64,000 nt of DNA from Squalus acanthias (Eukaryota): the NCBI GenBank assembly GCA_030390025.1, contig CM059432.1, positions 32,614,001 to 32,678,000 of the forward strand, in the 5' to 3' direction. The first letter of the stretch is position 1. Each line of letters starts with the position of its first letter. The position numbers and the translations under genes are program-made. Below the pieces are notes generated by a model that was not told the origin of the DNA, did not search any database, and worked only from the letters and a program-made list of their open reading frames with translations. Below are positions 1-64,000 of this stretch, one piece after another.

Positions 1-551
1 CAAAGAGCCGGCCAGGCACAATGGGCCGAATGGCCTCCTTCTCTGCTGTAAGATTCTACGATTCACCCTCCAGACCTTATGCTCTTAACTCAGGTCTATT
101 CGTGCTTGTCCAAAACTGGCTGCACGAGAACAGTACAGGGAGTCTTTTCTTCTAACATTCCCTTTTGTGGCCTGCACTTGATGTTAGGCAGTGTGGCGGA
201 GATTAACTTATCATATTGCGGATCACTCTCATCGGTTAAGAAGATTGCACTCTTCACTCAGGTCCCAGATGCCCCGTTGCCCTCGTCACGCCGTTGTCAG
301 CTTGCACTTTCAGCAAGTTATGGCAAAAAAAAGGTCTGATCTGAAGGGTGCAGGACAAAGTCTAACTAATGACTTACGCCGTGAGATGCCCCATTCTAGC
401 AAGATCCTTCTCACTCCTCCTCCCACCCATGCCTCAACATTTTAGGGCTCCGACATTCTGTGTTTCTGAATAAAAACTGTAACTTTTCATATTACTGGAA
501 ATTGTGGGTAAAATTAATGCATAAACCAGCCACTCAACGTAACAGTGACAT

Positions 552-698
552 GGGCTGAATCTTGCTGTAAACCAACCAGCAGGTTCTGGAGATTTGCAAC
601 TCACGCCTTATCTCTTAATCCCCTGACCTTGCTGGCCGATCTGCATATTATGGCGTGCGTCATTAACTCGCTGTTATTTTTCCAGCAAGATCTGGCCC
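552..698. mobile_element. Small old MITE with GGGC-starting TIRs (possibly Harbinger-type)
   Basis: Left end GGGCTGAATCTTGCTG versus reverse complement of right end GGGCCAGATCTTGCTG. No clean TSD. Confidence 0.45.
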
Positions 699-1639
699 AG
701 TATCATCCCACATGTCATTTAGTCCAATGTTGGAAGGCCCTGACCAACAGCTGTACAGTAAACCTTACAGATCAGAAAGGTCCAGATTGCATTCTTGGTC
801 TTGGGTGAATTAGCTGATCTGAAGCTGGCAGTGGTTAGGGCACTATACTTGGCCCCAGTGCCCCTGTGCAAAGGAGAGGGGGGGAAAAAATATCTTTCTT
901 CCTGCTCCTGGTCACTGCCCACCCGCAATGGAAAGTGAGAACAGGAAAGGGCTTGTACAACATCCTCCACAAAACAAAACCAGACACCTAAGTGAGGTAG
1001 AGGAGGGCAGCAAAATCATACCCCAGTAACAGTCAGTGGGAAGGGAGAAAACTGGAGGAGAGCACAAAACAAAAGGCAAAATAAAAGTGAACCATTTAGC
1101 ATATTTTAGTATAAAAACCAAAATAAAACAATATTTGCATTTTTTTTATTAAAAACTTATTCCAAAAATGATAGATTAAGAAATGTTCTTTGGTTCTGTA
1201 CATTTCTCTAATTTTGTTTTTCTAATACTCTCTAACACTTTAAAAATATTACAAAAAAGTATGCAGATATTTTATCTATGTTCAAAAGAGCTATCCAGAT
1301 GGAAACCTGAAAAAAAACCTTTTCAGTGATCAAAGGGAGACCAGGGCTTGTTTAGAGACTTCTCAGATATAAGTTTTCAAATACTGGCAGTGTTTACAGT
1401 ATCCAGCCAGAACTTAATCACAATAAACAAATACATATTTACTTTAAAAAAAAACCTCTACACACAATTCTTTGTTTTTAAATATTAAACAATCTCTTGG
1501 TTTTGAATAAAAAGAGTCTGTATTTAGAAAGAGTATATGTTTAACGCAGCAGTGTTTTGGGGTCACAGATTTAACTTCCCAACTCAGCTCTGAATTCCTG
1601 GCCTCACTGGCATTGCTGTGGTGAGGTGCAAGGCAGAGG

Positions 1640-1950
1640 CTAGAGGGACAAAGGTAGAAAGAGGGGGAAAGATGGAGAGAGAGATAAAGATAGAAGAGAG
1701 AGAAACAGAGAGATATATAAAGAGAGGGAGGAGAAATGGGAGAGTGTTTATTATATATGAGAGAGAGGGAGAGGGAAAGGCACACACAGGAGAGGAAATG
1801 GGGGAGAGATTGCAAGAATAAATGCAACTCCAGAAGGAGAAAGAGAAATACAGAATGAAATATTAAGAAACAGCAGGGTACAGGGAGAAGAGATGGAGAA
1901 TAAGGAGAAACACAACAAGAAAAAATAGGAAGAGAGTCAGAGAGATAAGA
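1640..1950 (+). repeat. Purine-rich (GA-rich) low-complexity tract
   Basis: Almost entirely G and A on the + strand. Confidence 0.8.
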
Positions 1951-3732
1951 AAATTGCACAGTAAGATGCCCCAGCGGCCAGCTAGGAGCAGGTCTCCTCC
2001 AGCCTCCTGGCCACAGTTGGCTGCAGCAACCCAGGCAAACCAGAGAGAAAAGGGACACACGTACCCTCACCCCCCAAAAAAAGAGACATTGACCAACATC
2101 CTATCAGTAGTGTGATATGGGGCTAAATTTCCAGTACTGATCACCTTTTACAGTTAATCCCCATAAGTAAGTGACATCAACTCGACCTTACAACACCCTG
2201 TATTACAGTACATCCTTCAAAAATACATGCGCAATAAATAGATTTTTTTTAAATTAAGCACGCAGTAGGTGACTAAAGAGTGCTGATTGAGTTCTCATCA
2301 GTACAGAATTTAACCACAAACTGCAATTCTTCCTCTTCCACTAATTTAGTAATTTTTCTTTACACATTTGAAAATTAACCATTTAAAAAAAAAACATTTG
2401 CCCAAAGAAATTAAAAGTGCAACAAAGCTGAGTAACGATGGACTGCTTCTATAATTAGATGGGGAAAATGAAGGACAGACAGATCGATGTGAAGGACAGT
2501 ACAGGATTCGTCCCTTATTATTGTTTAATCACAGTCTGAGCTACCCACCCTCAGCTTTGTGGACCTTTTGCAGCTTCTGAGAAATTGGTGAGTGGGAAGC
2601 AGGGGGGAGGCTGATTGGGGACAATCAGTTCTGCCCATACCCGCCCGCTTTAAATAGTATTCTCAACTGGGTCTGACCATCTTCAGCTGCATAATCAGAA
2701 TGTTGTTTTTTCAAACACGGTGATCTAATAGGTTGTGTTTTGTGGCAATACCGGTTGGTGTTTCATTAAAGTGAGATTCATCTATAGCACATACCCATCA
2801 ACTTTATAAATGGCAGCAAAAATAAAATGCACATCGATAATCTCTTTATTGAACCTTGCTGACCAAGAGGAATTTCCATCATTAAATAACTGGCAATTCA
2901 GGTAGAGTGGAATCCTTTTATAGTGATCACTGTTTGTAATAAGATCACAGTTGGCTTTCCAAAATGACACCCCATCTGATATTTTTGCAACTGTTAAAAT
3001 TATTGTAATTGTTTATATAATACAGAAGGTTAAGAGGAGAACTGGTGGAGGTTTAAAATTATGAAGGGCTTTGATAAAGTAAATAGTGAAAAACTATTTG
3101 CACTGGCCGATGAGTCAGTAACTAGGGCGCATAAATCAGTGCAGATCGGTTGCAGTGAGCATTTTAGAGGCAGTTCCTATTGTTGAAAAGCAATTGCCTC
3201 AGTTTTAATATTTAACATACAAATAGGTAATAATATTACTAATGGGACTGCTACTTGGCCTTAGTTGTGAAACATGCTGAGGTTGACACAAAGTAGTAGA
3301 AATTGTGAGATTCAATGCCAGCACATTAGATATGAGCGTGGCCATAGACGTGGGACTACAATGCTGCAGCCTTTTTTTGGAGCTGTGCTTGCATCTAGCC
3401 AGGCTCCGTGCAGGCAGTGGACCCTTACAGTTTCTGTCCTGAAGACTGCACTCCTGAACTACTCTGGTCAGCAATTTAAATGGCTGAGCGGTGCTTCATT
3501 CAGAATGCTAGTTTAGGGTTAAAAGCGACGAATGGAACAAAATAAACATTGTACGGTTCATTTTATAGCACTAACATTTAAACAGGGGCTGAGGAGAGAC
3601 GGGGGTGAGCACTTTTTTGTTAGGCAAGGGTATTAAGGGTTACATAACCAAGGCGGGTAGATGGAGTGAAGATACAGATCAGCCATGATCCAAGTGAATG
3701 GCGGAACAGACTCGAGGGGCTCCTGTTCCTAC

Positions 3733-3862
3733 GAGAAGCTGAGCAGCACAGGGGTGAGGAGAAGCTGAGCAGCACAGGGGTGAGGAGAAGCTGAGCAGCA
3801 CAGGGGTGAGCAGAAGCTGAGAAATGCAGGGGTGAGCAGAAGCTGAGCAGCGCAGGGGTGAG
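3733..3862 (+). repeat. Minisatellite, about 5 x 26 bp
   Basis: Unit GAGAAGCTGAGCAGCACAGGGGTGAG directly after a CR1 tail. Confidence 0.9.
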
Positions 3863-4622
3863 GAAAGGCAGGGCAACATGGGGTGATGGGAGGCAGAGCA
3901 GCTACTTAATCAGCAGTTTAAAAATGCTGGCAAGTGCTGAGCAGCACTGCTAACTATAACAAGATTCCACTGTACTTAATAAGGTAGCACAGAGGGTCTG
4001 AAATACACACAGGTCATCAGCACGTGTAAACAGGTTAATGATTCGGATGTAGACCATTCTATGAAGTTGGCAGATTATCTCTTAACAAGTGGTGCCTCAG
4101 TCTCAGAAGTCTTGGGTTCTGAATAAGGTCTCTTGTGCTGCACTTCCAACACATCCCATTTTCTCTTTTGAGAAAAACGCATTTAGTCAACAGTTAGAAT
4201 GACAGCCAGTTTAATGGGATTTTTAAAAACATTAAGCTGTTCTTTTTTTCTTACAGACGCTGACAGACCTACTATGTATTTCCAGAATTTTCTCTTTTTA
4301 ATTCAGATTTCCAGCATTCTCAGTACTTTCCTTTTTACCTATAAAAATTGCTCACGGTCTGCAAGACTACAGCTACATTTTAACATCTCTTGCACAGCCC
4401 TATCCTTTTTTAAACTTACTTCTTTAATGAACTTTAAAAAAAAATTAACTAATTACAAAAAAAATTAATTCTGTTAATTTAAAAAAATACCTCTGCACTA
4501 TCTTCTTTGCATCACAGTTTACCTCTATTTCACATGAAGCAACATTGCAAAACCGGATAAAACCAGGCCTGATTACTAACCTTTGACCTGCTCGATAAGT
4601 CAACGTAGTGCTTTAGCGCAGA

Positions 4623-4628
4623 TTTATT
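4623..4628 (-). promoter_or_regulatory. Candidate SCAP polyadenylation signal (AATAAA)
   Basis: First minus-strand AATAAA, about 255 nt after the stop codon. More distal sites exist (for example near 1145); actual usage cannot be seen from sequence. Confidence 0.45.
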
Positions 4629-4881
4629 GTATCTGCACCATGCAGTGCACAGTTCCGAAGCTTTGTTATATAAATTATAAAATTATAATTTTGCTTTGTT
4701 TCCGCTCACCAACATAGTAATAGACCCCTAACATCTCGAGCAGATTTTTCCCTCGAGCTTCTAACCGTCCAGTGTATCACATCCCTAGTCACACAAAAAC
4801 TCAGGACCATGATTGCAATTTTGCATCCATGCTTCTTTTTTGAGGCTGGGACTTGTTAGCATAAGACTCTCTCTCTCTCTC

Positions 4882-5127
4882 TCAGTCCAATTTCTCCAGC
4901 ACAGACGGGAAGTAAACGAGGCTAAGCTCACTGCCAAAGTCACATACGATGGCGGCATTGTCCAGGACCAGCAATTGCCGAACAAGCTGCAACTCATTAT
5001 TTTTGCCCAGGTAGACGGTCTGAAGTAAGTCCCCGTAGCCAATGTCCCAGAGGCTGACGCAGCCTTGACCCCCAGTCACTAGAAGGTTGTCGGATATCAC
5101 CCCCAGACTGGCTCCGCAACCCATGTC
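4882..5127 (-). CDS. SCAP: SCAP last coding exon, ending in TGA, 246 nt
   Basis: [28 protein letters not shown]...[16 protein letters not shown], the characteristic SCAP C-terminus. Acceptor ttcttgcag. Confidence 0.97.
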
Positions 5128-5875
5128 CTGCAAGAAAATATTAAGAGGTAAAGAACTTAATGGGAAAAAGGACATGGAAAATCCACTACAGAGACAGATT
5201 TTTAATGACTCAAGATAATTTTTTCCATAGTGCTCTATTGAAGCCCCCTTTCTGGAGGGCTTATTTTATCTTAAAACATCTCTTCCTTTGGGACTGCATG
5301 CTGCAGTGGATTAGACAATGGCTTTTATCCTGGGATCTAGGTTCAAAGCTAGTCCAGAGTGATGAGATGAAAGTCTCTTCTATCTGCATTTCCTGTAATT
5401 GTCATTTAGTTCCTGTCACATTTAACACGTCACACTTTAGACGTCATATTTTAGTGTATCATCTGACTCACCGTGAGCAACACCACACGAGATCTGCTAG
5501 GAAAATAAAAAATGTATCATTGTCTTAAGTACCCGCCACAAACTCTGTTCCCTCGCCACCGACTCCATCCCTCTCCCACGTCACTGTCTGAGGCTGAAGT
5601 AGACTGTTCGTTACTTTGTAGTCCTATTTGACCCTAAGCTGAGCTTCTGACCCCATATCCTCTTCATCACCAAGACCGCCCATCTCTGTCCCTGCCTCAG
5701 CTCATCTGCTGCTGAAACCCTCATCTATGCTTTTGTCAGGATGCAGGTAATACTGAGAATGCCACATTGATTGCCCATCTCTAGCTGCCCTGTCATTAAA
5801 AGTCAATCATGCGGGAGCGACTAGAGCCATGTGTAGGTCAGACCAGGCACAGGTGTCAAGCTTCCTAGTGAATTA

Positions 5876-6238
5876 CAGGAAACTCTATTAACCGGCACCG
5901 ACGGGACCGGCGTGGTGCCCGTTAATCAAAAAGTCCGGATAACGGAGAGTTATATCTCCCAACGTACGAGAGCCCCGTACACACTGACATGCGCCTGCAT
6001 TCGGAGCTCCGTCTCCCCGGGGACCGCCAGCTGACCATCAGTCGTGTCCGCTGCCTACCCGGGCTGCACATTCCCCTCCCAATCTACATGCTCTGATACA
6101 AGGCAAACGCCTCGGGGTTTTTTTAAAAGTTATTTTTAAAGGAGAGATGAAGGAAAACCCCGGTTACCTACTCAAGAATTTTGCCGGTTAAGAGAGATTT
6201 CCGGTTATTTGGGTGTCGGTTAAAAAGAGAGTTTCCTG
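5876..6238. mobile_element. Tc1/mariner (pogo/Tigger-like) MITE, 363 bp
   Basis: TA TSD; TIR CAGGAAACTCT...AGAGTTTCCTG with further TTAACCG(G/A)CACC similarity. CpG-rich and inserted into an older SINE. Confidence 0.8.
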
Positions 6239-6498
6239 TAGTTGGGTTTTTATGACAATCTGGCAACTTTCATGGTAATTTTTTTGGACAAATTTATTGA
6301 ATCCAGTTCACAATTTGCTGTGGTGGGATTTCAACTCTCAACCTTTGGGTTGGTAATCTAGGACCAGACCACTACACTTCTGTATCTTATCCTGCTGAAT
6401 GAGCCTTATCCCTTAAATTTAGATTTCTAGTTTTGGTTAATGGTTGTCCAATCAACACAAAAAAAGCCACAAAAGGGAACAAAAGCTCCTGCACCTAC

Positions 6499-6705
6499 CT
6501 GTTGAATGGAGTAAAGTTTGATACCAGTGCTGCGATCCCATATGCAGATCACGTCATCCAGTCCACCACTGATCACACAGTTTGAGGTACAGATTAGAGA
6601 AACAATGTCACCACGATGACCATGCATGTGACTCATGCGGCTTCCAGTTAATACATCCCAGAGGCAAATAGCGCCATCTTGCCCTCCACTAGCCAGCGCC
6701 ATTGT
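6499..6705 (-). CDS. SCAP: SCAP penultimate coding exon (WD40), 207 nt
   Basis: [26 protein letters not shown]...[15 protein letters not shown]. Acceptor cccttag, donor gtaggt. Confidence 0.97.
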
Positions 6706-6939
6706 CTAAGGGAGAAAGAAGACATTTCAAGTATTGCAACTGATTAAGTTGATAAAGCTGACTGGCAATCCTACAGACAGCACCGAGACCCCGATTACCT
6801 CATACTGAACTTCCTCTACTCTTAAATCAGTCCTTCGGAAGTCGAAGGAAAGTACTATAGACTTGCCAATGCTCATAATTCACTCATAGAATACATGACT
6901 GAGGTGGCACAAGTAACAAAAGGAAACCAAAGGAGGGAG

Positions 6940-7960
6940 AGATATGATGACCTACTCTCCCTTGTCCTCACCTTTCACCCCACCAGCCTCCACATCCTGC
7001 GCCATTTCCGCCACCTCCAGCGTGATGCCACCACCAAACACATCTTCCCTTCCCCCTTCCTTTCAGCATTCCGAAGGGACCGCTCCCTCCGCGACACCCT
7101 GGTCCACTCCTCTATCACCCCCAACACCCCTTCCCCTTTGCCCGGCACCTTCCCATGGAAACGCAGGAGATGCAACACCTGCCCTTTTACCTCCTCCCTT
7201 CCCACCGTCCAGGGCCCCAAACACTCCTTCCAGGTGAAACAGCGATTTACTTGTACTTCTTACATTTTAAGTATACTGTATTCGCTGCTCACGATGCGGT
7301 CTCCTCTACATTGGGGAGACCAAACGCAGATTGGGTGACTGCTTTGCGGAACACCTCCGTTCAGTCCGCAAGCGTGACCCCGAGCTTCCGGTCGCCTGTC
7401 ACTTTAATTCTCCACTCCACTCCCACTCTGACCTCTCTCTCTTACACTGCTCCAACGAAGCTCAACGTAAGCTCGAGGAACAGTACCTCAGCTTTCTATT
7501 AGGCACTTTACAGCCTTCTGGACTCAACATCGAGTTCAACAATTTCAGACTATAAACTCGGCCCCTGTATTTCTTTATATTTAAAAAATGTTTTCTCTTG
7601 TTTCCTCACATGGTAGCTGTTAATGATGTTGCCATCATCATTCATACTTCATCTAGAGTCATCTTTTGTTTCTTAACTTGTCCCATTACCTCTCCTTTTG
7701 CCTCGCACCATTATTCCTTTTGTCAGTCCATCTCTCCTGCCTTCCATCCTATCACAGACCTTCCCTTTGTTCTTTCCTCCCCTCCTCCCTGCCCCTGCTT
7801 AAAAATCTCTCTTCTCTAACCTCTTCCAGTTCTGAGGAAGGGTCCCCGACTCAAAACGTTGACTCTGTTTCTCTCGCCTCGATACTGCCTGACCTGCTGA
7901 GTGTTTCCATCAGTTTCTGTTGTTATTTCATATTTTCAGCATCTGCAGTATTTTGCTATT
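6940..7960 (+). mobile_element. 5'-truncated Penelope-like retroelement: GIY-YIG endonuclease remnant plus 3' terminal repeat with a decayed hammerhead motif
   Basis: Frameshifted peptide CNTCPF...FTCTS...YCIRCSRCGLLYIGETKRRLGDCFAEHLRSV...VACHFN...GTLQPSGLNIEF. Tail cagttctgaggaagggtccccgactcaaaacgtt at about 7827-7860. Confidence 0.85.
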
Positions 7961-8769
7961 AGATTAGGTAGCTGTCCTGGATAACATCTCTTTCACAAGC
8001 AATGTCATCAGAAAAAGATTAATTAGCCATTCATCTCATTGTTGTCTGTGGGATCTTATTTTGTGTGAAATGGCTGCTGTGTTCACCCACATAATGACAA
8101 CAGTCACTGCACTGAGAAATTCACTACATGCAAAGGGCACCGAGATGTTTCTGGCAAATAATAAGCTACTACATAAATTCGAGTCCTTGTTTTCCCCTTC
8201 CCGCCCCTGCAATTCACCAATAATTTCAGGCACTGAGCAAAGTTCAACCATACCGCGCCACTGTGCTAGATGCGAGTTTTGACTGGTAAGAGGGAGACTC
8301 AGCACTGGGCCTCTTACTCATCTCCTGGTTTCCAGCTCATGAGTGTCCTGGTAGAGACCAGGGGACTCAGGAGCATAGTCTAGGAAGAGCACAAGAATTT
8401 TTTTTAAATGGCAATTCAATCATACCTACCTTGTCTATATCTCAATACATTTTTTTATATATTCGTTCATGGGATATGGCGCGGCACTGGTAAGGCCAAC
8501 ATTTATTGCCCATAGAAACATAGAAGATAGGAGCAGGAGTAGGCCATTCGGCCCCTCGAGCCTGCTCCGCCATTTAATGAGATCATGGCTGATCATCCAA
8601 ATTCAGTACCCTGTCCCTGCTTTCTCCCCATATCCCTTGATCTCTTTAGCCTTAAGAAATATATCTAACTCCTTCTTGAATATATCCCTAGTCACCCTTG
8701 AGAAGGACATATTGCAATTCTCAAGAGACGCATACTGTTACCTGCGTAAATGTATGTACACATAGAAAG

Positions 8770-9592
8770 GAAGAACTTGATTTTATATAGCATTTATTAC
8801 TTCCTCAGGAGGTTCCACAGTATTTTATAACCAATTACATAGGATATACAGCACAGAAGCAGGCCATTCGGCCCAACCAGAGCATGCCGGCGTTTATGCT
8901 CCACTCGAGCCTCCTCCTGTCTTTCCTCATCTAACTCTATCAGCAAAACCCTCTATTCCCTTCTCCCTCATATGCTTATCTAGCATCCCCTTAAAATGCA
9001 TCTATACTAGTAGCTTCAACCACTCCCTGTGGTAGCGAGTTCCACATTCTCACCACTCTCTGAGTAAAGAAGTTCCTTCTGAATTCCCTATTTGATTTCT
9101 TGGTGACTATCTTATATTGATGGCCTCTAGTTTTGCTCTTCCCCATAAGTGGAAACACTCTCTCTGTATCCACTCTATCAAAACCTTTCATAATTTTAAA
9201 GGCCTCTATTAGGTCACCCCTCAGCCTTCTCTTTTCAAGAGAAAAGAGACCCTGCCTGTTCATCCTTTCCCGATAGGTATACCCTCGCATAAGTTGCTTT
9301 TGAAGTGTAGTCACTATTGTTTTGTAGGCAAACACAGCAGCCAGTTTGCACAAAGCAAGTTGAGGGAGTAATGTAGTCCAGGATATGAGGAGAACACTTC
9401 TTTGATTAGTGCTATGGGATCTTTTATATCAACATGAGAACGGCAGACGGTGCCTCAGTATAACGTCTCTTATGAAAGATGGCACCTTAGACATTGCAGA
9501 ATTCCTTCAATACCACACTGAAGTGTTAGCTTAGATCATGTGTTCTCTGTAGTGTTGAACCCATGACCTTCTGACTCCGAGACAAGAGTCAA
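8770..9592 (-). mobile_element. Old SINE with an L2-like tail, probably DeuSINE/SacSINE1-like, split by a CR1 insertion; related fragments near 7990-8160, 14190-14350, 19700-19890 and 59950-60320
   Basis: Repeated degenerate core (gatggcacct..gacattgcag..ttccttca) and tRNA-like head on -. The family name is from memory and was not searched. Confidence 0.5.
8836..9290 (-). mobile_element. CR1 3' fragment inserted in an older SINE
   Basis: ORF 8991-9353 (RRLRGDLIEAFKIMKGFD); same subfamily as 41826-42563. Confidence 0.85.
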
Positions 9593-9687
9593 GAAGCAGG
9601 TATTTAAGCAAGGAGAAGCTGTGCTGGTTTTGCCAACTTCTGGATTCATTTCTTTACATGAAGATATTTGCAACAATTGTAGAAATG

Positions 9688-9844
9688 CAATAGCAAAATA
9701 CTGTGGATGCTGGAAATCTGAAACAACAACAGAAAATGCTGGAAACACTTAGCAGGCCAGGCAGCATCCTTGGAGAGAGAAAAACAGAGTTAATGTTTCA
9801 GGTCGTTTCAGAGTTCTGACGAAGGGTCATTGACCTGAAATGTT
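9688..9844. mobile_element. PLE terminal-repeat foldback insertion
   Basis: 13-bp TSD AATTGTAGAAATG at 9675-9687 and 9845-9857. Same repeat as 35591-35805, including gttctgacgaagggtcattgacctgaaatgtt. Confidence 0.8.
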
Positions 9845-10004
9845 AATTGTAGAAATGTGTCTGTACAAACTGTATAGGGCTCCCAATCATATCATATCAG
9901 TGTTCAATTTTACACAGTGCGTACTGAATTAATACCAGACTCTATCTGGATCACTAATGTTACTGCTGTCCTTAGCAAAGTACTTTGGTTACATTTGACA
10001 GTAC

Positions 10005-10085
10005 CTGGTCTATATAAACTGCTGTGATCCCTCCTGAGTGACCCTGCAAAGTATAAATACAACAGGAGTCCTCAAGCCGATATAT
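10005..10085 (-). CDS. SCAP: SCAP coding exon (WD40), 81 nt
   Basis: [27 protein letters not shown]. Acceptor ttttgcag, donor gtactg. Confidence 0.95.
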
Positions 10086-10691
10086 CTGCAAAAGGAAATG
10101 AAGCTCAGTAAGCAGTGCACTGCAACAAAGTACAATTCATTCTTCCAAATTCAAAGTTGCTTAATTCAAATTATCTTATTTTATCTAAGTTTATATTTTA
10201 GCCCTAAATTCTCACTTTGCTGTGTTATTTACATTGTCTAATTAAAATTATTGGATAATTCACATTTTCTAGCACATAAGGAGTAGGCTATTCAGCCCCT
10301 CGAGCATGTTCTGCCATTCAATTAGAACATGGCTGATTTGTACACCTCAACTCCATTTGCTCCATATCCCTTGATAACTTTTAATTATCAGTGGACTGTA
10401 TTGGCCAAGTGCACTCATTTCCTTCATTTGGCTGGAGTCAAGAATTAATGTTCGAGACAAACACCCCAGTTTATCCAAGTTATAAAAGGGCGCAATATCC
10501 CTGACATCTGATCTCACCGATGTAAAATAGAACATTAGAATTTGTCCTATTCATTTAAAGATTCAAACATGCCCATGCTCAGGTGAGAAGAAATATAATA
10601 CAATTCCCAAGTTAATTTTCTATTTATGAGATTGTTTACACCCTGTAGCAACTCAAGACGTAGCAAGTACAGCACTGGATAAAAACACGAT

Positions 10692-13120
10692 GGGGGCTAA
10701 ATTGGCTAACCCCCCAAAAACGGGTACGGGGTACACAGTACACGATTAACCCGCGCCCGTTCATTGTGATGCAGGAAGCATGGTAAATTCGTGCTGCCTG
10801 CTGTTTTAAATGATTGTTGCAAGCAGCCAGCGCTACCCGCACTGTTCATTGGCTGCATGCATCAGCAGGGAGCTCGATACCGCGAGTGGCTAGTGCTACT
10901 TAAAGGCAGCCTTAAAGGGGAGGTGCATTGTGGCTGCAAAAAGTGGTGGGCGTTTTTTGAAAAGTGAATCTGGGCTGTGATACTTTGAGGAATGGCTGAA
11001 CATGCGAGAGATCGAGCACCAAGCTTTTCTGACAATGTACTGGAGGTCTTGGTGCAAGACGTGAAGAGGACAGACATCCTGTACCCGCAGTGGGGCAGGA
11101 AGCCCTCTAGACATATGCTCAGGAGGTAGTGGGAAGAAATAGCAGCGGAGGTCAATGCCAGAAGTGTTGCTCCAAGAACATGGATGCAGTGCAGGAAGAA
11201 GTTTAATGATCTGACAAGAGTTGTCAAGGTGAGTGAGTTCATCTTCAAATGGCATTTTCGACCAACTGCACCACTAGCCTCATCCACTGCTCAATTTACT
11301 ACATCCCCATCAACCACCTACCAACAATCTCTATCAATCAGTACTCAACTCTTCAATTCATATGCTTTACCTCACCTTCACACACTTAGCACTGTTGAAT
11401 ACCTCACATCCACTGGCAGCTATTCAGCCATGACCGCTAGATCACCCAAACATATTGCAGGACACTTACTGACACACTTCCTGAACAAATAAAGATGAAG
11501 AGACACCGTCACTCGATCTTACACTCGGAGCCATCAGCTCAGAGGCTGACACTGCGCGTATTTCAGAGGCTAGGATAGAGGAGGGATCTGCACGTGGCGA
11601 GTCACCAGGCACAAGTGCGCATGAGCCAGGGCAGGGGGAAAGGATAGCACAGCTGCCAGCTCGTTGGAGGGCGAGGTCGCACACTAGTTCTGCTGCAGAG
11701 GAGTCAGATAAGGACTTCAATGGGCCAGGCTACAGAAGAAGGCTGATAGGTGCACATAACATTTGGTGCACTGGAAAGCCTGCCAGAAAGTCTGCGCACA
11801 ATGAGCATGGAAGAGCCTAGCACCAACTTGGCACAGGGCTTTGTGCAGAGCTTGGAGCCCATCCTTTCCAAAATGGAATGGGTGGTCACTTCCATCAGCA
11901 CATCTATGGAACCCACCATGATGCAGTGTCTGATGGCAGATGTCACAGCTTGCAATGCAGCACAAACAGCTTCCTGTCTGAAGCCGGGCCCTCTAGGCCC
12001 AGAGCTGCTCGAGATCACCCTCCAAGGCCATCTGGAGTATCCTTAATTGAAGGTCACCAGCCTTCCACCACCCATGCTGCAGCCACTGGGGAAGCACCTC
12101 ATAGGAGCACTAGGATAGGCAAAGGCACTAAGGGAATGCACAAGGGTAATTCGTTTATTTTTATATGCATTATGTAATGATTGAATTTATTAAAATTGGA
12201 CTGGATTGTGCCTTTTTTGGTGGATTTTATTTGTGCGATGTCGGAAAGAGGATGAGGTGATGGTCAGTGATAGAGGAAAGGTAAGGAGTGTGGGACAGTT
12301 GGTGAATGGGGAGATGTGGTTGAGGTTACTGGCATCGCTCATGAATTATTTGATCACATAGAGACCAGGCAGAAAGGGGCATTCTATGTTGTAGCCTCCC
12401 TTCCTCTTCCTGTACCTCCACTTCCTGTTGCATTTCCTCCTCCTCTTCTTCCTTGTGCTTCTGCTCCTCAGCTTCTCGTCTGATAGGTGGTGACAAGGGC
12501 TGTTCCCCCATAACGGCGAGGTTATGCAGCATTCTACTACTAATTTTGATACCCGTTCTGCTGAGTTTTTGCAGGGCTCGTCCAGAGCAGTCCAGGCAGC
12601 AGAAGCATTGCTTGAGGACGTTGATGGTGTGCTCTATAATGTTCCTTGTTGCAGCATGGCTCTCATTGTAGGCCTGCTGTGCACATTTGCGTGGGTTCTG
12701 GACCGGAGTCATAAGCCATGTCATGAGTCGATAACCCATGTCGCCCAGTAGGCAGCCTTTCACTTGCCGTGGTGGGTCAAATACAGGTGGCAGAGGACTG
12801 CTGCAGAATGAAGGAATCGTGACTGCTGCCAGAATAATGGGCATTCACCTGCATGATCTGCTGCCTGTGGTCGCACACCAGCTGCACACAGGAAGTGAAA
12901 TCCCTTTTGAAAATGGCCGAGTACACGAGGCGCACACATGGCAATGTGCGTGCAGTCAATGGCACACTGCACCATGGGGAAGTCTGCAATACGTGCAAAC
13001 CCTCGTGCTCACTCCACCTGATTGTCTCTGGCAAGAGTAAATGAGACTAAACAGTTTCACTGTGTATAGAGAGCCTCAGTGACGTCCCTTATGCAGCAGT
13101 GTACTGCAAACTGCGAGATA
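10692..13120. mobile_element. Decayed Harbinger copy; left TIR present, right end not found
   Basis: Starts GGGGGCTAAATT. Myb exon 1 at 10992-11228 (237 nt, in-frame TAG, ends KFNDLTRVVK then gtgagt). Transposase remnant on - at 12326-13120 (CAIDCTH, LLGDMGY, RNIIEHTINVLKQ). Confidence 0.85.
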
Positions 13121-14388
13121 TAGGTAGATTTCCAATTTATGGCGTGCATACTTGACCTATAGGGACACACTCCATTTATATATGTTGAAAGAGTTTAGGC
13201 CAGGTTGGCAGTGCCAAGTCTTAGGGACCTCTAAGCATGCACAGGGATACTGTTGGAGTGCAACCAGTTAGAGCTGCACACTGGTAAGCTTCCCAATGCT
13301 TGTCCAGCCAGGTCCTATTTGGGCACTGGCTTGCCGGCTTTTCTAGAGTTAGAGGGGCAGGGAAATCCCAGCCTTAAGTGACAAGGTTACCTCTCCAGGT
13401 CCCATCAATGAAATAACTACGCCCCAGTCTTGCCTGGCTCAGGTATCAGATTACCAAATCTGGCACAGAGTGTTTACTTGGGTCTGAACTTCAATTGCTA
13501 GGTGTGTCAGGTTGAAGCCACCTCGATTCTATAGCGTCCACACTTACCTTCAGCCCTCCCTAGGCAGACAGCGGGTACCATGGGCCTCTTATTAGCATAA
13601 CAATTTGGAAGACAACTCACCATAAAATGTGCAAGCATCATCTTCCTAACTACAATATGGACACTGACCATTCCTAGTCAAATGATGGTACTGCCAGTTG
13701 GAGGTACAGAGCTTTAGCAGCATCTGCACCCCATTCAAGGTAGGCACCAAATCCTGGATAGGCGCGTGCAAGCTCTCATAACCAGCGTCCAGGTAACTCC
13801 CAATTCTCAGCATTTCCTTATCAGGTACACAATGGACTTCAGCATGGAGAAAGGACTTTCACTGGACAACCTGTCATCTTTGGGTTCGAGATGTCCAGTA
13901 TTTATCAACAGAAGTGAAGAATTGCACTTCCTTTTAGGAAAAGCAGAACATTTTGGAAATGCACAGCTGGTCAATCAGTATATGAAAGAAAAACATAGGT
14001 TGATAGCTTTGATGGGCGTCTTCATTAGAACTGGCACCTAAAACATTAACCTTTTCTTTCTCCATTTAGATGTTGATGGGATACATTTCTTGTGATCTTA
14101 TTGGTACTATAATTTAAGAAATATAGATCACAAGAAATGTTTGGATGAAGGTGTCCCTTTGGCTTATTTGATCTCATCCTTCCGGCTTACCAACTCTACT
14201 GTCTCCCCATGATGGCTTTTAATGTCGACCTGAACGGGTAGACAGGAGTGTCATCCAAAGCATGGGACATCCCACAATGCAGCACTTCCTCAGTGCTGCA
14301 GAGGAGTCTCAGCCCAAATTATGCACCCAGATGTGAGAGTGTCACCAAGCTAACATTATCACTTTAAATGTAATTGAATTATACTCAC

Positions 14389-14555
14389 TCTGAGTGTGTG
14401 GTCCTGACTCCCCGTCACCACACGGCCAGCAGCTGCTTTCAGTACTGTGATGGGCTTTTGGTGTGCACAAGGAACCATGTGGGTCAACTGACAAACTATG
14501 ATATCATCACTGTTGAAAACTGGCGATGATGGGAAGCTGGACCTGTTGGGTGTTC
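14389..14555 (-). CDS. SCAP: SCAP coding exon (WD40), 167 nt
   Basis: [55 protein letters not shown]. Acceptor gttcag, donor gtgagt. Confidence 0.96.
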
Positions 14556-15381
14556 CTGAACACAAAGTCAGACTATAGAGTTAGTGTTCCAAGTATGGAA
14601 CAAGAAATGATTTAACAACTTGCATGTACATAGCAATTTTAACATAACAAAATGTCTCAAATTTCTTTACAAGCTAGTTGGGTGAAGAATTTATACATCA
14701 AGCAGCAATTTGGCAGTAAGATTAGAGGAAGTAGCTGAAGGCACATTTGAAAGGCAGGTTTGATGAGGTTTTTAAAAAGTGTAGAGAGATGTGTCAAGGC
14801 ATAGAGATCTAGAAAGGGATTTGCAAAGCACAGCAGTGTAATGACTGAAGGCTCTGCCACCATTGATGGAATTGGACAACGGAAGAACAGGGTTGTAAAA
14901 GAAAGGGTGCCAGCTGGGATATAGGACTGGAGGAAATTTCTGGGAAATCAGTGTTCACTGGCTCTTTTGCAATTTTACATAATTTATTTTAAAAATGGGT
15001 TCATTTAATTGCTGATCGGGTTTATTACATGTTCAATATGCAGATTTTGTGTTGATAGCTATTTACAACACTGAATTAAAAAAAATGCTGAGAGAACTAT
15101 GAATTTAAGGATTGCAATTTTAAAAGTGTGTTACATGTCAATGAGATGTTGGCAGCAATTAGTAAAGAATGGGATAATTGGCACATTTTATTAATTTGCT
15201 CCTAATCATCACCCAGTAATCTCCTACTTGTGCTTTAGTCTCAGGATTAGTTGGGGTGCTCCTAACTCACAGTTAACACTGGAAAATGGTATCTTGGACA
15301 AGGTACAGTGCTATACCAGCTTCAGCAGAGGGTCAAAAACAGGAGAGAAATATCCATTTCAAATAAATATCTTTGACCTAC

Positions 15382-15464
15382 CTCGGTACTGCAGCTGGTT
15401 AAAGGTTTTATTGGTGTCTAAACAATAGAAATCTAAGGAGCCATTCAATCTTGCAGCAACAATT
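15382..15464 (-). CDS. SCAP: SCAP coding exon (WD40), 83 nt
   Basis: IVAARLNGSLDFYCLDTNKTFNQLQYR(G). Acceptor cttacag, donor gtaggt. Confidence 0.95.
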
Positions 15465-16099
15465 CTGTAAGAGAAAGCGGAGGTACTTTATTGAGCACAA
15501 ACAAACATCTTATGCATGTATACACACATAGTAATTACCATGTTCTGGTGTGGTAGCAGCAAGTATATGTTTGCATACTGGCCCATCCGATTGCATGATA
15601 CATTATACCACTTATCTCCACCCCACCGCCCCCATTCTGTCATGTGATATAACTGATTTAACAGCATTGGTGAGCATTAAAGTCTGTAAATACTCCAAAG
15701 TAATCTGTAAGCACTTTTAAGTTAAAAAATGAACCACAGCTAGTTATTATACAAATTAATAGTTGTGTTAGACCAGGCTAAACTCAAGTCATGGTATGGC
15801 TAACACTGTCTGTGGAAGGCATCAGGCCAAGGTTGAATAGTGGAGATGCGAGTAACACATTAGAGGCTGGAGTTAATATATTATTTCAGATATCAGGAGA
15901 GCTGATTTTTAAACAATGGAAGAATAAAATGATAAAATGCACTCAATGGTAAAAGTAACTGAGCAAAAAGAACACTTTGAAGGATTTCTAGTAAAGGCTG
16001 CAGGTTAAGATACACCATACGGAAGCAGAAGGTTAATGTCAAAGCTGAGATCAAAGCAGTTAAATGAATGGAGAAGTTAAAAAACAACTTCTTCACACA

Positions 16100-16890
16100 C
16101 ATTGACCTATGAAGGAACTTGATAGGGATAAGGTAGCGGATGTGGTGTACCTAGATTTCAGTAAGGCCTTTCCTCTGGAAAGGCTGGTACTGATAATAAA
16201 GAAAGTGGGAATCAGTGGAAATATTTTATAATGGATATTTAATTGGTTCACTGAATAAACCCAGAGGGTAGTGGTACAGGGATTGTCATCAGCCTAGGAG
16301 AATGTTACCAGTAGGGTCTAGAAGTCACAAGCACAGTGGCTAAATTTGCAGTTGCTACAAAGCTAATGAAGGTGGTAGACTCCAAAGCTGAACAGGATAA
16401 ACTACAGGAGGATTTGAATGTACTTGGGAATTGGGCAGACAGGTGGCAGATGAAGTTCAATGTGGAGAAATACAAAGTGGGACAAAAAATCCAGGAGGGG
16501 ACTATTACTTAAATGGAAATAAAATATATATGCATGGAAAATGAAGAGTTCTGGGGGTCCTTATTAACAATAAATTGTAGCTATCGCAGTGAGTAAAGCA
16601 AATCAATTGGGATGTACTAAAAGTTGAATATTGAGCCGAAATAATGAGGTAATCTGCTACTTTATAAATCATTGGTGCAACCGCTGTGTACAGTTCTGGT
16701 CACCACAGTAGAAAAAGGATATTGCAACTATTGAAAGGTACAGAAGAGAACAACCAGAATGATTGAGGGGATGGAGGGATTGGACTTTGAGGAGAAATTA
16801 TGTAAATTGGGCACGTTCTAATGGGAAAAGATAAGGTTGAAAGGTGATATGATTGCTGTTTACATGGCTCTAAAGGGAATAGATAATAGA
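16100..16890 (+). mobile_element. Highly decayed CR1-type RT fragment
   Basis: Recognisable DNA-level remnants (gtgtacctagatttcagtaaggccttt, tggcagatgaagttcaatgtggag, cagttctggtcacc). Confidence 0.7.
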
Positions 16891-17020
16891 GATCTTGCTG
16901 TGTGCAATATGCCTGCCATGTTTGCCTAGCTAACAATATTGCACCTCAAAGTAATTTACTATACCTAAAGCACTTTGAAACGTTTCTGAGATACGTGATT
17001 AGGTGCTATTTAAACACAAG

Positions 17021-18034
17021 GGGGGTGATTGTCAGTGAATACTTTAGGCGCTAAAGTTCCTCCGAGGTGGCCAAGATGAGGTCTTAAGCTGCAACGCCAG
17101 TTTAGCCTGCGTTTAGTGGAAGACGCCATCTTGGTAACGGAGTTGAAGCCAGCGCTAGGAACAGCCACCCGGAGGCTCATTAAACGGCTGATTGCCACTT
17201 AAAATGCCTGCTAGTGCTCATTAAAGAGGCTGCACAGCATTTTGGTGGCTAGCGCTTCAACGAATGCCCTCTCCTAACAGCGATCAGCTTTCTGGGAGTA
17301 AACACAGTGTTGGTGTCAATTACAAGTGCTACTTAAAGGGATACTCAACATTTCATGTTCATTGCTGTTGGAGCTGTGAAGAGGACCTCTGAAACACATC
17401 GGGAGACTTTCTGGGACACTTTGTGAAGACTTCACCAACAATCGAGCAACATTTATTCCAGAAATTCTCTGAGGACTTCACCTAAAAAGAGTAAGTGCTG
17501 TGCTACTCCACCTTATTAGACACCTTATAGGAGTTCTCTAGCTAGGGAGCCCCCTTGGTCTGGACAAGGAATAGGAGGACGACATTTGGCTGGCAGAGCA
17601 GCACCAGCTGCTGCAGAAGTGAGGAACAGGAGGACGAGGTGGTGTCCTTACCTCCTGCGGGTACAGGACATCCCTCCTCCTCTGGACCTCCTCCACCAGG
17701 ACCTCCAGTGCTGCATCCGAGAACCTGTGCACCCTCTCCCTCGGTCCGAGCCATCCTGCAACGTTTCACTGTGTGCCAGCCAACGCACTCCACACCTTCA
17801 GTGGAAGTGGGTGTGAGAGGCCCACATATACTGCTCCACGAAAATTGCGTCTAATCAGCACTTGACTGTTAAACTTGCACGTTTCTGGTTCAACACCTCC
17901 ACGCAAATTCAAATTATGATAATCAGCAATTAGGACCAAAATTGTCTGCTAAAACCAGACTTTCAAACAGGCTGCTTTTATTAGCACTACACCCAGTTAC
18001 TGCCTGTTTTCACCCTTTAGCTAAAATAACCCCT
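17021..18034. mobile_element. Internally deleted Harbinger derivative (about 1 kb), opposite orientation
   Basis: Degenerate TIRs GGGGGTGATTGT / AAAATAACCCCT; AAG on both flanks (17018-17020 and 18035-18037). Myb N-terminal fragment on - (RFSDAALEVLVEEVQRRRDVLYPQ). Confidence 0.7.
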
Positions 18035-18535
18035 AAGTTTTTTTCAATGTCCTGCTGAATCTATTACAGCTTTATACTTACTTTCCTATATTATAGCAGT
18101 GACTACACTTCAAAAATACTTCACTGACCGTGAAGCACTTTGGGATGCCCTGAAGTCGTGAAAGGGGCTATTTAAATTTGTTTGTTCATTATAACACAAT
18201 CAAATTAAACCATTTTTCACAGATCTTTAAGATGGTTGGGTAATGTATGGAGTAGAGAAAACATTCAACAAGAGCCTGACTGTAAGCTGTGCTGCAGTCA
18301 GACTATCATTGCTCATACTCGATGATGCACCATCACATTTTTAATTTAGATCATGAAAATGTCACAAGACACCGCAACACTTTCAATCCTATGGAACAGA
18401 ACCTGCCTATGTTGGAGAATGGGTTTGGCTACACACTGCTGTTACATCACACTGCTGGAACAAACATCGAATGGTATTCAATATGTTATCTAAAGATTCA
18501 CGGGGTAAATTCATGACACATATCCAGTCTATTAC

Positions 18536-18621
18536 CTGTTTGTGATAAAAGCCAGCGCTGTTATCCCGGACAAACCCTCTTCGTTACTGCAGCGCAGTGT
18601 TCCATCTGCAGCGTCCCACAC
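18536..18621 (-). CDS. SCAP: SCAP coding exon (WD40), 86 nt
   Basis: [28 protein letters not shown](R). Acceptor tttcag, donor gtaata. Confidence 0.95.
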
Positions 18622-20939
18622 CTGAAATGAGCCAGACTCAGTTTAAACAGCAAGACTGGTCATGGTATAAATAGGTCCGGTTTTACTTTTGTTACTAAAA
18701 TAGGTCAAATTTTTTTTCCTTCTCTCCAGTTTTCTCCCAGCCTTTCTGTAGGTGCAGACCCAAGTTGGGGGTAAAGTTCCATTGACATTGGACATACTCT
18801 TGTACCTCACCCAAATGATCATTTTCACATTTCAAGCTGAGGGAGTAAGCATTAACAAGCTATTTGCCTGTGGTAGGACATTTCAGGTAAGCCTTACTCT
18901 CTTCTTCCCGATATTCGCGCGAGCATATTCCAGCAGAAGTCACTGAGTAGTTATCAGCTCCGCTGATGTCCTCTCCCTAGTGCTGGGGTGCTGAAGCTAA
19001 TTGCGTCATCCTGACTACTACTACAACTGAAATCAGCTAGCTCAGCACAGACCAGGGATCGGATCTTGGACTTTCCTGGTCTGTGTGTCTCAGTTCCATG
19101 CTGGTTGGTGCACTTACAAACTGAGCAATTAGGGGAGCTCATTAGTACTGGGTATTTTTTTTGCAGTCAAGGCATTGATAGATCACATTAGCTGCCAGAG
19201 TACCAACAATCCTTAGCTGTAACATTTAAATATGGCATCAGCTGTACTCAATGCTATTTCAAAGCAAAACTATGGTTACAAACCAGATGTTTCCTCACAA
19301 CATTAACGTTGTTCTATGCTGGAGTTTGGTACTGTTAGTGTCACAGTTATTTCTACTGCCTACACTGCCAAAATCACACTCAATACATTGTACCAGAAAG
19401 TGGCAGCACACAGTTTTGCAATGAAATATCCCATTGACGAACTCCAAAGCCTAACCATGTAAATGTACTGCCCCAGCACAGCTGCATCAAAATGCTCACC
19501 TATACACACTAAAATAGGTTTGAGATTTCCCCCTTTTAATTGTTCTTTTAGTAATTAAAACTGAACAAGGAAAAATAAAGCAATAGATTACATAAAAATG
19601 CAAATGTCTCACAGCAAGTTTAAGGCAGTAATTCAATCTTGTTGCTCAACTCACAAGGTCACAAGACAAGTTTGGAAGAAAGCAGCCCTCCAGCCCATTT
19701 GACCTCATTCTTCCAGAATACTAACCCGGTCATCTTCCTACTAGCGTACCACCTGAACAGGCAGACAGGACTTTCCCTTAATGGCTCCACTAAACAATGT
19801 AGCACTCCCTCAGTACTAGATTATGCATTCAAGTCCTGGCATAGGACTGGAACCCCAAAAATTTCTGATCCAGAGGCCAACTAACAAAACTGACACTTGA
19901 CAGAACTTTGTAGAACTGATTGATTCAATTATTGCCTAATGTGCATAGGTTATAGATAGAAGATACTGCATGTGAATTTGTCAAATGATGATTTTTGTCT
20001 GCAGCTAAAGATTATACAAATAGAACAGATGGCTTGAACAACTGACACAAAATGCTTTGATATTTCTAATTCCAACAAGTCACATTAGAGGCAACCGACA
20101 AAAGTTCCTTCAATTCTAATTTTTTCCCCACTTTGTAGGCCTCTTTACAATGTACACTCTTCTCTGTGATCAGGTGAGCTGCAACTATTCATTGTTAATG
20201 CCAGTCTCAATTGTCCATTAGGTGTGATGTACTCGGTGGGGCCATTTTTCAACTTTATTTCTGTTCTCAATTGGTTATACACAGGTGCAAACCTGTAAGT
20301 TTGTGAGGACTGTCAATATCTGTACTGGGACTATAGCCTGAGGCCCTTAAAACTAAGAATAGGTCTGGGAATAAAATTCATCTGGTTAAAATAGCTCTAT
20401 ATGGTTCACACATTGGAAATCAGTGTTATTACTTCAAAAGTATGCCACAAAAGTTCAGAGCAGGAGACATAACGGAAATTATGAAAAATAAAAATGTTTG
20501 TAATAATCTACCAGATCGGGGAACAGAGACAAAAACTGAAGCCATTTAAATTACAATTAAATGTAATGAAGGAGCATGCTCAAACTGGCAAAAGGCAATG
20601 TCAGGAGGTTCCTCCTCTCATAAAAAGTTACAAATGGATTTCCAGATAGGCTAGTGGGGCCAAAATCCTTGGAATCATTTAAGAAACAGGTGTATGCTGT
20701 AATGGGAGTGGGAGGAGAGAACTATAGTTCTTTCTGGATAGATGATGGCTCACTGGGATTCTACTTCTGTATCTACGTTGTGATCAGACAGTTAATCTAT
20801 CAGAGGGATGAGCATTGATGGACAGAGTTGGTATTTTCTCTATGTTCACTTTTTTTTAATACATGTTTTAAGAATTTCCAAAAATACTTATGGCTTCAAG
20901 TAAAAATTTCCAAAAAGTTGAGAAGAATAGAACTTTTAC

Positions 20940-21501
20940 CTCAAGTCGCCCGCTGCTTCTTCCTGCTACAATCAGGTTACCCTGTATGCCAAGGCTCCAG
21001 ACTGAGCTGTCACAGTCTCCGCCCCACATAGGAAGGGGGGAGGTCTTCTCAAACACAGGAAACGGGTCATCCCCTAAACTCCGCCTCCTGTGGTTGCAGC
21101 CACCATCCCAGCCATGTGACTTGAGGTTCACTGATGTTTGAGAACACCTCAAAAGTGCTGGGGGAGATGGGTAACTCCTCAAGTTCTGCACATTCAGCAT
21201 TTTATGATCCTCGTATGCTTTATCATATGCACTGCCAAAGTCATAGCCGGTCTCTTGCGAACGTATGGAAGTAGTCCGCTGTCTGGGAACTGTAACCTCC
21301 TCTTTAATCTGCTCTGCAAAGTTGGTGTCTATCAAACCAGATAAGTCCGGCTGATCGGTGAACAGAATGGGTTGCATAGGGGTCAGTCTCCTTTGGAAGC
21401 TGTGCCCGTTCTCGTATACGTCATCTGCTCCATTCTCAGGATCAGATATATGCTCCCAGCTCTCCTGGCGCTCATAGTAACTGCTGCTATCCCTCCACTG
21501 C
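20940..21501 (-). CDS. SCAP: SCAP coding exon (WD40 domain with long insertion loop), 562 nt
   Basis: QWRDSSSYYERQESWEHISD...LFTDQPDLSGLIDTNF...SSVWSLGIQGNLIVAGRSSGRLE. Acceptor tttttag, donor gtaaaa; frame open throughout. Confidence 0.95.
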
Positions 21502-21889
21502 CTAAAAATAGATGGAAAAGATCAAGTAAACTGTAAAGCATTTTCTAATATGCCTTTATTTCAGAGCTCCAAAGTTCTGAACAAACTTTCTACGTAGAAT
21601 GTAAAGTTTGCATATAGAACACTTCCACAATTTTCATGTCTTAATTTTGAAATAGATTAAAATAAATTATGAGATGTAAACATAATTGTCATGAAATCGT
21701 TCAATCTGCATCTTGTGGGAGGTCTGTATGGACCACGAGTCATTTCAAAGTAGTTTGCTGTAACTTTTATTATTCTAGTTTGTTGAACTACCGTATAGTT
21801 AAAGTTCAAAGAAGCGTCTAAGGGCAGCTCAATGTATGCCCTCGCCCCGCAATACATGAAAAACATTAAAATGATAAAAAATAGTTGTT

Positions 21890-22485
21890 ATAGCTCTTTC
21901 AGTGGCTTAGTTGGTAAAGACAGTGTGTGACTGAGCCATATCGACCAGAAGGCCCCAGGTGTAATTCCTGATCTTCTGAGTTCCCTGATTGTAGCTGCAG
22001 GAGTAGTTTAGGTGCAACAACTGGTCTCAGCACATCAGGTCGAAGAGGAAAATCAAGCAACTCCTATCACTATCAAGTGATTCTCTTCGAAAATGTGCTC
22101 ATTTGGACATTACATAGAATGTACAGCACAGAAACAGGTCATTCGGTCCAACTGGTCCATGCCGTTTATGCTCCACACGAGCCTCATCCCACCCACTTCA
22201 TCTAACCCTATCCACATAACCTTCTATATCTTTCTCCCTCGTATTTATCTAGCTTCCCCTTCAATGCATCTATGCTATTCGCCTCACCTACTCCTTGTAG
22301 TAGCGAGTTCCACATTCTAACCACTCTCTGGGTAAAAAAGTTAGGTGAGAATTTAATTGGGCACAGAAGTGAATCCATCCCCTAGGTAGAGTAGCCTACT
22401 GATACTGGGTTCATGTGTGAAGAATAGCCACTGGACAAGGTACCTGAGGGCATTCAGTCTGATGAAACTATACCCCAGCAAGATA
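21890..22485 (+). mobile_element. Old tRNA-derived SINE-like repeat split by a CR1 tail (22110-22335); other copies near 750-1060 (+) and 18945-19150 (-)
   Basis: Three mutually similar degenerate copies (gaccagaaggccccagg..ctgagtt..ctgat); A-box-like tggcttagttgg. Confidence 0.55.
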
Positions 22486-23385
22486 GGACTGAGAGAGAGA
22501 GAGAAACTATTTCTGCTGGTTAGGGAGTCTAGGACTAGGGGACATAGCCTAAAAATTAGAGCCAGGCCTTAAGTTAGGAAACACTTCTACAAACAAATGG
22601 TGATAGAAGTTTGGAACTCTCTCCCGCAAACGACTTGAGGATAGATCAATTGTTAATTTTAAATCTGAAATTGATAGATTTTTGTTAACCAAAGGTATTA
22701 AGGGATATGGGGCAAAGGTGGGTGTATGGAGTTAGGTCTCAGATCAGCCTTAATTTCATTGAATGGTGGACCAGGCTCGAGAGGCTAAATGGCCTACTCC
22801 TGTTCTTATGTTCCTAACAAGAAACTCAACTTCTTTAAAGAAAAGTAATTATAATCAAATAATTTTACTTACATTACAATGGTTGAGTACTTTAAACAGA
22901 AGATATTCTCTCTAAACACCTTCGCCTTAAAATGTACAGCTATACATTTAAAAATATACACATTATGGAAGAATCCTTTGACCTTTAATTATATTAGTGC
23001 AAAAAAATACAAACACATAGCTGATAATTGTGGCATAGGATTATTATGCTGCTCATAAATTCAACCAGCATAATCAACTCAAGACAGCTGCTCATTATTA
23101 AGGTTGGAGTTAGGTTCTCTTTGGGTTTAAACCTGATCGACATTAGCTGCAGAAACGCAACTGCTATTCTATTAAACCTGCTTATACCGTCCACTTCAGT
23201 GGCCTTTCCTTGTAAATCATTCTGCATTCTGTTACTCCTTGGATGAAAAGTCCTTTCTGACTTTCCTTTGTACTACAGTACTAACTTGCTTATTTTTAAC
23301 ATGTTTCCACTTGTATTTGAACTCTTCACCACAGTTAGCAATTTAGGTTAGATTAAATCTAATGGCAAAATTATATTACCTTGTA

Positions 23386-23950
23386 CAGGTTGAGCGTCCT
23401 GAATCCGGCAACCTCGGGACCGAGGCCCAGCTGGTTTTCGTGTTTTTCCGGACTTCGGAACGTGTTTCTGATGTCCGAAGTCCGGAAATATCGCAACCTG
23501 GGCTCGGGCGTTTCCGGACTTTGGACATCAGAAACACGTTCCGAGTCCGGAAATGCCTGGGCTGCTCCGCGTAGCGCTGACGCGTTTCTCCGCCCCTCCC
23601 CTTCTGTTAAAGGGGAAGGACGCTGCGAGCTCTGCAGAGCATCCAATGGCCCACACTAGGCCACCAGGGCGGTGTGGTGCCGTGGCCGCAGCCTGGCGGA
23701 AACACTTAGTGGAGCTGTACAGATTAAGGAGGATAAAACACAACACTAAAGTTTTATTGCATCACTCGCATTTTTCATAGGATTTTTCAAAAAAAGACAA
23801 CAAAAGTTAATGGCTTTTTGAAGTACAGGTTGAGCGTCCAAAATCAGGAGTTCCGGATTCCGGACCATTTTACGGATTCCCGACGACCCTGCTACCAATC
23901 GTCCCGGAGTCCGGAACATTCCAAACTCCGGATTTTGGACGCTCAACCTG
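23386..23950. mobile_element. Compound Tigger/pogo-like MITE with two left TIRs (23386 and 23826) and one right TIR (ends 23950)
   Basis: TA followed by CAGGTTGAGCGTCC twice; GGACGCTCAACCTG followed by TA once. Many TTCCGGA subrepeats. Confidence 0.8.
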
Positions 23951-24081
23951 TACCTAGTTTATCTGTTACAGAACACTGAGTGCAAGGCCTCCTAAACACA
24001 AGGAGGTTCAAAAGTACAATTGAGGGATATTGTCCCAGATATTTAATAAAACAACCCAGAGTGAGTGAATGAATACTTTAC

Positions 24082-24197
24082 CCTGGGTTTGGTATGACAG
24101 TCAGACAATCACCAGTCTGAGCATCCCACACTCTGATCTGTCCAGACAGGCAGCAGCTGACCAACAACATCCCATCACTGGCCAAGCATTCAATATC
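24082..24197 (-). CDS. SCAP: SCAP coding exon (first WD40 repeat), 116 nt
   Basis: Translated by hand: [38 protein letters not shown](G). Acceptor cccctag, donor gtaaag. Not in the ORF track. Confidence 0.96.
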
Positions 24198-24269
24198 CTA
24201 GGGGAAAAAAATTAATAAAAATGCATTTAATAAAAATCTATATTCATCTATGCACTAGATTGTAACCAA

Positions 24270-27063
24270 GGGAATGGTAGCATAGTGGTTAAGTTACTGG
24301 ACTAGTAATCCAGAGGCCTGGACTAATGATCCAGGGACACGAGTTCAAATCCCACCGCGCCAGCTGGGGAATTTAAATTCAGTTAATTAAATAAATCTGG
24401 AATAAAAAAGCTAATGACCATGAAACTATCGGATTGTCGTAAAAACCCTTTAGGGAAGGAAATCTGCCGTCCTTACCTGGTCTGGCCTATATGTGACTCC
24501 AGACCCACAGCAATGTGGTTGACTCTTAACTGCCCTCTGATATGGCCTAGCAAGCCACTCAGTTGTAACAAACCGCTACAAAACAATAAAATATGAAACC
24601 GGATGGACCATCCGGACCATCGACCTCGGCACCGGCTACGGACACGGCAACAGCACACCCAGCCCAATTGACCCTGCAAATCCTCCTCACCAACATCTGG
24701 GGACTTGTGCCAAAATTGGGAGAGCTGTCCCACAGACTAGTCAAGCAACAGCCTGACATAGTCATACTCACAGAATCATACATTTCAGCCAATGTCCCAA
24801 ACTCCTCCATCACCATCCCTGGGTATGCCCTGTCCCACCTTACAGTCGGGAAGGAGTGGCCCTGGGAGTCCTCAACACTGAGTCCAGACCCCATGAAGTC
24901 TCACGGCTTCAGGTCGAGCATGGGCAAGGAAACCTCCTGCCCTCCCTCAGCTGATGAATCAGTACTCCTCCATGTTGAACACCACTTGGAAGAAGCACGG
25001 AGAGTAGCAAGGGCACAGAATGTACTCTGGGTGGGGGACTTCAATGCAGCACCACTGCTGGCCGAGTCCTGCAGGACATAGCTGCCAGTCTGGTCCTGCG
25101 ACAGGTGGAGAGAGAACCAACACGAGGGAAAAACCAACTTGACCTCGTCCTCACCAATCTACCTCTCGCAGATGCATCTGTCCATGACAGTTTTAGTAGC
25201 AGTGGCCACCGCACAGTCATTGTGGAGACGAAGTCCCGTCTTCACACTGAGGACACACTCCATCGTGTTGTGTGGCACTACCACCGTGTTAAATGGGATA
25301 GATTCAGAACAGATCTAGCAGCTCAAAACTGGGCATCCATGAGGCGCTGTGGACCATCAGCAGCAGCAGAATTGTATTCTACCACAATCTGTAACAGTTT
25401 TGGTGTCCATACTTAAGAAAAGACATACTTGCTCTCGAGGCAGTACAAAGAAGGTTCACTCGGTTAATTCCGGGGATGAGGGGGTGGACATACGAGGAGA
25501 GGTTGAGTAGATTGGGACTCTACTCATTGGAGTTCAGAAGAATGAGAGGCGATCTTATTGAAACATATAAGATTGTGAAGGGGCTTGATCGGGTGGACGC
25601 GGTGAGGATGTTCCCAATGATGGGTGAAACTAGAACTAGGGGACATAATCTTAGAATAAGGGGCTCCTCTTTCAAAACTGAGATGAGGAGAAACTTTTTC
25701 ACTCAGAGGGTAGTGGGTCTGTGGAATTTGCTACCCCAGGAAGCTGTGGAAGCTACTTCATTAAATAAATTTAAAACAGAAATAGACCGTTTCCTAGAAG
25801 TAAAGGGAATCAGGGGTTACGGAGAGTGGGCTGGAAATTGGACATGAGTTTGAGTTCGGATCGGTCAAGGCCCTGTGGGTGGCGGAGCGGGCCCAGGGGC
25901 CGAGTGGCCTGGTCCTGCTCCTACTTCTTGTGTTCTTTAGAGTTGAGGTTGGATCAGATCAGCCATGATCTCATTGAATGGCGGAGCAGGCTCGAGGGGC
26001 CGATTGGTCTACTCCTGCTCCTATTTCTTATGTTCTTATGTAACCTCATGACTCGGTATATCCCTCACTCTACCATTAACATGAAGCCTGGTTCAATGAG
26101 GAGTGTAGAAGAGCATGCCAGGAGCAGCACCAGGCGTACCTAAAAATGAGGTGCCAACCTGGGGAAGCTGCAACACAGAATTATATGCATGCTAGCAGCA
26201 TGCTATAGACAGAGCTAAGCGATCCCACAACCAGCGGATCAGATCTGCAGTCCTGCCACATCCAGTCGTGGTAATTAAACAACTAACGGGAGGAGGAGCG
26301 CCATGAACATCCCCATCCTCAATGATGGTGGAGCCCAGCACGCGAGTGCAAAAGACACGGCTGAAGACAACCATCTTCAGTCAGAAGGGCCGAGTGGATG
26401 ATCCATCTCGGCCTCCGCCTGAGGTCCCCACCATTACAGAAGCCAGACCTCAGCCAATTCGATTCACTCCACGTGATATCAAGAAATGGCTGAGCGCAAA
26501 GGCTATGGACCCCAACAATATCCCAGCTGTCGTGTTGAAGACTTGTGCTCCAGAACTAGCCGCCCCTCTAGCCAAGCTGTTCCAGTACAGCTACAACACT
26601 GGCATCTACCCGACAATGTGGAAAACTGCCCAGGCATGTCCTGTCCACAAAAAGCAGGACAAATCCAATCCGGCCAATTACCAATCTACACTCAATCATC
26701 AGTGTGTACCATCTACAAGATGCACTGCAGCAATTCGCCAAGGCTTTTTCGACAACATCTCCCAAACCCGCAACCTCTACCACCTAGAAGGACAAGAGCA
26801 GCAGGCGCATGGGAACACCATCACCTCAAAGTTCCCCTCCAAGTCACACACCATTCTGACGTGGAAATATATTGCCATTCCTTCATCGCCATTGGGTGAA
26901 AATCGTGGACCTCCCTTCCTAACAGCACTGTGGGATTACCTTCACCACACAAACTGCAGCGGTTCAAGAAGGCGGCTCACCACCACCTTCTCAAGGGCAA
27001 CTAGGGATGGGCAATAAATGCTGGCTTTGCCAGTGACGCTCACATCCCATGAACGAATAAAAA
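24270..27063 (+). mobile_element. Internally deleted APE/RT LINE of a second family, with a tRNA-like 5' head
   Basis: A box TAGCATAGTGG (24278-24288) and B box GTTCAAATCC (24343-24352). APE motifs LTNIWGL, DIVILTESY, WVGDFN, LDLVLTN; RT-adjacent LKTCAPELAAPLAKLFQYSY. Tail gggcaataaatgctgg...cacatcccatgaacgaataaaaa. Confidence 0.8.
25396..26038 (+). mobile_element. CR1 3' fragment inserted in the tRNA-headed LINE
   Basis: TGTAAC duplicated at 25390-25395 and 26039-26044; ORF 25476-25847. Confidence 0.88.
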
Positions 27064-27275
27064 GAGTGGGGATCATGGGTACAGCACCAATGCATACACA
27101 GAAAGTTCTAAATGTTTTCAGATATCAGCATTTGATGGGCCAATACTGGATTCTACACCGATGCAATAAAAATAGCATACCAGACTACAGTGAAATGTGG
27201 ATCGCTGACTCAATGTAGTATTAGTCAAGAATAGTTCTATTCTTTAAAGGCTCTTTAATAAACACTTCAACTTAA

Positions 27276-27432
27276 AACAAAAGCAAAATACTGCGGATGC
27301 TGGAAATCTGAAATGAAAATAGAAAATGCTGGAAATACTCAGCAGGTCAGGCAGCACCTGTGCAGAGAGAAATAGAATGCTCTCCACAGATGCTGTCTAA
27401 CCTGCTGTGTATTTCCAGCATTTTCTGTTTTT
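27276..27432. mobile_element. PLE terminal-repeat foldback insertion lacking the central hammerhead region
   Basis: Inverted copies of the same repeat; flanking ACTTCAA(C/T)TTAA 12-bp duplication. Confidence 0.7.
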
Positions 27433-28911
27433 ACTTCAATTTAATAGCTAGCTCTAAACGACAGTCATTAGGACTACACCGTGATAATTTTGGTAACATA
27501 ATCTAAAACCTGAGAAATTTACCACCTGAAATTAGGTCAATGGTTTGAGGTGACACTATTTAAACACCCACCTCCCCAAAGGACTGATTTATTTATATCA
27601 AAATTGCTTAAAATAATTTACATTCCAGTAGTTGAGCATACTCACAGATAGCACAGTGTAGTGATTATGGTACTAATCCTACAACTCAGAAGTCATGAAA
27701 TCAAATCCCATTATGACAAGTTGTGAAATGAATTGAATAAATCTGGTCATTTGTGTGCACTAGAATGTGAAAATTGACCATGAAATTTGCCAGATTTTTG
27801 TAAAAAAAACAAATGGTTTATTAATGTCCTTTAGGGAAGCAAATTTTCCACCCCTACCTAGTCTGGCCTACACAGAACACATTACATAGTTGACTCTTAA
27901 TGCCCTCTGAATTGACCTAGCAAGACAGTAATTTGTACAAACCAATTGCGCTTTTAGGGTTGGGCAATAAATGTGGCCTTGGCAGTAATGAGAACGAATG
28001 AAAATGATAGCAAGGATGATCGGAGCAAGGTTATTATTGTTGATCGCAATATTCGATCTGAAGTATACGCGCACCATGCAACAGGAAGGGAATGTGTAAT
28101 TATAAGAGGCTGCTTTTTGGAGCAATTCACGTACTATGTTTTAAATATGGTACTTTATTCTTTAAAAATCATTATACAAGTGCAGTATGGTGATGTAGTC
28201 AACATGTTGGGAGTTCCAATGCCTTGAGCCACAGGTAGGATTTAGGTCAAGCTGTAATTGCCCCTCTCTCGCAATTTGAGTCCCTAATTTCATCAGCGGG
28301 AGATGCCAAGCGTAGGTACTAAAGGGCCAGTTACTCGCGCACTTTTCAGTAACTGAACATACAGTGGCATTGATGGAAGCCTAAGTGCAAATTTCTTGCC
28401 TGCCCTCTCAGTCCAAGCTGTTATATGGCACTGACAAGACTACGGGGAGGGGAATTTAAATACATTTTAAAAAGTTGACTCACATCTTGGTTAAATATAG
28501 ACTTAGCAGCTTAGGGCAATTATACAATTGTCTGAATAAATCTGTTAATTTGGACTGTTTGCCAACCCAGTGCATAAGAATCATACAGCTAACAAAACAT
28601 AAATACACGGTAGCATTTTATCATCACAATGTTGCTTATCCATTGTAGAGCATTATTAGACTGGCCAGATCAAAATAGATATACAGTACTGTACCTTGCC
28701 AATTGCAAATAGCTTAACAGAGCAATTCAGCCAATAAAGAGATACATTTACATTTATATCACATTTCTCACATGTGTATCAAAGTGCTTCACATACAATG
28801 ACTGTTGTTATTTAAGTCATGCTTACCCATTTAAAGAAAATGTTGCAAATATTTTGCTGTGAGCAAGACCACAATATACAGGGATATATTAGTTTCCAAA
28901 GATTCACTTAC

Positions 28912-29113
28912 CATTAAGTGTCCCTTCAAAATCAGTGGCAAGGTTTCACTGATGGGGGGTGAGTAACCATAGTCATCACAGGGTAAGTCCCCACGTCGCC
29001 TTCTCCCATGAGACAGACCACCCTGGCCGTAAGTTTTTGGACAGAACACCTTATACAAGCAGAAGAGCAGAATTACGAGGAGGACTCCTGATGCCAACCC
29101 AAGAGCTCCAACT
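28912..29113 (-). CDS. SCAP: SCAP coding exon (TM8 and cytosolic linker), 202 nt
   Basis: [30 protein letters not shown]...[17 protein letters not shown]...LKGHLM. Acceptor ctgtag, donor gtaagt. Confidence 0.96.
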
Positions 29114-29489
29114 CTACAGGGGAGAAATAGAACAAAATCTATAATTAAAAACAATAGTAATCATGGTTGTTTCAATGGAAATGTTGTTTTCTAGCAATCT
29201 GCTTGGCCAATAGTAATCATATGGCTTCTGCAAATAAAAAAAATACTGATTTGGGACATCTTCCAATCAGAACAAGTGATGCTTGACCCTCTGCTTGCAG
29301 CGAGGAAAATGCTAGGCTGTCTGGGGCCTGTCCTTGAGCACAAACTACTCCCTCTGCATAACAACTCACCACTAGCCACAAGAAGAATCAACACCAACCA
29401 ACATGACCACTGGTATGCAGAGCCCCTCCTCACTGTCTCCGAGTTTAACCGGCAGAAACTGGGACCAATCAAGGTGTCATGTCCCTCAC

Positions 29490-31028
29490 TGTTAAGCGAA
29501 GCAAAAGAGGAAATAGCAGAGGCCCTGACCATCATTTTTCAATCCTCTCTGGCTTCAGGTGTGGTGCCGGAGGACTGCTAATGTGGTACCCTTGTTTAAA
29601 AAGGGAGAAAAGGATAGACCGAGCAATTACAGGCCAGTCAGCCTAAACTCGGTGGTGGGAAAATTATTGGAAAGAATTCTGAAGGACAGGATAAATCTTC
29701 ATTTAGAAAGACTGATTAATCAAGGATAGTCAGCACGGATTTGTTAAGGGAAGGTCGTGTCTGACAAACTTAATTGAATTTTTTGAGGAGGTAACAAGGA
29801 GGGTAGATGCGGGTAGTGCATTTGATGTAGTGTATATGGACTTTAGCAAGGCTTTTGATAAGGTTCCACATGGCAGACTGGTCACGAAGTTAAAAGCCCA
29901 TGGGATCCAGGGCAAAGTGTCAAGCTAAATTCAAAACTGGCTCGGAGACAGGAAGCAGAGGGTAATGGTTGATGGGTGTTTTTGTGACTGGAAGGCGGTT
30001 TCCAGTGGGGTTCCGCAGGGCTCAGTACCAGGTCCCTTGCTTTTTGTGGTACATATATCAACGATCTTGACTTGAATATAGGGGGTATGATTAAGAAGTT
30101 TGCAGATGATACTAAAATCGGCTGTGTGGTTGATACTGAAGAAGGAAGCTGTAGACTGCAGGAAGATATCAATAAATTGGTCAGGTGGGCAGAACAGTGG
30201 CAAATGGAATTCAATCCGGTGAAGTGTGAGGTAATGCATTTGGGGAAGGCTAACAAGGAAAGGGAATACACATTAAATGGTAGGACACTGAGTAGTGTAG
30301 AGGAACAAAGGGACCTTGGAGTGCATGTCCACAGATCCCTGAAGGTAGCAGGCCAAGTAGATAAGGTGGTTAAGAAGGCATATGGAATGCTTGCCTTTAT
30401 TAGCCGTGGCATAGAATACAAGAGCAAGGGGGGGGATTATGCTTCAACTGTATAAAACACTAGTTAGACCTCAGCTACAGTACTGCGTGCAGTTCTGGTC
30501 ACCACATTACAGGAAAGATGTGATTGCACTAGAGAGGGTACAGAGGAGATTTACAAGGATGTTGCCGGGAGTAGAGAATCTTAGCTATGAGGAAAGACTG
30601 GATAGGCTGAGTCTGTTTTCCTTGGAACAGAGGAGGCTGAGGGGAGACCTTATTGAGGAGTATAAAATTATAAGGGGCATAGATAAAGTGGATAGAAAGG
30701 ACCTATTTCCCTTAGCAGAGGGGTCAAAAACCAGGGGACACAGATTTAAAGTAATTGGTGGAAGGTTTAGAGGGAATTTGAGGGGAAATTTCTTCACCCA
30801 GAGGGTTGTGGGGGTCTGGAACTCGCTGCCTGAAAGGGTGATCGAGGCAGGAACCCTAACCACATTTAAAAAGTACTTGGATGTGCACTTGGGATGCTCT
30901 AACCTGCAGGGCTACGGACCAAGAGCTGGGAAGTGGGATTAGGCTGGATAGCTCTTTGTTGGCCGGCGCAGACACGATGGGCCGAAATGGCCTCCTTCCG
31001 TGCTGTAACTTTTTATTCTATGATTCTA
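29490..31028 (+). mobile_element. CR1 LINE 3' fragment (RT region and tail)
   Basis: ORFs 30072-30455 (KFADDTK) and 30439-30942; ttctatgattcta tail. Confidence 0.9.
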
Positions 31029-31249
31029 CCTTGAACCTGCAGCTCGATATAGCACTACATTCCTCCCATAAACACAGTGTAGTCAGGATATGCAAGGTTG
31101 TATTTTAAAAAGACAAGATCAAATGGACCAAAGGGAGCTCTTCAAACATATCTTGTGAATATTAACAAAATGCAAAAGAGGAAAAGCAAAGAATTTCACT
31201 CTCAACAGATTAAAATATCATGCAAACTATAACAGAACTATAACCATCC

Positions 31250-32740
31250 TAGGTTACTGAGGGAAGTAAGTGTGGAAATTGCGGAGGCTCTGGCCACAAT
31301 TTTCCAATCCTCCTTGGATATGGAGGTGGTGCCAGAGGACTGAAGGATTGCAAATGCTACAACCCCTGTTTAAAAAAGGGGAGAGGGATAAAGCCGACAA
31401 CTACAGGCCAGTCAGCCCTATGTCGGTGGTGGGGAAACTTTGAGACACAATAATCCGGGACAAAATTAATTGGCATTTGGAAAAGTATGGGCTAATAAAA
31501 TGAAAGTCAGCACGGATTTGTTAAACGAAAATCGTGTTTGACTAACTTGATCGAGTTCTTTGATGAAATAACGGAGAGGGTTGATGAGGGTAGTGTGGTT
31601 GATGTTGATATATGAACTTTCAAAAGGCGTTTGATAAAGTATCACACAATAGACTTGTTAACAAAATTAAACCACATGGATGAAAGGGACAGTGGCAGCA
31701 TGGATACAAAATTGGCGAAAGGACAGAAAGCAGAGTGTAGCGGTGAAAGGTTGTTTTTCAGATTAGAAGGAAGTATACAGTGGTGCCCCCCCCGGGGGGT
31801 TTGTATTCGATCACTGGTCTTTTCGATATATATTAATGACCTGGACTTGGGTATACAGGGCATAATTTCAAAGTTTGCAGATGATACAAAACTCAGAAAT
31901 GAGTAGGATAGTAACAGACTTCATAGACAGACTGGTAAAATGGGCAGACACATGGCAGATGAAATTTAACGCAGAGAAGTGTGAAGTGTCACATTTTGGT
32001 AGGAAGACTGAGGAGAGGCATTATGGACTCAACTATACAATTTTAAAGGGGGTGCAGGAACAGAGAAACTTAGGGGTGTCGGAACACAAATCTTTGAAGG
32101 TGGCAGGACAAGTTGAGAGGCTGTTAAAAAAGCATATGGGATGCTTGGCTTTATTAATAGAGGAACAGAGTACAAATGCAAGGAAGTTAGGCTAAATCTT
32201 TAAAAAAAACACTGGTTAGGCCTCAGCTGGCATATTGTGTTCAATTCTGGAAACCACACTTTAGGAAGGATGTCAAGACCTTGGTGAGAGTGCAGAAGAG
32301 ATTTACTAGAATAGGGATGAGGGACTTCACTTGTAGACAGTGAAGTGGAAAGACTGGAGAAGATGGGGTTTTCCCCCTTGGAGCAGAGAAGGCGAAGCAG
32401 AGATTTGATGGAGGTGTTCAAATTCATGAACGGTTTTGATAGAGTAAATAAGGAGAAACTGTTTCCAGTGGCAGAAAGGTCAGCAACCAGAGGACTCAGA
32501 TTTAAGGTGATTGGCAAAAGACATGAGGAAACATATTTTTTACACAGCGAGTTGTTGTGATCTGGAATGCACTGCCTGAAAGGGTAGTGGAAGCAGATTC
32601 AATAGTAACATTCAAAAGAGAATTGGATAAATACTTGAAAGGAAAAAATTTACAGGGCAATGGGGAAACAGCAAGGGAGTGGGATTAACTGGATAGCTCT
32701 ATCAAAGAGCCCGCACAGGCACGATGGCATCCTTCTATGA
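31250..32740 (+). mobile_element. CR1 LINE 3' fragment, decayed
   Basis: Frameshifted RT motifs (INDLD, KFADDTK) and CR1 tail. Confidence 0.85.
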
Positions 32741-33076
32741 ACTGACAAAACTTCTAAACTGTTATTGTTGATATAACAATTGCTCAATCACATGATGCAG
32801 AAACCTTTTGGTGATTGCGTCATGCAGGATGTCATCACAGTCAGTAATGCAAGTGGCTTCAAGCAGATAGCTAAAGCTTTAACGGACTTTTAATGCAACA
32901 AAACCAGCATGTGTTGAAACCCATGAACCACAGCTACCATGTGCAACTAAGTTATGTATAAATATAATCCTGGTTATACATATTTAGTGTGCTGATGACA
33001 CTAATTCACATAAAGAGAATCACATTTAAACCAATTGGCTTTAATTGTAAACATTCTTTCTAATTTAAGACTTTAC

Positions 33077-33292
33077 TTGTAGAGAGTGATGTCTAAATGA
33101 ACTTGTGGTTTAGAGGTGGGCAGTTGCTTATTTGGATCCCTTGCCCAGTTTCCATCGATGTTTTTTGCCTCTCCGTAATCTGCTGGGAACATGGGACGGT
33201 ATCGCTTTGCATCTTGAGGGTGTCGTGCATCCAGAGCATCTTGCAGACTCAGATGAAAGGAGACTGGGATGATGGGAAGAATGCTGACATAT
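33077..33292 (-). CDS. SCAP: SCAP coding exon (loop 7, C-terminal part), 216 nt, phase 2 to 2
   Basis: YVSILPIIPVSFHLSLQDALDARHPQD...DITLY(K). Acceptor tttacag, donor gtaaag; phases fit both neighbours. Confidence 0.95.
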
Positions 33293-34659
33293 CTGTAAAC
33301 GAACAAGTATCAATTAAAATGAGGTCCGTTCCAACAGTAGCAAGTGGCTTTAGTCCTTAGCTGTAGCTTTTTAACATTTCACTGGGATACCTATAGGAAG
33401 GGCAAAACTCATTGTGCAAGACCCTGCCAACTAAGAAAACAATTATAAAGAAGATGAGGGAAATCAAGTGCTGGCGAGTAAGTGATACCAAGCTTGGGTT
33501 TTAAAGGTCTATGGAATGTGGACTGCATCATTCCAGAAAAGCCAATCTATGCTAAAAAGTAATGGAAAAACACACACACATACTTGGAATGCCAGGTAGG
33601 TATCACTTTATATGCCTGATTCTTAAGAATTCATTTATTTATTGAGACTTCCTGTGAGGCATTGCGCCAAGCAGACTCTGCTGGACTACCAGTCAGGTGA
33701 AGTATAGCATAAGAACACAAAATAAGTGTAGCTAAAATATCTAAATACATTCAGCTAAACATTCTGTTTCTTACGGTTGCATTCCATTAGTTAGTTAGGA
33801 GCTACAACATTAGAAAACCAGACTTTCAACCTTACGTAAAGAACACAGGCAGCTGGAGCTGTTGAACTGAAGCAAATGGAAAGCTTGATCCATCTGACGC
33901 TAAGAAAGTGATGATTCCATCATTATGAAAAATTCCACCAACTAGCTGGCTCAATCACAGTTGAAATCACATGATTTACTGCTTGATAAATTTGGATGCT
34001 TAAATGAATCTACCTTCTCATCTGATGAATGGTTCTCTACCATAGAATCATAGAAAGTCGGCCCATCAAGTCGCCTCCGGCTCTTTCGAAGAGCAATCCA
34101 GTTAGTCCCATTCCCCCGCTCTTTCCCCGTATCCTGCAATTTTTTCTCCTTCAAGTATCTATCCAATTCCCTTAAATACCCTTAAAAACTCTAAGTTTAA
34201 CTATGTTGTCCCACTGAAGTTACGTAAATAGTTTGCCCATCCATAGATTTGAAGAATACAATTAAAAAATAAACTTCTTAGGTTCCACTGTCATCTCTTT
34301 CGCAAATAAAACACTGGTAATTTAAACCAAATCCATTTCACAAATAATCTTTTTTGAAACCCAAGAGAAGTCATTTAGTATTCAAAACAGCTAGTGACTT
34401 GCAAATTCCACTAAATGCATGCATGTATGGAAAGATTTTTTTTTGGTTATGCCCTGAGTATCAACACTGCCAGTCTTCCCTTTACTCCAAGGTCCTGGTG
34501 AAGTGCAAGTCTGACTGCCAGATGATGCTGGGATTAAAACTCTAATCTTCTCGTAAGGCCCAACTGTTAGCAGTACCTGAATCCCCTCATCACTAAGAAA
34601 ATACATCTTCTACATAAAAGTTTTTGGTGCTATTCATGGTTGAATCAACAACAACAATA

Positions 34660-35075
34660 TGGGGCTAGTAATCCAGAGGCCTGGACTAATGATCCGGAGA
34701 TGTGAGTCCAAATCCCACCATGGCAGCTGGGGAATTTAATTTCAGTTAATTAAATAAATCTGGAATAAAAAAGCTAGTGACCATGAAAACTACCGGATTG
34801 TCGTAAAAACCCATTTTTTTTCACTAATGTCCTTTAGGGAAGGAAATCTGTCATCCTTACCTGGTCTGGCCTATATGTTACTCCACACCCACAATGTGGT
34901 TGACTCTTAATTGCCCTCTAATTGCAAGCTCAGTGTATTCACTGTGGGAGTACTTTCTCAACATGGACTGCAGTGGTTCAAGAAGGCTCACCACCACCTT
35001 CTCAAGGGCAATTAGGGATGGGCAATAAATGCTGGCCTTGCCAGCGATGGCTGCATCCCGTGAACGAATAAGGAA
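34660..35075 (+). mobile_element. SINE-like element sharing head and tail with the LINE at 24270-27063 (older copies near 27650-28005 on + and 5740-6400 on -)
   Basis: Same ctagtaatccagaggcctggactaatgatcc... head joined almost directly to the ...ctcaccaccaccttctcaagggcaattagggatgggcaataaatg tail. Confidence 0.8.
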
Positions 35076-35089
35076 AAAAACGAATAAGA

Positions 35090-35840
35090 ACAACAACTTG
35101 CATTTGTATAGCGTCTTCAATGCAGTAAAACGTCCCAAGGTGCTTCACAGCAGTGTTATCAAACAAAATTTGACACCGAGCCCCATAAAGAGATATTAGG
35201 ACAGGTAAGGTAGGTTTTAAGGAGCATCTTAAAGGAGAAGAGAGAGGTTTAGGGAGGGAATTAGAGATTAGGACCTAGGCAGCTGAAGGCACGGCCACCA
35301 ATGGTGGAGTGATTAAAACTGGCATGCGCAAGAGGCCAGATGGGAGAAGAGCAGAGATCTCAGAGGGTTGTAGGGCTGGAGGTGGTGGGCGAAGGGATTT
35401 GAAAACAAGGATGAGAATTTTAAAATTGATGTGTTGCCGGACTGGGAGCCAATGATGGTCAGTGAGCACAGGGGTAATGGGTGAACGGGACTTAGTGTGT
35501 TAGGATATGGGCAGCAAAGATTTGGATGAGCTCAAGTTTACAGAGGGTGCAAGGTGGGAGGCCGGCCAGGAGAGCATTGGAATAGTTGTGGAAATACTCA
35601 GCAGGTCAGGTAGCATCTGTGGAGAGAGAAACAGAGTTAACATTTCAGGTCGATGACCCTTCGTCAGAACGTTCTGACGAAGGGTCATCGACCTGAAATG
35701 TTAACTCTGTTTCTCTCTCCACAGATGCTGCCTGACCTGCTGAGTATTTCCAGCATTTTCTGTTTTTAGTTCAGATTTCCAGCATCCGCAGTATTTTGCT
35801 TTTGTATTGGAATAGTTGTGTCTGGAGGCAACAAAGGCAT
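35090..35840 (-). mobile_element. L2-type LINE 3' fragment (host of the PLE palindrome)
   Basis: Peptide LTDHHWLPVRQHINFKILILVFKSL typical of the L2 ORF2 C-terminus; tail ..acgctatacaaatgcaagttgttg. Confidence 0.75.
35591..35805. mobile_element. PLE terminal-repeat foldback insertion containing a 164-bp spacerless palindrome
   Basis: 15-bp TSD ATTGGAATAGTTGTG at 35576-35590 and 35806-35820. Arms 35589-35670 and 35671-35752 differ at one position. Confidence 0.85.
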
Positions 35841-36585
35841 GGATAGGGCAGCCGGTACAGATCTGTGAAAAGAAAATCCTCTTTGATAAACTTAAGAGTC
35901 CTTTTGAAGAGATGACTAATTGGATAAAGGGAATGCAATAAATGAAGTGCATTTGGATTTTCAGAAGGTATTCAATAAAATGTCTCACAAGAGGCTTGTT
36001 CGAAAAGTTCAGGCATATGATACAAGAGGAAACATAGCAGCATGAATAGAAGGTTAGTTTACGGTCAGGAAACAGAGTTAGGGTAAATGGGTGTTCCTCG
36101 GATTGGAGAAAGAAGTGTACACCAGGATTCTGTGCTGAGCCCACTTTGTTCTCAGTATATATAGATGACTTAGACATGGGCACAGTTAGCACAATCTTGA
36201 AATCTGCTGACAATACAAAAACAGGGGGTTTGACAAACAGCAAGAAAGACTATGAAAGACTTCAGGCAGACAGACAGGTTAGCAGAATTAGTAGATATGT
36301 GGAATTTAATGTGGATAAGCATGAGGTAATGGGCTAAAAATTCGACAGCCCCTGCGCCTGTTCAAAGTAATGCAGGCAGCATTCAAACTTGGTGCTACTT
36401 GCTAATTTAAATGATAATGGTGTGCAGCCCAGCGCTAAATGCGCTGCAGAGTGGCTGCACGCTCAGCAGGGGGCCCAGGTTCATGCGAGGCTAACCTGCA
36501 CTTCTTAAAGGGAGGTGCAGTTTGACGAGACCAGGTGCTGGAAGTCATTCCAGAAGGCAGTTTCAACTGGGAAACATTCAGCAAT

Positions 36586-39500
36586 AAGAACATAAGAAAT
36601 AGGAGCAGGAATAGGCCACTTGGCCCCTCGAGCCTGCTCCGCCATTCAATAAGATCATGTCTTGGGCTCAAAGCCACTTCCCTGCCCGCTCCCCATAACC
36701 CTTCACTCCCTTATCTTGCAAAAATCTATCTCCACCTTAAATGTATTTAATGACCCAGCTCTCTGCAGCAGAGAATTCCACAGGTTTACGACCCTCTGAG
36801 AGAAGAAATTCCTCCTCATCTCAGTTCTAAAAGGGCGACCCTTTATTCTGAAACTATTCCCCCGAGTTCTAGATTTCCCCACGAGGGGAAACATCCTCTC
36901 TGTATCTACCTTGTCGAGCCCCCTCAGTATCTTATATGTTTCAATAAGATCACCTCTCATTCTTCTAAATTCCAATGAGTATAGGCCCAACCTGCTCAAC
37001 CTTTCCTCATAAGTCAACCCCCTCATCTCTGGAATTAACCTAGTGAATCATCTCTGAACTGCCATCAATGCAAGTATATCCTTCCTTAAATAAGGAGACC
37101 AAAACTGTACGCAGTACTCAAGGTGTGGTCTCACCAATACCCTGTACAGTTGTAGCAGGACTTCCCTGCTTTTATACTTCAACCCCCTTGAAATAAAGGC
37201 CAACATTCCATTTGCCTTTTTGATTACTTGCTGTACCTGCATGCTAACCTTTTGTGTTTCATGCACAAGGACCCCCAGGTCCCTCTGAACTGTAGCATTT
37301 TGTAATCTCTCTCCATTTAAAGAATAATTTGCTTTATTTTTCCTGCCAAAGTGGATAACCTCTCACTTTCCCACATTATACTCCATCTGCCAAATGTTTG
37401 CCCACTCACTTAGCCTGTCTATATCCCTTTGCAGGTTCTTTGCGTCCTCTGCACAACTTGCTTTCCCACCCATCTTTGTATCATCCGCAAACTTGGCTAC
37501 ATTACACTCGGTCCCTTCATCCAAGTCATTAATGTAGATTGTAAATAGTTGATGCCCCAGCACCAATCCCTGTGGCACCCCACTAGTTACCGTTTGCCAA
37601 CCGGAAAATGACCCATTTATCCCGACTCTCTGCTTTCTGTTAGTTAGCCAATTCTCTATCCATGCTAATATATTACCCTCAACTCCGTGAGCTATTATCT
37701 TATGCAGTAACCTTTTATGTGGCACCTTATCGAATGCCTTCTGGAAATCCAAATACACCACATCCACTGGCTCACCTTTGTCCACCCTGCTCGTTACATC
37801 CTCAAAGAACTCCAGCAAATTTGTTAAACATGATTTCCCTTTCATAAAACCATGCTGACTCTGCCTGACTGCATTATGATTTTCCAAATGCCCTGCTACT
37901 GCTTCCTTAATGAAGGACTCCAGCATTTTCCCAACGACAGATGTTAGGCTAACTGGTCTATAGTTTCCTGCTTTCTGACTCCCTCCTTTCTTAAATAGGG
38001 GTGTTACATTTGCGGTTTTCCAATCCGCTGGGACCTCTCCAGAGTCCATGGAATTTTGGTATATTGCAACCGATGCATCCACTATCTCTGCAGCCACTTC
38101 TTTTAAGACCCTGGGATGCAGGCCATCTGGTGCAGGGGACTTGTCATCTTTTAGTCCCATTATTTTACCAACTACTATTTCCTTAGTGATAGTGATTGTC
38201 TTTAGTTCCCCCCTCCCTGTGGCCCCTTGATTATCCATTATTGGGATGTTGTTAGTGTCTTCTATCGTGAAGACAGATACAAAATATTTGTTCAGAGTCT
38301 CTGCCATTTCCCCGTTCCCCATTATTAATTCCCCAGTCTCATCCTTTAAGGGACCAACGTTTACTTTAGCTACTCGCTTCCTTTTTATATACCTGTAGAA
38401 GCTCTTACTATCTATTTTAATATTTCTTGCCAGTTTACTCTCATAATTCATCTTCTCTCTCTTTATTATTTTTTTAGTCATCCTTTGCTGCTTTTTAAAA
38501 ATTTCCCAATCCTCTGGTCTCCCACCAATCTTGGAAACCTTGTATGCCTTTGTTTTCAATTTGATAGCTTCCTTTACTTCCTTAGTTAGCCACGGATGGT
38601 GCTCCCTTCTCTTAAAATCTTTCTTTCTCACTGGAATATATTTTTGTTGAGAGTTATGAAATATCTCCTTAAATGTCCGCCACTGCATTTCAACTGTCTT
38701 ACCCTTTAATTTATTTTTCCAGTCCACTTTAGCCAGTTCTGCCCTCATGCCATTGTAATTGCCTTTGTTTAAGATCAGGACACTGGTTTGAGTTACAACT
38801 TTCTCACCCTCCAACTGAATTTGAAATTCAACCATGCGATCACTTTTTCCGAGAGGATCCTTTAATATGAGATCATTTATTAATTCTGTCTCATTACACA
38901 GTACCAGACCAAGATAGCCTGCTCCCTGGTTGGTTCCATTACATACTGTTCTAGGAAACCATCCCGGATACACTCTATGAACTCCTCCTCAAGGCTACCA
39001 TGGCCAATTTGATTTGGCCAATCAATATGGAGATTAAAATCACCGATGATTATTACCGTACCTTTTTTACAGGCCTCCATTATTTGTTGATTTATACTCT
39101 GTCCAATAGTATTGCTACTGTTCGGGGGCCTGTAGACTACGCCCACCAGAGACTTTTTCCCCGTATTATTTTTTATCTCTACCCAAACTGATTCTACATC
39201 TTGATCTTCTGAGCCAATATCACTTCTCACCACTGCACTGATCCCATCCTTTACCAACAAAGCCACCCCACCTCCCTTTCCTTTCTGTCTATCCTTCCGA
39301 ATTGTCAAATACCCTGGAATATTCAGTTCCCAGCCCAGGTCACCTTGCAACCACATCTCTGTAATGGCGATCAGATCATACCCATTTGTATCTATTTGTG
39401 CCATCAACTTATCTATCTTGTTACAAATGCTGCGTGCATTCAGATATAGAGCTTTTAACTTTGTCTTTTTACCATTTCTACTTGTTTTGGCCCCATTTTC

Positions 39501-39885
39501 TCTTGCACTCTTATTTTTCAACATTCTGTCCCTTCCTGTCACACTCTGGTTATTATTTCCCCCATCTCTATCCTGCTCTATTGCTTTCTCATTTCTCATT
39601 GACTTTTTAAATTCCCGCTCACCTGGACCCTCCCCCCACTATTTAGTTTAAAGCCCTCTCTACAGCCCTAGTTATTCGATTCGCCAGGACTCTAGCCCCA
39701 GCATGGTTCAAGTGAAGCCCGTCCAAATGGAACAGCTCCCTCTTATCCAGTGCCCCACAAATCGAAACCCATTTCTCCCACACCAGTCTTTGAGCCACTC
39801 GTTCATTTCTCTGATCTTATTTACCCTATGCAAATTCGTTCGTGGCTCAGGTAGTAATCCAGAGATTATTACCTTTGTGGTTCTG
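36586..39885 (-). mobile_element. Large CR1 LINE (ORF1 3' end plus nearly complete ORF2) nested in the decayed Harbinger
   Basis: ORFs 38880-39599 (APE: YLNARSI, IIGDFN), 37363-38973 (RT: YLDFQKAFDKV, FADDTK), 36703-37266. ORF1 esterase fragment KVIISGLLP. ttcttat tail. Confidence 0.92.
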
Positions 39886-41825
39886 CACAACAGGCCAGAG
39901 AGAGGGCTCCAAGGTTCTCAGACGCAGCATTGCAGGCCTTAGCACACAAGGTGGAGAGAGGTCCTGTTTCCACAGGGGGCCCTCCAGACAGACACTGCGA
40001 AGCAATAAAGTTCAATGACCTCACACGAGTGGTCAAGGTGAGTGAATGCATCTTCAAATGCCATATCCCACAAACTGCACCACTAGCCTCACACACTACT
40101 CAATTCACCACACCCCCATTGCTCATCTACCAACAATCTCTATCAATCACGACTCATACCTCACATTCATATGCTCCATCTCACCCTCACACACTTACCA
40201 CTGCTGCAAGCCTCACACCCACACCTCACAGCTTGCACACACTGCCAGCTATTCAACCATGACAGCCACATCAGCCAAACACATTCAACCATACTCACTG
40301 ACATACTACCCTCTCTTGTGCAGGACAAGGTGGCACACAACCGTAGGCAGCAGAAGCTAACCGGAGGGGTACAGGCGCGCCTCCATATACTGACTCCGCT
40401 CGAGGAGACAGTGCTCGGCATAATTGGAGTGGCTGTGACTGAGGCCGTGGCCAGCGGTGGCGATGAAACCATTGAAGATGACGGTATGCTCATACCTAAT
40501 CCTCCTTCTCACATACCACTTCCCCCTCATCCCACAATCTTTTGTGACTTACAAGCTGCAGATGGTGTAAGCATGCACCTCTTGCTTTCCTCCAACCCCA
40601 CGCTCGCCCCCCACAGTACAGTCCTACCCTTGTACCTTTCTCATTTAAGAGGTGGAAGAGGAAGAGGAGAGTGATGATGAAGAAGACACACAGCCACTCA
40701 ATAGGACACTCGCAGCCACCAACGTAGATACTGGCACTGACCTTAGAGGGTAGCTTACAGAGCTGCACATGGTGAGTCACCGGGCACGAGCGGGCTGCAG
40801 CCAGGACAAGGGGAAAGGGTAGCACAGGTGCCAGCTCCCTGGAGGGCGAGGCCGCACATGAGTTCTGCTGCACAGGACTCAGATGAGGAATTCGATGGGA
40901 CAGCCTACAGAACAAAGCTGATGGTTATGCACAACGAAATGCTTGGTGCATTGGCAGGCCTGCCAGAAAGCCTGAATGCAATGTCAAGGAGCATGGAGGA
41001 GTCCAGCACTAACCTTGCACAGGGCTTTGCACAGAGCTTGGTGCCCATCCTTTCCAGCATGGAAGGCGTGGGCAATCCATTAGCGCACTTGTGAACCCAG
41101 GCATCATGCAATGCCTGATGGCCGCTGTCTCAGATTCCACTGCAGCACAAGCAGAAGCCACCCAACGGCTGAGTGCTGCAATGGAAGCTCAGACTGAAGT
41201 CACGCAAGCACAGACTGCTGCCATCATGGTTGCGGTCAGCAGTGTTGAAAGGGGCTTGCTGGGTGTCACGGCAGTCCAGCAATTGGTCCCTCAGCAAATT
41301 ACTAGGATTGCTGGGACGTTGCCCCGGAGGAGTGGCAGTGGCTCCGTGGAGGACAAACCTGCAGTCCTCTCTCATGACAGCATTCGTCCTCCCACCATTG
41401 CCACTCCACAAGTGGCCTTGCTGTTGCCTGTCAGTCAGCCAGCCCAGACTGCTGCTGCCCATGCTGACGTGGTGCAGTCCGAAGCCGGGCCGACTAGGCC
41501 CAGAGCTGCTCGAGGTCGTCCTGCAAGGCCATCTGCAGTCTCCCCCATTGAAAGTCAGCAGCCTTCCACCAGCCCTGTTGCAGCCACTGGAGTAGCACTG
41601 CGTAGGAGTACTTGGACAGGCAAAAGCACATGGAAGGCAGGCACTAAGGGAATGCACAGGGGTGATTAGTTGACATTTGAATGAAATATCGTAATGGCTT
41701 GATTCATAAAATTGGTTTGGAATGTTTTATGGTGGCTTTTATTGTAGCATTGTGGCTAAGAAAATACTGTGATGGTCAGTAACAGAGGGAAGGTAAGGTG
41801 TGGGACTATTGGTGAATGGGTAATT

Positions 41826-42563
41826 ACATAGGATATACGGCACAGAAACAGGCCATTCAACCCAACCAGTCCATGCCGGTGTTTATGCTCCTCCTGTCTT
41901 TCCTCATCTAAATCTATCAGCATAACCCTCTATTCCCTTCTCCCTCATATGCTTGTCTAGCTTCCCCTTAAATGCATCGATACTATTCGCTTCAACCACT
42001 CCCTGTGGTAGCGAGTTCCACATTCTCACCACTCTTGGGTAAAGAAGTTTCTTCTCAATTCCCTATTGGATTTCTTGGTGACTATCTTATATTGATGGCC
42101 TCTAGTTATGCTCTTCCCCACAAGTGGAAACACTCTCTCTGTATTTACTCTATCAAAACCTTTCATAATTTTAAAGACCTCTATTAGGTCACCCCTCAGC
42201 CTTCTTTTTTCAAGAGAAAAGAGACCCAGCCTGTTCATCCTTTCCTGATATGTATACCCTCGCATTTCTGGTATCATCCTTGTAAATCTTCTCTGCACCC
42301 TCTCCAGTGCCACTATATCCTTTTTATAATATGGAGACCAGAACTGCATGCAGCACTCCAAGTGTGGCCTAACCAAGGTTCGATACAGGTTTAGCATAAC
42401 TTCCCTACTTTTCAATTCTATACCTCTAGAAATAAACCCTAGTGCTTGGTTTGACTTTTTTATGGCCTTGCTAACCTGTGTCGCAACTTTTAGTGATTTG
42501 TGTATTTGTACTCCGAGATCCCTTTGTTCCTCTACCCCACCTAGACTCGCATCCTCCAAGTAA
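41826..42563 (-). mobile_element. CR1 3' fragment nested in the decayed Harbinger
   Basis: ORF 42026-42610 encodes a CR1 ORF2 C-terminus; TAATT on both flanks. Confidence 0.85.
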
Positions 42564-45110
42564 TAATTGGGGTTGTGTTCACTGGTACCGCAGTCGGATG
42601 AATCAATCACGGATAGCCTGGACAGAAAGCGGCTGTCTGGATTGCCTCCCCCCTTTCTCCTCCTCCTCTTCCACTGGTCGCCGTATGCCTGGTGGTAAGG
42701 GCTGTGCCCTCATGATGACGAGGATGTGGAGCATGCAGCAGACCACGACAAATCTTGAGACGCACTCTGGCGAGTACTGCAGGGCTCCTCCAGAGCGGTC
42801 CAAGCAGCGGAAGCGTTGTTTAAGGACACCAATGGTCTGCTCTATCAGATTTCTTGTAGTAGCATGGCTTTCACTATATGTATGCTGCCAATGTGTGCAT
42901 GGGTTGCACAGCGGAGTCATGGGCCAGGTGGTCAGTGGATAGCCCTTGTCGCCCAGTAGCTACGCTCTGGTTTGTCATGGTGGCTCAAATGTTGATGGTA
43001 CAATGGACATGCCGCAGAATGAAGGCATCATTACTGCTGCCAGGAAATGGAACATTAACCTGCATGATGCGCTGAGTATGGTCACACACCAGCTGGCCAT
43101 TGTAGGAGTGGAATCCTTTCCAGTTGCAGTACATCTACGAATTGAGATGCGGCGCCCGCAAAGCGACATGTGTGCAGTCAATGGCACCATGCACCATGGA
43201 GAAACCTGCTATCCTGGCAAAGCCACGTGCTCGCCCAGCCTGCTTCTCTCTAGCAAGAGAGAATGAAATGTGTTCAGCTCTGTTTGCATACAGAACCTCA
43301 CTCACCTCCCTTATACAGGAGTGGATGGTGAACTGGGAGATGTTACAGATGTTGCCTGCTCCAGCCTGACTTGAAGAAGTTCCAGGCCACGGTCACTTTA
43401 CTGCCACTGGCAATGCCGTCCTTGGCCCTGGACTGAGGCTGCAGTTCTGCCTGCAGAAGGTGGCAGATTTCAGTGAGCACCTCTTTAGCAAATCGGAGAC
43501 GTCGCATACACTGTTCGCCGCTGAGGTTGAGGTAGGAGAATTGCTCCCTGAAGACCGTGGGTGGATATACCTCCTGCTGAGAGTCCTTCTCCCCCTCCTC
43601 CCTCTTCTAGCAGCTTGTCCTGCTCTGTGTTGCCTCTGCCCATTCTCCGTGTCATGCTGCAGGCCAAGGGGGATAACAAACTACTGCACCCATGTCTGGG
43701 AGCAACTGGTCTGAGCAGACCCATTGCAAGTCAGTATCAAGTCCTTGAGCACGTGCCACACCAATCCTTGTAGATTTTAGGCAACTTTAAAGTCTAGAAA
43801 GCATCAAAGACTTCTACAAACTCAGCAACAGCTAGTAGAAATTAATCAGCAAATAACCTGTAAGTAGGTGATGATCCATTTAAATAGTGCTGGTGGTGGG
43901 GGTCTTTCCTGCTGCTAAACGCATGTTCAGCTGTGCGAGGTTAAGAGAGGGCATTAGTTCTAGTGTTGAGGTCGAAAATGGCAGCGCTGGCGTCAAATCA
44001 GCATTACACACTGACTGACGCCACGATCTGCATACTCTGCATACTTACGGCACACACTCCCAGCGCCCTCACCAAAATGGTGTCAGACAATGTGCATGCG
44101 CTGCTCGGATGCCATTTTCGACCCAAAACGGCAGCTGTAGTGCCAAAACAACGGGCACTGCGCAACCGAATTTTTAGCCCACAATGTTTTGGCAAGAAAA
44201 CCAAGACATATAGACTCATCAAAAGGTGTGGATTAACAAAAAGACCTAGGAATTCAAGTACATAATTCCCTGAAAGTGTGAGTGCAGATAGATAAAGCCA
44301 TTAAATAAAAAGCCAAGAGCTTTTGGATTTTATAAATGTGGGCATAGAATACAAGAAGTAATGATGAATTTGTAAAACATTGGTTAGACGACACTCAAAG
44401 GATCTTGTGCAGTTTTGGGTACCCCATTACAGAAAAGACATTAAAGCCGTAGAGAGCAGAGATTGACTAGAATAGCAACATAGGAACAGAAGTAGACCAT
44501 TCAGCCCCTCGAGCCTGTTCTGCCATTCAATGGGATTATGGCTGATCTGTATCTTAACTCCAACCACCTGCCTTGGGTTCTTTTATACCCTTGCTTAGCA
44601 AAAAAATTCTTGATCTCAGATTTAAAATTATTAATTGAGCTAGCATCCACTGCTTTTTGTGGGGACGAGTTCTACACTTCTACCACCCTTTGCGTGAAGA
44701 AGTGTTTTCTAACTTCTCTCCTGACTGGCCTGACTCAGTTTTTAAGGTTATGTTCCCTTGTCCTAGAGTTCCCCCACCAATGGAAAAAGTTTCTCTCTAT
44801 CTACCCTATCAAAATCCTAAAAACCTCAATCAAATCACCCCTTGACCTTCTATATAAGCCTAGTTAATGTAATCTATCATGCTAATCCAACCCTTGGAGC
44901 CCTGGTAACATTCTGGTGAATCTGTGCTGCACTCCTTCCAAGGTCAATATATCCTTTCTAAAGTGTGGTGCCCAGAACTATACACAGTTTCCAGATGTGG
45001 TCTAACCAGGGCTTTGTACAGCTGTAGCAAAACTTCCTCCCCTTTATATTCTAGCCCTCTATTTATAAAGGCTAACATTCCATTAGCCTTTTTGATTATT
45101 TTTTGTATCA

Positions 45111-45561
45111 GGACACAGTGGACCTGAGCGGGAGCGGCGGCAGCCACATAAAGAGCGGGAGAGGAGAAAGCCCAGGACACAGTGGACCTGAGCGGGAGCG
45201 GCGGAGGCAACATAAAGAGCGGGAGAGGAGAAAGCCCAGGACACAGTGGACCTGAGCGGGAGTGGCGGAGGCAACATAAAGAGCGGGAGAGGAGAAAGCC
45301 CAGGACACAGTGGACCTGAGCGGGAGCGGCGGAGGCAACATAAAGTGCAGGAGAGGAGAAAGCCCAGGACACAGTGGACCTGAGCGGGAGCGGCGGAGGC
45401 AACATAAAGAGCAGGAGAGGAGAAAGCCCAGGACACAGTGGACCTGAGCGGGAGCGGCGGAGGCAACATAAAGAGCGGGAGAGGAGAAAGCCCAGGACAC
45501 AGTGGACCTGAGCAGGAGCGGCGGCAGCAACAATATAAGGAGCGGGAGAGGAGAAAGCCCA
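45111..45561 (+). repeat. Tandem array of 7 x 64-bp GC/purine-rich units at the CR1 5' end
   Basis: Unit GGACACAGTGGACCTGAGCGGGAGCGGCGGAGGCAACATAAAGAGCGGGAGAGGAGAAAGCCCA starts at 45111, 45175, 45239, 45303, 45367, 45431 and 45495. Confidence 0.95.
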
Positions 45562-48500
45562 GGACAGAGCGGATCTGAACGGCGATTTAAAAGCAACAAA
45601 AAAAGGAGTGAAGTCACAGGACAGCAGGTAGGTGATTGGTTGGTGAGTATCACTGTTTTTTTTCTTTAAACTAAGAGCTGGGGAACTATAACTATTATGT
45701 TATTAAATATTAACTTAACTAGATACACTAATTAATTAATTAATATAACTATAAATAATCGTTTGATTATAAATAAAAAGGTCTGGAGATAGCAGGGCAG
45801 GCTTGTGTCGGGACTGTAGTATGTGGGAGTTTGTGGACAGCGAGACTGTCCCGGATTCCCACATCTGCAGGAAATGTCTCTGCCTTCAGTCACTCCGGCT
45901 CAGAGTCATTGAGCTGGAGTGCGAGTTGGAGACACTCCGAAACAGAAGGGATGGGGAGGAATTTCTGGATAGTTTTATCCAGAATACAGTCACACCCCAG
46001 AGGAAAGCACAGGTTCAGGAAAGGAAGGGTATGACTGTTAGGGAGCCGGGATAGCAGGGACTTAGGAGAGGTTGAGAAGAGGTCCCGCAGACACTGGTCC
46101 TGTCCAACAGGGATGATGTACTCGCTAACTGTGAGGACAAGGAGAAAGACTGCGGGGAGGACAGCCACAATGCAGACCAAGGCACCGAGCCTCAAAAGGC
46201 TGTCCGGGGGGGGGGGGGAGGCGGGGGGGGTTGGTGGAAGAGCAGAATAGAAATGTGGTAGTGATACGGGATTCTATAATTAGGGGGCTAGATAGCGTCC
46301 TCTGCAGCCAAGAACGAGAATCCTGAGGGGTGTGTTGCCAGGGTAAGGGATATCTCGTGGCAGCTGGAGAGGAATTTGGAAAGGGAGGGGGTAAATCCAG
46401 TTGTCGTAGTCTGTGTCGGAACTAACGACTTAGGGAGGAGGTCCTGCTGAGGGAGTATCAGGAGTTGGGAGCTAAATTAAAAAGCAGAATCGCAAGGGTA
46501 ATAATCTCTGGATTATTGCCCAAGCCACGTGCAAATTGGCATATCAGAAGAATTAACATGTAGCTAAACTGATGGTGTGGGAAAGAGGGGTTACTTTTCA
46601 TGGGACACTGGCACCAGTGCTGGGACAGAAAGGAGCTGTACTCACGGGACAGGCTCGACCTAAACCGGAATGGGACCTGTGTCCTAGCGGAAAGGTTAAA
46701 TATGGAGGTGGCAAAGGCTTTAAACTAGTAAAACGGGAGGAGGAATCTACAAGAAATGAAGCCAGCCTAAATATAAATAAAACAGGAAAGAGGAGCATAG
46801 GAAAGAGTAAAGTAATGGAGGACATTGCTGGCCAGGGAATAAATAGAGTTATACAACAGGAGTTTAAAAAAATGGTTAAAAATAAAAGTGACAGGAACTG
46901 CTATTAAAAATAAGTTAATCTGTCTGCACAGCAATGCACACAGTGTCCTTAATAAAATAGGGGAGCTGGAAGTAATCATGCGTTGTGAGGAACCAGACAT
47001 AGTAGGGATTACTGAGACATGGCTACAGAAAAAATCAGGACGGGGAATTAAACATTGCAGGTTATAACATATTTAGAAAAGATAGAAAGGGAAAAAAAGG
47101 AGGTGGGGTTGCTGAACTTCTGAGGGATAACATAATGGCAGTAGAAAAAAGTGACGCAGCTATCAGCAAAACAGAAATAGAATCCATGTGGATAGAGATA
47201 AAAGACAATAAAAGATCAATCACACTAACAGGGGTAGTCTACAGACCACCTAATAGTGGAAGGGAGGAAGAAATATGTAAACAAATTAGGGAAATTAGTA
47301 AAAAACATAGAATAATCATCATGGGGGATTTCGACTACCCAGATATTAACTGGACAGAAGAGATAGGTAAAGGGGATAAGGGAATGGAGTTCCTACAATG
47401 TGTACAGGACTCCTTGCTAACCCAATATGTAAAAAGCCCAACAAGGGAGGATTCACTATTGGATCTAGTAATGGGGAATGAACCAGAGCAGATAAAAGAA
47501 GTAAAAGTAGGGCAACACCTAGGCAATAGTGACCAGAATATAATACGCTTTAAGATAATAATTGAGAAAGGCGTAAGTATGACAAAGACCAGGGTAATAG
47601 ATTGGAGAAAAGCTGATTTTGAGGGACTGAGAATAGAACTTGGGAAAATAAAATGGACAACAATATTGGCAAACAGTGATGCAGAACAGCAATGCGAAAC
47701 ATTTAAAAGTGTTCAACAGAGTCCAGGAAAAATATATTCCGCTAAAAATCAAGAACAAGCTAAACGCTAATGAGACACTGTGGATGAATAAAGCCATATG
47801 GGAAAAACTGAGGGTAAGGAAAGAGGCATACATTAAGTACACGGACAGCAGGGAGAGCATGATAAGGGAGACAAGTCAAAAAGACAATTAGGAAGGCAAA
47901 GAGAAATTATGAAATTAAATTATCAAGGAACATAAAACAAAATAGTGAAATATTTTACAGGCACGTAAATAAAAAAAAGGTCGGGATGGGACTAAGGTCA
48001 CTAAGGGATGGACAGGATAATACCACAGGCAGCGATAGAGAGATGGCAGAGATTTTAAATAATTATTTTGCTTCAGTATTTACCAGGGAGATAGAACAGG
48101 TGGAGATGACGTCGGAAGTTGAGATTAGTAAAGAGACAACAGCATTTAAAATAAAACGAGAAGATATATTAAATAAACTAATGGAACTCAAAGAGGATAA
48201 AACCCCTGGTCCGGACGGATTACATCCGTGCATCTTAAAAGAATCTAGGGAAGAGATAGCAGAGGCATTACTATATATATTTAGTAATTTGTTGGAAAAA
48301 GGTATAGTGCCAGAGGACTGGCAGATAGCTAACGTAATACCTATATTTAAGAAGGGAGATAGAACATGTCCAGGGAACTATAGACCAGTCAGCTTAACAT
48401 CGGTGGTAGGAAAAATAATGGACTCCCTGCTAAAGGAGAAAATGGAAGAACATCTAGAAACTAAAAATATAATAAATAATCAGCATGGATTTTAAAAGGG

Positions 48501-50238
48501 AAAGTTTTGCTTGACCAAACTAATTGAATTTTTTGAAGAGGTAACAGAGAGAGTAGACAAGGATAATGCAGTAGATGTAATTTATCTAGATTTTAAAAGG
48601 TACCACATAATAGACTAATGAATAAGGTCAGAGAATGTGGAGTCAGGGGACAAGGAGCAGAATGGATAGCTAGCTGGCTTCAAGACAGAAAGCAGAGAGT
48701 AGGGGTAAAGCGCAGCTAATCAGAGTGGCAGAAAGTGGGAAGTGATGTTCCACAAGGATCAGTGCTGGGACCACTGTTGTTCACAATTTAGACTCTGGAA
48801 TCAAAAACACAATTTCTAAATTTGCGGACGACATCAAATTGGGGGGGATAGCCAATACTGAGGAGGACTGCAACAAATTACAGGAGGACATTAATAAACT
48901 TGCAGAATGGGCATATAATTGGCAAATGAAATTCAACACAGATAAATGTGAGGTATTACATTTTGGTAAGAAAAATAGGAGGTTACATATTACTTGGAAA
49001 ATAAAAATCTAAATGGGATAGAGGAGCAATGGGATCTCGGAGTACAAATACAAAAATCACAAAGTATCGACACAGGTTAACAAGGCCATAAAAAAGGCAA
49101 ACCAAGCACTAGGGTTTATTTCTCAAGGGATAGAATTAAAAAGTAGTGAAGTTATGCTAAACTTGTATCGAAACTTGGTTAGACCACACTTGGACTACTG
49201 CGTACAATTCTGGTCGCCATATTATATTAAGGATACAGAGGCACTGGAGAGGGTGCAGAGAAGATTTACAAGGATGATACCAGAAATGCGAGGGTGTACC
49301 TATCAGGAAAGGATGAATAGGCCGGGTCCCTTTTCTCTTGAAAAGAGAAGGCTGATGGGTGACCTAATAGAGGTCTTTAAAATCATGAAAGGTTTTGATA
49401 GAGTAGATAGAGAGAGTGTTTCCACTTGTGGGGAAGAGCAAAATTAGAGGCCATCAATATAAGATAGTCACCTAGAAATCAAGTGGAAATTCAGAAGAAA
49501 CTGCTTTACCCAGAGAGTGGTGAGAATGTGGATCAGGGTTAATTAATAACCTTGTAGTAAAGGAGCCTCTAGGGAACAGTGATCATAATATGATAGAATT
49601 TTATGTTGAGTTTGAGAGTGATTTAGTTAAGACGGAACCTGGGTCCTAAACCTGAACAAAGCAAACTACGTAGGTATGAGAGGCGAGTTGGCTAAAGTAG
49701 ATTGGGAAACTAGATTAAAAGATATTACAGTAGAAAAGCAATGGCAAACATTTAAAGAAATAATTCAAAATTCACAAAGAATATACATTTCCTTAAGGAA
49801 TAAAAACACCATGGGAAAAATGGTTCACCCGTGGTTAAAAAGAGAAATTAAAGATAGCATTAGATTAAAGGAAGAGACTTAGGGGTAGAAATTAGGTCGC
49901 GCCCCATTTGGGGCGCAAATATCGTCCGCGCGCAAATATTAGCGCCTGGCGCTAATTATCGGCACTGACAGGAAACTTCACTTTTACCGCCCCGGGAGGT
50001 GAGTGGAGCGCTAAATTAGGCGCTGCACACCTCTCTTAAGGCGCAAAGGCCTAGGAGTGAGGCGCTAACTCAGCGCACGAGCGCAGCGCAGCTGCTGCCA
50101 GTTAGCGCGGGAACACAGACACACTGACGCCGGACACTTCTTAAAGCGGGGGGGGCCACTTGCTCCCCAGCCACACCCTGCTCATTGCAGCCTTGAATCT
50201 CAGCCTGGAGAGACCTGTAATCCATTTTGCTGCCAAGA

Positions 50239-52203
50239 ATGGAGAGGGTGAGAGAACGCGCTCATCGCTTCACCGAGCGGGCCTTGGATGCTCTGGTTGA
50301 CGCAGTGGAGCGCAGACGATGCATGCTGTTCCCAGAGAGTGGCAGGAGGCCTTTGCCACGCGAGTTCAGAAGAGTGTGGAGGGAGGTGGCTCAGAGCGTC
50401 TCCTCCAGGAGCATGGTGCCCAGGACCCATGTCCAGTGCCGCAAGAAGTTCAACGACCTCACTCGGGTCGTCAGGGTGAGTGGCTTTTTCTCAATACCTC
50501 TCCATCCCTCCATCTCAACCTCACTCTATGGCCAGAGGGTCTTAAAACCCCAATGCACAACACTCATCCAACACCTATGGCCCTTTCATCAAACACACAC
50601 ACACATTCCACACTTTGCATACAGTAAGGGCTATTCACCTATGGGAGGCACATCAGGCAAGACCATGGCTGCATATTGTAAGGGCTATTCACCTATGGGA
50701 GGCACATCAGGCAAGACCATGGCTGCATATTGTAAGGGCTATTCACCTATGGGAGGCACATCAGGCAAGACCATGGCTGTATATTGACTCAGATGCTGTC
50801 CTTTTTCTTGCAGGCTAAGCTGGCTCATAATCGGAGACAGCAGCAACGGACGGGTGGAGGGCGGCTTCAGCTGCAACCCCTCAGCGATCTGGAGGAGCGC
50901 GTCCACAGGATTGTGGCAAGCCGGGTGATCGGTCCCGTCGCCACTGGAGACGCCGACCCCGTTGTGGACAGCAATGGTAAGGTCATCACCTTTTTGTCCT
51001 CTGTCCTTCCACTTGTCCCTCACAATACCAGCCTTTGACACTTTCAATCCAACTTGCTAACTCGCTGCACTTATTCCTCCCTTACTGCCACCCTGTCCTC
51101 ACGCTAAAGCCACTCTTGTACCTCCCTGCTTTCAGATGGTGATTCACCAGCTGAGGAGATGGTCCCTGAAGCTGCCACTGGGAGTGATGCTGCAGCTGAG
51201 GAGGAAGAGGTAGCCGGAGCATCAGTGCCACCCTCTCCCGAGGAAGCCCATGGCCACACTGGGAACACGCCTTCCCCGGAGGGGAGCAGGGGGGAAGGGG
51301 CTGATGATGGTGAAGTTCCAGGACCCAGCGGGCTGCAGCAACGCCATGGGGGGGGGGAGGGAAGAACGGGGGAGCAGGGGGGAAGGGGCTGATGATGGTG
51401 AAGTTCCAGGACCCAGCGGGCTGCAGCAACGCCATGGGGGGGGGAGGGAAGAACGGGAGCCTTCTCCCCAGAGGGAGAGTATGCCAGACACTCCTAATGC
51501 AATGGACGCAGAGGAGGAGCGGATGATTGCAGAAATGAACAGCCAGGCGGTGGTCATGCACACTGAGCTCATGGGTGCAGTGGGAAGGGTGCCCGAATGC
51601 ATTGAGGCACTGGCAAGGAGTGTGGAGCACTTCGCTGTAGCACAGGCGGATGCCACACTAAAGCTTACTGCTGCAATTCAGTCACTGGCTGCCAGGAACC
51701 CATCTGAGCCTGCTCTCATGCAGACTCAGATTGAGGCCACGCGAGCACTGACTGCTGCCATCCTCGATGGTTCGTGCACATGTCCCCGGGGCTGTCACCG
51801 CGCCGCAGCAGGCCAGCAATCTGTTCTCAGGCAAATTGCTCCGGATGCTGAAGTGCTGCCCCGTGGGAGTGCCAGTGTGTCGGGCGAGCAGGGAGTTGCT
51901 GTCCTCTCTCACGATGACAGCATTCCTGCTGCCAACACTGTCACTTCTCCACTGCACTTGCCACCGCCTGTAGGACAGACTGCTGCCGCCCATGCAGAGT
52001 TGGTGCAGTCTGCAGCCGGGCCCTCCAGGCCCAGAAGTGGTCGAGGCCGGCCTTCAGGGGCATCTGCAGTGTCAGGGTCTGACAAGCAGCAGCCTTCCAC
52101 CAGCCTTGCTGCAGCCACTGAGGTCCCATTACGGAGGAGCAGTAGGGTTAGAAGGGGGGAAGTGCGCAAGGGAAGGAGATCACCCTCGAAGGGCAAAAAG
52201 TAG
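50239..52203 (+). CDS. Harbinger Myb/SANT-like DNA-binding protein gene; predicted exons 50239-50475, 50814-50976, 51136-52203; one-base frameshift in the G-run at 51348-51357
   Basis: Exon 1 MERVRERAHRFTERALDALVDAV...WREVAQSV...QCRKKFNDLTRVVR then gtgagt. Exon 2 follows ttgcag, AKLAHNRRQQQRTGGG..., then gtaagg. Exon 3 follows ttcag. With G9 instead of G10 the spliced ORF is 488 aa. Confidence 0.8.
50624..50785 (+). repeat. 3 x 54-bp tandem repeat in intron 1 of the Harbinger Myb gene
   Basis: GTAAGGGCTATTCACCTATGGGAGGCACATCAGGCAAGACCATGGCTGCATATT at 50624, 50678 and 50732. Confidence 0.95.
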
Positions 52204-52497
52204 GATGTGTGCCAAAATGCTGGTCATTTTTTTATTAAAGGCCGAGGTTCATGGCCCAACTTTTGTTTAGTGTTTTGGACATTATCTCCAGGTTGTGAGA
52301 ACCAGTTATGTTATTGACTGTTTTTTGGTGTTTATTTCTATGAGTTTCTCATGAGGAATTGACACACACAGAGTTTGTACAATAAATAAGTTTCTGTATT
52401 CAAAATATACATGGCTGGTGGTTGGAATTATTGGTGCCTTGGCCGGCTTAGGGGTTGCGTGCTGGGTTGATTCGTGTTTGTAGCACTGGCAGGGGTC

Positions 52498-53658
52498 CTA
52501 GAAGCGGCTTGCTATTAGTCGTTGACGGACGGCCCTTGCAGTTTGACCATTGTGGGCCGCCCTCCTGCCTTGGTGCTGCTGCTGATCATCGTCCTCGGCC
52601 TGTTCCTCCTCTTCCTCCTCCTCCTCTTGTGGTGCTGCAAGGCCTGGTGGCATTGGCTGCGTCCTGAGGATTGCCATGTTGTGCAACATGCAGCACACCA
52701 CTACGAATTTGGAAACTTGCTCAGGCGAGTACTGCAGGGCTCCTCCGGAATGGCCCAGACAGCGGAATCGTTGTTTGAGCACGCCGATTGTGCGCTCAAT
52801 AATGTTCCTCGTTGCTTGTTGGCTTTCCTGGTACCGCAGCTCAGCAGGGGTGTTTGGCGCACGGAGCGGTGTCATCAGCCAGGTGCTCAATGCGTACCCC
52901 TTGTCCCCCAGAAGCCAACCAACTGGCTGATGCGGTGCCTCGAAAATTTCTGCCACAGTACTCTGGCGCAGGATGAAAGCATCGTGGCAGCTGCCCGGAT
53001 AGTGGGCATTGACAGCGAGAATCACCTGTCTGTGGTCACAGACCAACTGCACATTCAAGGAATGGAACCCCTTTCTGTTCCGGAACTCCTCTGCATTCTC
53101 TCGCGGAGCACGCAAAGCCACATGCGTGCAGTCAATGGCGCCCTGCACCATGGGGAAGCCCGCTACCCTCGCAAAGCCCATAGCACGGTCATGCTGCTTG
53201 TCTGGGGTCATAGGGAAGGAGATGAAGTCTCGTCTCCTTGTGAAGAGGGCATTGGTGACCTGCCGAATGCAGCGATGCACCGCAAACTGGGAGATATTGG
53301 CGAGGTCCCCAACAGCAGCTTGGAATGAGCCAGTGGCGTAGAAGTTCAAGGCCACTGTGACCTTCACTGCCACCGACAGAGACGTCCTGGACCTCAGCTG
53401 AGGCTGCAGATCTGGCTGCAGCAGGTGGCAGAGCTCAGTGACCACCTCCTTGCTGAATCGCAGCCTTCGCAAACACAGCTCCTCGGACATGTGGATGTAG
53501 GAGAGCTGTTCACGATATACCCTGGGAGGGTAAGCTCTCCTGTACATGCGCCTGATGGGCCTCCTCCGTCTGGCCATCATTGCCACTCTCTGTCTGCGTC
53601 TCACTCTGCTCCGATTGAGCTGGAGCAGGACGACGCCCCCAATCATTGCAGCCCCCAT
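52498..53658 (-). CDS. Harbinger (HARBI1-like, DDE_Tnp_4 type) transposase, 386 aa, uninterrupted
   Basis: Motifs ALNFYATGSFQ, GFPMVQGAIDCTHV (D), NRKGFHSLNVQLVCD, LLGDKGY (D), RNIIERTIGVLKQRF (E), CCMLHN; acidic C-terminal tail. Confidence 0.93.
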   Translation of the reverse strand: MGAAMIGGVVLLQLNRSRVRRRQRVAMMARRRRPIRRMYRRAYPPRVYREQLSYIHMSEELCLRRLRFSKEVVTELCHLLQPDLQPQLRSRTSLSVAVKVTVALNFYATGSFQAAVGDLANISQFAVHRCIRQVTNALFTRRRDFISFPMTPDKQHDRAMGFARVAGFPMVQGAIDCTHVALRAPRENAEEFRNRKGFHSLNVQLVCDHRQVILAVNAHYPGSCHDAFILRQSTVAEIFEAPHQPVGWLLGDKGYALSTWLMTPLRAPNTPAELRYQESQQATRNIIERTIGVLKQRFRCLGHSGGALQYSPEQVSKFVVVCCMLHNMAILRTQPMPPGLAAPQEEEEEEEEQAEDDDQQQHQGRRAAHNGQTARAVRQRLIASRF

Positions 53659-54300
53659 CTTCTCTTTGCCAGAAAAGTAATGAGGTACAGCAACGAAAGT
53701 AGCAGCAAAGTTAGGATGAACTAGGCAAAACTACCTCACAAAGCGTTGAGTCAATGTAGAAGTCTCTCTCTCTCTCTCTCCGAATCTCTCTCTCTCTCTC
53801 AGAACGAGTGGTGCATAAATGTCGACCACAGAAAAAGACAGGAAGAGGCCCCCTTTAAATAGCGCCCCCCCCAGCCCCAGACCGATTGATAACGTTCCAG
53901 TCTTCCGGTCGTTGGAAGCGCCAGGCGGTAAGGCAGGGGGCGCCACTCAATTTCCGCTCCGGGGCGCCCCAAGGGCGTTGCACCACAGAATGACGTCACA
54001 ATCTGCGCGCGCAGGTGGTCGCAGCGGTAAGTTTTAGCGCCGCCGCACAATCTCAAGTTAAGTTCTCGAGCGGCGCAAACAGCGCTGCGCCCAGGCGTTA
54101 GCGCCTTAACGCCCCATTAGCGCCCATTTAAGGCGCTAACGGGAGGCGCAACCAACTGAATTTTTACCCCTTATAGTGTTGCCAAAAAGAGTAGTAAGCC
54201 TGAGGATTGGGAGGATTTCAGAATTCAGCAAAGGAGGACCAAGAAATTGATTTAAAAAAAAGGGAAAATAGAATATGAGAGTAAACTAGCAAGAGACATA

Positions 54301-54929
54301 GGGGGAAAAATTCGGTTGCTTTGCGCCTCCTGTTAAACGGGGCACAAAGCAACTAGCGCCCGGGCACGGCGCCGCCAACCCCTCCGAAATTCAGTGGGAG
54401 GTTAGCGTTGGCGGTAACCGTTAGCGCCCTGTGGTGCTGCGCCGCCGGCGATGACGTCATCGCCGTTCGGAGCACCCCACTTGCGATCTTCGGTAGCACC
54501 CCCTGACTTACCGCTGGACGCTATGTCCGATGGGGTCGGGGAGCCTACCTGCGGCTGGGGCAGCGCTAATTAAAGGCGATGTGCCTGGCGGCCATTTATG
54601 TTGCTGGCCGCCAGCATCTGCCCCTGTTGCCGTCCCCGGCCTCCACTGCAGCCCCCCCGCGGAGTGCCAGCTGTGCTCCGTGAGCCCGGCACTTCTCGAG
54701 TGCCGGGCTCTTTTGCCGGCACTCCAATTCCTGGTGGCCCAGCTGGGTCCCGGGTTGTGCTGCGCAAGGCCCCTCCCCCTTTAAGATATTCCCTCGCAGC
54801 GCCCCAAGAGGAAAGCGGGGCGCTTCTAGTAGTGCCCCGCTTCCCTCTTGGGGCGCTGCCGATGAATTTTGGCTGCGGGGGCGCTAATTTGTTAGCGCCC
54901 CAGAGGGGGCGCGACTCAATTTCCCCCCC
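54301..54929. mobile_element. Non-autonomous Harbinger MITE (629 bp), inverted relative to the adjacent autonomous element
   Basis: TIRs GGGGGAAAAATT / AATTTCCCCCCC; ATA TSD at 54298-54300 and 54930-54932. Host CR1 frame ..ARDI|KTDCKSFY.. is restored on removal. Confidence 0.9.
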
Positions 54930-55070
54930 ATAAAAACAGACTGTAAAAGCTTCTATAGGTATGTAAAAAAGAAAAGATTAGCGAAAGTAAACGTGGGTCC
55001 CTTACAGGCTGAGACAGGAGAAATTATAATGGGGAATAAGGAAATGGCAGAGAAATTAAACAAATACTTT

Positions 55071-55705
55071 GGGCTGGATTTTCATTGACCCGTGGAGCTG
55101 GGTTTGGAGGCGTGTGGGGGGTTAAAATTGCGAAAACTGGCGGGTGGGCACAAGTCTGCCTCCATCCCGCCTCCACGCAATTTTCGTGAAATCGTGTCTG
55201 CTGGTCCCGACTGCGTCCCGCCTTTAAGAGACGGGATAGGCTGTTAAGGCCCTTAACAAGCACTAAATTGACTCTATAATGCCATTTTGAAAGGCCTTTG
55301 TGATTTTAACCCTTGTTCTACGTGAAGCACGCCTGTTCTGAACCACGATTGTGAAACCTGGCGGGAGCACATTTGGCTGGATATCTCTCTCTCTCTCTCT
55401 CTGTGGTGGTGTAAAAATATGTGGGAACAGACTTAGGGCTGCTGCTGCTCATTTTGCATTCAGGTCCTCTCACAGCAAAGGCCAGGCAGTCTTTACAGAC
55501 CTTCAATGCAGCAGCAATGATGACATCATCAGAGGCGACTTCCAGACTGAAAACACTAATTGTGTCATGGGTTCCCACATGCTGGAACTCAATTGCCCAA
55601 TTAGGTGAAAATCGTATCAATCTCCCACATCCAATTGCAGTCGGGTGGATAACACGAAAAGTGGATGACACGACCCCAACCCGCCCCAGTATCAAAATCC
55701 AGCCC
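55071..55705. mobile_element. Second Harbinger-type MITE (635 bp), different subfamily
   Basis: Perfect 12-bp TIR GGGCTGGATTTT / AAAATCCAGCCC; TTT TSD at 55068-55070 and 55706-55708. Host frame ..NKYF|VSVFTE.. is restored. Confidence 0.88.
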
Positions 55706-55898
55706 TTTGTGTCTGTCTTCACGGAAGACTCAAAGAACCTCCCGAAAATAGTGGAGAACCAAGGGTCTAGCGAGAACGAGGAACTGAAAGAAATTAGTAT
55801 TAGTAAAAAAATAGTATTGGGGAAATTAATGGGACTGAAAGCCGATAAATCCCCATTACCTGATGGCCTATAAAAGAGGTGGCTATAGATATAGTGGA

Positions 55899-56085
55899 CA
55901 AAAGTGAGAAGTCACACAACACCAGGTTATAGTCCAACAGTTTTATTTGAAATCACAACCCTTCACCTGACGAAGGAGCAGCGCTCCGAAGGCTTGTGAT
56001 TTCAAATAAAACTGTTGGACTATAACCTGGTGTTGTGCGACTTCTCACTTTTGTCCACCCAGTCCAACACCGGCATCTCTGCATC
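55899..56085. mobile_element. Second-family PLE-type terminal-repeat hairpin insertion
   Basis: 14-bp TSD ATAGATATAGTGGA at 55885-55898 and 56086-56099. 65-bp inverted arms; the loop contains CTGACGAAGGAGCAGCGCTCCGAA. Confidence 0.75.
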
Positions 56086-58392
56086 ATAGATATAGTGGAT
56101 GCATTGGTTGTCATCTTCCAAAATTCCATAGATTCTAGAACGGTTCCCGCGGATTGGAAGGTAGCAAATGTAACTCCGCTATTTAAGAAAGGAGGGAGAG
56201 AGAAAACGGGGAACTACAGACCAGTTAGACATCAGTAGTAGGAAAAATGCTAGAATCTATTATTAAGGACGTGGTAACAGGGCACTCAGAAAATAATAAT
56301 AGGATTGGGCAGAGTCAACACGGATTTATGAAAGGGAAATCGTGTTTGGCGAATCTGTTAAGAGTTTTTTGAGATTGTAACTAGCAGAATAGATAAGGGG
56401 GAACCAGTGGGTGTGGTGTATTTGGATTTTCAGAAGGCACTCGATAAGGTGCCACACAAGAGCTTACTAAACAAAATTAGGGCTCATGGGATTGGGGTAA
56501 TATACTAGCATGGATTGAGGATTGGTTAACGGACAGAAAACAGAGAGTAGGAATAAACGGGACATTTTCGGGTTGGCAGGCTGTAACTATTGGGGTACCG
56601 CAAGGATCAGTGCTTGGGCCTCAGCTATTCACAATCTATATCAATGATTTGGATGAGGGGACCAAATGTAATATATCCAAGTTTGCTGATGATACAAAGC
56701 CGGGTGGGAATCTAAGTTGTGAGGAGGATGCAAAGAGGCTTCAAGGGGATATAGACAGGCTAAGTGAGTGGGCAAGAACATGGCAAATGGAATATAATGT
56801 GGAGAAATGTGAAGTTATCCATTTGGTAGGAAAAATAGAAAAGCAGAGTACTTATTTAAATGGTGAGAGATTGAGAAATGTTGGTGTTCAGAGGGACCTG
56901 GATGTCCTTGTACACGAATCACTCAAAGTTAACATGCAGGTACAGCAAGCAATTAGGAAAGCAAATGGTATGTTGACCTTTATTACAAGAGGATTTGAGT
57001 ACAAGAGTAAAGACGTCTTACTGCAATTATATAGGGCCCTGGTGAAACCACACCTGGAGCACAGTGTACAATTTTGGTCTCCTTACCTTGGAAGGATACA
57101 CTTGCCTTAGAGGGAGTGCAACGAAGGTTCACCAAACTGGTTCCTGGGATGGGGGGATTGTCCTATGAGGAGAGATTGAGTAGACTAGGCCTATATTCTC
57201 CAGAGTTTAGAAGAATGAGAGGTGATCTCATTGAAACATACAAAATTCTTACAGGGCTTGACAGGGTAGATGCAGGGAGGATGTTTGTCCTGGCTGGGCA
57301 GTCTAGAACCAGGGGTCAGTCTCAAAATAAGGGGTCGACCATTTAGGACTGAGATGAGGAGAAATTTCTTCACTCAGAGTGTGGTGAATCTTTGGAATTC
57401 TCTACCCCAGAGGGCTGTGGAGGCTCAGTCGTTGAGTATATTCACGACAGAGATTGATAGATTTTTGGATATTAAAGGAATCAAGTGATATGGGGATAGT
57501 GCAGGAAAGTGGAGTTAAGGTAGAAGATCAGCCATGATATTCAATGGTGGAGCAGGCTCGAGGGGCCGAATAGCGTACTCCTGCTCCTATTTCTTATGTT
57601 CTTATGTTAACTCACTACCACAGGGAGTGGTTGAAGCAAATAGTATAGATGCATTTAAGGGGCGGCTAGATAAGCGTATGAGGGAGAAGGGAATAGAGGG
57701 TTATGCTGATAGAGTTAGATGAGGAAAGATGGGAGGAGGCTCAAATGGAGCATAAACGGCATGGACTGGTTGGGCCGAATGGCCTGTTTCTGTGCTGTAG
57801 ATCCTATGTAGACTACTTTAGTGATCTGTGTACATAGACCCCTAAATCTCTTTGGAGCTCCACTATTTCTTGCTTTTCACCATTTAAATCACCTTCAATC
57901 TATCCTTTTTTGGCCCAAAATTGATGACCTCACACCCACCTGCATTGAAATCCATCTGCCAGTTTTGCCCACTCACTTAATCTATCAATGTCTCTTTATA
58001 ACTTTATGCCTCCATCTACACTACTTAACACCAATCTTTGTGTCAAACTTGGAGGATAATATGGCACTCTACTATGTTATCCAAGTCATTAATAAATATA
58101 GTGAATAGTTGAGACCCAGCACAGATCCTTGTGGGACACCACTAGTCACTTCCTTCCAATTTGAGTACATACCCACTATCTCTGCTCTCTGTCTTCTATC
58201 ACCTAACCAATCTCCTAACCAGGTCAATACTTTGCCTTCAATTCCGTGAGTTTTAATTTTAGCTAACAGTCTCTTATGTGGAATGATGCCAGGGATGGGA
58301 AACTATTGTTGTGAGGAAGCATCGAGATACTGGGTCTATTTCCATTGAAATAGCGAAGGCAAGGAAGACATTTTCATTTCCTGCTTTTTTCC

Positions 58393-58429
58393 AGTTCTGA
58401 CGAAGGGTCTTCGACCTGAAACGTTAACT
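58393..58429 (+). ncRNA. Minimal type I hammerhead ribozyme motif in a PLE terminal-repeat fragment (58374-58493)
   Basis: AGUU-CUGACGA-A-GGGUC(UUC)GACCU-GAAACGUU-AACU. Conserved core, stem II hairpin, palindromic loopless stem III (ACGU), stem I AGUU/AACU. Confidence 0.65.
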
Positions 58430-59438
58430 CTGTTTCTCTCTCCACGGATGCTGCCTGGCCTGCTGAGTTTTTCCAGCGTTTTCTGTTGTTATTGAGGACA
58501 TTTAATGGAGGGTTTTAAAATTATTCAGGGTTTTGATAGCGAATAGGGAAAGACTATTTACTCTGGTTGGGGAAATTAGTGACAAAGGGTCATCAGTTTA
58601 AAATTGTCACTCATAAAGTGATCAGAAAGACTAGGAGGAATTATATTACGCAAGAGTAGTCTTGGAGAGGGCGCAGAAGAGATTTACCAGAATGGTACCA
58701 GGGATGAGAGGAATTCAGTTATGTGGAGAGACTAGAGAAGCTGGGATTGTTCTCCTTAGAGCAGACAAGGTTAAGTGGAGAGTTAATAGAAGTGTTAAAA
58801 ATTTGGGGGTTCTGATAGAGTAGATAGGGAGAAACTATTTCCGCAGGCAGAAGCATCTGTAGCCAGAGGACACAGATTTTAGTTGATTGGCAAAAAATCC
58901 AGGGGCAAATGAGATTTTTTTTTTTTTTACGCAGCGAGTTGATACGATTTCAAATACACTACCTGAAAGGGTGGTGGAAGCAGATTCAATAGTATCTTTC
59001 AAAATGGAATTGGATATATACTTGAAAAGGAGAAATGTGCAGGGCTATGGGGAAAAGAGCAGGGGAGTGAGATAGCTCTTTCAATGAGCTGGCACAGACA
59101 TGACATGCCGATCGGCGTCTTTCTGTCCTGTATGATTCTATGAATGATTTGCCACAGGGAGTAATTGAGTCAGAGACTACTGCATCTTTTAAGGGAATTT
59201 GGATAAATATTTTGAGCACAGAAAGATGCAGGGCTATGGGGAGACCATGTGGCGGTGAGAGTAGGAGCCAGCAGACATGATGGGTGAAATGGCCTTATTT
59301 TTTGCTGCAAACTTCTATGGTTCTTTTGAACAGTTGTATTAGTCCAGTTTAGTTCAATTTTGCCCTCTTGAAAATGCTTCAGTTACACTCTACATGGACA
59401 GCCATATTAGCACATAAGACAACTTCAAAATTACTTAC

Positions 59439-59875
59439 TTCCTCGCCAAGGTGTTATTGTAGTAACTGAAGAGAGTTGGCCAATGTCGGAATGATAGCTT
59501 CCGCCACATCTCCTCATCCTGAGCTCCCCATGTGATCGCCACTTTAAAATCATTTTCTGGGAGACTGGCCTCACTACGGACCTGCGGCTTGCCATCATCA
59601 GTTATATTTTCAGGAGAGACCAAAGGTAAGGCATCAAGAGGATTTGGATTCTTGTTCTGATCTGTGCCATGTGACTGATTCTCCAGTGGTGGGGATACGT
59701 CAGAAGGGAAACCAGGCAAACTGTTCTTAGTATCTCCCCTTTGGAAAACTCCTGATGGCACTGCTAAGCCACTCTCTCCCAGCGGGCTCTGCTCAGTCAC
59801 CTGTGCTGTTAAAAATGTCCGGAGGCCAGCGGGATCAGTGTAAACCAGGATTCCAATCCATATGACTGTCCCCAC
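59439..59875 (-). CDS. SCAP: SCAP coding exon (TM7 and luminal loop 7); first SCAP exon in the window, 437 nt, phase 0 to 2
   Basis: Translates VGTVIWIGILVYTDPAGLRTFLTAQVTEQSPLGE...WRKLSFRHWPTLFSYYNNTLAR, matching vertebrate SCAP. Acceptor ttttctttttgag, donor gtaagt. Confidence 0.95.
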
Positions 59876-60354
59876 CTCAAAAAGAAAAGTAATTAGATTT
59901 AGGTGTTGTCAAGTCAAGTCCATCACAGTAATTTATTTATGTCATTAAAAAAAGATTTGCATTTATATAGCATATCTCAGAGATACATCACAAAGTACTT
60001 CATATACAATTAAATAAGAGTGACTAAGTAAGCAAATGTGGGAACCATTTTAAGCACGACAGGATCCCACAAACAGCAATGAAGTGAATAGTTAGTTAAT
60101 CCTTTGGTTAAGGTGGAATTCTTAACTGGAGAAAAGGAGAACTGCCTGTTCTCTTTGAATTGCGCAACAGGGTCTTTAACTCCAATGTGAGTCACCGAAA
60201 TAAGCAGATGTCTCATCCAAAGGTCAGCTCCTCCAATAAAGCCGCAGCTTTGATTATAAGCTCATCCTTCCAGTTTGGGTCTGGAAACCTCAACTTTCTG
60301 ACATGGAAGCAAAAGTTTGACCAAGTTGGCAGACATTATAAAAATATAATAGGG

Positions 60355-61825
60355 CAGAATCCATTTCTCGATTCAGGAACCGTTCCTTTAAATTGGAAAA
60401 TTGCGCATGTCATTCGCTATTTAAAAATGGTGAGAGAGGGAAACCAGGGAATTATAGACCAGTTAGCCTAACATCTGTTGTCGGGAAATTGCTAGAGTCT
60501 ATAATTAAGGATAGGGTGACTGAACACCTCGAAAATTTTCAGTTGATCAGGGAGAGCCAGCGTGGATTTGTGAAAGGTAGGTCTTGCCTGACAAACCTGA
60601 AGAGCTGACTAAAGTAGTGGACAGGGGAATGTCTATGGATGTTATTTATCTGGACTTCCAGAAGGCATTTGATAAAGTCCCACATAAGAGACTGTTAACT
60701 AAGGTAGAAGCCCACGGAATTGAGGGCAAATTATTGACCTGGTTAGGAAATTGTCTGAGTGGTAGGAGACAAGCAGTAGGGATAATGGGTATGTACTCAA
60801 ATTGGCAGGATGTGACTAGTGGTGTCCCACAGGGATCTGTGTTGGGGCCTCAACTATTCACAGTATTTATTAACGACTTAGATGATGGCATAGAAAGTCA
60901 TATATCCAAATTTGCCAATGACACAAAGATAGGCGGCACTGTAGGCTGTGTAGATGGAAGCATAAAATTACAAAGGGATATTGACAGATTAAGTGAATGG
61001 GCAAAACTGTCGCAAATGGATTTCAATGTAGGCAAATGTGAGGTCATCCACTTTGGACCTAAAAAGGATAGAACAGGGTACTTTCTAAATGGTGAAAGGC
61101 TAAAAGTAGTGGAGGTCCAAAGAGACTTGGGGGTCCAAGTATACAGATCATTAAAATATCATGAACAGGTACAGAAAATAATCAAAAAGGCTAATGGGAT
61201 GCTGGCCAGAGGACTAGAATATAAGGGGGTAGAAGTTATTCTGCAGCTATACAAAACCCTGGTTAGACCACACCTGGAGTACTGTGAGCAGTTCTGGGCA
61301 CCTCACCATAGGACGGATATATTGGCCTTGGAGGGAGTGCAGCGTAGGTTTACCAGAATGATAACCAGACTTCAAGGGTTAAGTTACGAGGAGAGATTAC
61401 ACAAATTAAGGTTGTATTGCCTAGAATTTAGAAGGTTAAGGGGTGATCAGATCAAAGTTTTCAAGATACAGTATTAGGGGAACAGATAGGGTAGATAGAG
61501 AGAAACAATTTCCGCTGGTTGGGGCTTCTAGGACTAGGAGGCATAGTCTAAAAATTAGAGCCAGACCTTTCAGGAGTGAAATTAGGAAACACTTCTACAC
61601 ACAAAGGGTGGTAGAAGTTTGGAACTCTCTTCCGCAAACGGCAATTGATGCTAGAGCAATTGTTAATTTTAAATCGAGGATTGATAGCTTTCTGTTAACC
61701 AAAGGTATTAAGGGATATGGGCCAACGGCGGGTATATGGAGTTGGGTCGCAGATCAGCCATGATCTCATTGAATGGTGGAGCAGGCTCGAGGGGCTCAAT
61801 GGCCTACTCCTGTTCCTATGTTTCT
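60355..61825 (+). mobile_element. CR1 LINE 3' fragment
   Basis: ORFs 60393-60608, 60584-61477 (YLDFQKAFDKV, GVPQGSVLGP) and 61443-61763. Confidence 0.9.
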
Positions 61826-63099
61826 GTAATGGAATGCTTGTGTCTATGTTACTATGATTGTGCATTGCTTCATCAAGTTGGACACTGCTGCGCTTCTGCT
61901 ACATTTTATTTCCTCTTGCATAACATTCAACTAGGACCCCACATTATCTTTCTACTCAAATATTTTTTTAAGTTCACTTATTTTTCCTCAACTTCTCTCT
62001 ATAATTTCCACATGAGCCAACTGTAACCACATAGAATATTTAACCAAAAGTACAGCATGGGCTCAATAAAAGGGAACTTTCAGAATTGCAATTAACGTAA
62101 TGTTCTAATCACCTAACAGGAGGTAGGCAGCAGAAGAAAGGGGCATTTGATGTAAAGTCAAATGTAAATAGGCCATTCAGCCCAATTTATGTTTCAGAAT
62201 AATGCAGGCCATTTGCATTTACTTTAACATTGGCATCGAGCCAATAATCACTACATTTCTCAATGAATAAGGAATTACTCCTTTTTCCACCAAGTCTGAA
62301 TACAGCACAGCAAGTGGCAGCCTACTGAATAGGCGACTTCACGAATCACTATTCCTCAAATTGTATTGAGAAAAGAATGAAGAAATAAAGAAGGGAGGGA
62401 AGAAGGAAAGAAAGCTGTATTTGAATAGTGCCTCATCATGTCTCTAGACATCCCAGAGCTCTTGATGTACATTTAATTAGTTTTTTTTTTAAGTTTACCA
62501 ACTATTATTATGTAGGTAAACCTGGCAGCTAAATTATGTACAGCAAAGTCCCACAACAGCAAATTAAATGAATGACAAGGTTGCATTTGATTAACTGCTT
62601 CTTTAGCTTACAATTGTGTATTCTAGCCACTCCCTGGTTTCATACTAAAAAGAAACCTTCCAAATCCACTTAAATAATCTCTTAAGATTGAAGAACTTTT
62701 TAGCTTAGTTTGATAGATTAGCGGTAAATCTTCAAATATGAGAGGGGTAAAGTACAAAATAGATATATTCTTATAAAATAAAAAGGGTGCACATCAAAGA
62801 ATAGATTTCTGTGGATAAATAGATTAAAACTAAAGCAAAACTTACAAAGGAGGCATAAGATAAAATTCAGGCTAACAATACTAAAAATAATCATGAGGAG
62901 CAGGGAAAGTGTAGTGAGGAGGTGAAAAGGAGATTATAAGGACTAAAAGGGAATATAAAAAAGGCTAGCAGAAAAGATTTAAAAAAAAGAAAGCTTTTAT
63001 AAGTATATATAAGGAAAAAGAATAGTTAGAGATGGTAGGACTGCTCAGGGATAAAGAGGGAGTCTAACTGTAAAGGATGAAGGTATGGCGGAGACACGA

Positions 63100-64000
63100 A
63101 GAACATAGGAACAGGAGTAGGTCATTTAGCCCCTCGAGCCTGTTCCGCCATTCAATGAGATCATGGCTGATCTGCGACCGAACTCCATATACTTTGGCTC
63201 ATATCGCTTAATACCTTTGGTTAACAAAAAGCTATAAATCTCAGATTTAAAATGAACAATTGATCTAGCATCAATTGCCGTTTGTGGAAGAGAGTTCCAA
63301 ACTTCTACTACCCTTTGTTTTCTAATTTCACTCCTGAAAGGTCTGGCTCTAATTTTTAGACTATGCCCCCTAGTCCTAGACTCCCCAACCAGCGGAAATA
63401 GTTTCTCTCTATCTGCCCTATCTGTTTCCCTTAATATCTTGAAAACTTCAATCAACTCATCCCTGAACCTTCGAAATTCCAGGGAATACAACCCTAATCT
63501 GTGTAATCTTTCCTTGTACTTTAACCCTCGAGTCCAGATATCAATCTGGCAAACCTACACTGTACTCCCGCCAAGGCCAATATACTGTATCCTTCCTAAG
63601 GTGTGGTGCCCAGAACTGCTCACAGTACTCCAGGTGTGGTCTAATCAGGGTTTTGTATAGGTGCAGCATAACTTCTACCCCCTTATTCTAGTCCTCTAGA
63701 TATAAAGACCAGCATTCCATTAGCCTTTTGGATTACTTTCTTTATCTGTTCATGACATTTTAATGATCTATGTACCTGGACCCCCAAGTCTCTTTGGACC
63801 TCCACTGTTTTTAACTTTTCACCATTTAGAAAGTACCCTGTTCTATCTTTTTTAGGTCCAAAGTGGATGATCTCACATTTGCCTACATTGAAATCCATTT
63901 GCCACAGTTTTGTCCATTCATTTAATCTATCAATATCCCGTTGTAATTTTATGCTTTCATCTACACTGCCGCCTATCTTTGTGTCATTGGCAAATTTGGA
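63100..64000 (-). mobile_element. CR1 LINE 3' fragment running off the window; same subfamily as 60355-61825
   Basis: ORFs 63126-63491 and 63683-63898 closely resemble those of the + copy. Confidence 0.9.

Follow-up and report, generated by a model that had tools for sequence, protein, structure and literature searches.

A 4,289-bp element with two convergent genes, encoding a DDE transposase and a Myb/SANT-like protein, occupies positions 49882 to 54170 of the window (the whole 64,000-nucleotide stretch of DNA analysed). It interrupts a LINE on the plus strand, which we take, from its peptide, to be CR1. The left part of this LINE (49631–49878) is homologous to another LINE copy of the window at 36584–38517; the right part (54174–54300) contains one in-frame stop and runs to the next insertion. 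The target-site duplication (TSD) TTA is present at 49879–49881 and 54171–54173, while CR1 paralogs have the triplet once. The terminal inverted repeats (TIRs), GGGGTAGAAATT at 49882–49893 (plus strand) and GGGGTAAAAATT at 54159–54170 (minus strand), are 12 bp long and identical at 11 of 12 positions, so imperfect. When the element and one TTA are deleted, the CR1 frame is restored. The ends described in an earlier note made from the letters of this DNA, 12-bp TIRs and a TTA TSD, were thus borne out.

In the window, a search for TIR-plus-TSD patterns gave 5 pairs among 35.9 million position pairs, compared to 2, 2, and 0 in three shuffles. The pattern alone is within chance by this control and was rejected as stand-alone proof; the element is considered real because it interrupts CR1 and carries the expected gene content. 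CR1 paralogs in public run X2 join across the insertion point with the element absent. Joints from 49876 to 54172 or 54177 were considered as a possible empty allele and rejected, since their upstream letters differ and they come from such CR1 paralogs.

Both subterminal regions are CpG-rich and carry repeats of TTAGCGCC. The left region (49894–50131) contains them in both orientations, with exact copies at 49939, 49948, and 50061 (3 exact and 8 with at most one mismatch in 250 bp); in the right region (53851–54158) exact copies start at 54034, 54098, 54117, and 54132 (4 exact and 8 with at most one mismatch in 320 bp). The 3,719-bp interior contains none. These copies are candidate binding sites of the Myb-like protein. 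As the earlier note had it, no foreign element lies inside, and family contigs from three public runs span all 30 bins of the element; it does, however, contain two internal tandem duplications (three copies of 54 bp in intron 1 and two of 87 to 88 bp in exon 3). The window further contains the decayed remains of two older two-gene Harbingers, whose partner ends were searched for without success, and two Harbinger-like MITEs.

Transposase and helper genes

The transposase is encoded on the minus strand (52498–53658) by a single open frame of 386 amino acids, read from 53658 to 52501. It aligns with all 158 positions of the PF13359 profile (E = 5e-38), and the motifs GAID, LGDKG, and IERT give the catalytic triad D176 (codon 53131–53133), D252 (52903–52905), and E288 (52795–52797). 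In a structural model, the three residues are predicted to lie on a strand, after a strand, and on a helix, matching the superfamily description. The uninterrupted transposase with three catalytic residues reported earlier is therefore confirmed. The D-D-E triad is kept in 52 of the 109 matches that span all three catalytic positions. The protein departs from the consensus at 3 of 94 conserved columns (range of 1 to 25 among 79 homologs, most of which have more); the departures, N277Q, H280Q, and D302G, affect near-invariant residues.

The best protein matches, at most 65% identical over 90% of the transposase, are elasmobranch proteins named “putative nuclease HARBI1” by automatic annotation (e.g., P0001 of Pristiophorus japonicus). 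The top 64 matches are all elasmobranch, and no match above 66% was present in the searched database, so that the family lacks a closely related annotated protein there. A sequence search of solved structures returned one chance match (E = 0.038); a fold search returned none at E ≤ 0.001, the weak hits being integrases and DDE transposases. A metagenome scan gave 595 pattern matches, with 0 confirmed.

The Myb/SANT-like gene lies on the plus strand. Exon 1 (50239–50475; 79 codons) encodes the DNA-binding domain (PF13873, E = 1.3e-9; PF13837, E = 1e-6); exon 2 (50814–50976) matches an older Harbinger copy at 40327–40479 at 45%; exon 3 extends from 51136 to 52203. Introns 1 (50476–50813) and 2 (50977–51135) are both GT-AG, and splicing of the first is predicted from homology: an alignment to sawshark protein P0006 crosses junction 1 free of gaps (47% over 109 amino acids), and in an older Harbinger of the window the donor of exon 1 is the same, with an acceptor for exon 2 in the corresponding place. 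Intron 1 contains three head-to-tail 54-bp copies (50624–50786) with 1 difference among them. Between the genes lies a shared 3′ region (52204–52497) with candidate poly(A)-signal hexamers at 52234 and 52381 on the plus strand and at 52231 and 52331 on the minus strand. Of 158 longer candidate proteins compared with exon 1, 1 matched.

Exon 3 contains a tandem duplication of 88 and 87 bp (51281–51455) bounded by GGGAGC microhomology, whose units are identical except that a run of ten G (51348–51357) in the first corresponds to nine (51436–51444) in the second. Because of this duplication with its ten-G run, the spliced frame as assembled meets a premature stop at 51390–51392 after 218 of about 488 codons. 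The downstream frame is open to the stop at 52201–52203, is 43% identical over 205 amino acids to the older element at 41097–41663 (E = 1e-29), and ends in a basic C terminus (12 K/R in the final 30 amino acids). No homologs of this post-break part were found among 3,692 candidates. The spliceable convergent gene proposed in the earlier note thus stands with regard to both introns, which are GT-AG at the junctions it had named, and to the homology at junction 1, but not as an intact frame.

The frameshift holds as assembled: it amounts to a single G of a homopolymer run, and assemblies err most often in this way, so that the tenth G is either real or an assembly slip, and none of the listed indels covers the site, repeats having been partly skipped. 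Joints from 51372 to 51461, 51463, or 51465 (skips of 88 to 92) in run X2 were considered as duplication-free copies and rejected: their short sides comprise 21 to 24 letters, and variants of the second-unit tail are possible.

A copy that is natively complete, belongs to a young subfamily still transposing, and expresses both genes in the germ line would require a slip at the tenth G, which leaves the duplication in frame. The single-nucleotide nature of the break, the otherwise identical duplication units, and the open transposase with its full triad and few departures are in line with such a copy. The two internal duplications argue against it, as do the substitutions in the transposase: none of 115 homologs has N277Q, one of 113 has D302G, and the structural model places N277Q and H280Q on the helix that bears E288. 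No spliced helper joint was present among the 15 joints listed of 76, which also counts against such a copy. That 0 of the 24 listed runs have RNA on record speaks neither for nor against expression; contigs of one run guessed to be RNA (possibly DNA) read through donor 1 and intron 2 in unspliced form.

Abundance and age of the family

In two public DNA runs, 29,545 and 46,614 contigs align to the element (counts are of contigs; summed contig depth was not taken as copy number). They are spread across the identity bands of 99% and above, 95 to 99%, and 90 to 95%, with most at 90 to 99%; short contigs of ≥99% identity number 6,970 and 11,311. The sequence is present in 20 of the 24 listed runs, from 11 studies and under six coded organism labels, which contain 46 to 88% of the element’s words (implied divergence of 0.4 to 2.5%). 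The family is thus abundant and common to several shark-like species.

The element differs by 2.0 to 2.9% from long contigs of two runs; for the eight listed contigs of each, 51 of 1,789 letters differ in X17 and 52 of 2,563 in X9. The analysis below concerns the 40 differences listed of 127. In the transposase and Myb exon 1, 11 of the 15 listed differences are silent, compared to 23% expected (P of about 6e-5), while in exon 3 the proportion, 3 of 12, is at the neutral level. Judged from these substitutions, part of the 2.0 to 2.9% distance is lineage difference under purifying selection. Since run X6 of organism B (1 Mb) contains 79% of the element’s words, which converts to a word-based divergence of about 0.8%, close relatives of the copy exist, and its age is perhaps far below what 2 to 3% suggests.

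At 6 of the 39 listed sites, the other letter accounts for about 95% or more of the depth in both organism A DNA runs. About six listed sites look private to the copy and correspond to 1 to 2 million generations, so no less than a million, at a measured shark mutation rate of 7–14 × 10^-10 per site per generation. The remaining clocks are weak. Between 2 and 45% of neutrally decaying copies would retain an open 386-codon frame at 2 to 3% divergence, so the open transposase says little about age. The earlier note’s undecayed CpG-rich ends are real, with observed/expected CpG ratios of 1.08 and 1.16, but do not serve as a sign of youth: in-window controls are also CpG-rich (1.08 and 0.71 for the neighbouring MITE, 0.85 and 0.69 for the ends of the two decayed Harbingers), and CpG retention is a weak clock because only 3 of the 39 listed differences have the form that CpG decay produces. 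The ratios at the element ends do exceed those of the older Harbingers, a point against a copy that has drifted.

A large part of what separates the copy from other contigs is silent lineage difference, which, like the 79% of words in X6, would suit a natively complete, still transposing copy. The private-looking sites, with the generations that they imply, and the occurrence of the family under six organism labels point the other way, and we regard such a copy as unlikely. The claim of a young, possibly mobile two-component system is not upheld, given the helper frameshift as assembled, the 2.0 to 2.9% divergence, the private-looking changes, the six organism labels, and the weak clocks.

It is just as doubtful that the copy is truly frameshifted and non-autonomous while intact sources elsewhere sustain low-level activity of the family in one or more host species. 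The very high abundance, including the short contigs at ≥99% identity, and the silent excess, which indicates long-lived source lineages, are consistent with ongoing activity, and the sea krait offers a precedent of 269 intact copies in one species in the part of PMC8437027 available. Against it, most contigs fall at 90 to 99% identity, and family sequences of organisms A and C agree in their letters at most listed sites, as expected from a burst that preceded their split.

Horizontal transfer from one marine host to another, instead of descent, could be imagined from the six organism labels at 0.4 to 2.5% implied divergence and from the Harbinger-Snek precedent (as the available text has it), but is very improbable: the coded labels say nothing about relatedness, 2% fits descent among close relatives in slowly evolving sharks, and the top protein matches are all elasmobranch. 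A domesticated HARBI1/NAIF1-like gene pair retained by the host is equally far-fetched, for although the transposase frame is open and its best matches are shark proteins annotated HARBI1, the TIRs, the TSD, the CR1 insertion, the very abundant family, the kept triad, and the broken helper frame all speak against it.

A probable drifted copy of an elasmobranch Harbinger family

The features above place the element with PIF/Harbinger: a TWA duplication, TIRs, a DDE_Tnp_4 transposase with its triad, and a separate Myb/SANT gene. PF13359, PF13873, and the elasmobranch protein matches support the earlier reading as a chondrichthyan element of the two-gene PIF/Harbinger type. Domesticated HARBI1, NAIF1, and MSANTD genes are single-copy, syntenic, and free of TIRs and TSD, whereas this element has both and belongs to an abundant family. 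Overall, it is probably a full-length copy of an abundant elasmobranch two-gene PIF/Harbinger family that inserted into a decaying CR1 and has drifted since, with its helper frameshifted as assembled. The copy counts as an ordinary, well-preserved member of that family, with no sign of a recent move, and not as proven active.

In a mechanism modelled on Harbinger3_DR and Ping/Pong, the Myb/SANT protein would bind both the TTAGCGCC repeats inside the two ends and the transposase, which it would carry into the nucleus and onto the TIRs; the transposase would then excise the element and reinsert it elsewhere, with duplication of a 3-bp target. The family probably transposed over a long period via successive source lineages and also mobilised shorter derivatives. 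The present copy has probably drifted since, by a small number of private substitutions, by two tandem duplications, and, as assembled, by the frameshift, which costs the helper protein its conserved C-terminal half. The copy would be immobile on its own products unless the 218-amino-acid fragment suffices, while its ends would permit movement in trans if an intact source persists.

Within the PHIS superfamily, as set out in the available part of Han et al. 2015 (PMC4482050), PIF/Harbinger elements share with the shark element the TWA duplication, two ORFs, and triad placement, and its length is near the mean of about 4.1 kb quoted there. The same source treats copies with two intact ORFs as potentially active; with the helper stop at 218 amino acids, the shark copy as assembled is not among them. 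Its TIRs begin with GGG, like those of the Nuwa groups in that text, but its target duplication is TTA, not the CWG of NuwaI, and the one site reads C-TTA-T, not the C|TNA|G of NuwaII.

The two-protein design is common to the shark element and zebrafish Harbinger3_DR (Sinzelle et al. 2008), a likeness of organisation. The accessible portions of PMC2836001, PMC3016246, and PMC9392472 report that the Myb-like protein of Harbinger3_DR mediates import of the transposase, besides binding the ends, and that this element was reconstructed and is mobile in human cells, whereas the shark element is known from sequence alone. The target also differs, a CWG duplication in a 15-bp palindrome for Harbinger3_DR and TTA here.

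Abundant Harbingers occur in other vertebrates too. Harbinger-Snek of sea kraits is likewise massively expanded and common to congeners; according to the available part of PMC8437027, it comprises full-length, solo-ORF, and short derivatives with 269 and 1 fully intact copies, RNA reads over both ORFs, and a horizontal origin. In Pleurodeles waltl (PMC5741667, as far as its available text goes) and reportedly in the coelacanth (Smith et al. 2012), both of other host lineages, abundant Myb-bearing Harbingers accompany a large, slowly evolving genome and a recent burst, and expression has been shown.

No description of a shark Harbinger family was found in the literature searched, and the family may be undescribed, given a best match of 65% among the proteins searched; to belong to a curated Dfam or Repbase family, it would need at least 80% identity over 80% of the consensus. 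A 2022 survey found no Harbinger in the elephant shark and called for testing other cartilaginous fish (PMC9179366), and shark genome papers give Harbingers a single line (PMC8455134, PMC12498223). The present copy, one well-preserved representative of a Harbinger family that is abundant in elasmobranchs, fills this small stated gap. It also indicates that open frames and CpG-rich ends make elements look younger than they are when the shark genome around them mutates slowly. If an intact mobile subfamily does exist, it would offer a naturally working two-component transposon of vertebrates, with TTA as its target and no need for consensus reconstruction, of use in gene-transfer tools and in studies of mechanism and structure (the searches gave no solved relative).

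Structure and coding capacity of the element

The two-gene Harbinger transposon at 49882-54170 (4,289 bp) is a real feature of the window. Its termini, GGGGTAGAAATT at the left and GGGGTAAAAATT at the right (reversed), match at 11 of 12 positions with little pairing beyond, so the earlier note was right to place 12-bp terminal inverted repeats (TIRs) at 49882 and 54170. The claimed target-site duplication (TSD) is also present: TTA lies on both sides, and once the element and one TTA are removed, the host LINE, which we take to be a CR1 from the appearance of its peptide, reads in frame again. This LINE resumes rightward in pieces and resembles a second LINE copy at 36584-38517. As a chance control, position pairs 4.0 to 4.6 kb apart were considered in the window and in three shuffles. 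The TIR-plus-TSD pattern was found at 5 of 35.9 million position pairs, compared to 2, 2, and 0 in the shuffles, and was rejected as stand-alone proof. The boundaries follow from the interruption of the LINE and from CR1 paralogs in contigs of the public sequencing run X2, which run continuous across the insertion site.

The transposase gene (53658-52501, minus strand) is a single open frame of 386 codons, as had been claimed, and its product matches the entire PF13359 profile (E = 5e-38). The three proposed catalytic residues hold up as well: most of the 120 hits listed share D176 (98), D252 (93), and E288 (75), and D-D-E is retained in 52 of the 109 listed hits that cover all three columns. 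In a model built from a 21-row alignment (mean pLDDT of 82), D176 is predicted to lie within a strand and D252 right behind one, with E288 on a long helix, in agreement with the placement given for the PHIS superfamily in PMC4482050. The transposase deviates at just 3 of 94 columns of at least 80% conservation, which is near the low end among 79 homologs (1 to 25 deviations). Substitutions N277Q, H280Q, and D302G are shared by 0 of 115, 4 of 117, and 1 of 113 homologs, respectively; the first two are predicted to sit on the E288-bearing helix. The closest protein among the 120 listed hits is from Pristiophorus japonicus (65% identity), and the best 64 of these hits are all elasmobranch, which points to a shark or ray as the host. 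The open frame is itself unsurprising, since in a simulation of neutral decay it stays open in 8 to 45% of copies at 2% divergence and in 2 to 33% at 3%.

Among the homologs in alignment A1, the pairs P0004/P0005, P0009/P0012, and P0039/P0040 are HARBI1-like, very similar between different shark and ray genera, and carry K, Q, or R in place of the third catalytic E. They resemble a set of domesticated transposase genes that would be peculiar to cartilaginous fish.

Exon 1 of the helper gene (50239-50475) encodes a Myb/SANT domain (PF13873, E = 1.3e-9). The claim that this gene is spliceable agrees with the sequence: both introns (junctions 50475/50814 and 50976/51136) are GT-AG, and across junction 1 a sawshark protein aligns without a gap (47% over 109 aa). 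As assembled, however, the spliced frame stops after 218 aa. Exon 3 contains a tandem duplication (51281-51455) with units of 88 and 87 bp whose sole difference is a run of ten versus nine G. With one G fewer, the frame extends for 488 codons; the tenth G may be a genomic base or else an assembly slip. Among the indels listed for contigs of the public runs, with some repeats skipped, none falls on this G run. The lost part downstream of the break is real coding sequence: over 205 aa it shares 43% identity with an older element at 41097-41663 (E = 1e-29). The C-terminal end is basic (12 K/R in 30 aa) and may serve nuclear import. The 218-aa fragment retains the DNA-binding domain, so partial function is possible. 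Intron 1 contains three 54-bp copies.

Exact copies of TTAGCGCC are found three times in the first 250 bp of the element, four times in the last 320 bp, and nowhere in its 3,719-bp interior; three more lie in the adjoining MITE and one in the 58 kb of the window outside these elements. The repeats are candidate binding sites of the helper protein, on the model of Harbinger3_DR (cited in PMC2836001 and PMC9392472). They explain part of the CpG richness at the element ends.

Abundance, divergence, and age of the family

The element is carried by 20 of the 24 listed runs, representing 11 studies and six organism labels (coded A to F). Its sampled 31-letter words are present at 37 to 88% across the holding runs and at 46 to 88% in the best run per label. 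Four of the 24 listed runs, all of them contigs, were compared with a 4.9-kb stretch, on which 29,545 contigs of X1 (from about 55% of that run) and 46,614 of X2 fall. In the identity bands of 99% and above, 95 to 99%, and 90 to 95%, there were 6,970, 12,693, and 9,882 contigs in X1 and 11,311, 19,756, and 15,547 in X2. Such counts are those of a family with very many, moderately diverged copies, contig depth not being equal to copy number. Depth in X9 is 89 to 128 at the element ends and mostly 13 to 43 within, and single X1 contigs link 50016 with either 53833 or 54149; both patterns hint at derivatives that have lost internal sequence.

For eight listed contigs of each run, with 77,371 shorter pieces left out, 51 of 1,789 letters (2.9%) differ from the element in X17 (organism A) and 52 of 2,563 (2.0%) in X9 (organism C). 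Word shares of 0.43 and 0.52 convert to divergences of 2.7 and 2.1%, in line with these values. By the same conversion, the 79% of words in X6 (organism B, a 1-Mb run) correspond to a sequence about 0.8% away, and X6 may carry either the orthologous locus or a single, very close copy. Four sibling runs of X6 contain 0 to 3% of the words. Contigs of X17, possibly an RNA run, read across donor 1 and through intron 2 without splicing and extend over the CR1 flanks; there are no splice junctions among the 15 of 76 joints listed, and no listed record bridges a flank and a TIR.

The site-level analysis covered 40 of 127 differences, 39 of them within the element. Of the 15 listed differences that fall in the transposase or Myb exon 1, 11 are silent compared to 23% expected (P of about 6e-5); in exon 3, 3 of 12 are silent, the neutral level. 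The 2 to 3% divergence is not wholly decay of the element. From the silent excess in these two coding parts, its lineage therefore split from the X17/X9 type at a time when selection to transpose acted on both.

The CpG-rich ends had been described as undecayed. Their observed/expected ratios (1.08 and 1.16) are indeed high, but the ends of the adjoining MITE (1.08 and 0.71) and of two decayed Harbingers with stops and frameshifts in their transposases (0.85 and 0.69) reach 0.69 to 1.08. CpG retention was rejected as an age clock, since the CpG-decay type accounts for 3 of the 39 listed differences and transitions for 37 of the 105 changed places in X1 (about two-thirds transversions, with little CpG-type change). 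Such transversion-heavy differences between the element and family contigs are unusual for a vertebrate repeat.

Six of the 39 listed sites look private, the other letter making up about 95% or more of the depth in X1 and X2, which amounts to 0.14% of 4,289 bp. For the epaulette shark, PMC10587355 gives 7 x 10^-10 mutations per site and generation, with an upper limit of 14.1 x 10^-10. At this rate, which comes from another shark, 0.14% corresponds to about 2 million generations (1 million at the upper limit) and 2.5% to 36 million (18 million). The private-site age bounds the lineage and not strictly the jump, because the rate is borrowed and a low-copy donor could pass on private letters. 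The suggestion of a young, possibly still mobile copy is not borne out, given a helper frameshifted as assembled, a distance of 2.0 to 2.9% from family contigs, and the six private-looking sites. A natively intact and active element, a still mobile shark Harbinger, is unlikely, even with a helper frame that one G fewer would open.

Other Harbinger-type elements in the window

The element is the best preserved of the window's three two-gene Harbingers. The two older, decayed ones (10692-13124 and 39888-44186) belong to other families, with transposase pieces 50 to 69% identical to the element's; both have its convergent layout and its exon 1 donor, the exon 2 acceptor is matched in one, and LINE pieces interrupt one. 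The adjoining Harbinger-like MITE (54301-54929, 629 bp) has an ATA duplication, ends GGGGGAAAAATT / GGGGGGGAAATT, the TTAGCGCC motif in common with the main element, and a hairpin with 32-bp arms at 54796-54859; CR1 paralogs are without it. A second MITE (55071-55705, 635 bp) in the same CR1, with a TTT duplication and ends GGGCTGGATTTT (13 of 14 matching), has no TTAGCGCC motif and is of a different family. Harbinger-type elements inserted three times independently into about 400 bp of one CR1 copy (49873-55714). A-N-A-C precedes all three targets (AGAC, AGAC, and ATAC), AGAGAC is common to two, and the third is similar to the Harbinger3_DR palindrome. The window also holds an isolated Myb/SANT N-terminal fragment (17655-17741, minus strand; 55% over 29 aa) and a tandem array of a 64-bp unit (45109-45566; about 7 copies, 96% matches).

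Relation to known systems and interpretation

With its TWA duplication, TIRs, and DDE and Myb/SANT genes, the element is a two-gene Harbinger, as proposed, and fits the PIF/Harbinger group as PMC4482050 defines it structurally; its helper frame, broken as assembled, sets it apart from copies that the same paper counts as potentially active. It departs from the target rules of NuwaI and, judged at one site, NuwaII. Expanded vertebrate Harbingers are already known: one sea krait species has 269 intact copies and a second one shows RNA covering both ORFs (PMC8437027), and the newt Pleurodeles has had a recent burst, with expression (PMC5741667). PMC9179366 describes expression in medaka gonads and no Harbingers found in elephant shark; shark Harbingers receive passing mentions in PMC8455134 and PMC12498223. 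No description of a shark Harbinger family was found in the literature searched, which mostly lay outside subscription papers; supplementary repeat tables of shark genome papers may bear on novelty.

That the element is a dead copy inside a still active family is also improbable, its broken helper frame and the selection between lineages notwithstanding. Domestication and horizontal transfer are both highly improbable. The analysis demonstrates the element's anatomy, its domains and catalytic triad, how abundant it is, that several organisms share it, that selection acted between lineages, and the frameshift as assembled. In the family's two-protein cut-and-paste transposition, the helper would bind the TTAGCGCC motifs in the element ends and interact with the transposase, with a putative nuclear import step, and this copy would have lost its autonomy. 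Most probably, the element is an ordinary member, full-length but no longer autonomous, of an abundant, long-lived family that moved by the known two-protein cut-and-paste route.
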